From an uncultured Methanosarcinales archaeon (lineage in GTDB: Archaea > Nanobdellota > Nanobdellia > Woesearchaeales > UBA583), in contig CAYSDY010000003.1 of NCBI GenBank assembly GCA_964429995.1, forward strand, positions 49,241 to 113,240: a DNA stretch of 64,000 nt, read 5' to 3'. This document shows positions 1-64,000 of the stretch, in pieces. The notes beneath the pieces were generated by a model. That model was not told where the DNA came from. It saw only the letters and a program-made list of their open reading frames with translations, and made no database searches. The translations under genes and the position numbers were made by a program. Positions within the stretch are counted from its first letter, which is position 1, and each line of letters starts with the position of its first letter.

Positions 1-771
1 GGCGTTTTAATACTTACAGATAAAAAGAAATATGGTTTTTTTTTACTTATTTTATCAATAGTTATGTATTTTTCTTTTGGCATTGGAAACAGCATAAGAT
101 ATGATGGTTCAGCATATGTTGAGGGTGGATATAACAATATTTCGTTTAATTTTGAAGAGCCAAATAAAATAATATACAAAATAAGTCATTTTGTTGGCAA
201 TGTGAATATCTCAGAAAACATTTATGATAATAAATCAGAAATGACATATTATTCTGCCAGAATTGATAGTGTTAATATTGTAAACAAATCAAAAGATAAA
301 GATGTGGAAATAACAATAAAACAGGATAATTCTGATAATACATATGATGTTTCAAAATATTTTATAGATAGAAAAACATTATTTGATTTTGATTTAAAAC
401 TTAACAAAAATGTCAATACAACACTAATAATAGATTCTGCATTGTCAAATTTATTTATTGATTTTAGAAATCTTAATGTTGATTATGTAGAACTTAATAG
501 TGGATTATCCTCATATACAATATATACTAATGATAATCACGATATCCATATTAATAGTGGTTTTAGTACTTTTAACATGTATTTTAAAGATGATAGAAAA
601 ATTGTAATAGATCTAAAAGATTCTGAATTGATTGATGTAAATTTACCTTTGGATTTTAAGAAAATTGGTAATATTTATTATAATTTTGATAATTATTCAA
701 AAGGAGAAGAAGATATTCTTATAACATTTGAAAGTGGTATTTCAAAAATAAATGGAGGTTATTACAAATGA
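1..771 (+). CDS. hypothetical membrane-anchored protein, 5' end probably outside the window
   Basis: Frame 1 is open from nt 1 (GVLILTDKKKYGFFLLILSIVMYFSFGI, a hydrophobic helix), so the Met at 64 is probably internal. The rest is an Asn/Asp/Ile-rich, beta-type sequence. The stop overlaps the next ATG (ATGA at 768-771). Confidence 0.5.
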   Translation, partial: GVLILTDKKKYGFFLLILSIVMYFSFGIGNSIRYDGSAYVEGGYNNISFNFEEPNKIIYKISHFVGNVNISENIYDNKSEMTYYSARIDSVNIVNKSKDKDVEITIKQDNSDNTYDVSKYFIDRKTLFDFDLKLNKNVNTTLIIDSALSNLFIDFRNLNVDYVELNSGLSSYTIYTNDNHDIHINSGFSTFNMYFKDDRKIVIDLKDSELIDVNLPLDFKKIGNIYYNFDNYSKGEEDILITFESGISKINGGYYK

Positions 772-929
772 AAATAAGATTTTTCCCAATTTTTATAATT
801 ACTTTAGGAATAATTTTTCTTATGCATAATTTGGAAGTTTTAAAATTTAATATACATATAATATTTCCTATAGCTTTAATTGAGTTGGGCATGATTTTGA
901 TGATTAATAGTGTCAATTCAAATAAGTAA
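768..929 (+). CDS. small two-helix membrane protein (53 aa), translationally coupled to the upstream ORF
   Basis: ATGA overlap with the preceding stop. Translation is MKIRFFPIFIITLGIIFLMHNLEVLKFNIHIIFPIALIELGMILMINSVNSNK, with two hydrophobic segments. It is below the length cutoff of the ORF track. Confidence 0.4.
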   Translation: MKIRFFPIFIITLGIIFLMHNLEVLKFNIHIIFPIALIELGMILMINSVNSNK

Positions 930-1104
930 AAAAAATATCTTCAAAAGTCAATAAAATAATCTACTATTTTTGGCAAAATGCCTTTGATATACAGAACAAT
1001 TATTGAAAGATAAATACTTGCTCAGTTAATTTGCTTTGATAGTTTTTGTTTCAAACTTCTTAATACGAACTACTCGATATAAAATATAATAGAAATATTT
1101 AAAG

Positions 1105-1539
1105 ATGATTAATATAGAACCATTAATTAAAGGAGATAAAATTGCACTTATTGCACCATCAGGCAATCCTAAATCTCAAAAAGATATAGAGGAAATATCT
1201 AAACTAATTAGTGAGGCTGGATATTTTGCTGTTCATTCTGATAATATACTAGTACAGGATAATAAAGATAAAATAGAAGATATTGAAAAATATTTTTCAG
1301 ATAAAAGTATAAAAGTAATATTAACTCTTAAAGGAGGATTTTCTTGTAATGAAATTTTGGAAAAAATAAATTATGATGTAATAAAAAATAATCCTAAGAT
1401 TTTTATGGGTTTTTCTGATATTACCAATTTATTAATAGCTTTTTATAAAAAATCAGAATTGAAAACAATTCATGGTCCTATTTTTTCAGAAAAAAAATAT
1501 TTAGATAAAATTTTTGAAATATACAAAAAATGTATTTAA
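1105..1539 (+). pseudogene. LD-carboxypeptidase (peptidase S66, LdcA-like) N-terminal fragment
   Basis: GDKIALIAPSG, GGFSCNE, MGFSDITNLL and IHGP match the S66 N-terminal domain including the nucleophile Ser motif. The C-terminal catalytic His/Glu domain is missing (144 aa, versus roughly 300 aa as I recall for the family). A 24-codon tail continues in another frame (1538-1612). Confidence 0.55.
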
Positions 1540-1670
1540 AACTCGTGAAGAAATGTTTACTCAGTTTGAACCAAGAAAATATATTTTTATAGATGAAAAT
1601 TATATTCAATAAATTGTTGCCCCCTTAAAAAATCGATAGATTTATATATTATAGTCGCCTATAGCATACT

Positions 1671-1889
1671 ATGACAACAACAATACAAATTAGTGATGAA
1701 CTTCGTGATCTTCTTGCCAAAAGAAAATTATATGATAAAGAGACTTATGAGGAAGTTATTTGGGACCTAGTAGAAGATACTATGGAATTATCAGAACAAG
1801 CTATAAAGAATATTCATGAAGCAGAAGAAGATATTAAACATGGTAGAGTTTATACTCATGATGAAATTAAAAAAGAGTTAGGTTTGTAA
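1671..1889 (+). CDS. type II antitoxin (RHH-like N-terminus, RelB-like C-terminal toxin-binding tail)
   Basis: 72 aa. The N-terminus is MTTTIQISDELRDLLAKRK and the C-terminus is EAEEDIKHGRVYTHDEIKKELGL. The stop TAA is directly followed by the toxin ATG. Confidence 0.7.
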   Translation: MTTTIQISDELRDLLAKRKLYDKETYEEVIWDLVEDTMELSEQAIKNIHEAEEDIKHGRVYTHDEIKKELGL

Positions 1890-2141
1890 ATGTACAATTT
1901 AATTTATACTGAAAAGGCAAAGAAGCAACTTAAAAAGTTTGATAGAGATTTGCAAGAAAGAATTCTTCATTCTTTAGAGAGGTGTCGAATTAGACCTCAT
2001 AGTCATGTGAAGAAATTAGTTGGAAATCCTTATTTTAGATTGAGGGTTGGAGAATTAAGAGTAATTGTTGATATTAAAGATAATGAGTTGCGTATTTTAG
2101 TTTTAGAAATGGACCATCGTAAACAAATTTATAAGAAATAA
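1890..2141 (+). CDS. relE: RelE/ParE-family type II toxin (mRNA interferase)
   Basis: 83 aa. YTEKAKKQLKKFDRDLQERI, NPYFRLRVGELRVIVDIKDNELRILVLEMDHRKQIY is the typical RelE/StbE pattern. Confidence 0.8.
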   Translation: MYNLIYTEKAKKQLKKFDRDLQERILHSLERCRIRPHSHVKKLVGNPYFRLRVGELRVIVDIKDNELRILVLEMDHRKQIYKK

Positions 2142-2160
2142 TCGAAAAAAACGGGGGCAA

Positions 2161-2350
2161 AAATTTACTCTCCTTCTTTTCAGTCAGTCGGGGACGTTGC
2201 ACTTTTACTATCGCTCACCCAAACATAACACTGGCTTAAGAGTTCGCCCTCTCTCTCCCAAATTTCTTTCGTTGGTCGAAACTTTCCTAAACCCTGAATG
2301 TTAGTTGCAATTCTGATATTTTTAAATAAATACGGGTTTTGGGTTTTTAA
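2161..2350. repeat. GC-enriched non-coding block related to 6665-6960
   Basis: No ORF. It shares CTCTCCCAAATTTCTT (2253-2268 vs 6808-6823) in direct orientation. It shares AAAAATATCAGAA (2311-2323 vs 6719-6731) and AAAACCC(C)AAA(A)CCC (2334-2348 vs 6679-6692) in inverted orientation. Confidence 0.45.
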
Positions 2351-2369
2351 TGAAATAAATAAAAATTAG

Positions 2370-3152
2370 TCATTTTTTAAGAATAAAAATTTGATAATTT
2401 GCAACTCTATTTATAATAGGAATTTTATCAATTAAAAAACTAATTCTCCTTAATTTATATGAGACTTCAGGACTAATTAAATATTTGTTTTTGTAATTTG
2501 AAGTTTGATATTGAATTGCAGGAATCATACCTAAATAAATTATTTTTTCTATTTTCAAATTATTTTGTTTGAACATATTTTTTAATTCTTTTTTAGAATA
2601 TACTTGAAAAATGCTATTCCCTTGTGGTTTGAACTTAGAATTAATTTTAAGATTTTTTTTAGTTACCCAAGATTTAAACAATCTTTTTATACTAATATTA
2701 TTATCAACAGAAATTATAGAGATTCCTCCTTTCTTTAATACTCTAGAAATTTCGTTTATAGCTAAATCTGGATTTGGATAGTGAACTAATGCAGCAAGAC
2801 AAAAAACATAGTCATAAGTCTCATTGTTGATAGTTGATAAATTTTCAGAATCTATTTTTTTTAATTTTATTTTATTATCTTGCTTTTTTGTTATTTTTAA
2901 CATTTGATTGGATATGTCTGTTCCTAAATATTTTTGAAATAAACTATAAATATTAAGTCCTAATCTACCTTTTCCAATAGATAATTCTAAACCAGCCTTA
3001 GTTTTAATTTTTTTATCTTTGAATAAATATTTCTTAATTATTTCTATTTCTTTAAGATATATATGTTTTAAGTCTCCTTCTGTTGGATCCCACCAATTTG
3101 CTATAGAATTTTCCTTTCTAAAATATTTTTTCACATATTCTGCTTCATTCAT
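2370..3152 (-). CDS. class I SAM-dependent methyltransferase
   Basis: Motif I-like LELSIGKGRLG, then YDYVFCLAALVHYPNPDLAINEISRVLKKGGISIISV (Methyltransf_11-like). The start is set at the ATG that overlaps the Nudix stop (ATGA at 3149-3152), not at the upstream start at 3206. Confidence 0.8.
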   Translation of the reverse strand: MNEAEYVKKYFRKENSIANWWDPTEGDLKHIYLKEIEIIKKYLFKDKKIKTKAGLELSIGKGRLGLNIYSLFQKYLGTDISNQMLKITKKQDNKIKLKKIDSENLSTINNETYDYVFCLAALVHYPNPDLAINEISRVLKKGGISIISVDNNISIKRLFKSWVTKKNLKINSKFKPQGNSIFQVYSKKELKNMFKQNNLKIEKIIYLGMIPAIQYQTSNYKNKYLISPEVSYKLRRISFLIDKIPIINRVANYQIFILKK

Positions 3153-3649
3153 TTTAATTTTTTTAATGTAGAATATAAAATTTCTTTGCCAATTATTTTT
3201 GTCCAAGGAATAAACTTTAAAAAAATTTCAGGTTTAACAAAAATTCTATCTAATATTATTCCTTTATCTGGGTCAATAGTTTGCTTTTTTATATTCTTAA
3301 TTTTTGCTAAAAATCTTAATTGATGAAAGATTTCCCCCTCATTTTTATTGGGATTATTTGGGAAATTAACTTCTATAACTCCAAGTAATGAAATAATTTC
3401 AATATCACAAGAAGCTTCTTCATCAACTTCCCTAATTAATGTTTCTTCAACAGTTTCGTCTCCTTCAGGAGTTCCTCCAGGTAGACTCCAAGTATTTTTC
3501 TTAGGATTTTTAATTAATAGAATCTCTCCTAAATCATTAATACATATTGCTGAAACTTGTCTAATATTATCAAATTTTTTATAATCCTCTGTTTCAATCC
3601 AATAACTAATATATTCTTGTTCATTCCAAATTCCTTTTTCAAAAACCAT
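3149..3649 (-). CDS. NUDIX hydrolase
   Basis: Nudix box GGTPEGDETVEETLIREVDEEAS (GX5EX7REUXEEXGU). Confidence 0.85.
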   Translation of the reverse strand: MVFEKGIWNEQEYISYWIETEDYKKFDNIRQVSAICINDLGEILLIKNPKKNTWSLPGGTPEGDETVEETLIREVDEEASCDIEIISLLGVIEVNFPNNPNKNEGEIFHQLRFLAKIKNIKKQTIDPDKGIILDRIFVKPEIFLKFIPWTKIIGKEILYSTLKKLK

Positions 3650-3698
3650 AAAATAAATATATTGAAATTTAAAACTTTAAGAATGTATCGATGTTCTT

Positions 3699-4978
3699 GG
3701 CATTGGGACAAAATTATTTAACACCTCCCAACCAAAATAGATTGTGCCAAATTAATTTTGTAAATATTGCAGTATCTACTCTGTCTATTCTCTTTTGTAA
3801 AATTTTCCAACCAAATCTTCTTTTATCTTCAAAAAAGCCACTTTCAGAATTATTTCTTAGAAAATATTCTGAAAGATAGTTGTGTATTTAAACAAAAACC
3901 TTTAAGCATATTATGCAAATTAAACAACCTTTAATTGTTGCATTAGATTTTGGAATTAAATAGAACTTAATTCCAGCTAAAGATTCACTTAGGTTTTTAA
4001 CAAAAATTTGTTTACTATAATATCTATCTAATCTAATATCTTCTATTGATATCTTTAGTTCTAAAGCCATTTGAATAGCTTTATCATAAGCTTTTTGTTC
4101 ACTTTTAAAACTTGTTCCATAAGCTAAATATAATCTACTTTTAATGTCCATTAATTTAAAAGCATATACAAAACATTGTTTTCTTTTTTTAGTTTTTACT
4201 TCTTGACCTCTAGCTTCTTTAACATTGTCTTTTGATTTTTGAGCTTCAGAGGCATAATGTTTAGAAATTATTAAAGAATAACCTGTTCAATCACCACAAG
4301 CAGATATTTTAGTTAAACTAATCTTTGTCATAAACAAAGATTGCATATTATGCAAAATCAAAAATACTTCATCATCAGAATAAAGTCTTTCAATTGTTTT
4401 ATAACTAATATAAACTCCAGTTAATGCCTCAAATAAAAGACATAGTAAAGACATTTCTCTATTACTTTTACCAATTAATTGTTTAAGTAAAAGTAATATT
4501 ACTTTTTGTTTTAATGATAATTTAGGTTTACATCCTCGTGTTTCAGTTTTAGTAATTGAAAGTTTTTCAATTGCTTTATCAATATAATGCCCATAACCTA
4601 AGATTGCATACCTTATCCTATGATGAAGTTCTTCTTCATAAGTTTTCCAATTTCGTTTATTATCTCTCAAATTAAATTCTTTATAAAAATTAATTTGAGA
4701 ATTTAATGTCAAAATTACCTTTTTTAATTTTTTATTTGTTATCATAATATATTATGTACCGAAAAGTTATAAGTGTTTACAGGTATATACTAGTATTGTT
4801 AGAAAAATAACTGCTGAAATAAATGGTAAACTTAACATCCAAGAGGATTTAGAGGAAATTTTTGAAAGAAGAGTTACTCCATATGGAAATGGTGCTAAAA
4901 TAGATGGCAAAAAAAATATATTGGAAAGAGGGACAATTGTTATAATCCTAAAGGATTAAACTTTTCTGTCCCAATGCC
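3699..4978 (-). mobile_element. decayed insertion sequence (DDE transposase type, IS4/IS5-like)
   Basis: Terminal inverted repeats are GGCATTGGGACAAAA (3699-3713) and TTCTGTCCCAATGCC (4964-4978), 14/15 match. They enclose a single transposase reading frame. No clear target-site duplication was seen. Confidence 0.7.
3714..4745 (-). pseudogene. DDE transposase interrupted by two in-frame stop codons
   Basis: One continuous frame of 344 codons carries an in-frame TGA (4287-4289, inside ACGD*TGYS where D-G-T-G-Y-S is expected) and an in-frame TAA (3888-3890). It contains LDRYYS (second Asp motif) and a C-terminal RRFGWKILQKRIDRVDTAIFTKLIWHNL tail. There are no frameshifts. Confidence 0.7.
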
Positions 4979-4986
4979 ATTATTCT

Positions 4987-5967
4987 TTATTTTTTTTTAT
5001 AGTACCAAAGTTCTTCAGGACACTTTTCCTTAGTTAAATTGAATATTAATTTTTCTAAATATCTAATAGTAGAAAATATATAAAAAAATATTCTGTCTAT
5101 AATTCTCAGTTCATTAATATAATCCCAATCAAGTGTTAATTGAGATTTTTTTCTAATTTCTTTAAATTCAGGATAATTCTTTTCTAAATTTTTCAAATCA
5201 AAATATATTCTTTTATAAGCTTTGTAATGATTTATTATAGATGTGTGGGGTATGAAATATACAATAGAATCATACCTAATCCTGATTCGATTTATTCCAT
5301 AATTATAAATTATGTAATCTGGGAGATAAGAATCATCACCCACAATTCCTGCTTTTTTAGGTTTATTCCAATATCTTTTAGATTTTAATACAAATAATCT
5401 TCCATGAAAAAAAACTTTTGATTTTGATTCATGATTTGGATTAGTATTTATACTTTGAGGATTATCTACTGCAAGTTTATGATGATTTGTAACATCAAAT
5501 TTGCTTATTTCTGCCTGAGGGAATCTTGAACGAATATTTAATACCCTATCTAAAAATATTTTCCAAATATTTAGTCCTTGATATTTTTTAGCAATAGGAA
5601 AAGCTCCAACAGCAATTAATTCTTTATTATTATTTAATTCATCTAATATTATTTTTATAACATTATTTTTTAATTCGATGTCTGAGTCCATAAAGATTAT
5701 TGGATAATTATCATTTATTTTACTTATAATCTTTTCTTGAGCATTAAGTTTTCCTTTTTCTGATTTAATTATGACAATATTAAGATTTGGAAACAAATCT
5801 TTTGTTTTTTTTGCGATATTTTCACTATCATCTTCACACCCATTTAAACAAAGATAAGTTTTAACAGTTATATCCAATTTTTGTATTTCATTATTTAATG
5901 ATATAATACATTTTTCTAAGTTTTTTTCTTCATTATAAATAGGTATTGCTATTGATATCTTCTTCAT
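4987..5967 (-). CDS. glycosyltransferase family 2
   Basis: ISIAIPIYNEEKNLEKCI, CEDDSENIA and FMDSDIEL are GT-A fold DXD-type motifs. Confidence 0.8.
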   Translation of the reverse strand: MKKISIAIPIYNEEKNLEKCIISLNNEIQKLDITVKTYLCLNGCEDDSENIAKKTKDLFPNLNIVIIKSEKGKLNAQEKIISKINDNYPIIFMDSDIELKNNVIKIILDELNNNKELIAVGAFPIAKKYQGLNIWKIFLDRVLNIRSRFPQAEISKFDVTNHHKLAVDNPQSINTNPNHESKSKVFFHGRLFVLKSKRYWNKPKKAGIVGDDSYLPDYIIYNYGINRIRIRYDSIVYFIPHTSIINHYKAYKRIYFDLKNLEKNYPEFKEIRKKSQLTLDWDYINELRIIDRIFFYIFSTIRYLEKLIFNLTKEKCPEELWYYKKK

Positions 5968-6053
5968 TATATATTTAGAATTTTTTTAATTTAATAGTTT
6001 TTCTATTAATAAGTAATGAATACTTTTTTTAATTAATCATTCTTTCATAAATT

Positions 6054-6644
6054 ATGAGTAGAATTTTCGTTTTTGAAGGTTTAGACCTATCAGGGAAATC
6101 AAAGGCTATTGAGATTTTAGATTATAAATTAAGAGAATTAAATTATAATGTAGGTACAAATAAAGGTGCATTGTGTACAAATGATATTCTAAAAGGTCAA
6201 ATCGAAAATTCCATGAGTAGATTTGAAAAAGATTTATATTACACTTATTTATTAACGCAAGATAAATGGTTGCCAATAAAAAAAGAAAATCAGATAATAC
6301 TGCAGGATAGATATTATCCCTCAGTTATGTTTTATGGTTTGTTATATTCTTCTTCTAAAAGTTTAATTAATAGGTTACCTTTATATACATTTAGAGAAGT
6401 TGAGAATTTTTTTTATTTTAGATGTTCTTTTGAAGAAAGGCTTAGGAGATATAATAAAAGAGAATTAAATGGTAATGATGATAGTCTTTCCTTACAAACA
6501 AAAGATGAACATAAAAGAAGAATGGAACTGTTTGATCAAATAATGCAAAAAGTACAATTAGAATTTGAAAATGTTATATCAATAGATACAACTAAAAAAA
6601 AACCAGAAGAATTAGCTTCAGATATAATTCCATACATTATTTAA
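6054..6644 (+). CDS. thymidylate kinase-like P-loop nucleotide kinase
   Basis: P-loop FEGLDLSGKSK near the N-terminus and LQDRYYPSVMFYG (DRY/F..S..aY motif of dTMP kinases). The sequence is divergent. Confidence 0.55.
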   Translation: MSRIFVFEGLDLSGKSKAIEILDYKLRELNYNVGTNKGALCTNDILKGQIENSMSRFEKDLYYTYLLTQDKWLPIKKENQIILQDRYYPSVMFYGLLYSSSKSLINRLPLYTFREVENFFYFRCSFEERLRRYNKRELNGNDDSLSLQTKDEHKRRMELFDQIMQKVQLEFENVISIDTTKKKPEELASDIIPYII

Positions 6645-6664
6645 AATTAATTTTCAAATATTTC

Positions 6665-6960
6665 AAATTGGCTATCGCAAAACCCCAAACCCTTTTTAGT
6701 TACTCTCACTTCGTTCGTAAAAATATCAGAACTAGCGGTCGTTTTACCCCTATTCGCTCTTTCAGAGCTCCTAACTAACACCGAATATATGGTTCTGACT
6801 TGCAGTACTCTCCCAAATTTCTTCCGTTTTGCTACAGAAACTTCATATATTCGTGAATGTTAAAACCCTAGTATGACTGCTCGTTTCACTGTTCGTTTTA
6901 AAAACAGCCTTATCTGAACATCCACTTCTTAACATCCGCAGGATGAACGGAACGTTTTTT
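6665..6960. other. GC-enriched non-coding block with internal inverted repeat (possible structured RNA or element remnant)
   Basis: No ORF in any frame. CGAATATATG (6782-6791) pairs with CATATATTCG (6844-6853), and TAACA (6776-6780) with TGTTA (6858-6862). The stem encloses CTCTCCCAAATTTCTT, which is shared with 2253-2268. A small hairpin CATCC-GCA-GGATG (6933-6945) precedes a T-run. Confidence 0.35.
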
Positions 6961-6968
6961 TAAAAAAA

Positions 6969-6976
6969 TTTATAAA
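6969..6976 (+). promoter_or_regulatory. TATA box for tRNA-Val
   Basis: TTTATAAA begins 35 nt upstream of the mature tRNA 5' end. The spacing is the same as for tRNA-Thr. Confidence 0.5.
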
Positions 6977-7003
6977 TCTTGTAATGTTTTAAATTACTGT
7001 TGT

Positions 7004-7076
7004 GAGGTTATGGTCTAGTGGCTATGACATTGCCCTGACTTGGCAAAGATCGCCAGTTCAAATCTGGCTAACCTCA
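7004..7076 (+). tRNA. tRNA-Val (anticodon GAC)
   Basis: Manual cloverleaf: acceptor GAGGUUA/UAACCUC, D arm GUCU-AGUGGCUA-UGAC, anticodon arm UUGCC-CUGACUU-GGCAA, variable AGAUC, T arm GCCAG-UUCAAAU-CUGGC, discriminator A. Confidence 0.8.
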
Positions 7077-7143
7077 TATATTTTTAATTGTTAATTTTGT
7101 TTAGCAAACATTTTTAAACATGTTTTTTTTAGTAATTTTATAA

Positions 7144-8877
7144 ATGAAAGAAAAGATTGTAGATTTTTTATTGCAAAATGTTAAGTATGACTTGTCTGGA
7201 ATAAATCTTTTAGACATTATTGAGAAACCTAAAAAAAGTGAAAATGGAGATTTTTCTCTTCCTTGTTTTATAATGTCAAAAGATTTAAAGGAATCACCAC
7301 AAAATATAGCAAATGAAATAGCAAATGAGTTCTTAAAAAAATTGCCTGATTTTCTAAGTGATGTAAAGGTTATGGGTGGATTTGTAAATTTTTATGCAAA
7401 TTATGCAAAACAATCAGAGTCTGTTATAAATGAAATAATTGATAATTCTTTTAAGAATAAAATCAAAATAGATAAAACTCAAAAAATATTGATTGAATAC
7501 CCATCGCCTAATACTAACAAAGCATTGCATTTAGGACATTCAAGAAATATACTTTTAGGAAATGCTTTAACGAATATGCTTAAAAAAGCAGGACATAATG
7601 TGATAAGAGCAAATCTTAATAATGATAGGGGAATTGCTGTTTGTAAAACGATGCTTGCATACAAGCTTTTTGCAAATAATAAAAGCCCCACCTCTGAGAA
7701 TAAAAAACCAGATCATTTTGTTGCTGATTTGTATGTTTTATATGGGCAAAAAAACACAGAATATCCTTTAATGAAGCTTGATGAAAAGGCACAGGAAATG
7801 TTAGTCTTATGGGAAAAAAAGGATAAGGAGACTCTTGATTTATGGAATAAGATACTTGCATGGGTATTAGAAGGGTATAAGGATACTTATAAGAGATATA
7901 AATTACCTAAGTTTGATAAGGAATATTTTGAGAGTGACATTTATGATAAGGGAAAGGATATAATTGAGAGTGCTGTAAAAAAAGGAGTAAAGGGGTTTAA
8001 GAAAGGAGAAGGATCTTCTATCTATTTTGATTTTGAGGATGATACTTATGGTAAAAAATATTTGTTAAGAAAGGATGGGACAACTATATATATGACTCAG
8101 GATATTTATTTAGCATATCAAAAAATGAATGATTTTTCTGCTGATAAATATATTTTTATAGTTGCAAATGAGCAAGGATATCATTTTGAAGTATTGTTTA
8201 AAATACTTGAAAGTTTAGGATTTGGAGATAGCAATAAAAATTATCATTTTGGTTATGGAATGATATATGATAAAGATGGTAATGTATTTTCTTCAAGACT
8301 TGGAAATACAATTGGTGCTGATGATATATTGGATATGATTAATGATAAGGCATTAACTAATTTAAAAATTAAAAATAAGAATATGGATGATATTAATAGC
8401 AAAGCTGAAACTATTGCTTATACTGCATTAACTTTTAATATGCTTAAGGTAAATCCTTTATCTGATATTAATTTTGATATTGAAAAATCTTTAAGTTTTG
8501 AAGGGGAAACAGGGCCTTATTGTCTTTATACTTATGCAAGAATAAATTCAATATTAGAAAAATCAGATGATAAAATTCTATTAACAAATCTAAATGTTGA
8601 TTTTTCACTTTTTGGTGAATTAGAAAATTCAATAGTTAAAATGTTAAAGGAATATCCTGAAACAGTAATTGATGCTTGTATTAAATATAAACCATCTTCT
8701 ATTATAAATTATATGATTAGATTATGTCAGCTGTTTAATGAATTTTATCAAAACGAAAATATATTAAAATCTGATGAACAATTAAAAAATGGACGTTTAT
8801 TAATTTTAAAATGTATAAAAATAATACTTGATGATGCATTTGAAATTTTTAATATAAAACCTCTTAAGAGTATGTAA
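7144..8877 (+). CDS. argS: arginine--tRNA ligase
   Basis: 577 aa with PSPNTNKALHLGHSRN (HIGH motif region), class I fold and a C-terminal anticodon-binding domain pattern. Confidence 0.95.
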   Translation: MKEKIVDFLLQNVKYDLSGINLLDIIEKPKKSENGDFSLPCFIMSKDLKESPQNIANEIANEFLKKLPDFLSDVKVMGGFVNFYANYAKQSESVINEIIDNSFKNKIKIDKTQKILIEYPSPNTNKALHLGHSRNILLGNALTNMLKKAGHNVIRANLNNDRGIAVCKTMLAYKLFANNKSPTSENKKPDHFVADLYVLYGQKNTEYPLMKLDEKAQEMLVLWEKKDKETLDLWNKILAWVLEGYKDTYKRYKLPKFDKEYFESDIYDKGKDIIESAVKKGVKGFKKGEGSSIYFDFEDDTYGKKYLLRKDGTTIYMTQDIYLAYQKMNDFSADKYIFIVANEQGYHFEVLFKILESLGFGDSNKNYHFGYGMIYDKDGNVFSSRLGNTIGADDILDMINDKALTNLKIKNKNMDDINSKAETIAYTALTFNMLKVNPLSDINFDIEKSLSFEGETGPYCLYTYARINSILEKSDDKILLTNLNVDFSLFGELENSIVKMLKEYPETVIDACIKYKPSSIINYMIRLCQLFNEFYQNENILKSDEQLKNGRLLILKCIKIILDDAFEIFNIKPLKSM

Positions 8878-8891
8878 GAACAAATAGCTAT

Positions 8892-8925
8892 AAAAAAAAA
8901 ACAAGTTTTTTTTAAATTCTTAATA
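8892..8925 (-). terminator. conserved 3'-end module (copy A): TATTAAGAATTT + A-run/loop/T-run hairpin
   Basis: On the minus strand it reads TATTAAGAATTT-A8-CTTG-T10. It lies between the convergent argS and 8957..9982 genes. Related copies are at 11783-11815 and 63357-63385. Confidence 0.45.
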
Positions 8926-8956
8926 AGTTCTTTTTAGATTTTTAAAAATAGATGGT

Positions 8957-9982
8957 TTAATGAACTATAATATATATGTAATAGGTTGAATCAAAAACAA
9001 TTATTTCATCAAATATCTTTGTTTTTAGTGAGTATTTTTTTAATATTTTTTCATCTATTTTAAAATCTGAAATTATTCCTATTGTCTTTTTGGTTATAAA
9101 TTCTGCCTGATAAAAGAATTCTTTTACTTTTTTTTTATCAAGATCGGATTTAAGATATGATATACAATAATCAAGATCACCTTTTTTGAATTTTACATCA
9201 AGCCAATCAAGATCATATTTGGATATTTTGATTTTCTGATTTGTAAAGTTGACATTTTCCCTAAAACATTTAAAATCCTGATTATCGTTAACTATTCCTG
9301 TATAATTATTATGGTTTTTTAATACAATATTCTCACAAATATGTCCAAAAAGTTTAAAAACAGGGAAATTGAGCCTGTTTCTTACATTAATTGCCATATC
9401 TTTGTTAAAAAAAGAACATTCTATGATTAATTTTCCAGTATTGCATAGTGGATCTATTACTGAAAATTTCTGTTCTTGATTTTTATCAAGCTCCATTAAA
9501 TAGAAAAGATAATTTATTAGTATCGAATTTAATTCTTTATCTTGTTTGTTTATCATATAGTCTCTTTTAGTAAGGTTGTATTCATTAAGGCTTAAAAGCA
9601 AAGTATTGTTATGATTTAAAAATTTTATACTATAATTTTCGTTAATATCAATTTGAAACTCTGTTTTGCTTGATATATCTTTTATGTTGTTAGAATTAAA
9701 GTATGTTAATATTATTTGTTTGTACTCTTTATTTAACATATTTGCAATTTCATTATTAATTTTTACTGAATTATCTGATATTGTTGCAAATTCTAAATAT
9801 AAATCCTCAATTAATCTGGAATGATACATAATGAATTCAATTTTTTTGATAAACTGATTAAAATCATCTAATTGAATCTTATAATACATTTGTGAAAACT
9901 TTTCAATCGGTTTGTGCATAATATCATTTTCTAAATATTTGCATGCAAAATCATAGCTTTTTATAATAAGTCTAAAACACAT
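8957..9982 (-). CDS. hypothetical protein, possibly a degenerate THUMP-associated methyltransferase-like fold
   Basis: VIDPLCNTGKLIIECSFF resembles motif I (DPMCGSGT.LIEA) of COG0116-type RNA methylases, but the NPPY-type motif IV is not recognisable. A TATA-like ATTATATAAAAAA lies about 30 nt upstream. Confidence 0.35.
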   Translation of the reverse strand: MCFRLIIKSYDFACKYLENDIMHKPIEKFSQMYYKIQLDDFNQFIKKIEFIMYHSRLIEDLYLEFATISDNSVKINNEIANMLNKEYKQIILTYFNSNNIKDISSKTEFQIDINENYSIKFLNHNNTLLLSLNEYNLTKRDYMINKQDKELNSILINYLFYLMELDKNQEQKFSVIDPLCNTGKLIIECSFFNKDMAINVRNRLNFPVFKLFGHICENIVLKNHNNYTGIVNDNQDFKCFRENVNFTNQKIKISKYDLDWLDVKFKKGDLDYCISYLKSDLDKKKVKEFFYQAEFITKKTIGIISDFKIDEKILKKYSLKTKIFDEIIVFDSTYYIYIIVH

Positions 9983-10073
9983 TCTTAAATATGTAAGTTG
10001 TGTTTTTTTATATAATTATGGAAAATCTTTAAATTATCGTTTAAAAGAAATATTTCAATTTTTGATATGGATA

Positions 10074-10715
10074 TTACAATTTAAGATCAAATTCCTTATT
10101 AAGTTGTTTGAAAAATTCATCCATAAACCTGCTTCTTTTTTTTGCTATTTTTTTTGCTGTTTTTGTAAAAACCCTATCTTTTACTTTAGATAGTGTTAAC
10201 AAATATTCACGATATGCAGTATCATCCTTAGAATATGCACAACTTTCATCAATAGATACGTATGGATTATGAAGATCTGCTCCAACCTCGGAAGCGAACA
10301 TAAAAGCTCTTCCTATGCCTGTTGCACCTATAGAATCTATTTTGTCAGAATCAAACAATATTTTTTCTTCTATTGTTTGTGGAATTAAATGTCCCTTGGA
10401 TCTATGCCTTAATATACAATTTAGTATTTTTCTTATTTTTTCTTCTTCTATTTCAAGGTTTTTAAGTATATCGCCAGCAAGCTCACAACCATATTCGGCA
10501 TGACAAATTCTTCCTTTGGTTTCATCCTGCATATGTCTTCCTATATCGTGTAATAATGATGCGTATGAAAGTATTTCTATGTCAGCAGATTCTTTTTTGC
10601 CTATAAACAATGCTAACCTATAAACTCTTTTGGTATGTTCAAAATCATGTGATGATTTACCATATGCACTAAAATGATTTTTTACTAAATCGTAGACTAC
10701 TGATATCTTATTCAT
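10074..10715 (-). CDS. HD-domain metal-dependent phosphohydrolase
   Basis: HDFEHTKRV and LLHDIGR are HD motifs. The start is taken at the internal ATG (MNKISVVYD), which overlaps the cbf5 stop by 8 nt. Confidence 0.8.
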   Translation of the reverse strand: MNKISVVYDLVKNHFSAYGKSSHDFEHTKRVYRLALFIGKKESADIEILSYASLLHDIGRHMQDETKGRICHAEYGCELAGDILKNLEIEEEKIRKILNCILRHRSKGHLIPQTIEEKILFDSDKIDSIGATGIGRAFMFASEVGADLHNPYVSIDESCAYSKDDTAYREYLLTLSKVKDRVFTKTAKKIAKKRSRFMDEFFKQLNKEFDLKL

Positions 10716-11712
10716 CTTCACTAAAATTCCATACACAAGGATATGTTCCAACATTCATTAATACTTTTTTAGTCTTAACAAAGGCTCCTTTGTCTTTTTT
10801 GATTACATTTTGGCTTGTCATAAATGCAATACCTATACCAATTAATTCTTCTTTTAATGTAAACATTGCAACTGTTTCTCCTATATCTATATTGTTTTCA
10901 AGCATACTTACTCCAGGAATTGCAAGATCTGATCCGTGACATATCCTATCAACAGCACTATTTCTTACATATACTTTTTTATAATCTTTTAAAAGTTCTT
11001 CTACTGGTCTTATATAATTTCTTAATTGTTTTTCATAAAAATCTTTATTGCTATCATTTAAAATATAAAGTTCGTATAAATTTCTTAGTTTGTCAAGAGA
11101 TATTATAGAATCATTTTCTGTGAAAGGACCTGCTTTTGTTCTTCTTAACTCTTTCATATGTGCACCTTTTTCTATGTATTCTCCTATATCACTGCAAAGT
11201 TTTCTTATATATGTTCCATGTTGACATCCAACCCTAAACAATATGTTTTGACAAGTTTCATCAAAATCTATCAAGTTAATGTAATATATTTCTCTTTCTC
11301 TTAATTCTCTTTTAACAGCAGATACAACAGGAGGCATTTGCATTATTTTTCCTGTAAATTTTTTAAATGCATCCTTTATATTTTCAATGGATGTTTCTTT
11401 GTGAACATACATAAGGCATACATATTCTTTGTTTGATTTTAACATGTATTCCATAAGTCTTGTTGCTTTATTTATTCCGCAAACAAGAACACCTGTAACA
11501 TTTGGGTCTAATGTACCTGAATGTCCTGCTTTTTCAACATTAAGAATCTTTTTTAAAAAATCTGCTGTTTGATGTGAAGTATAACCAGCATCCTTATCAA
11601 TTATGATGAAAGAATTATCTAAAAGTTCTAAAAAACTTCTTTCACCAACAAACTTACCAGAATTTTTAAGAGGCTTTTCAGAAAATTTTACAAGCAAGTT
11701 TTCCTTATTCAT
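10708..11712 (-). CDS. cbf5: archaeal H/ACA RNP pseudouridine synthase Cbf5 (TruB family)
   Basis: GHSGTLDPNVTGVL (TruB catalytic Asp motif) with a C-terminal PUA-like region. A TATA box TTTTATAAAT lies about 27 nt upstream of the ATG. Confidence 0.9.
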   Translation of the reverse strand: MNKENLLVKFSEKPLKNSGKFVGERSFLELLDNSFIIIDKDAGYTSHQTADFLKKILNVEKAGHSGTLDPNVTGVLVCGINKATRLMEYMLKSNKEYVCLMYVHKETSIENIKDAFKKFTGKIMQMPPVVSAVKRELREREIYYINLIDFDETCQNILFRVGCQHGTYIRKLCSDIGEYIEKGAHMKELRRTKAGPFTENDSIISLDKLRNLYELYILNDSNKDFYEKQLRNYIRPVEELLKDYKKVYVRNSAVDRICHGSDLAIPGVSMLENNIDIGETVAMFTLKEELIGIGIAFMTSQNVIKKDKGAFVKTKKVLMNVGTYPCVWNFSEDE

Positions 11713-11782
11713 AAAAACAATTAAAAAAGAATCATTTATAAAATATTGTGTTTATTTGTGTTTTTAAAATTTTTAAAAAGCT

Positions 11783-11815
11783 AAAAAAAATCAAGGTTTT
11801 TTTAAATTCTTAATA
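11783..11815 (-). terminator. conserved 3'-end module (copy B)
   Basis: On the minus strand it reads TATTAAGAATTT-A7-CCTTGA-T8, immediately after the stop of 11820..12614. Confidence 0.45.
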
Positions 11816-11819
11816 TCAA

Positions 11820-12614
11820 TTATGCAGGAAATCCAGATATGCCATACAAAAAGTCGCTTTTTTCTTTATGAAAACATATTTTTTTGTGTGAAATAGAATC
11901 TGTTATACCAAAAAACATCTCATTTCCACTTAAGATATCGTTTCCTCTTATTAAAAGATTATCTGTTCCTTTAAATAATCTATAACTTAAGACACAATCC
12001 ATTTTAAAAAAAGATGGAATGTTGCATATAAAAGGCGTTATTTGTGAAATATCTAAAACATAACTGTTGGTTTTGTTGTCATTTATTATTACAAAGGCAT
12101 TATCTTTTAATGTTCTTTCTTTTGGATTTAAAACCATTCCGCTCATATATGCACAAGAATATTGCGATTTTGCAAGAAAATTCTGTAGCAGGTATTGAGC
12201 TAATGCACTCTGTTCGTAAGAAGATGAAATCCCTTTCATGTCTGATAACTTAGCAGATTTTTTTGCAAAAAGTACAAAATTTCTTTCTATGTGACTTAAA
12301 GAATCATTTCTATCAGTTTGAAGCATATGTGATACATGTTTTTTTGTAAATAATGAAACAAACAGTAAATATGGATCAATTTGTAAGCCCATATATTCTG
12401 CTTGTTCTTTTAACATTTGTCCATCTCTTTTGTATTCTTCTTCTAAAAGTTGCTCTAAAGAATCAAAATCATAATTCTTTGTATCTTTTTTCAAATTTTT
12501 AAAATCAAGGATTATTTCCTTTTGACATGCTCCTGAAATAACATAATCTCCTACTGGCAATGATTGATTATTCTTTAACTTTTCTGCCCAGACTCCATTG
12601 TATAATTCTTTCAC
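11820..12614 (-). CDS. hypothetical protein
   Basis: 264-aa ORF with normal composition for this genome, same strand as and just downstream of the C39-like peptidase gene. No motif recognised. Confidence 0.55.
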   Translation of the reverse strand: MKELYNGVWAEKLKNNQSLPVGDYVISGACQKEIILDFKNLKKDTKNYDFDSLEQLLEEEYKRDGQMLKEQAEYMGLQIDPYLLFVSLFTKKHVSHMLQTDRNDSLSHIERNFVLFAKKSAKLSDMKGISSSYEQSALAQYLLQNFLAKSQYSCAYMSGMVLNPKERTLKDNAFVIINDNKTNSYVLDISQITPFICNIPSFFKMDCVLSYRLFKGTDNLLIRGNDILSGNEMFFGITDSISHKKICFHKEKSDFLYGISGFPA

Positions 12615-12656
12615 ATTAGTATTTTTAATTATTGTTTTTTAAATTTTATGATAAAA

Positions 12657-13187
12657 TCATCCCATATGAATTAACTTTTCAGAATCAAATTTGTGTTCTT
12701 TTCCAAAAACGGCAATACCATGATTAAAATATTTTTTACCTTTGCTGTCAACATCATGCCAGCGTTTAAGGAATTCATCACAAGTTAGATATGTTTTTTC
12801 AAATGATGATGGATCTTCAAATATGATTTTTTCAGAATCATAACCAATTATTGTTACATAATGCCCATCATCCCAATCATTTTTCCAATCAACATTTTTT
12901 TTATCCTTCCATGCCTGTATTACAACAATTACAGGAACATTCTTATCTATAAAATCTTTTACTTCACTTATATTCATGCTTTTTGATACGTATTTTAATC
13001 CGTATTTCTCTATAGTTTCTATAATTCCTTCAATTGGAGTTCCTATATCTTTATTTGTATGGGCAAGTTTAATAATGGTATCTTCTCTTACTTCAACTCC
13101 ATAATAAACAAGAACAGATTGTAACGCTTTTGCTCCGCAATCATAATCGAAAGTCTGTCTTAAAATCGGAAAATCAAGAATCTTCAT
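12657..13187 (-). CDS. peptidase C39-like (papain-fold cysteine peptidase) domain protein
   Basis: QTFDYDCGAKALQSVL (Gln / catalytic Cys context) and DGHYVTIIGYD (His). It is a stand-alone 176-aa domain. A TATA box lies about 33 nt upstream. Confidence 0.7.
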   Translation of the reverse strand: MKILDFPILRQTFDYDCGAKALQSVLVYYGVEVREDTIIKLAHTNKDIGTPIEGIIETIEKYGLKYVSKSMNISEVKDFIDKNVPVIVVIQAWKDKKNVDWKNDWDDGHYVTIIGYDSEKIIFEDPSSFEKTYLTCDEFLKRWHDVDSKGKKYFNHGIAVFGKEHKFDSEKLIHMG

Positions 13188-13335
13188 AAAAAATAAGGCA
13201 AAGTAATAACTTTATAAATATTTTGATGAATCACAAAAAGTTTTAGTAAAAATACTTGATTTTCTAAAGTTAAATAACACAAATACTGTAATTCAAAAGA
13301 AAAATTTATAAAGATATTTTATCTATGTAAAATAT

Positions 13336-14943
13336 ATGAGTCAAATTTTTGGAATATTTGAAAAAATATTTACATCAACAACAGCATTAATGGGAAATGA
13401 AACAGCTCTTTCAGGTCTTATAATAATATGTACCGTTGTTGGTATATTTACAGCCCTATTTACCATATTAAAGAAAACTTTTTTGGATGAAAAAGGTGCA
13501 AAGGTTGTTGCGTTTGTTATTGCTATAATAACAACAATTTCTATGTTCTATCTTGGAGATGGAAAGGTTATAGGTGCATCAGAGATATCAAAGTTGTTTG
13601 GGACTGTTTTGGGTTTTATTATTGCTTTTGCTATACATGCAGTTTTATTGTATTGGGCTTATAATGACTACAAAAAACAAAAAAGGATGAGTACTCTAGG
13701 ATGGGGAGCTATTTTTTTAGCATCCAGCATCATGTCTGTTTATATAGTTGAATTTAACAAGAATTTTGGTGTTACAAATTCGAGTGGATTTGTTCGAAGT
13801 ATTTTATTTATGTTGTTAGAAAATGATGGTATAATTGCTGGAGTGTATGTTGTAATAATGATTGTGTCTTTAGGTTTCTTAGCAAATAAGTTTTTAAGAA
13901 TTTTTTGGGGTAAAGATGATCCTAAGATAACAGATCCTGTTAAAAATATTGAACATTCTATTAAACCTTTGATAGAGAGAATGAAGAAGGACTTGTCTTA
14001 TTTGTACGATTCAATGTTAAATGTTAGTAGAATTTTTCTTAAAGATAATAATTCTGATTTTTATGAAAAATTAACAGATGAAAGAAAAATTGAAATAGTA
14101 ATGCTAATTAAAGATACTTTTGCTTCAAGTAAATCTATTTTAGAAGACCTTGAAGTATCTTATAAGAAATTAATTCGTGAATTTGATGATGGGATTAAAA
14201 AGCGTTGGTTTCAAGATAATTCTTACATAAAAAATGCAGAAACATTAAAAAATGGAGAAGGTGTAATTTTACAGCTAATACAAGAAACACAAAGGTTTAG
14301 TAATGAAAATGAATTGCTTAAAAAAATTGATGCTAACACTGATACTAGCACTGATACTAGCACAATTGATACTAAATTAATTAGAGTAAACTTGAAAAAC
14401 TTATACAATCAGATAGCACAATTATATCAACAATTTTCTGTAATAGTAAAACAAGAAGAAGAATTTTTGAGTTATGAAGTTAGTTCGCTTAAAGAAATTG
14501 TTGAAAAACAAATAGAGGAAAAGAATAAAACATTAAATGCTTTTAATGGTGATTTTTTAGGAATTAGTCAGGATGAATGGAAAGAAATAATAAATTATTT
14601 TTCATGGGATAATAATAATGAACTTGGTTATGGTGCTAAAACTATAGAAGAAGAGTTTAGTTTAGATCCAATAGTTGTATCAAATTTTAATATGCTATTT
14701 TTAAGAACTTTTAAGGAAGAAATAGAAAAGAATCAAATTAATAATACACAACACAATGAATTACTTGAACTTATGAGAAATAATGCGTCAAACACATTAA
14801 TGAAAATGATTGATCAGACAATATCTAGTATTGTGAAATCTGATTCAGCAAATATTAATAATGAGTCTGCTAATAAAACAATAATACAAAAATTTATTAC
14901 ATATTTAACATCACCATCAACATATTCTAATACTTCAAAATAA
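13336..14943 (+). CDS. hypothetical multi-pass membrane protein with long C-terminal coiled-coil-like region
   Basis: The N-terminal roughly 190 aa contain several hydrophobic helices. The remainder is Glu/Lys/Asn-rich and includes the short DTSTDTST repeat. Confidence 0.6.
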   Translation: MSQIFGIFEKIFTSTTALMGNETALSGLIIICTVVGIFTALFTILKKTFLDEKGAKVVAFVIAIITTISMFYLGDGKVIGASEISKLFGTVLGFIIAFAIHAVLLYWAYNDYKKQKRMSTLGWGAIFLASSIMSVYIVEFNKNFGVTNSSGFVRSILFMLLENDGIIAGVYVVIMIVSLGFLANKFLRIFWGKDDPKITDPVKNIEHSIKPLIERMKKDLSYLYDSMLNVSRIFLKDNNSDFYEKLTDERKIEIVMLIKDTFASSKSILEDLEVSYKKLIREFDDGIKKRWFQDNSYIKNAETLKNGEGVILQLIQETQRFSNENELLKKIDANTDTSTDTSTIDTKLIRVNLKNLYNQIAQLYQQFSVIVKQEEEFLSYEVSSLKEIVEKQIEEKNKTLNAFNGDFLGISQDEWKEIINYFSWDNNNELGYGAKTIEEEFSLDPIVVSNFNMLFLRTFKEEIEKNQINNTQHNELLELMRNNASNTLMKMIDQTISSIVKSDSANINNESANKTIIQKFITYLTSPSTYSNTSK

Positions 14944-15754
14944 GTTTTCCACCCTTAAATATCTTTATTACATTTCCGCTTTCTGAAACAAGTACTGCAA
15001 TACTTTTTGTGTTTTCTGTTATTGCACATGCTGCAAGATGCTTTGTTCCCCAACCATAATATTTTTTAACATTTTCTGTGTTTATGTCTATGTATGTTCC
15101 TGCACTTATTACAATTCCTTTGTTATTGATTATAAATGCACCATCTAACTGAGCATATTCTTTTATTGTATCGCTTAAATCAGAATTGACAAGATCTCTT
15201 AAATTTTCAGGATATCCATAGAAAGGGTTAAGAATTAAGGGCCTTAGGTAATGTTTTAATTCTTCATAATCCCCTATTACAAATAATGTTCCTATCATCT
15301 TCCCTTCACGCCCCTCTTTTCTTATTTCTTCAGCAATATCTATTATCTTTTCTAAAACGATGTTATTTTCAAGGTACTCTGTTAAATTGAATCTAGCAAT
15401 TCTGTACAAAACACGCGAAACTTCTATTACTATTAATCCTAAAGGATATTCATCACATAATGATTTATTGAATATAAATGTTGCAATTGAGTTTTTTGAT
15501 ATTAATTTTCTGTTTATTGATTCTATAAGAATATTCTTTAATTTGTTCTGCATGTTATCCTCTGATTCTTTTTTCATTTTAAAGGTATTTTGATTAAAAT
15601 TTCCCTTATCAAGAATGGTTACCTTTAACATATTTTCTTCGTTTTCTTCTTCTGATTTATCAACTTTTATTATATAATTTATCTCCTTTGTATTAAAAGA
15701 ACTAAAGAGAATATTGTTCAAAAAATTCTTATATAAATCGTCTTCAGAAGCCAT
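14927..15754 (-). CDS. diadenylate cyclase (DAC/DisA_N) domain protein, DacZ-like
   Basis: The C-terminal domain has GTLFVIGD, LDGAFIINNKG (DGA motif) and GWGTKHLAA (position of the RHR motif). The N-terminal roughly 120 aa are uncharacterised. Confidence 0.65.
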   Translation of the reverse strand: MASEDDLYKNFLNNILFSSFNTKEINYIIKVDKSEEENEENMLKVTILDKGNFNQNTFKMKKESEDNMQNKLKNILIESINRKLISKNSIATFIFNKSLCDEYPLGLIVIEVSRVLYRIARFNLTEYLENNIVLEKIIDIAEEIRKEGREGKMIGTLFVIGDYEELKHYLRPLILNPFYGYPENLRDLVNSDLSDTIKEYAQLDGAFIINNKGIVISAGTYIDINTENVKKYYGWGTKHLAACAITENTKSIAVLVSESGNVIKIFKGGKLILKY

Positions 15755-15894
15755 AATAAAGTATGTTTCTATGTTTTTATAAATCTTACTTTGGGATTTG
15801 TCAATAAAATACTCTTATTTTTGTTGATGATTCTTTTTTACTATTAAAAGTAAATTAAAAACTTATTAAAATAATGAATGTTATTAATTTTTAA

Positions 15895-16950
15895 TTGGAG
15901 CATAAATTTTTACTTGAAAAACTGCATAAAGCACAAAGTTATGGAAATTTAAATGAAATTGTTAGTGCTGAACTTGGTCTTGCAAAGTATCATTATGAAA
16001 ATGCAGAATATCAGAAAGCTAAAATAATATATCTTAGTGTACTTAAAAAGAAACCTAAGTATCCAAATTTGAACTACTATCTTGCGTTAATAGAGTTAGA
16101 GCTGAATAATTTTAGGAATGCTTCTAAGTATCTTAAAAATGAAATTTTGGTAAATCCTTCAAATGAATACGCAGTTTCGTTGCTTGAGAAATTAAAAATT
16201 CATTCTAATACCCCTTTTTTTACTGTATTTCTTATTTTGATTAATTCTTTTTTCTTTTTTTTCTTTAATTTTAACTTAACATTTCATGATGCGGTAAGAT
16301 ATGGAGTATCACTAAGAAATATTTCAATCTTTAGTGCTATTACTTCTGTTTTTGTTCATATTAATTGGCTTCATTTTTCTTTGAATATGATTATTTTATT
16401 GTTTTTTGGATTGTTGCTTGAAAAAAAAATAGGTTCGTTCCAGTTTCTGTTTATTTATATGATAGGAGGAATATTGGGTAATAGTTTTGAAGCATTAATA
16501 ACACAAGGTGCAATTGTTGTTGGAGCAAGTGCAGGACTTTTTGCAATTCTTGGTGCAATAATGATGAGAGAACCTTTACTTAAAATAAAACTTTTTTTTG
16601 TTTTTGATATGCCAATCATATTGCTTTTAAGTTCTTTTTTCTTTCTTTCTTTTTTTACAGATAAGATACTTTCAAATCAGATATTAAGCGGAAACATAAG
16701 TCATTTTGTAGGGCTTTTCTTAGGTATATTTATTACTGCAATACTTTATAAGCAATCAACACATATATTTTATAATTGGATATTTATGATATCTGGATTT
16801 TACATGATAGAAAAATCTCTTATGATACTTTGGGATTTTGGAATACAACATGAAACAATTTTGTATATGTTTATTATATTTTTTGCTGTTCTTGTTATAA
16901 TGTATTCTTATTATCATCTAAAATATTATGAAGAGGGACTTATAAAATGA
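15895..16950 (+). CDS. rhomboid-family intramembrane serine protease with N-terminal TPR-like region
   Basis: FVHINWLHFSLNMIILL (H..H...N) and GASAGLFAILGA (GxSxG). The only in-frame start is TTG. Confidence 0.85.
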   Translation: MEHKFLLEKLHKAQSYGNLNEIVSAELGLAKYHYENAEYQKAKIIYLSVLKKKPKYPNLNYYLALIELELNNFRNASKYLKNEILVNPSNEYAVSLLEKLKIHSNTPFFTVFLILINSFFFFFFNFNLTFHDAVRYGVSLRNISIFSAITSVFVHINWLHFSLNMIILLFFGLLLEKKIGSFQFLFIYMIGGILGNSFEALITQGAIVVGASAGLFAILGAIMMREPLLKIKLFFVFDMPIILLLSSFFFLSFFTDKILSNQILSGNISHFVGLFLGIFITAILYKQSTHIFYNWIFMISGFYMIEKSLMILWDFGIQHETILYMFIIFFAVLVIMYSYYHLKYYEEGLIK

Positions 16951-17450
16951 AAAATACTACTGATAATTTGGTATTGTTGTTCTTTTTTGTTTTAGTTTTG
17001 GCTTTTTCTTTCATAAATCAGTATTATTATGATGTATCTTCATATTGTAATAATAATGAAGAATGTCTTTTGCAACTTTCTGAATCTTTAAATGATATAT
17101 CTTTTTGTGAATATGCAATAAGCTCTCAGGATTGTTATGAAGCAGGAGCATTAAAATTTAATAATCAAACATATTGCAGTTTATCTAAGAATGCTACAAC
17201 ATGTATGATAAAACTTGCTATGAAAAATGATGATTTGCAAATATGTAATTTAATAGATGTAGAACATAAAGATTATTGCATATATAATATAGCATATTCT
17301 AACAAAGAACCACAAATGTGTAATCATGCTAACAATTATGAATTTTGTATATATTCTTATGCAATAAATACAGCTAATATTTCGTTTTGTGATGTTTTAT
17401 CCGAAAAATATAAAAACAATTGTTACAGTAATATTAATAGGACATCGTAA
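16947..17450 (+). CDS. Cys-rich membrane-anchored/secreted repeat protein
   Basis: ATGA overlap with the rhomboid stop. An N-terminal hydrophobic anchor (LVLLFFFVLVLAFSFI) is followed by about 14 Cys in a repeating C-x(8-12)-C-Y/I..A pattern. Confidence 0.6.
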   Translation: MKNTTDNLVLLFFFVLVLAFSFINQYYYDVSSYCNNNEECLLQLSESLNDISFCEYAISSQDCYEAGALKFNNQTYCSLSKNATTCMIKLAMKNDDLQICNLIDVEHKDYCIYNIAYSNKEPQMCNHANNYEFCIYSYAINTANISFCDVLSEKYKNNCYSNINRTS

Positions 17451-17456
17451 ATAAGA

Positions 17457-18776
17457 ATGACATTAAATATTTTAAATAAACCAGAACATGTTAATTATAA
17501 TGGAGTTGAATACCTTCTTATAGTTATTGATTCATCAAACATATCAAGAATATTCTTACAGATATTATATTATAAGGAAAATGGATATTCTAATTTTGCT
17601 TTTTTGTATTCATATAAAAATATAAATCTGCCTGTTACAAGAATAATAGAAAAATTAAAAATAGATTATTTGTATAAACTGATAAAAGAATATGATATGA
17701 ATTTTGCGTTTATTAACTTTCCAATGTGTGTTTTTGAAAAAGATATTTTAAAACCAGCAATTAAGTCTAAATATGAAAATAAAATGATTCTTTTTAATGA
17801 TAGTAATTATTTGGCATTATTGAATGATTCTTGTGGAAAAATGATGCCTGTAGTTTGTAAGGATTGTAAATTTAATGGCGAGTGTAACGGTGTTGAAAAT
17901 GGATATGCTGAAAGTTTTGGAATAAAAGAATTTACACCTATTCAATCTAATGATTATTTTTATATGAAAAATGTAGATAAAATTAGTGCATTTAAAAATC
18001 CTTTGTTAAAAAAATTGGCAACAAAAGCACTTGATGATTTAAGAAATGAAGATCATTACATGCGAAAAAGAATGGTTTTTGTTGATTCGTTTCCAAATAT
18101 GTTAACTGAAAGTTCAAAGGAAAGATTCGTATATTATATTTATAACCGAAAAGAAGATTTTTTTAAAACTATGGATTTTATTTTAAATTTTTTTGATAAA
18201 GCATTTATTGAAGATTTGAAACCTTTTATTGTTAATTCTAATCAGATTGTTATAAGTTGCTCTATTATGGGAGATGATGTATTACGAAAAACATTGTATT
18301 TTTCAATGGATAATTTTGATCTAAAAAGTATTGAATATATATCTAAAAAGTTTAATGTACCTTTAGATTTTACAAATAATCCAGCAGGGATTGGAATTGA
18401 TTTTAAAAATGATACTATATCTTCTATTAAGATATATTATAATCGTGAAAAAGTAACTATAAATGAACTTAAACAGTTTGTATGTGATGTTATTTTGCCT
18501 GATAAAAAGTATTTTTTAAAATTTTTGAATTCTTTGACAAAACCGTTAAATTGTGTTTGGATTGATTATAAATATAAAAATGATAAACTTATTTCAAAAA
18601 GAATAGATATTTCAATGCAATATAATATATACAGATTAAAACAACTCTACACATTATTTAATATTCCTATTAATTATTTTGATGATAAAGATATATATAC
18701 ATTAAGTTTTGAAGTTCCTGTAAGTACTGATGATGTTGAAAAAGAAAAAATAAATTTCTACTATGCACTTAATTAG
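17457..18776 (+). CDS. hypothetical protein with a CxxC-x5-C cluster
   Basis: 439-aa ORF 7 nt after the previous gene. It has FPMCVF and VVCKDCKFNGECNGV...FGIKEFTP (reminiscent of SPASM-like tails). The C-terminal roughly 270 aa have alternating strand-like segments ending in Y/F. Confidence 0.5.
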   Translation: MTLNILNKPEHVNYNGVEYLLIVIDSSNISRIFLQILYYKENGYSNFAFLYSYKNINLPVTRIIEKLKIDYLYKLIKEYDMNFAFINFPMCVFEKDILKPAIKSKYENKMILFNDSNYLALLNDSCGKMMPVVCKDCKFNGECNGVENGYAESFGIKEFTPIQSNDYFYMKNVDKISAFKNPLLKKLATKALDDLRNEDHYMRKRMVFVDSFPNMLTESSKERFVYYIYNRKEDFFKTMDFILNFFDKAFIEDLKPFIVNSNQIVISCSIMGDDVLRKTLYFSMDNFDLKSIEYISKKFNVPLDFTNNPAGIGIDFKNDTISSIKIYYNREKVTINELKQFVCDVILPDKKYFLKFLNSLTKPLNCVWIDYKYKNDKLISKRIDISMQYNIYRLKQLYTLFNIPINYFDDKDIYTLSFEVPVSTDDVEKEKINFYYALN

Positions 18777-18787
18777 AACTTTGTTTA

Positions 18788-20923
18788 TCATCCACCCCAT
18801 AATATTTTTAGGATATCGTTGCCGTATTTCATTATTTTGGTTGTCCCAAGACCGTTAATACTTGATAATTGTGAGATATCTAAAGGTCTTTTTATAACAA
18901 GTTCATCTATTGTTTTATTGGGTATTACCATGTATAAAGGTATATCTAATTCTCTTGATTTAGAATTTCTCCAGTCTTTTAACATGTTTTTTAGTATTTT
19001 AGGATTTGATACATCAAGCATGCTATTTTTACTTGAATCAAAATGTGATCTGTGATTTTCTATGTGTTTTATTATGTTTAATGAATCATTTGTTATAAAA
19101 TTTGAAAAATTGCCAGTATATGTCATAACAAGCTTGTTTTTTGCTCGTGACAATGCAACATAAAAAAGTCTTAATTCTTCTGCTTGTTTGTCATAATCAT
19201 CAGATGATTTTATTAATGAAAAAATAAAATTGTCAGCAACTTTGTTTGGAAAATTAAGACTGTTTGCTCCTGCTAAATAAACTTCTTCTGCTTCCATTCC
19301 TTTTATTGAATGAACCGTTGCAAGCACTACTTCATCATCTTTAGGTTCTTTATCAAAATCGTTGTTATCATCATTTTTTATAATGTATTTTATAGAAGCA
19401 CTATCAAAGAATTCTGCTATATTTTCCAGTATCTTATTGGTTCTTGCAAGTACAAATATATCTTTTTTTTTTGTGATTGAACTTTTTATAGATTGAGTTA
19501 TGAATTCTTTTTCGGACAATTCAGTTATGTGCTTAACTAAAAACACATTTGAATTTTCTTCAAGACTTCTTGATGATTCAAGATCTACAAGTCCTAATGG
19601 CTTTATTATTTTGTTGAAAAAAGTTACGATGTTTTTATCGGAACGATAATTGGTTTTTAATGATATAACCTCAACATTTTCAAATTCTTTTGGAAAATTT
19701 AATATGTAATTTATATCTGAACCTCTCCATCCGTAGATTGATTGTCTTGGATCTCCTACAACAAAAAGTGATTTAGGATTAATATGCTTTAAAAGATCTA
19801 CCTGAACCTTATTTACATCCTGATATTCATCAACTAATATATAATCGTATTTTGGAATAGTTTTTGGATGTTGTTTAAATAATCTTAGAGTTTCTATTAT
19901 CTGGTCTGAAAAATCTCTTAAATTGAGTTTTTTGAGTATTTGATCTGCACTATTTACTATATCATACATGATTTTTGCGATTTTCCTGTTAGATGGATTT
20001 TGTTCGTTTAGATAAAATTCAGATATCTTAATATCAAAATTTTTATAAAAATCTAATATGGAAAATATGTCACGCACAAAAAGAAAGAATAATTCATCAG
20101 ATGTTTTATTTCTTAATTGTTTTTTTGTAAAATAATCTTCTTTTATTAATTCAAAATGTATGTTTTGCTTTTTGACTATGTGCTTTACTATTTTTATCTT
20201 ATCTGAAAAGGTTGCAACTTTATGATTTCCATCATATAACAGTTCACCATGTCTTTTTATGATTTTTTCACAAAAGGAGTTAAAAGTTTCAACTCTAACA
20301 TTAGTAATACCTAATCTTTTTAATCGTTCTTTCATTTCAATACAGGCTTTTCTTGTAAAAGTTACTGCAAGAATTTTGCTTTCATCAGCATTTCGAAATT
20401 TTTTAAGAAATTCTATTCTTTTTGTAAGAACTGTTGTTTTTCCAGTTCCTGCTCCTGCAATACATAAAATGTGATCATTAGATGAGATTATTGCTTTTTT
20501 TTGCTCTTGATTAAATTTTTTTAAGAAAAAATCAAAATGACTAAATGTTTCTATGTCATCATCAGTTATAACAGTATCTGCAAATAATTCTTTTGAAAAA
20601 TTAAGATGAAAATGATTTTCAATTTTAAATGCTTTTTTGTATATCTCTTCTATTCCAAGACTGGTTCTTCTTACAACCTCAAAACCTCCTGAAATTATCA
20701 TTTTTTCAAGATAATTGTGCTTTATTAGAATATCAATTACATTTATTAAATCCTTTTTTTCAAACATGTAAAGACAACCATATGAAGTAAGTTCGTTTAA
20801 ATGGTTACGTTCAATTGTTGGATTGACATCACCTTTTAAAAAATCTATAAGAGTCTTTTTTCCAAGATTAAATTTTAAATCATCAAATGATTTTAAAATT
20901 GGAATATGAATTTGTTCCATCAA
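18788..20923 (-). CDS. UvrD/Rep/PcrA-family (SF1) DNA helicase with C-terminal HRDC domain
   Basis: Walker A is AGAGTGKTT and motif II is ILVDEYQDVN, with VGDPRQSIYGWRG and VHSIKGMEAEEV. The C-terminal LDIPLYMVIPNKTIDELVIKRPLDISQLSSINGLGTTKIMKYG is HRDC-like. Confidence 0.9.
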   Translation of the reverse strand: MMEQIHIPILKSFDDLKFNLGKKTLIDFLKGDVNPTIERNHLNELTSYGCLYMFEKKDLINVIDILIKHNYLEKMIISGGFEVVRRTSLGIEEIYKKAFKIENHFHLNFSKELFADTVITDDDIETFSHFDFFLKKFNQEQKKAIISSNDHILCIAGAGTGKTTVLTKRIEFLKKFRNADESKILAVTFTRKACIEMKERLKRLGITNVRVETFNSFCEKIIKRHGELLYDGNHKVATFSDKIKIVKHIVKKQNIHFELIKEDYFTKKQLRNKTSDELFFLFVRDIFSILDFYKNFDIKISEFYLNEQNPSNRKIAKIMYDIVNSADQILKKLNLRDFSDQIIETLRLFKQHPKTIPKYDYILVDEYQDVNKVQVDLLKHINPKSLFVVGDPRQSIYGWRGSDINYILNFPKEFENVEVISLKTNYRSDKNIVTFFNKIIKPLGLVDLESSRSLEENSNVFLVKHITELSEKEFITQSIKSSITKKKDIFVLARTNKILENIAEFFDSASIKYIIKNDDNNDFDKEPKDDEVVLATVHSIKGMEAEEVYLAGANSLNFPNKVADNFIFSLIKSSDDYDKQAEELRLFYVALSRAKNKLVMTYTGNFSNFITNDSLNIIKHIENHRSHFDSSKNSMLDVSNPKILKNMLKDWRNSKSRELDIPLYMVIPNKTIDELVIKRPLDISQLSSINGLGTTKIMKYGNDILKILWGG

Positions 20924-21013
20924 TAATAAATGATTACAGAAAAGGCTTTATAAAAATTATCACTATTAATAGTAGAAAAAAGGTTTTTGTTTGTGTGTTA
21001 ATAATATGAAAAT

Positions 21014-22537
21014 TTATATGTATAATAAAAAACCTATAAAACCTGCAATAAGTGTATAGAAAAATAATATTTTTGCATTGTATTTTATTATTGTTGATTC
21101 GTAATTGTTAAGTCCTACAAGAGAACATGCAGCAATTACATTGTGTATTGCAACCATATTTCCTGCACCACCGCCTACTGTTTGCAATGCCAATATAAGA
21201 TGTTCTGGATATATACTCATTTGAGATATACTACTTTGTAATGGACCAAATATAAGATTTGAAACAGTTGCACTACCTGCAACAAAAGCACCAAATGCAC
21301 CTATCATAGGAGCAAAAAATATGTAAAAAACGCCAGTTCTTGAAAATATTTCACCTATAAGATGAGGAATGCCTAGAATCTGTAAAGAATTCATATGAGA
21401 ATATATTATCATCTGGACAAAGCCAAGAGTAAATAATAGAGTTACTAATGCGTTTTTACTCGAGTTAAAAGATCCTTTGGCTATAGTTAGATATTGCTTT
21501 AATGATGTTGAATATAATAATGAAAATATTACAAATGTAAGTAAAATTAGTATTCCTGGAGAATAAAAAGAAAAACTAAAACTGATAACATCTTTGTAAA
21601 GACTCATATTTAATGCTATTTTTTTAAGAAGACTTCCAAAACCCATAAAATTCATTCTTGATAGAGCAAGCATTAATATAAGAAGAAAATATGGCATAAA
21701 ACTTAATGCAAATTCGAAAGCATATTTGTTCTTTTCACGTTTTATGTAGTTTGTAAATTGCAAATATACAATTGTTGCAATAAATCCGCATATTGATGCA
21801 AAAACAGATATCATTTCTATATTAAGAAAAAACGATGCAAACATATAGCTTATACCATATGAAAAACCACTAAAAGTTGCAAATGGGATGTATGACTTAA
21901 AGTCTTTCATTTTTCTGTGCTCAAAATAATTATAGATTGCAATTAGCACAAAAGGCAAACACATAGAAATAATACCATTTATTATACCTATACTTGCAGT
22001 AACTAATGAGATGTTTGCAGTTGGAACAGAGGATTGTATCCCAAACAAAACTGGAATTCCAAATGCTCCGAATGCAACACATGCTGTATCTGCAATAAGG
22101 CAAAGCACTATTGCTATAAATGGTGATATGCCCAAAAATACTAAAATTGGCACTGCAACTGCTGCAGGTGTTCCAAATCCAGCAATGCCCTCAAGAAAAC
22201 TTACTAAAAAGAATCCTACAAGTACAATAAGAATGTTTTTGTCATCAGTATATGATTTCATAAAATATTTTATACTATCTAATTTTTTGTTTTCTTTTAA
22301 TAGGTTAAACAACATTAGTATGGATATTATTATTAAAAAAATTTCAAGAGCTGAAAAAAAACCTTTAAAACTTGATGCTAATAATACAGAAATATTTACC
22401 TGCCATATCAGCAATAACATTAAAAGTGTTACAATGTATGTTGCAAACATAACTTTTGCAGGCTTGTAACCTTTAAAGACCATGAAAAATATTATTATTA
22501 AAAATGGAATAAAAGCTAATAAATTGTATACATTCAT
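21014..22537 (-). CDS. L-lactate permease (LctP) family transporter
   Basis: FLEGIAGFGTPAAVAVPILVFLG, ADTACVAFGAFGIPV, FFAPMIGAFGAFVAGSATVSNLIF and GGGAGNMVAIHNVIAAC are collinear with E. coli LldP motifs. Confidence 0.85.
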   Translation of the reverse strand: MNVYNLLAFIPFLIIIFFMVFKGYKPAKVMFATYIVTLLMLLLIWQVNISVLLASSFKGFFSALEIFLIIISILMLFNLLKENKKLDSIKYFMKSYTDDKNILIVLVGFFLVSFLEGIAGFGTPAAVAVPILVFLGISPFIAIVLCLIADTACVAFGAFGIPVLFGIQSSVPTANISLVTASIGIINGIISMCLPFVLIAIYNYFEHRKMKDFKSYIPFATFSGFSYGISYMFASFFLNIEMISVFASICGFIATIVYLQFTNYIKREKNKYAFEFALSFMPYFLLILMLALSRMNFMGFGSLLKKIALNMSLYKDVISFSFSFYSPGILILLTFVIFSLLYSTSLKQYLTIAKGSFNSSKNALVTLLFTLGFVQMIIYSHMNSLQILGIPHLIGEIFSRTGVFYIFFAPMIGAFGAFVAGSATVSNLIFGPLQSSISQMSIYPEHLILALQTVGGGAGNMVAIHNVIAACSLVGLNNYESTIIKYNAKILFFYTLIAGFIGFLLYI

Positions 22538-22762
22538 ATAGTTTACTTTATTTAAATGTATTTAAAAAAAAGCAATTACTTAAAAGTGGTTTTCATTATC
22601 TAGGTGCTTAAACTGATGAATTATAAAGAATATTAAGATTCTTAACAATTTATTTTCTTATTACGATATTTTTCTTAAATTGTTAACACATGCAATTTTA
22701 ACAGTGCATGAAATGACAAAAAATGCACTATGTTTATAAATAAGTAAGAATATTTACTATTT

Positions 22763-23965
22763 ATGGAAAAGATTATTAGATTTAATAAACATTTTGAAGA
22801 CAATTATTTTTATGAAGATGAAAAAAAAAGAGAATTTTATGAAGAACTTATCAAAAAATTAGATAATAAATTAATAGTTGGACTTTTTGGGCTTAGAAGG
22901 GTTGGTAAAACAACTAGCATGAAATATTTAATAAACTATTTGATTAAAGATAAAAATGTTCAAAGAGAGAAAATATTGTATTTTTCTTTTGATGATATCA
23001 CCTATTCTATATGGAATGTTATCGAAAAATATGAACAATATTTAGGTAAGAAAATAGATTCATCATATTATTTATTTTTTGATGAGATACAAAAAATACC
23101 AAATTATGATACAGAGTTAAAAGAAGTTTATGATATAATAAAACCCAAAATAATTATTTCAGGTTCAGAAAGTACAGTTATCAGAAAAAGCACTGAAAGT
23201 TTAGCTGGAAGAATTTTTGAAATGCAAATAACACCACTTTCATTTAAAGAATATCTGATATTTAAAGGTTTAAACCATTTAATAGATAAAAATATGGATT
23301 ATACTGTTTATTTTGAAGAGTATTTATATAAGCAATTTCCTGAAATTGTTAATTTTAATTTAAATGATGCAAAAGAGTATGTTGATCTGATTGTTAAAAA
23401 AATAATATATGAAGATTTAACTAAAATATTTTCAGTAAAAGAGCCAGATTTATTATTTAAGTTATTTAAGTTTGTTTCATATAAACCTGGAATTTATGTC
23501 GACTACTCTCAAATTTCAGCAGAATTTGGAGTTTCAAGAAATACTATTTCTATATATTTTGAATATTTAGAAAAATCTTTTTTAATTAAAAAAATATATA
23601 ATTACTCAAACAATGCAATAACTTCTGAAAAAAAATTAAAAAGATATTATACCTATCCTGTTCTTTGTTATTTTTGTGAAAATTTGCCTGAAATTATCGA
23701 AAGTTATATATTAATGCAAAATCGCTTTAATTTTTTTCATAAGGATTCTAGAAAGAATGAAATTGATTTTGTGTCAGATAAATCAAAAATACTAGGCGAA
23801 GTAAAATATCAAAATACCATCCGAAAAAAAGATATAAAAAATTTAATTAATTTTAAAGAAAAATTTGGATTTGAAAAATTAATACTTGTAAAAAAATATT
23901 CATCACAAATATTCATTGAAACAAGCGAAATAGAATACATTAATGCATGGGAAATAGAAAATTAA
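22763..23965 (+). CDS. AAA+ ATPase (AAA_14 / DUF4143-type, COG1373-like)
   Basis: Walker A is GLRRVGKTT and Walker B is YLFFDEIQ, with a C-terminal DUF4143-like region. Confidence 0.8.
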   Translation: MEKIIRFNKHFEDNYFYEDEKKREFYEELIKKLDNKLIVGLFGLRRVGKTTSMKYLINYLIKDKNVQREKILYFSFDDITYSIWNVIEKYEQYLGKKIDSSYYLFFDEIQKIPNYDTELKEVYDIIKPKIIISGSESTVIRKSTESLAGRIFEMQITPLSFKEYLIFKGLNHLIDKNMDYTVYFEEYLYKQFPEIVNFNLNDAKEYVDLIVKKIIYEDLTKIFSVKEPDLLFKLFKFVSYKPGIYVDYSQISAEFGVSRNTISIYFEYLEKSFLIKKIYNYSNNAITSEKKLKRYYTYPVLCYFCENLPEIIESYILMQNRFNFFHKDSRKNEIDFVSDKSKILGEVKYQNTIRKKDIKNLINFKEKFGFEKLILVKKYSSQIFIETSEIEYINAWEIEN

Positions 23966-23981
23966 TCATTAAAAAATAAAA

Positions 23982-24788
23982 TTAATTGTATGCTTCATAA
24001 TTTTTAAGACCGTTTTTCCATATAATAATTGATGTGATGCTAAATATGACAATGCCTATAATAAGGAAAAGCAAATAATAAAAAAGATTATCTATTATTG
24101 TTTTATCCATAAATATTACAACAAGATAACCTATTAAATATGCCTGAAAAAATGATAAGAAAATCTTTTTTTTAATATTGTCCTGCATTAAAAAAACTGG
24201 GTATTTTGTAAATGTTTCATTAACATCCCTTGCAAGAGCTGATAATAATGAACTTGAATTCTCAAATATAAAATCTAAAGATATTATAAAAAACTGCATT
24301 GAAAATAAAAAGGTAAATATAATTAAAAGACATAAGAAGAAGAAAAACCAATTATAAATCACTATATCAAGGAACATAAAACATGAAAATAGCAATAATA
24401 AATCTATAAATGCCATAACTATTATAGATGAATTAAGATACGAAAATATATACTGTGTTTTTATTTCAATAGGCCTTATTAACATCATGTTAAATTCGCC
24501 ATCTTTTTTAAGATTAAAAACGCTCTTATAGTATGTAGCTAAAAAAATTTCAAGCAATGTTGATATAGTGTTGTTTAATATTAATATGAATACAAAATAT
24601 CTAAAACCTATATTGATATACTCACCTATCACATTAAATAAAAGATAAAGCATTATTAAATTGCTTGTAGAATATAATATTTCTGTTAAAACTGAAAAAT
24701 AAAAATTTGATTTATACTCTGTAAGTTGTTTTATTGTGATTCTTATCATTTCTATCCCAAAAGCGATCTTCTTTTTTAGGTTTGTCAT
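23982..24788 (-). CDS. ABC-2 type transporter permease
   Basis: Six-helix hydrophobic protein in an operon with a second permease and an ABC ATPase. Confidence 0.65.
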   Translation of the reverse strand: MTNLKKKIAFGIEMIRITIKQLTEYKSNFYFSVLTEILYSTSNLIMLYLLFNVIGEYINIGFRYFVFILILNNTISTLLEIFLATYYKSVFNLKKDGEFNMMLIRPIEIKTQYIFSYLNSSIIVMAFIDLLLLFSCFMFLDIVIYNWFFFFLCLLIIFTFLFSMQFFIISLDFIFENSSSLLSALARDVNETFTKYPVFLMQDNIKKKIFLSFFQAYLIGYLVVIFMDKTIIDNLFYYLLFLIIGIVIFSITSIIIWKNGLKNYEAYN

Positions 24789-24791
24789 CTT

Positions 24792-25601
24792 TTATCCTCC
24801 AAGCCCATCAAGTTTTTTTATTGCATGTTTATAAAATTTATTTAAAAGCAATCTTACAATAAAACCAAAGATTAGAAGTATCGATATGGATTTTATGAAA
24901 AAATTTAAATCACTTCCAAATAATAATATTGATACTGCACTGTAATTCATGTAATAGAATGGTAAATATTTTAATATTGTAACAACATTATCAGGGAAAA
25001 AAGTTAATGGAACTAATCCTCCTGAAAATACAAATATAATTTGTGTTACAAAGTAATTTATACCCCAAACAGAAGTAGTCCAAAAAGCGATAAGGGCAAC
25101 CATACTCTTAATGTTAAGTATCACAAAATATATGGCAATAGACATTACAAGAAACATCAGTATATTTAATATGCTTATTTGTATTGATGGTAAAAAAATG
25201 TATGCAAGTATCAAAAAAAAACTAAAATTTATGCAAAAATAGAAAAATGATATTGTTATTGATGACATTTTTATAAAGTTTAAATAATTTATAGGTTTTG
25301 TGAACCATACATTTATTTTAGAAGTCTGAATTTCTCTTTCAACTTTTTGCACAGCATGAATACGCAATAATGGAATGCATGCAAAACTACATGCAACATA
25401 GAATATCATTTCTTCAAGCATAAATCCTCTAATTGTTGATTCACCTACAAGTTTAAATATAAATTCCCATAAAAATTTTATCACAAAAAAACGAAGAATG
25501 GAAGCTATTATATCAAAGTAAAATGCAGATTTATACTCTATTTGTTTTTTTACATCCAACTTGAATAATTCATAAAAATTTGACAATATTTTGTTTTTCA
25601 T
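24792..25601 (-). CDS. ABC-2 type transporter permease
   Basis: Polytopic membrane protein, 3 nt upstream of the next permease gene and 11 nt downstream of the ATPase gene. Confidence 0.65.
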   Translation of the reverse strand: MKNKILSNFYELFKLDVKKQIEYKSAFYFDIIASILRFFVIKFLWEFIFKLVGESTIRGFMLEEMIFYVACSFACIPLLRIHAVQKVEREIQTSKINVWFTKPINYLNFIKMSSITISFFYFCINFSFFLILAYIFLPSIQISILNILMFLVMSIAIYFVILNIKSMVALIAFWTTSVWGINYFVTQIIFVFSGGLVPLTFFPDNVVTILKYLPFYYMNYSAVSILLFGSDLNFFIKSISILLIFGFIVRLLLNKFYKHAIKKLDGLGG

Positions 25602-25612
25602 TTTTATTAATA

Positions 25613-26632
25613 TCAGTTGGATTTTTCATATATTCCCTCTACAACATCCTCAAGTCTTGGAGGTGCAATTTCAATGTCTGCAATTTCAAGTACATCAAGC
25701 AATTGTTTCAAAAACAGATTAATATCCTGATTGCTTGCAACTTGAAGTCTTATAGTATTGTTTTGATTATCTCTAGTAACAGAATTAAATCCTAAAAGAA
25801 GATTATCAAGATTTTCTTTGTTGTATATTTTTTTGTAATTTATGTTAAGTGTTCTCCAATCAGAGTATTTTTTTTTAAAATTTAAAAGACTTCCATCATA
25901 TAGAACACAACCCTTATCTATAAATATTATGTTCTTACATAAATCTTCTATATCATCCATGTCATGAGTTGTTATTATTATTGTGACATTATCTTCTTTG
26001 TTAATTGTTTTTAAGAATTTTCTTACTATTTTTTTAGCAGAAGCATCAAGTCCTATTGTTGGTTCATCAAGAAAAACTATTTCTGGTTTGTGCAAAAAGG
26101 CTGCTATTATTTCAAAACGCATTCTTTCTCCTAAGGATAATTTTCTGTATGGTACATTGATAAGATGTTCAACTTTTAAGATTTTTATAAAATAATTGAA
26201 CCTTTCTTCAAATGTTTTTTTATCTATCTCATACATTACCCTAAATAAATTGTAACTATCAATTACAGGAATATCATAAACAAGAGAACTCCTTTGACCA
26301 AAAACAACACCAATATGTTTTACATATTCTTCCCTATCCTTAACAGGTTCAAATCTGTTTAAAACTTTTATTTTGCCTGATGTTGGAGTGAGTATGCCTG
26401 TCAGCATTTTTATACTTGTTGACTTGCCTGCACCATTTGCACCAAGATATCCTACAATATCGCCTTTTTTTATGCTAAAATTAATGTTATCAACAACTGT
26501 TTTGCTTTCCCATTCCCTATAAAAATATTTTAATTTTTTTTTAATCCATGAAAGTTTATTATCATCTTTAGGAACTTTAAATTCTTTAAATATATCCTCA
26601 ACAACAATTACTTTATCACTATCAATGCACAT
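25613..26632 (-). CDS. ABC transporter ATP-binding protein
   Basis: Walker A is GANGAGKSTS, the signature is LSLGERMR and Walker B is IVFLDEPTIGLD. A TATA box lies about 27 nt upstream. Confidence 0.9.
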   Translation of the reverse strand: MCIDSDKVIVVEDIFKEFKVPKDDNKLSWIKKKLKYFYREWESKTVVDNINFSIKKGDIVGYLGANGAGKSTSIKMLTGILTPTSGKIKVLNRFEPVKDREEYVKHIGVVFGQRSSLVYDIPVIDSYNLFRVMYEIDKKTFEERFNYFIKILKVEHLINVPYRKLSLGERMRFEIIAAFLHKPEIVFLDEPTIGLDASAKKIVRKFLKTINKEDNVTIIITTHDMDDIEDLCKNIIFIDKGCVLYDGSLLNFKKKYSDWRTLNINYKKIYNKENLDNLLLGFNSVTRDNQNNTIRLQVASNQDINLFLKQLLDVLEIADIEIAPPRLEDVVEGIYEKSN

Positions 26633-26707
26633 ATATATATTTTATTGCATATGTTTTATAAATTTATTTGAATAATTTTTAAGTGTATGTTTTTTTTAAA
26701 GAGAACT

Positions 26708-26715
26708 TTTATAAA
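26708..26715 (+). promoter_or_regulatory. TATA box for the ferritin-like gene
   Basis: TTTATAAA lies 32 nt upstream of the ATG at 26740. Confidence 0.45.
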
Positions 26716-26739
26716 AAATTGTGAACAGGTATTATTACA

Positions 26740-27027
26740 ATGGCATTTTATGAAGAAAGAAAAGAGCTATCAAGTAAAACACTTGATATAAAAAGAGCAA
26801 TTGATTCTTTAAGAGAAGAACTTGAAGCTGTTGATTTTTATAATCAAAGAGCTGATGTTTGTTTTAATGAGAGCCTGAAAAAAATATTGATACATAATGC
26901 AAATGAAGAAAAAGAACATGCTGCAATGCTTATTGAGTGGTTAAGACAGAATGATGAACATTTTCAGAAAGAAATAAAAGAATACCTGTTTCTTGATACA
27001 AAAGACATAACAGGTCATCATGAATGA
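26740..27027 (+). CDS. encapsulated-ferritin-like protein (EncFtn family)
   Basis: SLREELEAVDFYNQR and HNANEEKEHAAMLIEWLR closely match the EncFtn consensus as I recall it (e.g. R. rubrum SLREELEAVDLYNQR...HNRDEEKEHAAMLLEWIR). 95 aa. Confidence 0.8.
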   Translation: MAFYEERKELSSKTLDIKRAIDSLREELEAVDFYNQRADVCFNESLKKILIHNANEEKEHAAMLIEWLRQNDEHFQKEIKEYLFLDTKDITGHHE

Positions 27028-29226
27028 TTAATTACCTATGTATTTTACTATAAAAATATCTTTTAAATTTTCAACTTTAAAAAACATCTCAAATATTTTT
27101 TTCACATCATTGTTTGAAATTTTTTCGTCTTCTTTTATATCATAAGATAGCTCTTCAAACTTTTGTTTTCCATAAAAATTGGATTCAGCTATATTTTTTG
27201 TGAACTTTGTGTTACCTAATACATAATCTTTCCCTTCTTTAAATAATATTTTTTTTGAAAACAGATTATCGCATATTCGCAATATTTCATTATACATTAC
27301 ATCTGTCTTAAGCAAAAGCTCAGCAGGATTAAATCTTTCTTTTTCAAGTGTAAGAATTGACTTTAATAATTTTGATTCACTAGCAGAAAGCAATAGGAGT
27401 TCGTTGCTTACAGGATAGCCCTCAAATGGGAATATGTTCTTTATGATTTGACAGTTGGTCTTGTCAAAAAGAATATTTACCTGTTTACTATCTGGTGTTG
27501 TAAGACTAACCATTACTGCACTCACAAGCCCTATCCTTACATTGTCTGTATCAAGTAACACTTTTGCATCTTCAAGTTCTACTTCTGGTGCAACAAATTG
27601 AACAAACTCATTATATTTACCCTTGTATGTATGTTCTTTTTCTGGATTGGATTTAATTTCTTTTTCTGTAACTTCTTCTTTTTTTGCAGAAACAACGTTA
27701 TCATAATATTTGTTATTTTCAATTCTGTTTTGCTGTTTTGGAATATCAAATGTTTCCTCTTTATCATCAAAATCATCAGAATCGTTAGACATATGTTCTT
27801 TGTAATATGAACTCTGATTACTGTTTTCAGATGAATCTACTTCATATGACATTGTTATATCAACAGTTTCTCCTCCATGTTTTGAAATTCTTGGTCTGAT
27901 GTTTACTTTTAGAGGAATATCTATTACTCCAGTAAGAAGACATGTTCCTATGTTTAGCTTTTGAATCTCTTCTTCAGAATCATTATCAACTCCTTCTGAG
28001 GATGATATTACCGACTTTAAATCGTTAGGATTTGTTATTTTTAGTAGTATTTGGGTACTGCATTGTGAAATAACATTCTTATCAACCTTTGCTGGTCGTT
28101 GAGAAATTACACACAAACCTACTCCAAACTTTCTTCCTTCACCTGCTATTGTACGTATTATTTTTGAGGATTTCATTTCTCCAAAACTTCTTTCAGGACA
28201 AAAATTATGAGCCTCTTCTAAAACAAGTAAAAATGGAGGGATCTCTTCTTTTTTCCTTGCTTCAAAAAGATCTCTTAAAAGACCAGAAACAAATGTTTCC
28301 TGAACATAAGGCTCAACACCTTTTAATGAAATTATAGACATTCTTTTGTGTCTTACAATCTCTGATAATGGTGTTGGGGTATGAGAATATATATTTAATT
28401 TTTTAAGACTTTCAAGTAGTGTTATTAAAGACCATTTACTATTTGATTCTTCATTTGATATATGAAAAACAAGTTCATCTATGTTTACTCTGTTATTTAA
28501 AGAACTTAATATGTTAAACATAAGATTTTGCTGTGCAGGACTTAATTTTTGAGGAAGGGCATTTACCAGTTCTTGTGGATTTAATTTATTTAAATCAAGA
28601 GATATTGGTTCACATTGCGGATTTATCTTTATGTCTGGGGAAAATTCTTTTACATGATTTAGAAATCCTAAAGGACTAAGACCAAGTTTCTCAAGCCTTT
28701 TCATGTCACTTTTATTAGTATTGGGATATTTAATTGATGCGTACTCATTGTGTGGGTCAAGAATAACTATTGGAATATTTTTTTTTAAGACTTCTTCTAA
28801 TATTACGCCTACTGTATATGATTTTCCTGCTCCTGATTTAGCTAATATTGCAATATGTTTTGTTATAACTTTTTTTAAATCTAAATTGATTTTTAAATCG
28901 TTATGATTTTCAAGAAGACCTATGTAATCGTTATCATCAGTTGTTAAGCCTATTGTGTCTTTTATAAACTCATCATCTGCAATTGTTACTAAAGCATCAT
29001 TTTCAAAAGGCGTTCTTATGTTTTTTAAAACTTTGTTGCTTTTAAAACCTATTACCTTACAGTCACCTATAAGTCTGTCACCATCTCTTGTAATATTTAG
29101 AACTTGTGCTAATACATCTCCATCGTCATGATGAATTACTTTAAGAAAATCAAAAGCTCTTATTTGCTTAAAAATTTCTATGCTAAACCTGTATATATTC
29201 GATTTTCCGTACAATCTTGCTAACAT
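27028..29226 (-). CDS. HerA-like (DUF87) ATPase with long C-terminal extension
   Basis: N-terminal barrel-like region, Walker A ILAKSGAGKSYT, Walker B FLLVLEEAHNF and GRKFGVGLCVISQRP. An acidic low-complexity linker follows, then a roughly 200-aa extra domain. The start is set at the ATG (MLARLYGK) 24 nt downstream of a palindromic TATA box. Confidence 0.8.
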   Translation of the reverse strand: MLARLYGKSNIYRFSIEIFKQIRAFDFLKVIHHDDGDVLAQVLNITRDGDRLIGDCKVIGFKSNKVLKNIRTPFENDALVTIADDEFIKDTIGLTTDDNDYIGLLENHNDLKINLDLKKVITKHIAILAKSGAGKSYTVGVILEEVLKKNIPIVILDPHNEYASIKYPNTNKSDMKRLEKLGLSPLGFLNHVKEFSPDIKINPQCEPISLDLNKLNPQELVNALPQKLSPAQQNLMFNILSSLNNRVNIDELVFHISNEESNSKWSLITLLESLKKLNIYSHTPTPLSEIVRHKRMSIISLKGVEPYVQETFVSGLLRDLFEARKKEEIPPFLLVLEEAHNFCPERSFGEMKSSKIIRTIAGEGRKFGVGLCVISQRPAKVDKNVISQCSTQILLKITNPNDLKSVISSSEGVDNDSEEEIQKLNIGTCLLTGVIDIPLKVNIRPRISKHGGETVDITMSYEVDSSENSNQSSYYKEHMSNDSDDFDDKEETFDIPKQQNRIENNKYYDNVVSAKKEEVTEKEIKSNPEKEHTYKGKYNEFVQFVAPEVELEDAKVLLDTDNVRIGLVSAVMVSLTTPDSKQVNILFDKTNCQIIKNIFPFEGYPVSNELLLLSASESKLLKSILTLEKERFNPAELLLKTDVMYNEILRICDNLFSKKILFKEGKDYVLGNTKFTKNIAESNFYGKQKFEELSYDIKEDEKISNNDVKKIFEMFFKVENLKDIFIVKYIGN

Positions 29227-29244
29227 TTTTCTACGATACAATAA

Positions 29245-29256
29245 CCCTTATAAGGG
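29245..29256 (-). promoter_or_regulatory. palindromic TATA box CCCTTATAAGGG upstream of the HerA-like gene
   Basis: Perfect 12-nt palindrome centred about 24 nt upstream of the ATG at 29226. Confidence 0.45.
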
Positions 29257-29342
29257 CAAACAAAACTATAAATTGATAAAGAAAGATGTTTTATAAACTT
29301 TTTCTGTATAATTTAGTAGTTGATTTTTTTATCCTACATAAA

Positions 29343-30041
29343 TTAAATCATGAATTCCTTTTCATGCTTTGTTTCATCTTTTTTGTTTATGATAATTTTT
29401 CTTATTATTTTACCTTTTCTTTTAGATAATCTTCTTATGTCTTCAAAACTTAGCTTGCCTGCTGGAAATATTATATCATTTATTTCTATCCCATTGCTTA
29501 TTTCAATATTTTTAAGACTTTTATCTTTTATGTCGAAACAGAAATCTTTCATAAAAGAATCAACATATTCGTATGGAATTTTTAATTTGCAAAAATCGGC
29601 AACTACTTCATCACTTGCCTTAGGAGCCTTGTCTTTACATGTAAATTTTATGTCATTAACTTCAAATGATATAAAGAGATTATAATTTATAAATGTCTCA
29701 ACAAATGACTTAAATTTTACTTTGTTTTTCAATTCATACTTAAATATACCACGTGATTTTGATGCTTTTAAGTATTTAATCCCATTTCGCTCAAGTTCTA
29801 ATCCAAGATCCTTATTCCATGATAAACTTCCACGAACATCTAGTTCACAATCTCCAATTTTTTGAGCTATAAAAAAAAGCAACTCATCAACAAGGTGAAA
29901 TGAAGTACTCACCTTAACCTGACTTTTTTCAAATTTAAGTGTTAACATTGGACCTGTAAATATTCCTTTGCTGTAACGCACAAATTTTGAATGAGCATGA
30001 TCGTTTTCTTTGTTTTCAAAAATATCCCTTATGTAATGCAT
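29343..30041 (-). CDS. hypothetical protein (upstream neighbour of the HerA-like gene)
   Basis: 232-aa ORF on the same strand as HerA-like, 116 nt upstream of its start. No motif recognised. Confidence 0.55.
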   Translation of the reverse strand: MHYIRDIFENKENDHAHSKFVRYSKGIFTGPMLTLKFEKSQVKVSTSFHLVDELLFFIAQKIGDCELDVRGSLSWNKDLGLELERNGIKYLKASKSRGIFKYELKNKVKFKSFVETFINYNLFISFEVNDIKFTCKDKAPKASDEVVADFCKLKIPYEYVDSFMKDFCFDIKDKSLKNIEISNGIEINDIIFPAGKLSFEDIRRLSKRKGKIIRKIIINKKDETKHEKEFMI

Positions 30042-30396
30042 ACTTAACCTTAAGACTTTTTTTTTATTTATATTTGTATTTACTTAAAAGTTATGATAAA
30101 TTATCTAATAAGTACTAAACAATATCGTTCGAACCACAATTTTGAAGACTTTAGATATTTTTTAGATAAAAAATTTATGCAGTTGAATCTTTGTAACAGC
30201 TTTTTGTTGGTTCCTATTTATAAAAAAGTTGAAAAAAATATTAATTTGGGACAAAATAGGATTACAGTTGTTATTAAAAATATTTAAAAATTATAACTTC
30301 TAAGTTATAATATTATCACTAAAATAACAAAAATAAAAGTATTGAAATATTTAATAGAAAACCTATTATATAAAAATTAACTTTTAATTAAAAAAT

Positions 30397-30759
30397 TTAT
30401 TTGGATTGGGATTTCCATGTTGAAATGCTTTCTTTTATCTTTTCAACATAAAGATCAAAATTTTTTTCTATATCGTTTATTATCTCTTCTTTGTTCTTTG
30501 AAAAGTATACGAACATAAATCCTCTGTCAAGATTCATTTGTCTTTTCATAAGTAATTTTCTACCTATAAGATTTGTTAATATTTTTTGTATCGTTGTCCT
30601 ATCCTTGCTTATTTTATCTACAAGTTCTTTAACACTTAAACCCTTTTGGCTTTTAAGTATCTCTGCAAAAACAAGATACTCAGATTCGTTCAAATTATAA
30701 TTACACTGTATAAGATCCTTAAGTGTAATTTTTTTACAGTTAAAATCAATCTGCTTCAT
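30397..30759 (-). CDS. winged-helix transcriptional regulator (TrmB/MarR-like)
   Basis: LNESEYLVFAEILKSQKGLSVKELVDKISKDRTTIQKILTNLIGRKLLMKRQ is an HTH plus wing pattern. A TATA-like box lies about 27 nt upstream. Confidence 0.7.
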   Translation of the reverse strand: MKQIDFNCKKITLKDLIQCNYNLNESEYLVFAEILKSQKGLSVKELVDKISKDRTTIQKILTNLIGRKLLMKRQMNLDRGFMFVYFSKNKEEIINDIEKNFDLYVEKIKESISTWKSQSK

Positions 30760-30849
30760 AGATAGATTAATTGAAGTATATTTAAAAACCTTTTCAAGTA
30801 ACTTATCTATGATAAAATTCTTAAATCTAACTAATCAAATAACTTTATT

Positions 30850-31404
30850 ATGAAAATACTTGTTGTAAATAATCACTCAAAACACATCGAAGAATTATTA
30901 AATAAATTAAATGAAGTTGATTCAATAACTATAAATTTTGAAGATTTGAAATATAAAGATTATGATGATTATGATGCTATAATACTTTCTGGCGGATCTT
31001 CTTTTTCTGTAATAGATCATAAAAAGGAATATTCTAAAGAATTAAAACTAATAAAGAATTGCAAACAACCAATACTTGGAATTTGCTTGGGATTTGAATT
31101 AATTAATTTTGCTTTTGGTGAAAAATTGGAAAAATTAGAAGAAAGTGCTAATGGATCAATACCAATAAAATTAATTTTCAAGGACCCTTTATTTGACTCA
31201 TTGCCAAAAGAGTTTAATGTATATGAGGCTCATAGATGGGTTGTTACTAAAAATAAAAATTTAATTGCATTAGCTGAATCTAAATATGGAATTGAAGCTG
31301 TAAAACATCCTGAAAAAAAAATATATGGTGTACAATTTCATCCAGAAGTTTTTGTTGAAAAAAATCATGCAGAAAAAATTTTAAGAAACTTTTTAAATAT
31401 TTAA
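30850..31404 (+). CDS. class I glutamine amidotransferase (GuaA-N/PabA-like)
   Basis: ILGICLGFELI carries the nucleophile Cys and YGVQFHPEV the His/Glu. Confidence 0.8.
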   Translation: MKILVVNNHSKHIEELLNKLNEVDSITINFEDLKYKDYDDYDAIILSGGSSFSVIDHKKEYSKELKLIKNCKQPILGICLGFELINFAFGEKLEKLEESANGSIPIKLIFKDPLFDSLPKEFNVYEAHRWVVTKNKNLIALAESKYGIEAVKHPEKKIYGVQFHPEVFVEKNHAEKILRNFLNI

Positions 31405-31483
31405 AGTTTATACAAAATACTTTTACTACTAAACAGTAGTTTAGTTGCTAAGGTTTATAAATTAACATCATTTAGTCATATTT

Positions 31484-32662
31484 ATGGATAATATAATTGA
31501 TCATAAAAACAGATCTTATGTAATTTTGCCTAATGATAATAAAATGCTTCATGTTAAATTTTCATCTCCTTATGTTTTTAGACATGATAAGGATATGGCT
31601 TTTCAATTGGATGAAATTGTTTCAAGAGGAATTGATACAAAAAGATCGGATGATGGTACAACAGTTTTTCGTGCAAAAAAGGATTCAGTAGGATTATATT
31701 GGTTTAAGAATGTGTTCTGTAGAGATGATATTGACCCGTTAAAAGTAGGTAATTATTCAGGTCATCAATTGGATGAATATCTTAGATCTGAAAGAGGAAT
31801 TGATTTAGAGCATGAACTGGTTTTAGAAACTGCTGATAAAATTAAATATGGAATGTCCCCAACAGATAGAAATAATGCTTATTTGCTTGGATCGGCTACA
31901 ATTGATTGGATTAAAGATAATATAGAATATATTTCTGTTCCTAATAGCTTAATTGATAATGTTGCATTTTTTATTAATTATTTAGGAAACAAAGCAAGTC
32001 CTTACAAAATATTGAGAAATAGTTTTAATTTGAACGATGGCTTGATAAGAATAATTGCATCAAATTGTACTTTAAAAAAGGGAATGAGTAGCAAAGAAAC
32101 TGCTAAGGATTTGATGGAACAAGCTAATCAGGTATCTAAGATTTTTCAACTTTTTTGGTTAACCGAAGAAATAACAGCCGGTAAAACCTTAGAAGAAAAA
32201 TCTGGAAAATGCGTAGGAATAGCTAGAACTTATGTAGCATTATTAAGAGCTATGGGAATACCTAGTAAAACAATTGGCGGATATTTTGGTGATAATTATG
32301 GAATATTTGGTGGTAATCATGTTTGGGCTACGTTATATATCCCAGAATATGGTTGGAAAGAGGTAGATCCTACTTTGGGTGAATATAAAGATTTCTCATT
32401 TGATTTTCACGCATATAGTTTTTATGATAAAGAAGAAGATAATTCGCATAATTTTGAATTTATTGGTACTGATGAATCTAACTTATTGGTAAATGATGTT
32501 ATTAGTTTGGTTAAATCTGAAAAAAGAAATAGAATTGCTAAGGCAAGAAACGGATTGAATTTTATTGATAGATACTTTAAAACTTCTAAGTTTAGAAAAA
32601 CAGAAAGTTTGGAAGCTGAATTGATGAAAGATGAGTTAGAATATTTAGAAAGATTTTGTTGA
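31484..32662 (+). CDS. transglutaminase-like cysteine protease domain protein
   Basis: GKCVGIARTYVALLRAMGIPSKTIGGY, GNHVWATLYIPEYGWKEVDPT is the Cys-His-Asp transglutaminase core. Confidence 0.8.
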   Translation: MDNIIDHKNRSYVILPNDNKMLHVKFSSPYVFRHDKDMAFQLDEIVSRGIDTKRSDDGTTVFRAKKDSVGLYWFKNVFCRDDIDPLKVGNYSGHQLDEYLRSERGIDLEHELVLETADKIKYGMSPTDRNNAYLLGSATIDWIKDNIEYISVPNSLIDNVAFFINYLGNKASPYKILRNSFNLNDGLIRIIASNCTLKKGMSSKETAKDLMEQANQVSKIFQLFWLTEEITAGKTLEEKSGKCVGIARTYVALLRAMGIPSKTIGGYFGDNYGIFGGNHVWATLYIPEYGWKEVDPTLGEYKDFSFDFHAYSFYDKEEDNSHNFEFIGTDESNLLVNDVISLVKSEKRNRIAKARNGLNFIDRYFKTSKFRKTESLEAELMKDELEYLERFC

Positions 32663-33277
32663 TATATCTTTAATTTCAACATTTTTACCTCTAACTAATA
32701 TTACTTGTGAGTTGGTAATTGGAACTAATTTTAAATGTGAATCATATTTTTTAATAATTTGTTCTACCACTTTTTGAAATGGGAAGTTTGTGTAATGTGG
32801 AAGTGGATAAAAATCTGTAATGTTTAAGGATAAATTATCTTTTAATTCTATAGCTTTTTTATAATCATCCATATCTTTTACATATTCAATGTTTGGAGAA
32901 ACAACAATTGAACCTGCAGATTCCCCAATGTAAATTTTACCTAGGTTAATCTGCTCTATTATTATTTTGTCAGCACCACTCTTTTTTAACTCTTGTAATA
33001 AAAAAAAAGTATTCCCACCTGTAATATAAATATAATCATTGTTTCTTAGTTTATCTGCTATTTCTTTATTTGTAGCTTTTGTCATTTCAAGCTCATCTAC
33101 TATTAAACCTAATTTTTCAAGAGCTTTTTTCCCCGAATTAACATAAAATATAACTTTTTCAGGTAAACTTGCTGTTGGAATAAAGGTAACTCTTTTTCCT
33201 TTTAATTCTTCTTGTGCAAAATCTTTAAATAATGTTGAAACATCTTTAAATGATGATGATAAAAATAATCTTTTCAC
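32645..33277 (-). CDS. peptidase E (S51 family dipeptidase)
   Basis: VTFIPTAS, IYITGGNTFFLL and IYIGESAGSIV. Confidence 0.8.
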   Translation of the reverse strand: MKRLFLSSSFKDVSTLFKDFAQEELKGKRVTFIPTASLPEKVIFYVNSGKKALEKLGLIVDELEMTKATNKEIADKLRNNDYIYITGGNTFFLLQELKKSGADKIIIEQINLGKIYIGESAGSIVVSPNIEYVKDMDDYKKAIELKDNLSLNITDFYPLPHYTNFPFQKVVEQIIKKYDSHLKLVPITNSQVILVRGKNVEIKDISTKSF

Positions 33278-33379
33278 AATATATAGCTTAAAATTGAAAC
33301 TTATAAACTTATTCTGTGACAGATAATAGTTATTGAAAGCAAAAGTATAAAAACATAAGGTGTCAAAAAATATTTTATA

Positions 33380-34237
33380 GTGAAAAAAAGCATAAAATAT
33401 GTATCATTTTTAAATGTTATAATTAATGTGTTTCTATTTCTTATTAAAATAACTGCAGGATTTTTCTTTTCAAATATGAGTCTTATTGCTGATTCATTTA
33501 ATTCTCTTACTGACATTATATCTGCAACTATAATCTGTTTTACAGTTAAAATTAATAATCTAAAAGCGGATTCTGATCATCAGTTTGGACATTCAAGAGC
33601 AGAAAACATTGCTGGTTATACAATAGGGATTCTTATGATTGTCTTGGCATTTAATCTTTTTTTAATGGTTTATGATAAGATTATAAACCATGTTCCTTCT
33701 GTGTATAACAATTTATTGTTATTAGTATCAATAATTACTCTTGTTTGTAAGATAGGAATGTTTTTTATTGTTGGATATGTACTTAAACACAACGATAGCC
33801 CTGCACTTAAGGCAAACAGACAGGACCATTTAAATGATGTTTTTATAATTTCTTCTATATTACTGTCTATAATTCTTTTAAGATATTCTATTAATTTAGA
33901 TATTTTCTTTGCAACAATAATAGGAATATATATACTTATTAATGGAATAAAAATCTGCTTTGAAAACATCAATCATCTTATGGGAATAAAAGCACCTGAT
34001 GATTTAATTGAAAAAATCAAAATGATTGCTTTATCAAATAAGGATGTAAAAGGTCTTAATGATATATTCACACAGTACTTAGGAAATAAAATACAAGTTG
34101 AAATCCATATAGAAGTTAATAATCAAATGACTATAAAACAGGCACATGATATAGCAAATTCTGTGAAAAAACAAATACTTAAACTTGAGTTTGTAAATAA
34201 TTGTTTTGTTCATATTGATGAATACAAAAACATGTAA
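33380..34237 (+). CDS. cation diffusion facilitator (CDF) family transporter
   Basis: LIADSFNSLTDIIS and DHQFGHSRAE, six TM helices plus a C-terminal cytoplasmic domain. GTG start. Confidence 0.85.
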   Translation: MKKSIKYVSFLNVIINVFLFLIKITAGFFFSNMSLIADSFNSLTDIISATIICFTVKINNLKADSDHQFGHSRAENIAGYTIGILMIVLAFNLFLMVYDKIINHVPSVYNNLLLLVSIITLVCKIGMFFIVGYVLKHNDSPALKANRQDHLNDVFIISSILLSIILLRYSINLDIFFATIIGIYILINGIKICFENINHLMGIKAPDDLIEKIKMIALSNKDVKGLNDIFTQYLGNKIQVEIHIEVNNQMTIKQAHDIANSVKKQILKLEFVNNCFVHIDEYKNM

Positions 34238-34324
34238 ACAATTCTTAAAAGTTTAGCAAAAAAAAATAACAAAACAAAGTTACAATAAAATATTTTAAAG
34301 TGTATCTTTTTGTAATTACTGTAT

Positions 34325-34933
34325 ATGATAAAAGTTGTTAGTGATTACATAAAGCCTGGTTTTTTAGAAGTATACTGTGGACCTATGAAGTCAGGAAAAA
34401 CAAGAGAACTGATAAATAGGATTGATAAGCTTGAATATATAGATAATTGTTCATTTATTATAATTAAACCTTCTGTTGACACAAGAGATAAAAACACATT
34501 AAAAACACGATTTGGAAATCTTGCCTATGAGTGTACATTTATTGATGAAGACAAACCGGAAGAAATTATTGATATAGTTAAAGATAAATATCACCTTGTA
34601 ATAATAGATGAAGCACATTTCTTTGGACCTAAAATTTTTGAAACTCTTGATTATCTTTTAAGATCAGGTTTGCATATAATAGTTGCTGGTTTAGATCTTA
34701 ACTTTAGAGGAGAACCTTTTGGATCAATGGGTGCAATACTTTGCCTTGCAAACAAAGTACATAAGCTTAGCGGAATATGTAATCATCCTGATTGTTTTGA
34801 AAAATCAACAAGAACCCAAAAAACAATAAATGGGAAACCTGCTCCTTATAAATCACCTGAAGTAGTTATAGGAGATGAAGAAGAAGGATATAGTTGCAGA
34901 TGCTTAAAACATCATTATATTGATAAATATTAA
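34325..34933 (+). CDS. tdk: thymidine kinase
   Basis: GPMKSGKT and VIIDEAHFF, with C-terminal Zn-ribbon cysteines (CNHPDC...CRC). Confidence 0.9.
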   Translation: MIKVVSDYIKPGFLEVYCGPMKSGKTRELINRIDKLEYIDNCSFIIIKPSVDTRDKNTLKTRFGNLAYECTFIDEDKPEEIIDIVKDKYHLVIIDEAHFFGPKIFETLDYLLRSGLHIIVAGLDLNFRGEPFGSMGAILCLANKVHKLSGICNHPDCFEKSTRTQKTINGKPAPYKSPEVVIGDEEEGYSCRCLKHHYIDKY

Positions 34934-35024
34934 TAATTTGTTAGTTTAACAACAAAAACAACTACAACTTATTAGTAGTTAATTTTACTTATTTTTATAA
35001 ATACTTTTTGATTATCAACTTGTT

Positions 35025-35375
35025 ATGGGAAAATCATACCAATATATACATGATGATGTAACATTACATGATGTTCATCAAAATGCAAGAAATGAGTGGA
35101 CAATAAGACATAAAAAACGTGATGTATTATTATGTCAAAATTTTAATAACAGTCATGAAAGTCTTAATTTTTTAAAAGGCTTAGAAGTTAAAGACTATTT
35201 AGCACCAATAACTGTTGTAGGTTATGTTGAATATGTAATGATAGCTCAGAATAGTTATAGAAAAATAAGCTATATAGAACCAATAGAGAGTGAAGATGAA
35301 AGAAGTGAACTTGTAAAAAAGATAAAAAGAGAATTTGGTGGTACAATTTGCTTTTGGTCTTTAAAAAAAGCATAA
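35025..35375 (+). CDS. hypothetical protein
   Basis: 116-aa ORF with TTTTTATAAATA about 29 nt upstream of the ATG. No motif recognised. Confidence 0.5.
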   Translation: MGKSYQYIHDDVTLHDVHQNARNEWTIRHKKRDVLLCQNFNNSHESLNFLKGLEVKDYLAPITVVGYVEYVMIAQNSYRKISYIEPIESEDERSELVKKIKREFGGTICFWSLKKA

Positions 35376-35397
35376 AAACTTTATTTTACATTTGAAT

Positions 35398-36066
35398 TTA
35401 ACTTATTATAAGTCTAAACAGCATTTTGAATCCATTTTTAATACTTTGCCCTTTTTTTAATGATTCTTTTGTATAAATTACCTCTATTGGAATTTCTTTG
35501 TATTTTAATCCATATTTGTGTATTTCTCCAGACATTTCTGAACAAAATTCAAACCTATCATTTGTTATGTTTATTTTATCTATTGCCTTTTTACTGAAAC
35601 CTCTAAAACCACTTTGGGAATCTCTTATATATATTCCATATATTATAAATGTTAAAATGCTTCCTATGTAATTTGCAATTTTTCTGCTTATTGGCATTTT
35701 ATTGCTATACATTAACATTCTTGAACCTATAACCGTATCATAATTTTCAAGAGCCTTAACTATTTTATGTATATCTTCTGGATTATGCTGGCCATCTGAA
35801 TCCATTAAGACTAAATAGTTATATTTTTTGTTTTTGGCATATGTTATACCTGTATTAGTTGCAGCACCTGCTCCTCTGTTTATTATATGATGTAAAAATG
35901 TTACATTATTTTTCTTAAGTATATCTTTTGTTGAATCTGTTGAACAATCATCTATAACAAGAATATTATCATAACCTTGATATCTTATTCCTTCTATTAC
36001 ATTAATTATAGTTTTTGACTCATTATATGCAGGAAGAACTATTAATACATCTTTTTTGTCTATCAT
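35398..36066 (-). CDS. glycosyltransferase family 2 (dolichyl-phosphate sugar synthase-like)
   Basis: VLIVLPAYNESKTI, VIDDCSTDST and LMDSDGQHNPEDI. Confidence 0.85.
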   Translation of the reverse strand: MIDKKDVLIVLPAYNESKTIINVIEGIRYQGYDNILVIDDCSTDSTKDILKKNNVTFLHHIINRGAGAATNTGITYAKNKKYNYLVLMDSDGQHNPEDIHKIVKALENYDTVIGSRMLMYSNKMPISRKIANYIGSILTFIIYGIYIRDSQSGFRGFSKKAIDKINITNDRFEFCSEMSGEIHKYGLKYKEIPIEVIYTKESLKKGQSIKNGFKMLFRLIIS

Positions 36067-36118
36067 AGAAAATAATCAAATTTGATTTTTTATAAATATT
36101 TACATAAAATATTCAATT

Positions 36119-37138
36119 TTATTTGATAAATGCACTAAGTGTTGTTGTTGTGTCTATTGAAGATAATACCTTTATTGTTGCATCTTTGTTAAAATCGTGA
36201 GATTCTAATATGTCAGCTATTTTTTGCTTATCAAAACGCGGTTTTTCAAACTGAACATTCTTAAAAACTTCAATATGCTTAAAGGTGTTAAAAACTTCTA
36301 TCCATGTATGGTTAAAGTAATTATGCCATTCTAGTATTTTAAACATTTCATCCCATCTGTTTCTATATTCTTTTACAATCCTTAATGCCTTTTTTGCACC
36401 TATACCCTTTATTCCTCCATGATTAAAATCAGTACCGCAAAGAATGGCAATGATTATTAGTTCATCTAAATTTATGTTAAGATTTTCAAGGTTCTCATTT
36501 AAATCGTAAAACTCTATATCAACATCTTTATAGTAGTCTGTGTTTGGAATTTTCCTTTTAGTTGATACTGATAGGTTTCTTATAAGGTATGTACTTCCAA
36601 ATAATAATGAATCAAAATCCTGACTTGCAAGAGCATAAGCCATTTTTTCTTTTACTATTTCTGCTCCTTGTGCCTCTGCTTCACTTGGGGCATTTATTAC
36701 TTTAAACCCGAATGCTTTTATTAATGCGATTGATTCATTTATCATTTTCTCATCAAGCTTATTTAATGCACTTACTGCATGTTTTTTGATTTCTTCAAAA
36801 TTATTATCAATAAGTGCCTGTTCGTATTTAGCAATTGCAAGTTCTCTTCTTTCATTCCTTATATTCTTTTCATCAAATTTTAATGCTGGTGATTTGCCAT
36901 CAAAGATGAATATTGGATGTATGTCATTTTTTTTAAAATAAACACATCTGTTAAAAAGCCCCTTAATGTGAGATGTGATTTCTCCTTTAGAATCTTTTAG
37001 CATTAAACCATCTTTTTGTCTTATTGATGATAGAAACTGGAATAACATATTAAAACTGTCTATTGCAATGGTTTTACCCTTAAGATCCTTTAAATCTATA
37101 TTTTTATATACAAGAATGTCCTTGATATTTGTTCCCAT
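36119..37138 (-). CDS. fen: flap endonuclease 1
   Basis: XPG-N/XPG-I organisation with AIDSFNMLFQFLS, APSEAEAQGA, SQDFDSLLFG and the H3TH motif GIKGIGAKKAL. Confidence 0.92.
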   Translation of the reverse strand: MGTNIKDILVYKNIDLKDLKGKTIAIDSFNMLFQFLSSIRQKDGLMLKDSKGEITSHIKGLFNRCVYFKKNDIHPIFIFDGKSPALKFDEKNIRNERRELAIAKYEQALIDNNFEEIKKHAVSALNKLDEKMINESIALIKAFGFKVINAPSEAEAQGAEIVKEKMAYALASQDFDSLLFGSTYLIRNLSVSTKRKIPNTDYYKDVDIEFYDLNENLENLNINLDELIIIAILCGTDFNHGGIKGIGAKKALRIVKEYRNRWDEMFKILEWHNYFNHTWIEVFNTFKHIEVFKNVQFEKPRFDKQKIADILESHDFNKDATIKVLSSIDTTTTLSAFIK

Positions 37139-37193
37139 ATTTTCTTAGTGTGGATATTGTTTAAAAAAATTTCCATAAAATCAATAAAATAAT

Positions 37194-37438
37194 GAGAATT
37201 TTCAAAAACTCTAAAATTCTTAGAAGAGTGTTAGCAAAAAACCCTTATAAGCCCTAATTGAACAAGTTAAATTCCAAATTTATTCCTTTTAATACTCCAC
37301 TGATCTGCGGTGGAACACTCAATGGAATGAACAAAAATCGCAGTAAAAAAATTTGGGTGATAAATATCCCATTATTTATGGCAAGGATAACTCAAATTTT
37401 GTGATTTTTGTTTTATAGGTTTTTTGTAACCCTCTAAT
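37194..37438 (+). repeat. MITE-like repeat, copy 1 (full length)
   Basis: About 245 bp, collinear with 40918-41165 at high identity. It contains internal hairpins and inverted CAAAAAACC(C)TTAT / ATAGGTTTTTTG segments. It lies between the divergent fen and rfcL genes. Confidence 0.8.
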
Positions 37439-37527
37439 CAAAATATTTTGTTTGTTATTATAGAACTTTCTTATAAAACTGTAAAAACATAAAAATTTTT
37501 AAATAAGAAGGTACAAAATTGTTATAT

Positions 37528-38889
37528 ATGGATCTTACGTCTTTTGGTATTAAAAATAATGCTAATGTCATAAAAGAAATTAATGATGAAAAATTAAATA
37601 TTGACATTTTAAGAATAAAAGATGATTTTAAAACAGATGATTACAAATTTAAATTCCTACCATGGTTTTTGAAGTATCAGATAAAAGATTTTGATCAATT
37701 AATAATCTCTCCTCAAATAAGTAAGATTTTGGACTTTTTTAAATCAGATAATAAGCAAAAACCATTGTTTCTTTATGGAATGCCTGGATGTGGAAAGACC
37801 ACAACATTAACTCTTATAGCGAATCATTTTGGATTTGAAATTTTTGAAATGAATGCATCAGATAACAGAAGTAAAAATACAATATCACAAGAATTGGGAA
37901 ATGTAATAAAACAAAAATCACTTTTTGATAAACCCAAACTTATACTTATAGATGAAGTAGATGGAATTGATGGGACAAAAGATAGAGGAGGACTTGCTGA
38001 GATAATAAAACTTATAGGTGTTAGCAATTACAAAATTGTTTTTACTGCAAATGATATTGAAAGTGAAAAAATGAAACCTTTAGTTAAAGTATGTACACTT
38101 ATAAATCTTGAAAAGGATACTGATATTATATTAAGAGAACTTGCAAAAAAAATATTTAATGCAGAAAACATACTCTATGATGAAAAAAATGTTGATGAAT
38201 TTATAAAGAACAGAAATTTTAGCGATATAAGAGGATTCATAAATGATTTACAAACAGAAAGTATAAATGGCAAATTTACTCTCTCTTATAATTTGCAAAC
38301 AAGAAATTATAAAAATAGAATTGATGAACTTTTAAACACAATTTATTATTCTTATCCAGAGAATGCCATTAAAACATCTTTTAATTCTGATGTGAATCTT
38401 GATGATTTGTTTTTGTTCATAGAAGAGAATACACCACGTACATATGATCCTGTTTCAACTCATTTTGCGTTTGATTTTTTGTCAAAAGCCGATGTTTTTA
38501 GGGCAAGAATATTAAAATGGCAATATTGGAGATATTTGGTCTATGTTAATTTTTATCTGACATTTGCAGTAAGCCATGCTAAGAGTTGTGGAAGCGTAAA
38601 ACATGTACAAAACTTTGATAGAAATGCAAGAATATTGAAAAAATGGATATATGCAAATAAGACTGCAAGCCTTAAACCTAGAACAAAAATAGAAAAAAAT
38701 AATGAAGTAGAGCCTAAACTTGTAGAAAAAATAGCAAACAAATATTCGCACTCTGTATTAAAATTTTTTAAGGATGATCTTCCTTTTTTTATTTTTACAT
38801 ACAAAAACAATAAAGATTTTAGAGAACAAATTAATTTGCGTTTTGAAATAGATAAGAAGACACAAGAAGCACTAATTACCAATTATTAG
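37528..38889 (+). CDS. rfcL: replication factor C large subunit
   Basis: Walker A is YGMPGCGKTTT, with FEMNASDNRSK and Walker B ILIDEVDGI. The start is set at the first ATG. Confidence 0.85.
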   Translation: MDLTSFGIKNNANVIKEINDEKLNIDILRIKDDFKTDDYKFKFLPWFLKYQIKDFDQLIISPQISKILDFFKSDNKQKPLFLYGMPGCGKTTTLTLIANHFGFEIFEMNASDNRSKNTISQELGNVIKQKSLFDKPKLILIDEVDGIDGTKDRGGLAEIIKLIGVSNYKIVFTANDIESEKMKPLVKVCTLINLEKDTDIILRELAKKIFNAENILYDEKNVDEFIKNRNFSDIRGFINDLQTESINGKFTLSYNLQTRNYKNRIDELLNTIYYSYPENAIKTSFNSDVNLDDLFLFIEENTPRTYDPVSTHFAFDFLSKADVFRARILKWQYWRYLVYVNFYLTFAVSHAKSCGSVKHVQNFDRNARILKKWIYANKTASLKPRTKIEKNNEVEPKLVEKIANKYSHSVLKFFKDDLPFFIFTYKNNKDFREQINLRFEIDKKTQEALITNY

Positions 38890-38919
38890 GAATAAATATT
38901 TAAAAAAAGGATTTGTAAC

Positions 38920-40065
38920 ATGTTTATGATTACAGAAAAAAAACACGAAACAGTGATAATAAAAGACCCTTTGTATAAAATAATAGATATTGATGAAAAA
39001 CACTTAAAGTTTGTAGATTCTTATGCCTTTCAAAGACTAAGGCATATAAGGCAGAATAATTTTGTTGATTTGGTCTATCCTGGAGCAAGGCATACAAGAT
39101 TTGCACATTCTCTTGGGGTATATCATCTTATGGGAAAAATAGTTAACAATGGATTGATGAAAATATCTAAAAAAGAGAAAGATGATCTTGTTATTGCAGC
39201 ACTCTTTCATGATATAGGACATGGACCTTTTTCTCATCTTTGGGAAACTCTTTTTCCAAAATATAAGCACGAACAAATAAGCATTAAATTACTTGAAAAA
39301 TTTAAACTTGATGGTGCAATAAAAATACTTAAAGGAGAAAGTAAATATTCTGCATTACTTAATTCTACAATAGATGTTGATAAGCTTGATTATATGCTAA
39401 GAGATTCTTACTATGCTGCTGTAACCTATGGTAACATTGACACTTCTTTAATATTAAAGAATATGTATATAGGAGATGATGGGAAAATGTATGTTAACAA
39501 AAGAATTATATCATCCATTGAAGATCTTATAAGTCAGAGGATAAACCTGTTTAAATGTCTTTATATGCACAAGATATCTTTAGAATTTGAAATGATCTTT
39601 CAAAATATATTTAGAAGACTTAGAGAACTATATGAAAAAGATGGTGCAAAAAACATTGAAATAATAAGATTATTAAAAGATTATATGGATAACCCAGATG
39701 ATATAAATAATCTATTGAATCTTACAGATGATATAGTTATAACCCAGTTAAGGTTGTTTCAAAAATGCGATGATGAAATCTTAAGATTATTTTCTAATAT
39801 GTACTTTAGACGTGAAAAATTTAATGTTATAAATCTTAAGATAAAAAATGTTAATGTGGAAAAAATAAAGAAGGAAGTCTCTAAAAAATACGATTTAACA
39901 TATTTTTTTAAAGAAATTAAATATAAAATTAAAATTTTTGAAAATGATATATATGTTGATGAAGATGGAAAAAAAATAGAAGAATATTCAGATCTTCTTA
40001 ATTTTTATCGTAATAATTCATTTGAAGTCCATTATGTAATAATTCCAAAAGATATTAAATTTTAA
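38920..40065 (+). CDS. HD-domain dNTP triphosphohydrolase-like protein (COG1078/SAMHD1-like)
   Basis: FQRLRHIRQ, RFAHSLGVYHL, AALFHDIGHGPFSH and DVDKLDYMLRDSYY. Confidence 0.8.
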   Translation: MFMITEKKHETVIIKDPLYKIIDIDEKHLKFVDSYAFQRLRHIRQNNFVDLVYPGARHTRFAHSLGVYHLMGKIVNNGLMKISKKEKDDLVIAALFHDIGHGPFSHLWETLFPKYKHEQISIKLLEKFKLDGAIKILKGESKYSALLNSTIDVDKLDYMLRDSYYAAVTYGNIDTSLILKNMYIGDDGKMYVNKRIISSIEDLISQRINLFKCLYMHKISLEFEMIFQNIFRRLRELYEKDGAKNIEIIRLLKDYMDNPDDINNLLNLTDDIVITQLRLFQKCDDEILRLFSNMYFRREKFNVINLKIKNVNVEKIKKEVSKKYDLTYFFKEIKYKIKIFENDIYVDEDGKKIEEYSDLLNFYRNNSFEVHYVIIPKDIKF

Positions 40066-40185
40066 ATCATAATAACTCTTTTATAAACAATGATTATGCA
40101 TAAATTATGATTTTTTAAAATATATGTTTAAAATTCTACTCTTATCACTAGATAAATTTAAATATTGTTGTTTTTACTGTATACT

Positions 40186-40929
40186 ATGAACATAAATGTA
40201 TTTATAGCAACAATATACAATAAAAAGCACAATCAATTTGCAACAGCATATACAGGCTTTAAAGATAAAGAATTATTTATAGAAGAAAATGATATTTTAG
40301 ATACATCTAATAATCTGTCTGCAATATGTGTAACAATAACTAAAGCTATTGAAAAAATAAATAATGATAATAATTATAAAATTAATTTTTTTTTGGATAA
40401 TGAAATCGCTATCAAAATACTAAATAAACAGATAAAGCCAAAGGCTGATGAAAATCAAAAACACATTGATACTATAAATGGATATTCTAATGTTTTTTTC
40501 CATCTTATAAGAATCCAAGATAACGAAAAAACAATAAGACTAGCTAAAGAAGTCTTTTCAAATTCAAAAAACCTTATTTGTGAGAAACTTTTTTTTGGAA
40601 GCATTAATTGCCTTAAAGTGCAATTGTCTATCAATCTTGAAATCTATTTTCATATAGGGCTAAAAGAAGCAAATAAATGGATATGGAACAAAGTAAAAAT
40701 GTCTGAGAATGAAATAGGTGAAATCATACACATATTAAAAAAAGATGAAGGAAAAGCTTCATTTTTTCACAAATATGAAAATAATAATACTCAAATCTGG
40801 TGTAATAAATCTGATGATAAATTTACAATAAAAATAAATAAAATATCAAAATCACTTGCAAAAGGAGAATTTGAGGTTTTAAGAATAACACTTGAAACTT
40901 TTATTGCAAGATCTATTGAGAATTTTTAA
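40186..40929 (+). CDS. hypothetical protein, N-terminal RNase H-like fold with degenerate catalytic residues (tentative)
   Basis: The spacing of SNNLSAICVTITKAIE, FFLDNEIAIKIL and VFFHLIRIQDNEKTIRLAKE resembles RNase HI blocks, but most acidic residues are replaced. The last 4 codons and the stop lie inside MITE copy 2. Confidence 0.35.
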   Translation: MNINVFIATIYNKKHNQFATAYTGFKDKELFIEENDILDTSNNLSAICVTITKAIEKINNDNNYKINFFLDNEIAIKILNKQIKPKADENQKHIDTINGYSNVFFHLIRIQDNEKTIRLAKEVFSNSKNLICEKLFFGSINCLKVQLSINLEIYFHIGLKEANKWIWNKVKMSENEIGEIIHILKKDEGKASFFHKYENNNTQIWCNKSDDKFTIKINKISKSLAKGEFEVLRITLETFIARSIENF

Positions 40930-41165
40930 AAAACCCAAAAAATTCCCAGAAGAGTGTTATCAAAAAACTCTTATAAGCCCTAATTGAACAAGTTCAATTC
41001 CAAACTTATTCCTTTGAATACTCCACTGATCTGCGGTGGAACACTCAAAGGAATGATCAAAAATCGCAGTAAAAAAAATTGAGTGATAAATGTACATCAT
41101 TTATGGTGGGGATAACTCAAATTTTGTGATTTTTGTTTTATATGTTTTTTACAACCCTCTATTCT
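40918..41165 (+). repeat. MITE-like repeat, copy 2 (full length)
   Basis: Collinear with 37194-37438. It has an 18-bp hairpin (41009-41026 / 41036-41053). Confidence 0.8.
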
Positions 41166-41575
41166 AAATTGATGTATCTTTCCTTTTTTTTGTTATTATC
41201 TTTTGCTTTAACATCTTTTTCTTGTAAAACTCCAACCTTTAAACTGTTTTTTTTTGATGGACCTATTTGTCTTAATGTTGTTTTAAGCCCCATTTTTTTT
41301 TCGTTTTTGTATCTTTTTCGTTTTATAGTTTCTATTCTATCACTTATGGTGTTTACTAATTCATTTCTTTTTAAAACCACAAAAAGACCTACACCAAATG
41401 AAACTATTGATGTAATTATTATGTTTACTATGTCTGAAAAGAGAATAAGACATACAAAATATGTAAAAACTATTATAAATATACTTAAAAAATAAACTAA
41501 AAGATGTAATTTTTTGTAATGTTTATTATCTATTAAAAAATTTGCATTTTTGTTTCTTTTAGCTTTTTTGCTCAT
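41159..41575 (-). CDS. small basic membrane protein, hypothetical
   Basis: 138 aa with Lys-rich termini and two central hydrophobic helices. It is preferred over the overlapping Phe-rich plus-strand ORF 41133..41495, which looks like the antisense of a Lys-rich gene. Confidence 0.5.
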   Translation of the reverse strand: MSKKAKRNKNANFLIDNKHYKKLHLLVYFLSIFIIVFTYFVCLILFSDIVNIIITSIVSFGVGLFVVLKRNELVNTISDRIETIKRKRYKNEKKMGLKTTLRQIGPSKKNSLKVGVLQEKDVKAKDNNKKKERYINLE

Positions 41576-41652
41576 CTTATATTGCAGAATGTTTTTATTT
41601 TTTTAAATATTTCGTATTTTTTAATTAAAATCAAAAAAAATATATAATACAT

Positions 41653-43284
41653 TTAGTTTATTGCATAACGAATGATTACAAGACCTGAACCACCCAAACC
41701 ACCTTTTGGATTTCCTGCTCCACCGCCACCACCAGTATTTGCTAAGCCATTAGTTCCTATTCCTGAATATGAACCACGTGTCTGACCAGCACCGCCACCA
41801 CCTTTACCTCCTAACCAATCACCATTTCCCTCTGGACCCCAATGACATGCTCCACTTCCACCGCCACCAAGCCAAATTTGCCCTTCAGAACTTTCTCCTA
41901 TTCCAAAAACATCTAATTTAAAATCAGTTTTGAAATTTAAATTATTTTTTGAATAAAGTCCATCCCCACCACGTCCAGGAGGACCCCATGCACCTGTTCC
42001 TGAATCTTTACCAGGCTCTCCAGCACCACCACCTCCTCCTCCTTGAACACCTAAACCATATGTATAATATCCACGACCTCCTTTATGACCTTGATCTGTT
42101 GTTATATTCTCTCCACCTGCTGTCCATCCAGTACTTGTTCTTCCATGACTTCCACCACCACCAGAAGCTCCAGGTCCTCCTTTGGCATTGATTGTATCAT
42201 AGAAAACATCTCTTACTCCACCATGACCACCACCAATTGCAGTTAAATCATCAAACATTGAGTTGAAACCATTTGTGCTTATAGTATCCCAACCTATTGC
42301 ACCCAACCCACCTGCTCCTACAATTATTGTTTTTGTGCCTATTGAAAGATTTTTAGAACCTGCCAATATTCCTCCAGCTCCGCCACCTGAACCAAATGCT
42401 CCAGCTCCTCCACCACCTGCAACTATTAAATATTCTACCTGTAAATCGTTTTTAAGAACTGTAATGTTATACTCTCCTACATTTTTAAAAATATGAAATC
42501 TATATAAGACATCTTCTATTAGTATATCCTGTGTTTCTCCTGTTCCTGAAACTAATTGTTCTAAACAATTTGTGTATGTATAACTACCATTTAGAACGCC
42601 ATTGTTACATGTTCGTGTCTCATTAATACATCCATCTTCATCAAAACTTTTAAAATAGAAAATCTGACTTGTATTATGTTCAAGTGTCTGACCTCCTATA
42701 CTACAACTGTTATATGTATTACATGAATGATATTTGTAAGTATCACTGTGTTCTAAAACTCCATTATCACAAAATAAAACTGAAACTTCATTGCTACAAT
42801 TAAATGAAAAAATGTTTTGGTAAAATGAATAATTTTCACCATGTTCTAAACTTATGCCATCAAGTGTACAACCATGTTGAATTGTTGGATATTTATTTAA
42901 TTCTTTTATGTATATATTCTTGCTTAATACCTGATTGTCTGATACCAAACTTACTGAGGGGTTTGATCGTGTTAAATTATTAAGGCATGTGCTTATGTCT
43001 ATCTCATTTATACCTGCTGTAAGATTTAAATCTAAAGAACATATATTATTGTCTAATTTTATGCTTTTTATTGTGGTGTTCTCATTGCTTTTTACATAGA
43101 GAACCGAGCCTGCTATGGTTTCTATTGTTAATGGATTGCTTTGCTTAATAGTTGACTCTATTTTGGTATTAAGATTGCTTTCATAGGAACTGTACCAAGA
43201 TAAAAAACTTGTAACTGAAATTGTTGTTACAACAAGTATTAAAATTACTGATATGATTGGACTGATACACAGTTTGGATTTCAT
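41653..43284 (-). CDS. archaeal type IV pilin-like N-terminus / Cys-repeat / glycine-rich-domain surface protein, paralog 1
   Basis: MKSKLC-ISPIISVILILVVTTISV is class III signal peptide-like and matches the A-V-S-P-V-I-G...hydrophobic pattern of archaeal pilins. There are two Cys modules (C.LDG..LEHG....C.....C.NGVL.......Y...C). The Gly-rich domain starts at EYLIVAGGGGAGAFGSGGGAGG and ends at GGSGLVIIRYAIN. The start is set at the ATG 26 nt downstream of the TATA box; an upstream in-frame ATG exists at 43299. Confidence 0.75.
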   Translation of the reverse strand: MKSKLCISPIISVILILVVTTISVTSFLSWYSSYESNLNTKIESTIKQSNPLTIETIAGSVLYVKSNENTTIKSIKLDNNICSLDLNLTAGINEIDISTCLNNLTRSNPSVSLVSDNQVLSKNIYIKELNKYPTIQHGCTLDGISLEHGENYSFYQNIFSFNCSNEVSVLFCDNGVLEHSDTYKYHSCNTYNSCSIGGQTLEHNTSQIFYFKSFDEDGCINETRTCNNGVLNGSYTYTNCLEQLVSGTGETQDILIEDVLYRFHIFKNVGEYNITVLKNDLQVEYLIVAGGGGAGAFGSGGGAGGILAGSKNLSIGTKTIIVGAGGLGAIGWDTISTNGFNSMFDDLTAIGGGHGGVRDVFYDTINAKGGPGASGGGGSHGRTSTGWTAGGENITTDQGHKGGRGYYTYGLGVQGGGGGGAGEPGKDSGTGAWGPPGRGGDGLYSKNNLNFKTDFKLDVFGIGESSEGQIWLGGGGSGACHWGPEGNGDWLGGKGGGGAGQTRGSYSGIGTNGLANTGGGGGAGNPKGGLGGSGLVIIRYAIN

Positions 43285-43389
43285 AAAATGTATTTGCATT
43301 ATGTGTTTTTATAATGTTTTGGTGTTTTGTTTAGTTACAAAAAAAATTAGTTTATTGCATAACGTATGATTACAACGCCTGAACCACCA
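42565..43389. repeat. 825-bp direct repeat, copy 1 (5' part of paralog 1 + promoter + last 14 codons of paralog 2)
   Basis: Collinear with 44241-45065 at a constant offset of 1676 nt. It is mostly identical, with differences clustered at 42969-43110. Confidence 0.85.
43306..43315 (-). promoter_or_regulatory. TATA box of pilin-like paralog 1
   Basis: The minus strand reads ATTATAAAAA, centred 26 nt upstream of the ATG at 43284. Confidence 0.5.
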
Positions 43390-44960
43390 TCGATTTCTCT
43401 TGGGCTATTTCCATAGCCACCACCACCGCCACCACCGCCTGTATTTGATTTTCCTGGTTCTGTGTTATGAGCATAACCTCCTGTTCCTCCTCTGCCACCA
43501 CCGCCAGATCCACCATAACCCCATTGATTTTGTGCTCCGTAATAGCCTCCACCAGGACCTCCGCCACCAGCAAACCAAACATCATTATTTATGACTTCTC
43601 CAATTGATAGTTCTATGGCTATGTCTTTGTTTATTATATTGGATATTTTGCCCTCACCTCCTCTTCCTAAAGGACCAGGACCTGTCCCTGCAGAACCTGC
43701 ACCACCACCAGCTCCTCCACCTGATGTTCCTCCATTACCATTACTTCCTGAATTTCCCTGCCCTGAAGTTCCTGAGCCTGGAGAACTTGATTGATGACCA
43801 GCTCCACCACCTGAACCGCCAGGTAAACCGTATCCGTATGGCCCATTGTAAGCATTTCCTCCATTACCACCACCATAAGCAATGATATGTTCTCCTATGT
43901 ATGAATTCTCTCCACTTGGAATTGGAGGTGATTGTAACATACCATATGTAGTCCCTCCTAAGCCGACCTTAACTTTAACAGTGCCAAGTGAAAGAGTGGT
44001 ATTTCCTTCTAAAAACCCACCTGCTCCTCCGCCACCACCGCCGCCACTGTTAACTCCTCCCCAGCCTCCCCAGTCTCCGCCGCCACCACCGCCGCCAACA
44101 ACCAAATATTCAATATCCAAATTGTTTTGCAAAACAGTAAAATCCTGTTCTTGTGGTGTAGTAAATAAGTGTATTCTGTATGTTATATCATTTATAGTAA
44201 GATCTCGAACATAATCACCACCTGTTGCTATATTCTCTACACAATTTGTATATGTATAACTACCATTTAGAACTCCATTATTACATGTTCGTGTCTCATT
44301 AATGCATCCATCTTCATCAAAACTTTTAAAATAGAAAATCTGACTTGTATTATGTTCAAGTGTCTGACCTCCTATACTACAACTGTTATATGTATTACAT
44401 GAATGATATTTGTAAGTATCACTGTGTTCTAAAACTCCATTATCACAAAATAAAACTGAAACTTCATTGCTACAATTAAATGAAAAAATGTTTTGGTAAA
44501 ATGAATAATTTTCACCATGTTCTAAACTTATGCCATCAAGTGTACAACCATGTTGAATTGTTGGATATTTATTTAATTCTTTTATGTATATATTCTTGCT
44601 TAATACCTGATTGTCTGATACCAAACTTACTGAGGGGTTTGATCTTGTTAGATTGTTAATACAGGTACTTATGTCTATCTCATTTATACCTGCTGTAAGA
44701 TTTAAATCTAAAGAACATATGTTATTATCTAATTTTATACTCTTTATTGTGGTATTCTCATTGCTTTTTACATATAGAACTGAACCTGCTATGGTTTCTA
44801 TTGTTAATGGATTGCTTTGCTTAATAGTTGACTCTATTTTGGTATTAAGATTGCTTTCATAGGAACTGTACCAAGATAAAAAACTTGTAACTGAAATTGT
44901 TGTTACAACAAGTATTAAAATTACTGATATGATTGGACTGATACACAGTTTGGATTTCAT
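43347..44960 (-). CDS. archaeal type IV pilin-like N-terminus / Cys-repeat / glycine-rich-domain surface protein, paralog 2
   Basis: The N-terminal roughly 240 aa are identical to paralog 1 except for one Leu/Ile change. It has a different Gly-rich C-terminal domain (EYLVVGGGGGGGDWGGWGG ... GGSGVVIIRYAIN). Confidence 0.75.
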   Translation of the reverse strand: MKSKLCISPIISVILILVVTTISVTSFLSWYSSYESNLNTKIESTIKQSNPLTIETIAGSVLYVKSNENTTIKSIKLDNNICSLDLNLTAGINEIDISTCINNLTRSNPSVSLVSDNQVLSKNIYIKELNKYPTIQHGCTLDGISLEHGENYSFYQNIFSFNCSNEVSVLFCDNGVLEHSDTYKYHSCNTYNSCSIGGQTLEHNTSQIFYFKSFDEDGCINETRTCNNGVLNGSYTYTNCVENIATGGDYVRDLTINDITYRIHLFTTPQEQDFTVLQNNLDIEYLVVGGGGGGGDWGGWGGVNSGGGGGGGAGGFLEGNTTLSLGTVKVKVGLGGTTYGMLQSPPIPSGENSYIGEHIIAYGGGNGGNAYNGPYGYGLPGGSGGGAGHQSSSPGSGTSGQGNSGSNGNGGTSGGGAGGGAGSAGTGPGPLGRGGEGKISNIINKDIAIELSIGEVINNDVWFAGGGGPGGGYYGAQNQWGYGGSGGGGRGGTGGYAHNTEPGKSNTGGGGGGGGYGNSPREIDGGSGVVIIRYAIN

Positions 44961-45065
44961 AAAATGTATTTGCATTATGTGTTTTTATAATGTTTTGGTG
45001 TTTTGTTTAGTTACAAAAAAAATTAGTTTATTGCATAACGTATGATTACAACGCCTGAACCACCT
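44241..45065. repeat. 825-bp direct repeat, copy 2
   Basis: See 42565-43389. It includes an identical 47-nt intergenic/promoter segment (44976-45022 = 43300-43346). Confidence 0.85.
44982..44991 (-). promoter_or_regulatory. TATA box of pilin-like paralog 2
   Basis: Identical sequence and spacing as at 43306-43315. Confidence 0.5.
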
Positions 45066-46271
45066 AAACCGCCTGCATTGTTATCTACATATTGATATGT
45101 GGTTGTGCCTCTTTCTGCTCCGCCACCGCCACTACCACCAGAAAATCCAAAATTATCATAGAAATGATCCACCACCGCCACCACCATAAGCTATTATTGA
45201 TCCTATTGATGAATCATTACCATTATTGCCTGGTTTAGAACGCCACATATAGTTATCATGATTTCCACCTGCTCCGCCTGTGCCACCTAAACCTACTGAT
45301 ATGCTTACATTTCCTTTACTAAGAACTGTGTTTGATTCTATAAAACCGCCTGCTCCTCCGCCTGCTCCTGTAAAGCACCCGCCACCACCGCCACCACCTG
45401 CAACAATTAAATAATCTATTTCTAAATTATCTTTAACAACTGTAAATGTACTATTGCCTGTTGTGCTAAAAATATGTGCACGATAATTTGTTTCACCAAT
45501 GCTAAAATCTTCTATATAATCTCCACCGAATGCTAACTCTGTACTACAACTTGTATAATTATAACTACCATTTAAAACTCCATTATTACATACTCTTGTT
45601 TCATTAACACATCCTGATACTGAAAATTCGCTTAGATAAAACAACATATTATTACCATTTAGAACTGTAGTCATATTGTCAATATAACAATCAGATGTAC
45701 ATGATCTATAAATGTATGAATCATTACCACTCAATATTCCATTGTTACATGTTCTTATGATAGAATCGCATGACCCATTAGTGCCATTTAGAGAATTGTA
45801 AAAAAAATCTGAAAGTCCATGTGTAACAACAAAACCATTTAAGACACAATTACTTTTTAAAGTATTTTTAACATAAATTTTTTTTTCTAATACTTCTTTG
45901 TCTGTTATTACGACAATTTCTGGATTTAAAGAGGTGATGTTTTTTAAACATTCATTTAAATCTATTTCAAAAATTGCTGTTGAATATGTTGCTTGGTCAA
46001 TATTACAGTTAATACCATCTATTTGAATTTGCTTAATAGTAACATTTGAACCACTATTTTTAATGTATAATGTGTTGCCAATAACTGTTTCTATTGTTGG
46101 CTTTGATTTTATTAATGAATTTTGTTCTGTAATGCTTAATATGTTTGAATAATAATCTGTAAACCAAATATTAAAAATAGTAACTGATAGTACCACAACA
46201 AAAACAAGTAGCATTAAGGCAATTATGTTAGAAATAGATTTGTTGTTATTTTTAATAGGTCTTTTTTTCAT
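45023..46271 (-). pseudogene. pilin-like / Cys-repeat / glycine-rich paralog 3, frameshifted near the 3' end
   Basis: The main frame 45156..46271 ends in AYGGGGGGSFL*. The family-typical C-terminus DHFYDNFGFSGGSGGGG...GGLGGSGVVIIRYAIN* is encoded at 45023-45169 in a different frame. The shift falls in the GGT/GGC run around 45165-45190. Confidence 0.6.
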
Positions 46272-46360
46272 GTCTTAAGTATTGTTGTATGACTTTATTA
46301 TAAAAGCTTTTTTATTACTTGATTAAACAATAAAAAATATGTTTTATGATAAATATCTTT

Positions 46361-47767
46361 TTACATAAGCATTACAATTGCAAATCCTATGAATAATGCA
46401 GGGATAAATGCAAGACCATCTTTTACAAGAATCTTTTTTAAATGTTCATGTTCTTGTGCTAACTCTTTTATTCTTTTTAACTGATCTTCATCTATTCCAA
46501 GCTTGAAATCCTCTTTGTGATATATTATCTTATTGTTTATTTTTATGTCTTCAACAACCCAATCACCAAGAGAAATCTTATATATATCTTTTTTTGATAC
46601 AAACATATGTTTCTCTATTATTTTTGCAATTTTGATAAAAATATATATCAAATTTAATGTTATTAATATTGCAAATTTTGAATTTAGGAATGAAACAAAT
46701 ACAACTATTGATGAAAAAATTAACATTATAAGTTTCTCTTTTAGACAAAATGTTATTCTTATATGCTTTATGTTGATAATATAATGAAAGATCAACATTA
46801 ATATTCCTATTATTCCTCCTGCTATAAATGAAAAAAACATAAACAATAGCACAAATGATAGTATATGTATCTTTAAAATGTCTTGTGTTAAAAGTATAAA
46901 TGAATATGAAATAAAGTTTATTATGATTAATATGCTATATGGTAATATACATCTTTTTTTAACAAAAACTTCATCTAATGAATTAGAATGCATTTTTATA
47001 TTATCAACATCTTCTTTGGTTATAATTGAAGGTGCATCTTTTTGATTTACAATAATTTTATCACCTGATTTTATGACTCCTTCTATTATATCTTCTTGTT
47101 TAATGTTTGATGTTTTAATTTTAATAATGTAGTATACTGATGAGAATATATCTTCTTTTGAAAAAAAAATTATGCTAAATGCCAACAATCCGTTTATTAC
47201 AAAGAACATACGAAAATTCATGTACATAAAAGATGTAATAAATAAAAAAAATATCATGAATAACAATCCTGTATTCTTCATATCTTGTTTCTTTTTAACA
47301 TAAAAAACTGTTAAAACAATCATTACAAAAATTGATGAAAAATTAATTATGTTTAAAATATATGTTGCTGTATCAACGTTTGATGATACAAAATATGTAA
47401 ATTTTTCTAAAATGTTGTGCAGTATAATGTAATAATTTTTATTATTATAATTTGTAAAATTTAACATGTAATATGATGCACCTGCAAATCCTATCAAAAA
47501 CTTTGCATCACCACCTCCCCAAATACCTAAATAATACAAAATACTGCCCAATATGAATCCTATGCACATCCCAAAAAATACTGAAGAGATAGGAAAAATA
47601 TTCATATTGTATACAGAATCAAGAATTCCTGCAGTAAGGATGCAAAACAAAAATGAAAAGTTGATGTAGTCATATACCTCTCTTTTTTTTATATCTTCAA
47701 TTGATGCAATTATAAAAACCATAATTACTGTAAATAAAACTATATATCCTAAAACCATTTTATTCAA
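46361..47767 (-). CDS. A24-family prepilin/preflagellin peptidase (PibD/FlaK/EppA-like), enlarged
   Basis: The first catalytic Asp context is IIASIEDIKKREVYDY and the second is GIWGGGDAKFLIGFAG (GxGD). It is 468 aa with extra TM helices, two soluble inserts and a C-terminal LAFIPALFIGFAI. Confidence 0.75.
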   Translation of the reverse strand: MNKMVLGYIVLFTVIMVFIIASIEDIKKREVYDYINFSFLFCILTAGILDSVYNMNIFPISSVFFGMCIGFILGSILYYLGIWGGGDAKFLIGFAGASYYMLNFTNYNNKNYYIILHNILEKFTYFVSSNVDTATYILNIINFSSIFVMIVLTVFYVKKKQDMKNTGLLFMIFFLFITSFMYMNFRMFFVINGLLAFSIIFFSKEDIFSSVYYIIKIKTSNIKQEDIIEGVIKSGDKIIVNQKDAPSIITKEDVDNIKMHSNSLDEVFVKKRCILPYSILIIINFISYSFILLTQDILKIHILSFVLLFMFFSFIAGGIIGILMLIFHYIINIKHIRITFCLKEKLIMLIFSSIVVFVSFLNSKFAILITLNLIYIFIKIAKIIEKHMFVSKKDIYKISLGDWVVEDIKINNKIIYHKEDFKLGIDEDQLKRIKELAQEHEHLKKILVKDGLAFIPALFIGFAIVMLM

Positions 47768-47990
47768 GATATATGTTGTATATTGAGTATATCATTAAAA
47801 ATAATGATGCTACTGTGGATGTGTAATAGCCAACTAATGGATAAAAAAAACCAAATGTCACTAAAATGTTTAGTATGCTTGTTATGTTTAATATAAACAA
47901 GATAAAACCAACACCCAAAAAGAAATGAGCTAATGATTTTCTGCTCCAAAATGTCTCTTGATACTTTTCTGAACTGTTTTTGTCTTTCAT
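47760..47990 (-). CDS. small membrane protein, hypothetical
   Basis: 76 aa with two hydrophobic helices. Its stop overlaps the peptidase start by 8 nt. Confidence 0.45.
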   Translation of the reverse strand: MKDKNSSEKYQETFWSRKSLAHFFLGVGFILFILNITSILNILVTFGFFYPLVGYYTSTVASLFLMIYSIYNIYLE

Positions 47991-48077
47991 AAATTGTTTT
48001 TTAAAGTATATTATTTAAATATTTTTTTATTTTAATTGAGTGATTTAAAGTTTAATCTTAAAAAATCTAACAATAAG

Positions 48078-48088
48078 ATATATAAATT
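48078..48088 (+). promoter_or_regulatory. TATA box for the ABC transporter operon
   Basis: ATATATAAATT lies about 25 nt upstream of the ATG at 48108. Confidence 0.45.
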
Positions 48089-48107
48089 ATTATATTTGTT
48101 GCTTATT

Positions 48108-48827
48108 ATGATTACGATTAAAGCAGAGAATGTCTCTAAAAAATATGATGGATTTTCATTGAATGGATTTTCATTAGAACTTGAAAGTGGAAAAATGTTT
48201 GGAATATTAGGACCAAACGGTTCAGGAAAGTCTACTATAATAAAGATTCTTACAGGTCAAATAAAACCTGATAAAGGTAAAATTGAGATTATGGGAACTA
48301 ATCCTATAACTGAGCCCATTAAAGCTAAAGAAAAAATTGGAATAATTCCAGAACAGGAAACTCCTCCATCATTTTTAACAGTTAAAGAATATCTTGATTT
48401 TGTTTGTAAAATAAGAAATATAACTGACTCTGAAAAACGGATAAATTTTTTTTTAAATCTTCTTGAATTTAAGGAAGATAAAAATTCTTTAATAAAGGAT
48501 TTGTCGCGTGGAACCAAACAAAAGGTTTTATTTGCTCAGGCTTTTATACATTATCCAAAACTTGTATTCATAGATGAACCATTGATAAATCTTGACCCTA
48601 TAATACAAAAAAAGGTTAAGGAATATCTTGTTGAATATGTAAAATTGGGTAACACTATTGTGATATCAACACATATATTATCAATAGCTGAACAGATTTG
48701 TACTGATGTTTGCATACTAAATCATGGCAAAATACTTTATAATGGGAATTTAAGTAGAATCAAAAAAGATTATGAAAATCTTGAAGAATATTTTGTAAAA
48801 TTAATTGCGAAAAATGATAATAAGTAA
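48108..48827 (+). CDS. ABC transporter ATP-binding protein
   Basis: Walker A is GPNGSGKST, the signature is LSRGTKQK and Walker B is LVFIDEPLINLD. The start is set at the ATG (MITIKAENVSKKY), not the upstream TTG. Confidence 0.85.
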   Translation: MITIKAENVSKKYDGFSLNGFSLELESGKMFGILGPNGSGKSTIIKILTGQIKPDKGKIEIMGTNPITEPIKAKEKIGIIPEQETPPSFLTVKEYLDFVCKIRNITDSEKRINFFLNLLEFKEDKNSLIKDLSRGTKQKVLFAQAFIHYPKLVFIDEPLINLDPIIQKKVKEYLVEYVKLGNTIVISTHILSIAEQICTDVCILNHGKILYNGNLSRIKKDYENLEEYFVKLIAKNDNK

Positions 48828-50205
48828 TTTATTGTTAAACTTTTTAAAGGAAGAGGTTAGGATACATACAAATCTTTATAAGAAAAAAAGTTTTTTTAGT
48901 TATCCGTTTACTATATTTATATTCTTCTTTCTTATGACAACAGGTGGAATATTCCTTTTTGATGGATATAATCCTAAACATACAGGTTCATTTCTTATCA
49001 ATATTTTTTTTATTGCAGGAATAATGAGTGGTGCTTTTGGGCTTTATGCACAGGATTATCTTGAAAGAAAATTTGGTGATTTTGGAAAACTATTTTCAAA
49101 CACTCAGATATTACCAATCAAGCTTAATATTACTTTTTTAACTTTATCAATTTCTGATAGTATTTTTTATCTTTTTTGGTTCATAATACCTACTATTGCT
49201 GGATTTGTATCTGCTAATTGGGTAATGGGTTATGGTTTGGCTAATTTTTCATCACTTCTGCTAAATGCTTTTATAGTATTTACACTTGGACTGTTTACCA
49301 CTTTTCTTATATCTGTTATATATCAAAAGAGTAAAGTTTTTTTTTATCTTATTTTTTTATTTCTAATATCATTTGGATTTTATTTGTATATTAATGGTTT
49401 TAATTTATTGATGATTTTATCTTTGTTTTATTTGGAAAACAACTTATTAGTCCTTGTTATGTCATTAACTCTTATATTTGTATTTGCAATGCTTAGTTTT
49501 ATGATTATAGGAAATAATTTTAGTACTAAAAAAAAACAAAAGAAAAAAGAACAAAAATCCTTAAATTTTTCCTCTTTACCTGTAAACCACTATGTATTTA
49601 AGGACTACATAGATCTTATAAGAACAGGAGGTATGATTGGAAAACCTCTTTTTACAGTATTTATTCCTGCAATACTTTTACTTATACTTTTTTCATCAAT
49701 AGAAATATTAAAGACTTTAAATATAGATGTTTTATTTTTTGCAATAATAATAGGAACCCTCTCAACACAATTATTAAATTCGCTTATAAATAGCGATGAT
49801 TTTAGATATTACCGTTACCTACCTGTAAGCCTAAAGAACTATATAATCTCTAAAATGCAATTATCATTTGTAATATGTTTTGTTATGGGAATTATAATAC
49901 TTTTATTTTATTCTTTAAACATTTTACTTATACTAAAAGCATCAATAATACTTATAATGCTGATCTTTTATAATTTCTGTGTAAGTTTTTACCTTACAGG
50001 ATTACAACCTAACGAAAATCTTATGCAAAGTAAAAACTTTATTGAATATTTTATCTTTTATGTTCCTGTCTTATTTGCAATTATAATAATTAATATATTT
50101 TTAGACTCATTATTTTCATATATTGTATCATTAGTAATTATTCTTTTATTATCTAAAATATTATTAAGATTTGGAATAAGAAAATGGAACAAGAGTCTTT
50201 TTTAA
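48805..50205 (+). CDS. polytopic membrane protein, putative ABC transporter permease
   Basis: 466 aa with 10 or more hydrophobic helices. It overlaps the end of the ATPase gene. Confidence 0.55.
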   Translation: MRKMIISNLLLNFLKEEVRIHTNLYKKKSFFSYPFTIFIFFFLMTTGGIFLFDGYNPKHTGSFLINIFFIAGIMSGAFGLYAQDYLERKFGDFGKLFSNTQILPIKLNITFLTLSISDSIFYLFWFIIPTIAGFVSANWVMGYGLANFSSLLLNAFIVFTLGLFTTFLISVIYQKSKVFFYLIFLFLISFGFYLYINGFNLLMILSLFYLENNLLVLVMSLTLIFVFAMLSFMIIGNNFSTKKKQKKKEQKSLNFSSLPVNHYVFKDYIDLIRTGGMIGKPLFTVFIPAILLLILFSSIEILKTLNIDVLFFAIIIGTLSTQLLNSLINSDDFRYYRYLPVSLKNYIISKMQLSFVICFVMGIIILLFYSLNILLILKASIILIMLIFYNFCVSFYLTGLQPNENLMQSKNFIEYFIFYVPVLFAIIIINIFLDSLFSYIVSLVIILLLSKILLRFGIRKWNKSLF

Positions 50206-50219
50206 AACTCTTAACAAAG

Positions 50220-50227
50220 TTTAAAAA
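50220..50227 (+). promoter_or_regulatory. TATA box for tRNA-Thr
   Basis: TTTAAAAA begins 35 nt upstream of the tRNA 5' end. Confidence 0.45.
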
Positions 50228-50254
50228 GAGTAATCTTTTTTCATCTTATTATAT

Positions 50255-50326
50255 GCAATTGTCGTATAAAGGTTATTACAGAGCCATGGTAAGGCTCAAA
50301 TTCGGGTTCAATTCCCGGCAGTTGCT
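50255..50326 (+). tRNA. tRNA-Thr (anticodon GGU)
   Basis: Manual cloverleaf: acceptor GCAAUUG/CAGUUGC, D arm GUAU-AAAGGUUA-UUAC, anticodon arm GAGCC-AUGGUAA-GGCUC, T arm UCGGG-UUCAAUU-CCCGG, discriminator U. Confidence 0.85.
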
Positions 50327-50372
50327 TAAAAACTTGACAAACATTTATTAAGATAGTTTTTTTTTAAATATT

Positions 50373-50942
50373 ATGAAACTAAAAGTGTTAATTTTGCTAA
50401 TATTTGCTCTGACCATTTTTTCAGGTTGTGAGTATGATAAGAATCTTGCTCATAAAGATGTTTATAATGAGAAAATGATATCAATAAACCAATATTTTAA
50501 TGAAACAATACAAAATTATAATCATACAATAATAAATATAACAAGTGTATGTTTGAGTGGAGATTGTTCAGAATATAAGGATAATACTCAATATCCTGTT
50601 TCTCAAATTAAACAGTGTTATTTTTGTAATAGTGAAATTTTAGGAAAGGATATGTTACATTTGTACTCTTCAAAATATAGCTCTGGAAGTAGTGATGTTA
50701 GTTTTGGATGTCTTAAAAAATTTACTGGAGATGATATAGAAGGATTAAGAATAATTGAGAAAACAAATGATAAAATAGTATTTAGAGGATTTTTAACACA
50801 TGAATTCTTACAAAAAAGCATAATTTGCGATAGAAACAGTGATCCTGAATGTGATGATCAGGTATATGGAAAATGTTCTGGTTTGGATTACTCAATTGAA
50901 TTTAAAAAGGAAGTTGAATTTACAGTAGAAAGGAATAATTGA
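50373..50942 (+). CDS. putative lipoprotein / secreted Cys-rich protein
   Basis: The signal peptide has a lipobox-like LTIFSGC. The mature part contains 11 Cys. Confidence 0.55.
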   Translation: MKLKVLILLIFALTIFSGCEYDKNLAHKDVYNEKMISINQYFNETIQNYNHTIINITSVCLSGDCSEYKDNTQYPVSQIKQCYFCNSEILGKDMLHLYSSKYSSGSSDVSFGCLKKFTGDDIEGLRIIEKTNDKIVFRGFLTHEFLQKSIICDRNSDPECDDQVYGKCSGLDYSIEFKKEVEFTVERNN

Positions 50943-50958
50943 TTAAATGATTATTATT

Positions 50959-51070
50959 GAGAATTTTGAAAAACCCCAAAATTCTTAGAAGAGTGTTATC
51001 AAAAAACCCTTATAAGCCCTAATTGGACAAGTTCAATTCCAAAGTTATAGGTTTTTTACAACCCTTTATT
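50959..51070 (+). repeat. MITE-like repeat, copy 3 (internal-deletion derivative)
   Basis: The first roughly 90 nt and last roughly 25 nt match copies 1 and 2. The central roughly 135 nt are missing, with the junction at a shared TTAT. Confidence 0.75.
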
Positions 51071-51114
51071 ATAAAACCCTAATTATCTTTTAAATTTAAA
51101 ATATATTATAAACC

Positions 51115-51840
51115 CTATAAATCCCTAATAATTTCACAATCAAGTATATTTTTTCGCATTTCCCAATCTGGCATTAAAGCGGTCAATAAATTGAAAAAAT
51201 CTTTATTATGGTTATCATATTTAAAATGAATTAACTCATGTAATACAACATAATCAATAGCAAATTTTGGAGCTTCAATTAAATCTGAATTCAATAAAAT
51301 TTCATTTTTTGATTTATTACAAGAACCCCATCTTGATTTTAACTTTCTAGGTTTTATTGTTGGTTTTTCAATATCATACTTCTTAATTAATTTATACATT
51401 CTATTTAATGATTGATTAAATAAAATTTCTTCTCGCACATGATACCAATCTTTTATTAAATCCTCTTTACTTTTAATATCATTTTTATTTTTTATGTTTA
51501 AATAAATAAATCCTCTAAAATATTTTACACCTTCTTCATTTTCATCTTCTATAACTTTTAATCTATATTGTTTTCCCAAATATCTAAAAGTCTCACCAGA
51601 AATATATTCTTTTTTCGTTTTAGGAGTTGGTCTATTTTTTTTAAAATAATTAATATTTTTTTTAATCCATTTTCTTTTTTTTAATACAAATTCTTTAACT
51701 TTTTCTTCTTGAAGTTTAGAAGGTGCTGAAACAAGAATAGTTAAATCTGGTTTGACATTTATATTAATATTTTTAACATCTTTTCTAATCAAAGTAAATT
51801 CTATACCATCAATTTCTAGGTTTATACTATCTTCTTTCAT
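51115..51840 (-). CDS. YgjP-like (DUF45/SprT-like) zinc metallopeptidase
   Basis: HEXXH is in VVLHELIHFKY. ATGA overlap with the hsdR stop. This is a common partner of type I R-M operons. Confidence 0.8.
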   Translation of the reverse strand: MKEDSINLEIDGIEFTLIRKDVKNININVKPDLTILVSAPSKLQEEKVKEFVLKKRKWIKKNINYFKKNRPTPKTKKEYISGETFRYLGKQYRLKVIEDENEEGVKYFRGFIYLNIKNKNDIKSKEDLIKDWYHVREEILFNQSLNRMYKLIKKYDIEKPTIKPRKLKSRWGSCNKSKNEILLNSDLIEAPKFAIDYVVLHELIHFKYDNHNKDFFNLLTALMPDWEMRKNILDCEIIRDL

Positions 51841-54800
51841 TTTGCAAATCTTTTAATTATCATTGATTGAATTGTTTCAATAATTTTATCAATATTTTCA
51901 TAATCTAAATTTAATTTTTTATCTTCTTTATAATCAAATAATAAATCCTCAATCTCTTGGGCTATTTTGTTCATAATGTCAATATTATTTTGAAAATCAA
52001 TTTTAATATTTTTATCAATTATATTTTTAATTTTTATCGAAATATCAGCAATAGATTCATTATCTTCAAAATATTGATTAATTTGAAAAATTATATTTTT
52101 AAGAATTCCATAATAACTTTGAGAAATTATATCATTTTTAATTGAATTTGGATATTTAGTGTCAGTTTGTCCAGATTGATATTTTTTCATAATATCTTCC
52201 ATTCTATCAAAGTAATCAGATTCAGAGATTCTTTTATTTTTATAATCTTGAATTACATTATCTACTAATTTAGAAAATTTCTCATAATATGCGGGATTTT
52301 CTTCAAAATTTTGTGAAATACTCCTAGTTATTCTTGTTCTAATTGCATCTGCTTTTGCTCTTTTTGATCCTAATCTTTCAAGTTCTTCTGTAAAGTTTTT
52401 CTTATCCATAATATCCACAGGTTTTGTTATTTTGATAACTTCTTCTGCAACTATGTAATTATCCATTAAATTTCTCATTTGTGGTTCATATTCTTTGTAA
52501 TTTATATTATCTGAATATCTAATTTTAACTGATTTTCTAAGTTCAACAAAGAAATTTAAGTCTTGTTTAAATTTTTGCATTTCTTTTTCATCTATTGCAT
52601 TATAAATTTTTTCACTCTCTCTTGCAATAGATAAATTTTTACTAAATGATGCTAATATCTCATAAAAAAATTCTCTTGTTTCTTGTTTTTCAAGTAATAT
52701 TTCATATTCTTCAATATCAGATTTATTTTTTATTGATATGAATATATTTAATAGATTTGTGTGTGATTCTCTTAGATCTCCAATAACTTTAATAATATCT
52801 AAAACAGCACCTTTAATATCACCTGGGTCAAAATTTTCTAAACCTGCACCTGAATATAAATCCATAGCCTCATCTAGTCTTTGAAGTAATCCTCTATAAT
52901 CTACAATAAATCCATATTCTTTATTATCAAATAATCTGTTTACTCTTGCTATTGCTTGAAGAAGATTGTGTTCTTTTAGTTCTTTATCAATATATAAAAT
53001 AGAAGCTCTTGGAGCATCAAAACCAGTTAGAAGTTTATCAACTACAATAAGAATATCTATTGAATCGCCATAAACAAACTCATTTTTAATAGTATCTAAA
53101 TAACTTTCTTCTGTTCCATATTTACTCATCATAGTTTGCCAGAATTTTAAGATTTTACTCTTAGTTTCATTATCAACTTCCTCGTGGTCTTCTCTTTCAT
53201 CAGGACCAGAGATTATAACTTGTGTATCTAACTCTTTTAATTCATCAAATGCCTCTTTATATCTGATTGCATCAATTTTAGAGTTAGTTGCGAGCATTCC
53301 TTTGAAATAAATACCATGATTTTCTTTTCTTGTTAAAAAATCAGAGGTTATATCAAATGCAATAAGATTAATTCTTTGATTTGAAGATGCAATTTTCTCA
53401 AATTTGGCCCATTTTTGTTTAACATCTCTTTTTTGTTCAGGAGTTATATTTCGTGTAATAATATCTAATCTTAAATCTATTGCCTTCTTATTTACAGTTT
53501 GATCAATCATTCTACCTTCATATAATAAAGGAACAATAGCCTTATCTTCAACAGCATCATTAATTGTATATTTATGGATCAATTTACCAAATTTAATTAG
53601 GGTATTTTTTTCCCTTTTTAACAAAGGAGTTCCTGTAAAACCTAAATAACAAGCATTTGGAAATGTGTTTTTCATCTTTATATGAAATTCCCCATATTGG
53701 GTTCTGTGACTTTCATCGATTAAAATAAAAATATCTTTTGAATTATCAACAGATTTTTTCTTAAAAGATTTTTCAAATTTATTAATAATTGTAGTTACAA
53801 TATCTGCATTATTATCTTTTATTAATTCTATTAATTTCTCTCCTGTTGTAGCCCTACTTGCCTTTAATCTAGTATGATTAAATGTAGAGTGAATTTGTTT
53901 ATCCAAATCAATCCTATCTGTTACTACAATTACTTTTGGATGTTTTGCTGAAATCTTTGATAAAATATATTTTGCAAACATAACCATAGTTAATGATTTC
54001 CCAGAACCTTGTGTGTGCCAAATTACACCGGATTGTCTATTTCCAATTTCATCTCTTTCATTTATTGTTTTAATTGTCTCTTTTATTGCAAAATATTGTT
54101 GATATCTGGCTATTTTTTTAATATCTTTATCAAAAACAATAAAATATTTAATAAGTTCAAAAAATCTCTTTGGTTCAAATAAAGAAATTAAATTCTCATC
54201 TTGAATTGTTGGTTTTCTAGTTGTTATATGTTTAGAAATTTGAGTTTGTAAAAATTTCTCATCTTCTTCTCTCCAATGTGACCAGAATTTTTCAGGAGTT
54301 GAAGCTGTTGCATATTTTGTATCATTCTTATTTGTAGAAACTAAAATTTGAGTAAATTTGAATAATTGAGGAATATAATCTTTTCCTTGGTTTCTAATCA
54401 TTTGAGATATTCCTTGTTTTATATCTTCTGAGACTCTTTTACATTCTATTACTCCAAGTGGAATTCCATTTACAAATAAAACTATATCTGGCCGAGCTGT
54501 TTTATTAGAATTTTGTCTTTCAACAGCAAATTCAGGAACTGCATGAAATACATTATTTTGAGGGTTTTCAAAATCAATATAATTTAAATTAAAAGATCTT
54601 TTTGTTTTATCAGGTAAAATTTCTTGGTAGGATTTTCCTAGCATTAAATAATCATATATTTTTTCATTTGTTTTAACTAGACCATTTGTTAATGGTTCAT
54701 CTAAACCATCAATAGCCTGATTAATGTTTTTTTCTGAAAATTTAAAAGTTTCTTTTTTGTAAGTATAGGAGTTTAATTTTTCTAATTGTTGTTTTAAAAC

Positions 54801-54959
54801 TGGTTTTAATATTACATTATATAAACTTCCTCTCATAATTTCTGCATCTTCTGGTTTTAGAATATTGTAACCTAATTTTTCTAATAATTCTAATGCTGGA
54901 ATTTGAGAAGAGTTTTCTTCATTATATTTACTTGGACTTGGCATTTTTTGATATATCAT
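51837..54959 (-). CDS. hsdR: type I restriction enzyme R subunit
   Basis: N-terminal HsdR_N nuclease region (ARPDIVLFVNGIPLGVIECK), helicase motif I HTQGSGKS and DEAH-box ILIDESHRTQ. 1040 aa. Confidence 0.95.
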   Translation of the reverse strand: MIYQKMPSPSKYNEENSSQIPALELLEKLGYNILKPEDAEIMRGSLYNVILKPVLKQQLEKLNSYTYKKETFKFSEKNINQAIDGLDEPLTNGLVKTNEKIYDYLMLGKSYQEILPDKTKRSFNLNYIDFENPQNNVFHAVPEFAVERQNSNKTARPDIVLFVNGIPLGVIECKRVSEDIKQGISQMIRNQGKDYIPQLFKFTQILVSTNKNDTKYATASTPEKFWSHWREEDEKFLQTQISKHITTRKPTIQDENLISLFEPKRFFELIKYFIVFDKDIKKIARYQQYFAIKETIKTINERDEIGNRQSGVIWHTQGSGKSLTMVMFAKYILSKISAKHPKVIVVTDRIDLDKQIHSTFNHTRLKASRATTGEKLIELIKDNNADIVTTIINKFEKSFKKKSVDNSKDIFILIDESHRTQYGEFHIKMKNTFPNACYLGFTGTPLLKREKNTLIKFGKLIHKYTINDAVEDKAIVPLLYEGRMIDQTVNKKAIDLRLDIITRNITPEQKRDVKQKWAKFEKIASSNQRINLIAFDITSDFLTRKENHGIYFKGMLATNSKIDAIRYKEAFDELKELDTQVIISGPDEREDHEEVDNETKSKILKFWQTMMSKYGTEESYLDTIKNEFVYGDSIDILIVVDKLLTGFDAPRASILYIDKELKEHNLLQAIARVNRLFDNKEYGFIVDYRGLLQRLDEAMDLYSGAGLENFDPGDIKGAVLDIIKVIGDLRESHTNLLNIFISIKNKSDIEEYEILLEKQETREFFYEILASFSKNLSIARESEKIYNAIDEKEMQKFKQDLNFFVELRKSVKIRYSDNINYKEYEPQMRNLMDNYIVAEEVIKITKPVDIMDKKNFTEELERLGSKRAKADAIRTRITRSISQNFEENPAYYEKFSKLVDNVIQDYKNKRISESDYFDRMEDIMKKYQSGQTDTKYPNSIKNDIISQSYYGILKNIIFQINQYFEDNESIADISIKIKNIIDKNIKIDFQNNIDIMNKIAQEIEDLLFDYKEDKKLNLDYENIDKIIETIQSMIIKRFAK

Positions 54960-54960
54960 T

Positions 54961-55815
54961 TTAGTTTAACCTCCTTTTAATTTCTTCTGTAAAATCTTCT
55001 AATTTTGAAAAAGCTGTCCATTTTTTCCCAATATCTTTTAAAGATGCACCTATATGATAAACTTCATCATCTATTATTAAAAACCTATCGTGTGAGTCTT
55101 TAAATTCTTTTATTTGAAGATTGTTATATTGTTTGTTAAATTTATTTATATCTTCTCTTAATTCTTTTGTTATATTTTTAGTATAAATTGTAACTTTTAC
55201 TTGATTTTCTTTCTTCTTAAATAAATTAAGAGTTCTTTCATCAATATAATTATCAATTAATTTTATTTCATTTTTTGCTTTTCTAATTAAATCTGTTATG
55301 AAGATGTATGAGTCAAAGAATTGATTATTGAAGAAAATTCCTGTTTTAGGTTCATTTGTTTCTAAGAGATTGAATATTTTATTGAAATTGTTATCATGTT
55401 CTAATAATTTTGTTTCAATTATGTTTAATCTTTGGAATGTATCTTTATTTGTTAAAAGGAATTGTCTCATTTGAATAAATGCTCTCATAATCTGAATATT
55501 TACTTCAATAGCTCTTTTAGATGTTAAAATACTTGAAATATTTGCAACTCCTTGTTCAGTAAAGGCATAAGGCAAACTACCACCTAGATGTTGTTTTGAA
55601 GGTATCACAGATTGTGATACCATAATGTCTACTTCATTTTCGGTTAATTGAAACATAAAATCCTCTGGAAATCTTTCAATATTTCTTTTAATTGCCTGTT
55701 TTAAAGATCTTGTTTCAGTTTCATAAAAGTCTGATAAATCCCTATCTAAAATTACTTGAACTCCTCTTAGAGTATGGATTTTAGGTTTTATTACTTCAAT
55801 AATATTATTATTCAT
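54961..55815 (-). CDS. ORF6N-domain DNA-binding protein with C-terminal PLD-like HDRFLIID module
   Basis: LRGVQVILDRDLSDFYETETRSLKQAIKRNIERFPEDFMFQLTENE and GGSLPYAFTEQGVANISSIL form the ORF6N domain. The C-terminus has SHDRFLIIDDEVYHIGASLKDIGKKW. Confidence 0.8.
   Translation of the reverse strand: MNNNIIEVIKPKIHTLRGVQVILDRDLSDFYETETRSLKQAIKRNIERFPEDFMFQLTENEVDIMVSQSVIPSKQHLGGSLPYAFTEQGVANISSILTSKRAIEVNIQIMRAFIQMRQFLLTNKDTFQRLNIIETKLLEHDNNFNKIFNLLETNEPKTGIFFNNQFFDSYIFITDLIRKAKNEIKLIDNYIDERTLNLFKKKENQVKVTIYTKNITKELREDINKFNKQYNNLQIKEFKDSHDRFLIIDDEVYHIGASLKDIGKKWTAFSKLEDFTEEIKRRLN
54969..54974 (-). promoter_or_regulatory. Shine-Dalgarno GGAGGT for hsdR
   Basis: GGAGGT on the minus strand, 9 nt before the ATG at 54959. 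Confidence 0.55.
55601..55621. repeat. palindrome GGTATCACA-GAT-TGTGATACC
   Basis: Perfect 9-bp arms inside the ORF6N gene (encoding SQSVIPSK). A second copy is at 56603-56623. Confidence 0.8.
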
Positions 55816-55823
55816 TTCAACAA

Positions 55824-55829
55824 ACCTCC
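55824..55829 (-). promoter_or_regulatory. Shine-Dalgarno GGAGGT for the ORF6N gene
   Basis: 8 nt before the ATG at 55815. Confidence 0.55.
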
Positions 55830-55888
55830 TTTTGAGGTAGTCGCAATTTGTGACCAGTTATTTGAAGTCACAATTTGAGATGTCAAAT

Positions 55889-55905
55889 TCATTGTTCTAC
55901 CTCCA
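55889..55905. repeat. 17-nt direct repeat TCATTGTTCTACCTCCA (copy 1)
   Basis: Identical to 56557-56573. Each copy supplies the stop codon, the last four codons (EVEQ) and a GGAGGT. Confidence 0.9.
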
Positions 55906-56560
55906 GTAAAATATTTTTAATATTTCTTTCAACTTCTGACATCATTATTTTTAAACTAGTTTTGTATATTTTTAGCCTTACTTCGATGGTAGGAATATTA
56001 AATTTACTTCTTATTTCTTCAGGAAGCCTATACATTACATAGAATTCATCATTTTCTTTATTAACTAATGATTCAATTTCTTCTATTGAATTAGTAAAAA
56101 ATATTGGGATCTCGATTTCTTTTATAGGTCCAAATTTAGTTTTCATTAAACCAATTCCTTTTATATCTCTATAAGACAGATCAAATTTTTTATCTGTTTC
56201 TTTTGTGTGACCATATAACTCATTTTCAAGATATATTTTAGTTTGTTTATCTTTAATTAAAGGAATTAATTTTAGAATTGATTTTCTCAAATAATTATGA
56301 GATTTTTCAAGAATCAGATCTTCTATCTCTTCAATCACATCTTTATTTCCCTTGGATTTGGACATTTTAATTTCTTTTTCTAAATCCTTTTTTAATTCAA
56401 TAGGATTACTTCCAATATTAATGATATTTTTTTGATTATTATTAAGATTTATTTTGTTAACATTTTGATTTACAATATTAATTTTATAAATTAAATATAA
56501 TGATAATCCAAATCCTAATCCTCCTAAAACTTCTAAAAACAACTTAATCTCTTCTATCAT
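55889..56560 (-). CDS. membrane-anchored protein with AbiTii-like C-terminal region (tentative abortive-infection-type accessory gene)
   Basis: The N-terminal TM helix is VLGGLGFGLSLYLIY. LRKSILKLIPLIKDKQTKIYLENELYGH...SYRDIKG resembles, from memory, the AbiTii pattern (..W...EL.GY....P.YR). The gene lies between hsdS and hsdR. Confidence 0.4.
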   Translation of the reverse strand: MIEEIKLFLEVLGGLGFGLSLYLIYKINIVNQNVNKINLNNNQKNIINIGSNPIELKKDLEKEIKMSKSKGNKDVIEEIEDLILEKSHNYLRKSILKLIPLIKDKQTKIYLENELYGHTKETDKKFDLSYRDIKGIGLMKTKFGPIKEIEIPIFFTNSIEEIESLVNKENDEFYVMYRLPEEIRSKFNIPTIEVRLKIYKTSLKIMMSEVERNIKNILLEVEQ

Positions 56561-56573
56561 TGTTCTACCTCCA
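56557..56573. repeat. 17-nt direct repeat TCATTGTTCTACCTCCA (copy 2)
   Basis: See 55889-55905. The copies are spaced 668 nt apart and bracket exactly the 223-aa gene. Confidence 0.9.
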
Positions 56574-57879
56574 TTTTAAGACCGCAATTTATGACCTTAG
56601 AAGGTATCACATTTTGTGATACCCTAACTATTCCAGTTAGAAGAAGTTGCATTAATGATTTTTTTTGTAATTTTAATTGATTAATCTCTTCTTGAAGTAA
56701 GGAGATTTCTTTATCTTGATTTTGAAGTGTATTTGCTATTTTTTCTTGTTCAGGTAAGGAGGGTAGGAGTATTTTCATCATTGACATATCTTTAAATGCT
56801 AAACTATCTCTAACACTTCCAGCTACAAAACTTTCAATTCTTCCTTTAAACTGATGTGTATCTAACCAATACCTAAAATAAATTGGATTTAAGTTATCTT
56901 TTGTTTTAAATATAACATACATTGGACTTAATATTCCATTTTCAAATGAAGTTAATAAATCTATTGACCCCACATTAATTCTTGAAGGATTATATGCAAA
57001 TTCACCTCTTGAAACAATTTTATAATTTGATATATCTTTACTTGCAATTTCTTTTCCAAAATATTCATCTTGATTTACAAAACCTTTTTTATTAGTTACA
57101 CTTAAAACTCTTTTTACTTGATTTTCTTTATTTCTATTTAAAATCTCTTTTAATAACTTCTTCAACTTAACTTCTTTCCATTCATCATTAAACTCTTTAA
57201 ATCTAACTTTTCCACTCAATAGATTTTGCATTAGTGATTTCTTTAAATTCTTTTTCTCTTCAAGTAATTTTTCTTTTAATTCAATTAAATTGTCTTGGTT
57301 TGAAAGGATTTCTGCTATGACGGTTTGTTCAGGTAAAGATGGAGTTGGTAACCTCATAGAAGAATACTCCTCAGAATTAATTCCTGGTTGACCACCTCTC
57401 ATAGACATTATTTTGACCCATTTATCATATTGATAAGTTTCAGTATATAGTTTAATGAAATAAGGATTAGTTACATCATGATTTATTTTAAATCTAATTA
57501 AAAAACCTGCAAAATATAAATCTCCATCATTTTTAGAGTATAAATATGTTTTCCCTGTTGTTCCACCAGTTCTAGCAAATAATAAGTCATTTTCTTTTAA
57601 TAAATATTTTTTTTTATCTTCTAATTTTACAGACATTAAATTATTTTTAATAATTCTTCCATTTTCATCAATATCTGTAATTCTAAGATAAGTAGGTAAA
57701 TCTTTTGAGTATGGCAATGCAGATTCTCCAGCACCATACTGTCCTTTATCTTTACAAACATTCCCAAATTTTTCTACTTTCCAATCATTTGGAATTATTC
57801 CAATTTTAGTTTGTTTGTAACCTTCTGGAACTTCTCCTTTTTGAATCATTTCAAGTCTTTGTTTTATTTCTTGGTTCAT
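56557..57879 (-). CDS. hsdS: type I restriction-modification specificity subunit (two target-recognition domains)
   Basis: The conserved spacers LPTPSLPEQTVIAEIL and LLPSLPEQEKIANTL each follow a TRD. The C-terminal LLLTGIVRV is followed by a 20-aa tail of foreign origin. Confidence 0.9.
   Translation of the reverse strand: MNQEIKQRLEMIQKGEVPEGYKQTKIGIIPNDWKVEKFGNVCKDKGQYGAGESALPYSKDLPTYLRITDIDENGRIIKNNLMSVKLEDKKKYLLKENDLLFARTGGTTGKTYLYSKNDGDLYFAGFLIRFKINHDVTNPYFIKLYTETYQYDKWVKIMSMRGGQPGINSEEYSSMRLPTPSLPEQTVIAEILSNQDNLIELKEKLLEEKKNLKKSLMQNLLSGKVRFKEFNDEWKEVKLKKLLKEILNRNKENQVKRVLSVTNKKGFVNQDEYFGKEIASKDISNYKIVSRGEFAYNPSRINVGSIDLLTSFENGILSPMYVIFKTKDNLNPIYFRYWLDTHQFKGRIESFVAGSVRDSLAFKDMSMMKILLPSLPEQEKIANTLQNQDKEISLLQEEINQLKLQKKSLMQLLLTGIVRVSQNVIPSKVINCGLKMEVEQ
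56567..56572 (-). promoter_or_regulatory. Shine-Dalgarno GGAGGT for the 223-aa gene
   Basis: 6 nt before the ATG at 56560. Confidence 0.55.
56603..56623. repeat. palindrome GGTATCACA-TTT-TGTGATACC
   Basis: Perfect 9-bp arms in the 3' tail of hsdS (encoding SQNVIPSK). It is the counterpart of 55601-55621. Confidence 0.8.
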
Positions 57880-58004
57880 TTTAACACCACTCTTTCAATT
57901 AAATTGAACTTGTAAAATATTTGTCCCACAAGTTGTGGCACTTTTTCAAATTCATGGATCATTTTGTTGATATCAACGAAATGATAGATATTAAATAATT
58001 TCAT
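57876..58004 (-). CDS. 42-aa micro-ORF coupled on both sides by ATGA overlaps
   Basis: Its ATG overlaps the KilA-N stop and its TGA overlaps the hsdS ATG. Translation is MKLFNIYHFVDINKMIHEFEKVPQLVGQIFYKFNLIERVVLK. No homology recognised. Confidence 0.3.
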   Translation of the reverse strand: MKLFNIYHFVDINKMIHEFEKVPQLVGQIFYKFNLIERVVLK

Positions 58005-58816
58005 TCTCTCTCCAACCTCCCAATATTATTATTTGAAACTAAGAGTGTCATTTGCTCAATAGCAATTTTATTTATCTCAATTAATCTATCTTCTTTACTT
58101 AAACCATTTTTAATAAAAATTGAATTTAAATTTTCAAGATTAGTTAAACAAACTAATTGACTAACATTTGCATAATCTCTAATATTACCCTCTAATTTTG
58201 GATTATTTCCTTTCCACTCTTTTGCAGTCATTCCAAATAAAGCTAAATTTAAAATATCTGCCTCAGTTGCATAAACTAAATTTGGATTTTTAATAGTATT
58301 TGGAATTAAATGAGTTTTAATTGCATCAGTATGAATTTTATAATTGATTTTAGTTAAAGTTCTTTTAATATTCCAATCTTGATTTTGCATTTCAATTTCT
58401 TTTAATCTTTGAAATTCTTTAATTAAGTATATTTTAAATTCTGCACTAATCCACATTCCAAATTCAAAAGCTAAATCTTTATGGGCATAAGTTCCTCCAT
58501 ATCTTCCAGCTGTAGCCTTTAATCCTATTGCATTTGTTTTCTCAACCCATTCTTTAACACTAATTTTATAATTATTTAAACCCGCTTGACTTTTAATTGT
58601 GGCAAATTCGCCATAATTAAAATTAGGATTGTGAATTCTTTCCCAAATTCCTAAGAATTCAACAGTATTTCTATTTCTAAGCCAATCAGAAATAAAAAAA
58701 TCTCCATCTTTTGCTTTAAGCATATCTGTTAGAGAAATAAAATCATTATCTTTAACTTTCATTATTGAAATTTCAATTCCTTTTACTAAAATTTTATTTT
58801 TAATTTTCTCTACCAT
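58001..58816 (-). CDS. KilA-N domain-containing DNA-binding protein
   Basis: DFISLTDMLKAK, WLRNRNTVEFLGIWE and GGTYAHKDLAFEFGMWISAEFKIYLIKEFQRLKE. Confidence 0.85.
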   Translation of the reverse strand: MVEKIKNKILVKGIEISIMKVKDNDFISLTDMLKAKDGDFFISDWLRNRNTVEFLGIWERIHNPNFNYGEFATIKSQAGLNNYKISVKEWVEKTNAIGLKATAGRYGGTYAHKDLAFEFGMWISAEFKIYLIKEFQRLKEIEMQNQDWNIKRTLTKINYKIHTDAIKTHLIPNTIKNPNLVYATEADILNLALFGMTAKEWKGNNPKLEGNIRDYANVSQLVCLTNLENLNSIFIKNGLSKEDRLIEINKIAIEQMTLLVSNNNIGRLERE

Positions 58817-58822
58817 TTAAAT

Positions 58823-58828
58823 ACCTCC
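58823..58828 (-). promoter_or_regulatory. Shine-Dalgarno GGAGGT for the KilA-N gene
   Basis: 6 nt before the ATG at 58816. Confidence 0.55.
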
Positions 58829-58920
58829 TGAACCTTTTTGTTGAAGTCAACAATATGGTTTGAGTAAAAAACAATTCAATAATAAAACATTCTTTAAATT
58901 CCATTCTTTTCAAACCTCTT

Positions 58921-60441
58921 TTACAATCCCAACTCCTTCAAGTATTCATCTTGTTTTTTCTCAACTTCAACAATTTCAGCTTTCAATTTAACAATATTTT
59001 CTTTTACCAAATCCAAATCAATAATCTCTTCTTCTTCAAATGTATCTACATAACGAGGAATATTCAAATTATAATCATTTTCTTTGATTTCATCAATATT
59101 AGCAACATATGAATATTTATCTTCTGTTTCATATCTTTTATATGTTTCATATATCTTCTCAATATCACTATCTCTTAACACATTTTGATTTTTTCCTTTC
59201 TCAAAATTTCCTTCTCCTGAACCATCAATAAATAAAATATCTTTTCTTGTCCTATTTTTTTTAAACACTAATACACAAGCAGGAATACTAGTTCCAAAAA
59301 ACAAATTAGCAGGAAGTCCAATTACAGCATCAAGTAAATTTAAATCAATTATTTGTTTTCTAATCTTACCTTCTTGTGCTCCTCTAAATAGAACTCCATG
59401 AGGTAAAACAACAGCCATCCTTCCATTTTCACTAAGCGAATATAACATATGTTGAACAAAGGCATAATCTCCTTTTGACTTAGGAGGAACTCCCCATTCA
59501 AATCTTCTATATGGGTCAAGAGAACTATCCATAACAAAATCTTTCTCAGAATCAGTATTTGAAAATCCCATAGCCCATTTATCTAAACTAAAAGGCGGAT
59601 TTGCAACAATTACTTGAAATTTCATCAACTTATCATTTTCTAAATGTAGTGGATTTGCCAAAGTATCACCCCACTCAATTTTTGCATCATCAAATTTATG
59701 TAAAAACATATTCATTCTAGCAAGTGATTGTGTTTGACCATTTCTTTCCTGACCATAAATTGCTACTTTTTTATTTTGAACTCTTTGAGCTGTTTTTAAC
59801 AATAATGAACCTGAGCCGCAAGTAGGGTCGTAAATTCTATCATTTTCTTTTGGTTCAACTAACATGGAAACTAATTTAGAAACTTTTGCTGGCGTGAAAA
59901 ACTCACCCCCCTTCTTTCCAGCATCTGATGCAAATTGACCTATCATATATTCATAGGCATCACCAATAACATCTGCATCACCAATAACACTTGGAGATAA
60001 ATTTAAAGTTTTAAAATCTTCAAGTAAATGTCTAAGCATAGCATTTCTATCTTTTACTTGACCTAAAACCATTTCTGAATTAAAATCAATGTTTCTAAAA
60101 ACACCTCTTAATTTTAATTTATTATCTTCTTCTATTTTTTCTAATGCCGTATTGATAATTTCTCCAACATTGGATTCATTTCTTTTTGAATAAATATAAT
60201 CAAAAGTTGATTTGTCATCTAAAATAAATCTATCTCTTGCAAGAGCCCTTTCAATTCTTGTTTGATCTTGGTCATATTTTTCTGAATAAATCTCTAAATG
60301 TTCTTTATATGTATCTGATAAGTATTTTACAAATAACATTACCAAAACATAATCTTTGTAAATTGAAGAGTCAATCTTTCCTCTAAAAGTATCACATGCT
60401 TTCCATAAAGTGTTTGAAATTGTTTCTTTTTTTGTTTCCAT
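58921..60441 (-). CDS. hsdM: type I restriction-modification DNA methyltransferase subunit
   Basis: HsdM N-terminal domain, motif I YDPTCGSGSLL and motif IV VANPPFS. Confidence 0.95.
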   Translation of the reverse strand: METKKETISNTLWKACDTFRGKIDSSIYKDYVLVMLFVKYLSDTYKEHLEIYSEKYDQDQTRIERALARDRFILDDKSTFDYIYSKRNESNVGEIINTALEKIEEDNKLKLRGVFRNIDFNSEMVLGQVKDRNAMLRHLLEDFKTLNLSPSVIGDADVIGDAYEYMIGQFASDAGKKGGEFFTPAKVSKLVSMLVEPKENDRIYDPTCGSGSLLLKTAQRVQNKKVAIYGQERNGQTQSLARMNMFLHKFDDAKIEWGDTLANPLHLENDKLMKFQVIVANPPFSLDKWAMGFSNTDSEKDFVMDSSLDPYRRFEWGVPPKSKGDYAFVQHMLYSLSENGRMAVVLPHGVLFRGAQEGKIRKQIIDLNLLDAVIGLPANLFFGTSIPACVLVFKKNRTRKDILFIDGSGEGNFEKGKNQNVLRDSDIEKIYETYKRYETEDKYSYVANIDEIKENDYNLNIPRYVDTFEEEEIIDLDLVKENIVKLKAEIVEVEKKQDEYLKELGL

Positions 60442-60450
60442 TTTTTGTTT

Positions 60451-61026
60451 TTATTCTATATATTTATTTAATAAAGTTTTAATTAATGTTTTCTTTTGAC
60501 TAGTTAATTGTTCTAATAAATTTAATTCATTTAAGTGTTCCTTGTAAACTCCAATTATTTTTGATTGAATTTCAATAGGACAAATTGATCCAAATTCAAT
60601 TTCATTAAATGAAGAGACTTTAATAACAGGAATCTTTGTCCCTGTTGATATTTGAGCTAATTTCTTTTGAAAATTTTCAGAATTTAAAACAATAGTCAAA
60701 TATTCAGGTAAAAATTTATTTAAAATATTCCTAAGAACCAAGAAATTAGATGAAATTAACAAACCTTCTTCTAGGCTATCAATATATACTGCTGTATAAG
60801 GAAAAGTTAGTCTCACAATAATATCTCCTTTTTTTGTTATATATTTATTATCAATATCACTTTCAGCTGAAAAATCTTCTAATTCATTATGATTAATAGA
60901 AAAATCATTTTCAAAACTTTTAATAGTTAATAATTTATATATCTTAGAAGGATTTAGATTATTCTCTGCTTTCTTTCTACTTAATACCAACCCTGAGGTG
61001 ATCGAACATATTTCTTGAATCTTCAT
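60451..61026 (-). CDS. half-size type I specificity subunit (single TRD)
   Basis: 191 aa with one TRD plus the C-terminal conserved helix (LLEQLTSQKKTLIKTLLNKYIE), directly upstream of hsdM. Confidence 0.7.
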   Translation of the reverse strand: MKIQEICSITSGLVLSRKKAENNLNPSKIYKLLTIKSFENDFSINHNELEDFSAESDIDNKYITKKGDIIVRLTFPYTAVYIDSLEEGLLISSNFLVLRNILNKFLPEYLTIVLNSENFQKKLAQISTGTKIPVIKVSSFNEIEFGSICPIEIQSKIIGVYKEHLNELNLLEQLTSQKKTLIKTLLNKYIE

Positions 61027-61131
61027 TTGTCATAAATCAACTTCAACCAATCGAAAACAATTTTATTAAAATTTTATTTTGTCATAGCCTAGTTATTACC
61101 ACAGCTTCTATATTTATAAACTTAACGAAAA

Positions 61132-61158
61132 AATTGAAAAAAAGGGCCTTTTTCAATT
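61132..61158. other. perfect 10-bp hairpin AATTGAAAAA-AAGGGCC-TTTTTCAATT
   Basis: Read directly from the sequence. It lies between tRNA-Arg and the R-M island and could act as a bidirectional terminator. Confidence 0.4.
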
Positions 61159-61393
61159 TTAACTAATTTTTCCAAATTGTCACTTTATTTCTCTAAAATA
61201 AGTATTTTTTCAAATTTATCAATTAAATTATCAATATCGTATTCTAAAATAATTTCTCCTAAAAATAATTTTAATAAAAAAATATGAACAATTGGAAGAA
61301 TAGCTATTTCATCCCCAAATTTTATCCTGTTTTAATGAATTATTGATTTTATCAAAAACTAAATCAATTAAATCTATATACCCGCTTAAAAAC

Positions 61394-61467
61394 CGACCCC
61401 AGAGAGATTCGAACTCCCGCAATCCGGGCCGAAACCGGAAGCACTATCCAGGCTATGCTATGGGGCC
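61394..61467 (-). tRNA. tRNA-Arg (anticodon UCG)
   Basis: Manual cloverleaf of the reverse complement: acceptor GGCCCCA/UGGGGUC, D arm GCAU-AGCCUGGAUA-GUGC, anticodon arm UCCGG-UUUCGGC-CCGGA, T arm GGGAG-UUCGAAU-CUCUC, discriminator G. Confidence 0.85.
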
Positions 61468-61553
61468 AATAAACAAGGTTATGAAGTTTAATTAAATTCT
61501 TTTTATAAAATTTTGTTTTAATTATGATGCAAATTTGTTTTTTTAAAGATAAA

Positions 61554-61561
61554 TTTATAAA
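61554..61561 (+). promoter_or_regulatory. TATA box for 61584..61898
   Basis: TTTATAAA lies 30 nt upstream of the ATG at 61584. Confidence 0.4.
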
Positions 61562-61583
61562 CATTAACTACTTAATAGTAGTT

Positions 61584-61898
61584 ATGAAATCAAGTTTAAT
61601 GGAAAAAATAAGTAGCAGTTTGGCAGAAAGTCTTTCAGGACCTCAAAATCCTGTTAAAAACGCATTGTTAGCGATTGTTTGTGAAAACAAAGATCAATTA
61701 GACAGAACTATAAGAAGTATTAAAAATGATTTTCCTTATGCTGGTAATTACTCTTTAAATTTTAGGCCAGGATATAATGGAAAAATATATTTTAATGGAT
61801 TAGAAGCTGTTGAGGCAAAGGGAAGAAGTACAATAATTTGCGATTCTATTGGAGAATGTTATTTTCGTATTCCAGAAGAAAATCATATATATCATTAA
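61584..61898 (+). CDS. hypothetical protein
   Basis: 104-aa ORF. The start is chosen by the TATA spacing. No motif recognised. Confidence 0.5.
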   Translation: MKSSLMEKISSSLAESLSGPQNPVKNALLAIVCENKDQLDRTIRSIKNDFPYAGNYSLNFRPGYNGKIYFNGLEAVEAKGRSTIICDSIGECYFRIPEENHIYH

Positions 61899-62064
61899 TT
61901 ATTTTTGCTAAATTTTATAAATATCAATGTTTGGTTCTATTGTTATACAGTCAAAATGGTTCTTTCATGGTTGAATATGACATGTGATTTTAGTGGTTTA
62001 CTGTTAATATTTAGGAACTGATTGATAGCAAAATCTTGCTGTATGTTGCTTAATTAAATGAAAA

Positions 62065-63339
62065 ATGTTAGATATAAAATTAATTAGGGATAATACAGAT
62101 TTTGTAAAAAAAAATTTGGAAAGAAGAAATGGATTTGACACAGGTATTGTGGATGAACTTATAAAAGTAGATGATTTATGGAGAAATCATAAATTTGAAA
62201 CTGATAATCTTAAATCTGTTAAGAATAAGGAAAATTTAAAGATATCTGAATTTAAGAAATCTGGAAAGAACATTGATGAACAGGTTAAGAAAGTTAAGGA
62301 TTTAAATGATAAGATTGCTCATGTAGAATCTTTAATGCAGGATTTAGAAGATAAAAGGTTATCTTTACTACTTAAGCTACCTAATATGCTTGATGAACAG
62401 GTGCCTTTTGGATTGGATGATGAACAGAATAAACCTATAAGATTCAATTTAGAAAAGCCTAATTACTCTTTTCCTATCAGAAATTTTTCTGAACTTTGTG
62501 AAATGAATGATTGGGCAGATCTTGAAACTGCTTCAAAAACATCAGGAGCAAGATTTTATTATCTTAAAAATGAATTGGTGCTTTTACAGGTTGCAATATA
62601 TAATTATGCCTTAAATAAACTTGCTCAAAAAGGATATGTACCTGTTGAGGTGCCACCTATGCTTAAAAGAAATGTTATAGGATGCTCTGTTTCACTTGAG
62701 GATTTTGAAGATGTGATATATAAGATTGAAGATGAAGATCTTTACATGATTGGAACATCAGAACATGCACTTGCAGCACTTCATATAAACCACATGTTTA
62801 ATCATAAGGATTTACCAGTAAAATATGCTGGTTTATCTGCATGTTTTAGAAAAGAAGCTGGTGTAACTAAGGATAGTAAGGGAATATTTAGAGTTCATAA
62901 CTTTAATAAAATAGAACAATTTGTTTTCTGTAAACCTGAAGAGTCAGATAATTATCATAAAGAAATTACTCAAAATGCTGAAGAGATATTTAAAGAACTT
63001 GAATTACATTATCAGATAGTTGATATATGTACAGGAGATATGGGTAGTTTTGCTACAAGAAAATTTGATTTGGAAGCTTGGTTGCCAGGACAGCAAAGAT
63101 ATAGAGAAATGGTTTCTTCATCAAACTATAGAGATTATGGTGCAAGAAGATTAAATTGTAGATATCAGAATGAAAAAAATGAAATAGAATTCGTTCATAC
63201 ACTAAATTCTACAGCAATAGCACTAACAAGAGCAATGATTGCAATAATAGAACAACATCAAACACAGGATGGAAATGTAATAATCCCTGTTGTGTTAAGA
63301 CCTTATATGGGTGAAAGAAAACTACTTATTCAAAGGTAA
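62065..63339 (+). CDS. serS: serine--tRNA ligase
   Basis: N-terminal coiled-coil arm (MLDIKLIRDN...), class II motifs (CFRKEAG, GSFATRKFDLEAWLPG) and a C-terminal TLNSTAIALTRAMIAIIE. Confidence 0.95.
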   Translation: MLDIKLIRDNTDFVKKNLERRNGFDTGIVDELIKVDDLWRNHKFETDNLKSVKNKENLKISEFKKSGKNIDEQVKKVKDLNDKIAHVESLMQDLEDKRLSLLLKLPNMLDEQVPFGLDDEQNKPIRFNLEKPNYSFPIRNFSELCEMNDWADLETASKTSGARFYYLKNELVLLQVAIYNYALNKLAQKGYVPVEVPPMLKRNVIGCSVSLEDFEDVIYKIEDEDLYMIGTSEHALAALHINHMFNHKDLPVKYAGLSACFRKEAGVTKDSKGIFRVHNFNKIEQFVFCKPEESDNYHKEITQNAEEIFKELELHYQIVDICTGDMGSFATRKFDLEAWLPGQQRYREMVSSSNYRDYGARRLNCRYQNEKNEIEFVHTLNSTAIALTRAMIAIIEQHQTQDGNVIIPVVLRPYMGERKLLIQR

Positions 63340-63356
63340 TTTTTTATTTTATAGAG

Positions 63357-63385
63357 TATTAAGAATTTAAAAAAAACTTATTTTT
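63357..63385 (+). terminator. conserved 3'-end module (copy C)
   Basis: TATTAAGAATTT-A8-CTTA-T5, 18 nt after the serS stop. It has the same orientation relative to the upstream gene as copies A and B. Confidence 0.45.
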
Positions 63386-63577
63386 CTTAAACTTCTTTAG
63401 AAGATAGCGTTGTAAAACATCCATATTGTAGGGCTACATAGTTCCCTTTCTAAACTATAAGGAGTTTTGTAGTTCTTTTTCTTGCCTTCTAAAATGTTTA
63501 TTTAAGAACATGATTGCATCTTTTGCTTCAACATGTTTGAAAGCTTTATAAATATGATATAATTTGTGTTTATAAAT

Positions 63578-63898
63578 ATGAAAAGGCTAGGGAATTTAGA
63601 ACTGTTAAGCATCGGCCAGATGAGTGAACTTTCAAAATGTGAAGCTATGGGACTTTATACAAAGATATGTAAAAGCATTATAAATGTTGGCTATGATAAT
63701 TTTGAAGATGATATGGGACTTTTAAAATTTTATGGAGAAACTTTAATAAGAATGCACAAAGCACATCTTAACAAAGAATATTTGGAAAAAGTTATTGAAA
63801 CAACTCAAAAAAAATATGATTTAAAAACAGTTAAAGAAAATATTTATGATGATTGTAGCGTAAAATATTTATTTAATAGCACAAGAAGATGCTCATAA
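63578..63898 (+). CDS. hypothetical protein
   Basis: 106-aa ORF from the first ATG. A TATA box (63545-63552) lies about 33 nt upstream. Confidence 0.45.
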   Translation: MKRLGNLELLSIGQMSELSKCEAMGLYTKICKSIINVGYDNFEDDMGLLKFYGETLIRMHKAHLNKEYLEKVIETTQKKYDLKTVKENIYDDCSVKYLFNSTRRCS

Positions 63899-63901
63899 AT
63901 T

Positions 63902-64000
63902 TTATTTACTCTTGTTTTTTGATTTATAGGTAAGATTGTCAAAATTTTTTAATTTTTCAAGTTCTCCTAAAAATTCATTCATAGAACCGTAATGGTTGTG
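63902..64000 (-). CDS. 3' end of a hypothetical gene running off the window
   Basis: The minus-strand frame is open from the window edge to a TAA at 63902-63904 (..HNHYGSMNEFLGELEKLKNFDNLTYKSKNKSK*). Confidence 0.3.
   Translation of the reverse strand, partial: HNHYGSMNEFLGELEKLKNFDNLTYKSKNKSK

Follow-up and report, generated by a model that had tools for sequence, protein, structure and literature searches.

Three tandem genes in an archaeal genome encode proteins in which a pilin-like N-terminus is joined to cysteine-rich repeats and a large glycine-rich domain, and the question raised by this locus is whether such composite proteins are pilins and what their glycine-rich part does. The genes, here designated g1, g2 and g3, were analysed within a 64-kb window, the term used below for the whole stretch of DNA. 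The starting point is what is seen at the locus itself, namely its domain architecture, homologies, pattern of constant and variable parts, and peptidase active-site motifs. On balance g1 and g2 are probably modular archaeal type IV pilins that show a variable, phage-like receptor-binding tip, with g3 a decaying copy.

Results

Organization of the array

All features described here lie on the minus strand. The g1 gene (548 aa; 41653-43299; identified by ORF, Pfam and an AF2 model) encodes a pilin module (residues 1-135; 42895-43299), two four-Cys modules (residues 144-245; 42565-42870) and a TNF-like/Gly-rich domain (residues 246-548; 41656-42564). The g2 gene (542 aa; 43347-44975; ORF and Pfam) repeats this order, with the pilin module at 44571-44975, the Cys modules at 44241-44546 and a divergent Gly-rich domain at 43350-44240. 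A divergent paralog, g3, follows as a frameshift-truncated 371-aa ORF (45156-46271; ORF and Pfam). Upstream of g3 are a 468-aa A24 (class III signal/prepilin) peptidase (46361-47767; Pfam and motif alignment) and a 76-aa two-TM protein whose gene overlaps the peptidase start (47760-47990; ORF and homologues). The layout common to g1-g3 is a class III signal peptide with a pilin module of ~135 aa, two 49-aa four-Cys modules and a C-terminal Gly_rich_2 domain (PF21722), so that ORFs and profile matches confirm the three same-strand paralogs, each with pilin head, Cys modules and Gly-rich end, of the preliminary description. The true start of g1 and g2 is probably Met6 (MKSKLC/ISP..., the slash marking the predicted cleavage site; Met6 of g1 is at 43284), as across all homologues.

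Upstream of g1 (43300-43346) and again upstream of g2 (44976-45022) is a 47-nt intergenic unit, 100% identical in its two copies, in which a terminator-like T8 run is followed by the TATA-like sequence TTATAAAAA. The unit may serve as an archaeal terminator plus promoter, and no gene copy shares its promoter-like box or start codon with another. A scan for sigma-70 promoters and intrinsic terminators was uninformative, as expected for an archaeon.

The g3 ORF retains the pilin module, which is 38% identical to that of g1, and both Cys modules, and stops at 45156, ~100 aa into the Gly-rich domain; ~145 aa of that domain are missing. The C-terminal ending GGLGGSGVVIIRYAIN, with its stop codon, is readable only in another frame at 45023-45175, where a remnant of the 3′ end (repeat family D7 and translation) encodes ...FSGGSGGGGAERGTTTYQYVDNNAGGLGGSGVVIIRYAIN and a stop. 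The in-frame ...VIIRYAIN ending previously assigned to the third paralog was therefore an error, g3 being frameshifted and internally deleted. Judged from its reading frames, g3 is a degenerate third copy; its 371-aa product was found identical on four contigs (P0011).

The adjoining peptidase

The peptidase matches PF01478 (Peptidase_A24) with 36.9 bits against a cut-off of 26.5, and its catalytic Asp motifs are at D25 (IEDIKKREV) and D87 (GGGD). D25 and G85-G86-D87 are invariant among 19 homologues and both motifs align to FlaK 3s0x, which bears out an A24 peptidase with both catalytic Asp contexts intact. The enzyme is not FlaK itself, since it scores 33.9 against the NCBIfam FlaK equivalog cut-off of 330. 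It had been called enlarged; as ~65 clusters with lengths of 445-477 aa match it almost from end to end, it is instead the normal ~460-aa form in Woesearchaeota/Nanoarchaeota-type archaea, a lineage taken from the source names of the homologues. The 76-aa two-TM protein is a conserved partner of the peptidase in other genomes (53-54% identity, E 3e-28 and 2e-19). Homologues of the array had been expected to be linked to prepilin peptidases, and this linkage is not conserved, occurring in none of three orthologous loci and in 0 of 80 metagenome loci. Searches for exact copies of P0002, P0004 and the window peptidase yielded no contigs.

The pilin module and its family

The leader and cleavage motifs of the paralogs, read directly, are MKSKLC/ISPIISVILILVVTTISV and ...NNNKS/ISNIIALMLLVFVVVLSV, and the residue at -1 is invariably small (C, A, S or G) throughout the family; the leader is short and basic, and a hydrophobic stretch of ~20 residues follows the predicted cleavage site. 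The Cys at -1 was considered as a lipoprotein signal and rejected, because the hydrophobic stretch comes after the Cys and not before it. A family profile (A5) matched 8fk7, the archaeal type IV pilus of Pyrobaculum calidifontis (PMC10334743), with E=1e-7, and the Ignicoccus Iho670 filament with E=0.06-0.1, placing ISPVVAT in register with VSPVIAT at the start of the Iho670 chains. A second profile, A1, matched 8fk7 on its own with E=2.5e-4. Stand-alone family members of 128-132 aa scored above the cut-off of NCBIfam TIGR02537. The Pfam model Pilin_N (PF07790) stayed below threshold in every family member checked (10 of 12 matched, all with E≥0.01): g1 and g2 reached 17.0 bits against a cut-off of 25.2, g3 did not match, and none of 111 relatives matched at E≤1e-3. 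The model evidently covers this pilin subfamily poorly, and the pilin assignment therefore rests on the profiles and TIGR02537. With the match to 8fk7, the register of Iho670 and the TIGR02537 relatives, the archaeal class III signal peptide and the pilin head proposed previously for the N-terminus are upheld as genuine.

AF2 modelled the pilin module as a helix (residues 14-52) followed by a seven-strand beta-sandwich, with a pLDDT of 90. A Foldseek search of the PDB with this pilin-only model gave no match at E≤1e-3 and returned generic Ig-like sandwiches, the sole full-length match being the Pyrobaculum arsenaticum pilus 6w8u (E=0.08).

A search with the pilin-module profile identified 1043 clusters (50% identity) at E≤1e-3 and 119 at E≤1e-30; in all 150 matches listed of the 1043 the module is N-terminal, in proteins of 115-1023 aa. 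Domains attached to it include Laminin_G_3, DUF285, Lcl_C, Gly_rich_2, SBBP, ALK_LTK_GRD and Fibrinogen_C, and three members match ALK_LTK_GRD directly. The architecture, thought at first to be without a described parallel, is thus not unique: fusions of a pilin head to Gly_rich_2 or ALK_LTK_GRD occur elsewhere in the family, on a second archaeal head type and on bacterial N-methyl pilins. Literature searches found no description of PF21722/Gly_rich_2 on pilins.

Class III signal peptides are also present on sugar-binding proteins of Sulfolobus, and g1-g3 could likewise use theirs for export and anchoring only, the cleaved proteins being held in the membrane or in a short bindosome-like assembly and acting as receptors or adhesins outside a long pilus. 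The window offers some ground for this view: a Pfam scan of 43 window ORFs, including 40 of the 52 of at least 150 aa, found no type IV pilus ATPase or platform domain, in agreement with the preliminary report of no FlaI/PilB-type ATPase or FlaJ/PilC-type platform gene, and no short major pilin of this family was found in the 64 kb. In relatives the modular pilin genes are scattered, outside pilus operons; a C-terminal load of ~400 aa would be bulky for filament packing; and a non-pilus bindosome has a precedent among archaeal type IV filament systems (bioRxiv 10.64898/2026.04.22.720090). Against these points, the head shares homology with pilins that form filaments, stand-alone proteins of 115-140 aa made of the same module resemble ordinary polymerising pilins, and in bacteria modular pilins of comparable size become part of pili (PMC8179133). 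Anchoring outside a pilus is accordingly regarded as rather unlikely, although it is the strongest competitor to the modular pilin reading.

The four-Cys modules

Cys-module HMMs were built on loci from the genome scan. The HMM made from 138 bacterial repeats matched only g1-g3 among the 254 window ORFs, twice per protein and with E 1e-17 to 1e-19, so the two modules per paralog noted earlier are confirmed by repeats of bacterial origin. The module is common to Bdellovibrionota, CPR bacteria and other DPANN-type (Woesearchaeota/Nanoarchaeota) archaea, and a sequence search of Pfam and the PDB gave no named family for it. Weak resemblances to Sushi_2 and fibronectin type I were seen; the AF2 model of this region is of low confidence, with the stalk at pLDDT 42-72.

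The C-terminal glycine-rich domain

Gly_rich_2 (PF21722; cut-off 24.3 bits) was matched by g1, g2 and g3 with 64.9, 65.2 and 52.2 bits, respectively (E~1e-17), the match covering model positions 3-225 of 226 in g1 and only 2-98 in g3. The domain, referred to here as TNF-like/polyglycine (TG), also matched phrog_2295 in PHROGs (E=1.6e-52) and, by sequence, the Pam3 fibre (E~0.02). The AF2 model of g1 has a pLDDT of 82 overall and 94-98 in residues 250-548. For this domain, Foldseek identified the Bxb1 tail tip (E=4e-4), the TG domains of ALK/LTK (E~1e-2, probability 0.5-0.6) and, in BFVD, 147 viral models at E≤1e-3 (best E=4.9e-21, target TM-score up to 0.81, rmsd 2.9 Å). Searches with the full-length model gave poor global TM-scores owing to its multi-domain geometry, and none of g1-g3 matched PF12810 (ALK_LTK_GRD). 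The matches to PF21722, phrog_2295, Pam3, Bxb1 and viral models place the domain in the phage tail-fibre type, as recognised at the outset. In Pam3 the TG-type domain has a receptor-binding role: its glycine scaffold is conserved, and its loops, which vary, are the proposed contacts with the receptor (PMC9608196).

Glycine makes up 31-35% of the C-terminal part and one gene copy is already decaying, as might be expected if the proteins were structural glycine-rich components of the envelope (matrix or S-layer accessories) whose paralogs had diverged by neutral low-complexity drift, free of specific ligand binding. Such a role is improbable given that the TG fold is predicted with very high confidence, that the conserved columns are scaffold glycines and beta-strands with indels between them, as in phage receptor-binding tips (PMC9608196), and that lectin-type and adhesion-type domains take the equivalent position in the same pilin family.

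Constant and variable parts

Between g1 and g2, codons 1-245 differ at 19 synonymous sites and one non-synonymous site; from codon 246, where the binding domain starts, the two diverge completely, and their Gly-rich domains are 45% identical. Pilin-module identity is 91-100% for most paralogs, against 30-57% for the TG domain. In a related population the array comprises at least five paralogs and is not located next to the peptidase. This constant handle with a variable tip fits the surface-variation repertoire suggested earlier. No silent donor cassettes, invertible promoter, simple-sequence switch or diversity-generating retroelement (DGR) turned up: the repeat analysis showed paralog homology only, and the window ORFs that were scanned yielded no reverse transcriptase or recombinase domain. 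Programmed switching (a pilE/pilS-type system) or a DGR was consequently rejected, its required features being absent; homologous recombination between full copies is the only supported mode of exchange, on the evidence of the g1-g2 comparison.

That the array might instead be the remnant of an integrated virus or mobile element, its members tail-fibre genes rather than cellular adhesins, is very improbable. In its favour, the TG domain is overwhelmingly viral in BFVD and PHROGs, the GC content of the array exceeds that of the surrounding sequence, and KilA-N and ORF6N genes are present at a distance of 7-11 kb. Against it, every copy has a pilin head of cellular type, the flanks showed no capsid, portal, terminase or integrase domain, and the family patterns matched nothing when viral contigs were scanned; the GC rise is due to Gly codons (GGN), and the KilA-N and ORF6N genes belong to a type I restriction-modification cluster.

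Discussion

If g1 and g2 are modular pilins, each protein would be exported by its class III signal peptide and cut by an A24 peptidase just before ISP/ISN, the adjoining 468-aa enzyme being the obvious candidate. The mature protein would then begin with a hydrophobic alpha-helix of ~38 residues followed by a small disulfide-bonded beta-sandwich, and together these may polymerise into, or cap, a type IV pilus-like filament whose machinery would be encoded elsewhere. The two small four-Cys modules would form a stalk bearing the TG (Gly_rich_2) domain, with its conserved glycine scaffold and variable loops, a fold that acts as ligand binder in phage tail fibres (Pam3 gp24, S16 gp38) and in ALK/LTK receptors. 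Purifying selection and gene conversion would hold the pilin-plus-stalk half constant while the TG domains became very different, and a constant half with differing TG domains would therefore give the cell a limited set of binding specificities, whose most plausible use is attachment to surfaces or to other cells. Cleavage, filament incorporation, ligand binding and a role in host attachment are what we infer for these proteins, as is an episymbiont lifestyle for this archaeon.

A broader and more tentative proposal is that these are recombining host-recognition tips. An ultrasmall, probably episymbiotic archaeon might recognise partner cells with phage-type receptor-binding domains carried on type IV pili, the cassette of Cys-stalk plus TG domain being swapped between paralogs and, over the long term, exchanged among phages, CPR bacteria, predatory Bdellovibrionota and DPANN archaea, which have in common the need to latch onto other cells. 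A constant handle, a hypervariable tip, tandem copies and a sharp recombination boundary are typical of molecules under diversifying pressure. Almost no DPANN archaea or other ultrasmall episymbionts have been cultured, and the means by which they locate and keep hold of a host are poorly understood; g1-g3 are concrete candidates for the determinant of specificity. If a binding role were confirmed, TG sequences could predict host range, as the tips of phage tail fibres do. The analysis also brings out a large, poorly annotated family of archaeal modular pilins, missed by Pfam Pilin_N, and an unannotated 49-aa four-Cys module common to predatory and episymbiotic bacteria and archaea; both can help to annotate metagenomic surface proteomes.

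Comparison with known systems

A comparable layout is that of bacterial modular pilins, of which a survey confined to proteins with the IPR012902 motif described more than 1,200, from bacteria only, in 264 architectures, such as the vWA module of Streptococcus sanguinis PilB and the lectin module of PilC (Raynaud et al. 2021, PMC8179133). As in those adhesins, the small pilin module at the N-terminus has a class III signal peptide, and a linker connects it to a grafted binding module, for which presentation at the pilus tip and an adhesin role are proposed; bacterial N_methyl plus Gly_rich_2 examples are P0038 and P0071. Unlike them, g1-g3 have a head of archaeal type (KKA/ISPVVAT...) lacking the N-methyl motif, their carrier is predicted to be a helix with an Ig-like sandwich, and a tandem array with a constant handle and variable tips does not feature in the bacterial description (PMC8179133). 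Archaeal type IV pilins and adhesion filaments (the flagellar-like pilus 8fk7 of P. calidifontis; Ignicoccus Iho670, 5kyh/3j1r; UpsA) share with g1/g2 the homologous N-terminal helix and the cleavage-site context, and have the helix plus beta-sandwich that AF2 predicts for g1/g2, but are filament subunits of 130-300 aa without grafted Cys modules or TG domain.

The C-terminal domain is of the same family and fold as that of the phage tips (cyanophage Pam3 gp24, 7yfw/7ypx; Salmonella phage S16 gp38; mycobacteriophage Bxb1 tail tip, 9d93). The phage proteins are trimeric fibre subunits on a baseplate, and Pam3 gp24 requires a dedicated chaperone, whereas g1-g3 are cellular genes in which Cys modules separate the domain from a pilin head, with no chaperone gene evident. 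By Foldseek the overall supradomain type is also that of the TG domain of the ALK/LTK receptor tyrosine kinases (7nx0, 7nx3, 7ls0), which, unlike g1-g3, is part of a eukaryotic signalling receptor that binds cytokine-like ligands. Finally, the Kil Tad pilus of Myxococcus xanthus likewise has alternative pilin-borne variable domains, with a proposed tip position and a proposed part in the choice of target cell (Herrou et al. 2025, PMC12075869). In Kil, each Tip is a complex of several minor-pilin proteins, belonging to a bacterial Tad system and tied functionally to a T3SS-like apparatus (PMC12075869), whereas the binding fold of g1-g3 is a different one and is borne by a single polypeptide.

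Organization of the locus

ORF calling placed five consecutive ORFs at 41.6-48.0 kb of the minus strand. Three encode paralogs, g1 (41653-43299, 548 aa), g2 (43347-44975, 542 aa) and g3 (45156-46271, 371 aa), in which a pilin module precedes two four-cysteine modules and a glycine-rich domain. The other two encode an A24 peptidase (46361-47767, 468 aa) and a 76-aa protein (47760-47990) whose gene overlaps the start of the peptidase gene. G+C content is about 25% across the window and 33-38% over 42-46 kb, as expected for a run of glycine (GGN) codons. Since homologues begin at MKSKLC..., Met6 is favoured as the start codon of g1 and g2. A T-run and a TATA-like box lie upstream of each paralog gene, and the 47 nt preceding g1 and g2 are identical; the three genes may thus be separate archaeal transcription units.

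The preliminary description gave three paralogs one layout. All three do match the same C-terminal family; g3, however, is frameshifted. Its frame stops at 45156, about 100 residues into the glycine-rich domain, and a 3′ remnant in another frame (45023-45175, minus strand) reads ...FSGGSGGGGAERGTTTYQYVDNNAGGLGGSGVVIIRYAIN followed by a stop, leaving the domain about 145 residues short of those in g1 and g2. Since the identical 371-aa product is recorded on four contigs, g3 is probably a real degenerate copy rather than a one-off sequencing error.

A Pfam scan of the window identified neighbouring archaeal-type replication and repair genes (FEN1/XPG, an RFC-like AAA protein and HerA), aminoacyl-tRNA synthetases, ABC transporters and a type I restriction-modification cluster. 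This cluster (51115-60441, minus strand) comprises a YgjP-like metallopeptidase, HsdR (1040 aa), HsdS and HsdM, but genes for an ORF6N-domain (54961-55815) and a KilA-N-domain (58001-58816) protein and a 223-aa ORF lacking a Pfam match break it up; a YgjP-like/HsdR/HsdS group also occurs near the orthologous peptidase in locus L073. Directly 3′ of g1, a 138-aa ORF (41159-41575, minus strand) with a basic N-terminus and two predicted transmembrane segments matched neither Pfam nor PHROG. Elsewhere on the plus strand are two small cysteine-rich proteins that have hydrophobic segments at the N-terminus and may be secreted or lipid-anchored (16947-17450 and 50373-50942, the latter without a Pfam match), and two potential envelope-processing enzymes of this small genome, a rhomboid-family protease with an N-terminal extension (15895-16950) and a transglutaminase-core protein (31484-32662). 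Larger ORFs at 13336-14943, 17457-18776 and 8957-9982 had no Pfam match.

The N-terminal module and its family

Pfam Pilin_N scored 17 bits against a cut-off of 25.2, which alone would leave a pilin assignment unproven. A profile of the first ~135 residues matched 1043 clusters (50%-identity representatives) at E<=1e-3, including 119 at E<=1e-30, and the module is N-terminal in the 150 matches listed of the 1043. Most members carry the textbook head KKA/ISPVVATALLLVVAVVAVVGFQxWF. Structure 8fk7, also matched by the family profile, is the Pyrobaculum calidifontis type IV pilus (PMC10334743). Against the Ignicoccus adhesion filament Iho670 (E=0.06-0.1), ISPVVAT aligns in register with VSPVIAT..., where the deposited chains begin, so that cleavage is placed, by homology, directly before ISP. 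The -1 residue of g1 and g2 is an unusual C, and C, A, S and G all occur there across the family. Two stand-alone members score above the NCBIfam TIGR02537 cut-off, and a weak resemblance to UpsA is seen in several. In the AlphaFold2 model (pLDDT 90) a 38-residue helix leads into a small β-sandwich with two invariant cysteines, C87 and C105; Foldseek searches of the PDB were weakly supportive, returning generic Ig-like sandwiches, with the P. arsenaticum pilus 6w8u (E=0.08) the only full-length match reported. Taken together, the family profile, the Iho670 register and the TIGR02537 relatives settle the assignment of g1-g3 as carrying a type IV pilin module and bear out the archaeal pilin head first proposed, despite the sub-threshold Pilin_N score.

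Family members range from 115 to 1023 aa, the short ones consisting of the module alone and resembling ordinary pilins. When the C-terminal parts of 111 members, longer and shorter, were scanned with Pfam, Laminin_G_3 was found in 15, DUF285 and Lcl_C in nine each, Gly_rich_2 and SBBP β-propeller repeats in seven each, and ALK_LTK_GRD, Fibrinogen_C, FGE-sulfatase and sialidase-type lectin domains in three each. Pilin_N does not detect this large archaeal family (search hits P0121-P0264) at E<=1e-3, and the family amounts to an unannotated archaeal 'modular pilin' repertoire. Pilin and Gly_rich_2 are also fused on a second archaeal head type, QGxIEYL (P0064, P0108), and on bacterial N-methyl heads (P0038, P0071); occurrence on three head types indicates that the combination arose repeatedly. 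Literature searches for Gly_rich_2/PF21722 on pilins found no description, in keeping with the earlier view of the combination as undescribed, but the fusion is not unique to this locus.

Cysteine modules and the C-terminal domain

Residues 144-245 of g1 (42565-42870) hold two copies of a 49-aa extracellular unit with four cysteines (consensus CLFNGQTIAHGSSVTAYQSSSVAFGQSCVSETRTCNNGVLSGSYTYASC; core R-x-C-x-N-G-x-L-x-G). The unit matched no Pfam family and no PDB sequence, and AlphaFold2 modelled the region poorly (pLDDT 42-72). An HMM built only from bacterial repeats matched g1-g3 alone among 254 window ORFs (E 1e-17 to 1e-19), confirming the Cys-repeat modules. In a genome scan the unit was found chiefly in Bdellovibrionota lipoprotein-like proteins, in up to 15 tandem copies, and also in Saccharibacteria, Parcubacteria, Peribacteria, Woesearchaeota and Nanoarchaeota; loci with the unit include L009 (9845-12337), L026 (8981-10768), L047 (8012-10750), L004 and L033. 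Most of its carriers are predatory bacteria or belong to lineages commonly taken to be episymbiotic. Three bacterial proteins combine the Cys module with the C-terminal TNF-like/glycine-rich (TG) domain, and one of them, from Bdellovibrionia, has three Cys modules immediately before TG, the order also seen in g1-g3; 'Cys stalk plus TG' thus behaves as a transferable unit.

The TG domains of all three paralogs match PF21722 (Gly_rich_2) well above cut-off. The domain matches this family at E~1e-17 and phrog_2295 at E=1.6e-52, and in sequence it is marginally similar to gp24, the tail fibre of cyanophage Pam3 (E~0.02). The gp24 domain is a TNF-like sandwich resembling S16 gp38 and the ALK ligand-binding domain (PMC9608196). 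The AlphaFold2 model (residues 250-548, pLDDT 94-98) matched the mycobacteriophage Bxb1 tail tip (E=4e-4) and ALK/LTK TG domains (E~1e-2) in Foldseek, and viral models numbering 147 at E<=1e-3, for which target TM-scores reached 0.81. Nearly all named viral matches shown are 'glycine-rich domain-containing proteins', from tailed phages, cyanophages, the haloarchaeal virus HF2 and prasinoviruses. Homologues of the domain in phages form trimers. Profiles, predicted fold and viral models thus agree with the tail-fibre-like domain originally recognised and identify it as a phage-type TG domain. A prophage origin of the genes themselves is unlikely, as every copy bears a pilin head, no viral hallmark genes were found in the flanks and a viral-contig scan with the family patterns found no match.

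A constant handle and variable tips

Most paralogs of the window and of a related population represented by other metagenome contigs share 91-100% identity in the pilin module, whereas the TG domains are only 30-57% identical, much of that identity being glycine. Conserved TG columns are mostly scaffold glycines and flanking strands (YRxHxF, EYLIVAGGGG, GGSGVVIIRY), with substitutions and indels between them. Over codons 1-245, only 19 synonymous sites and a single non-synonymous one, clustered in two patches, distinguish g1 from g2; wholesale divergence begins at codon 246, just past the last cysteine of module 2. This pattern indicates that the handle, comprising the pilin and Cys modules, is under purifying selection with patchy gene conversion, and that a recombination boundary lies at the domain junction. 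Repeat analysis and the Pfam scan of window ORFs found no silent cassettes, invertase, simple-sequence tract or retroelement of a programmed switch.

In the related population the array comprises at least five paralogs in tandem (448, 499, 509, 473 and 494 aa) and a cut copy. Contigs from several independent assemblies break inside the array (L001, L065-L068, L074-L075), which fits either assembly trouble from near-identical 5′ halves or strain-level array variation. The same genome also has pilin-module genes with a Fibrinogen_C-like domain (L074 9688-11046) and with FGE-sulfatase (L066 439-1911, apparently frameshifted).

The A24 peptidase

The 468-aa protein matches Peptidase_A24. Both catalytic Asp contexts hold: D25 (IEDIKKREV) and D87 (GGGD) do not vary among homologues, and FlaK 3s0x can be aligned at the two motifs. 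The closest named relatives are from 'Candidatus Woesearchaeota' and 'Nanoarchaeota' MAGs, which makes a DPANN-type archaeon the most likely host. The enzyme had been called enlarged; its length is ordinary, since about 65 clusters of 445-477 aa match it almost end to end at 32-44% identity. Nor is its proposed linkage to the pilins kept: unrelated genes lie downstream in all three orthologous loci, no pilin-module or Cys-module gene was found in 80 metagenomic loci with peptidase relatives (630 kb in total), and the related array has OGG at one end and, at the opposite end, a VCA0040-like gene with LeuRS. The enzyme is a natural processing candidate whose adjacency here looks incidental. The small two-transmembrane protein directly upstream (76-93 aa; 47760-47990, minus strand; L069 6702-6941; L071 6711-6992) is kept at 53-54% identity across lineages, compared with only ~42% for the peptidase itself, and may represent a partner subunit, hitherto unrecognised, of this form of the enzyme.

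Discussion

On the evidence above, g1 and g2 are best read as modular archaeal type IV pilins and g3 as a decaying copy. In g1 and g2 a variable, phage-like receptor-binding domain would be presented on a short disulfide-rich stalk. After cleavage these proteins would enter a filament, at its tip or sparsely, bind a ligand and contribute to cell-cell attachment of a possibly episymbiotic archaeon. The main rival holds that the proteins stay membrane-anchored or form a bindosome-like assembly and never enter a pilus; the absence of pilus genes near the locus is compatible with either. As modular pilins, g1 and g2 offer concrete, testable candidates for the factors by which DPANN archaea recognise their hosts.

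Modular pilins, the TG domain and A24 peptidases are already known. New are the archaeal carrier family, the cross-domain Cys module and the TG-on-pilin architecture in tandem copies whose handle is constant and whose tips vary. In bacterial modular pilins the filament presents a binding module that is grafted on a pilin (PMC8179133); the pilin-module family described here is their archaeal counterpart.
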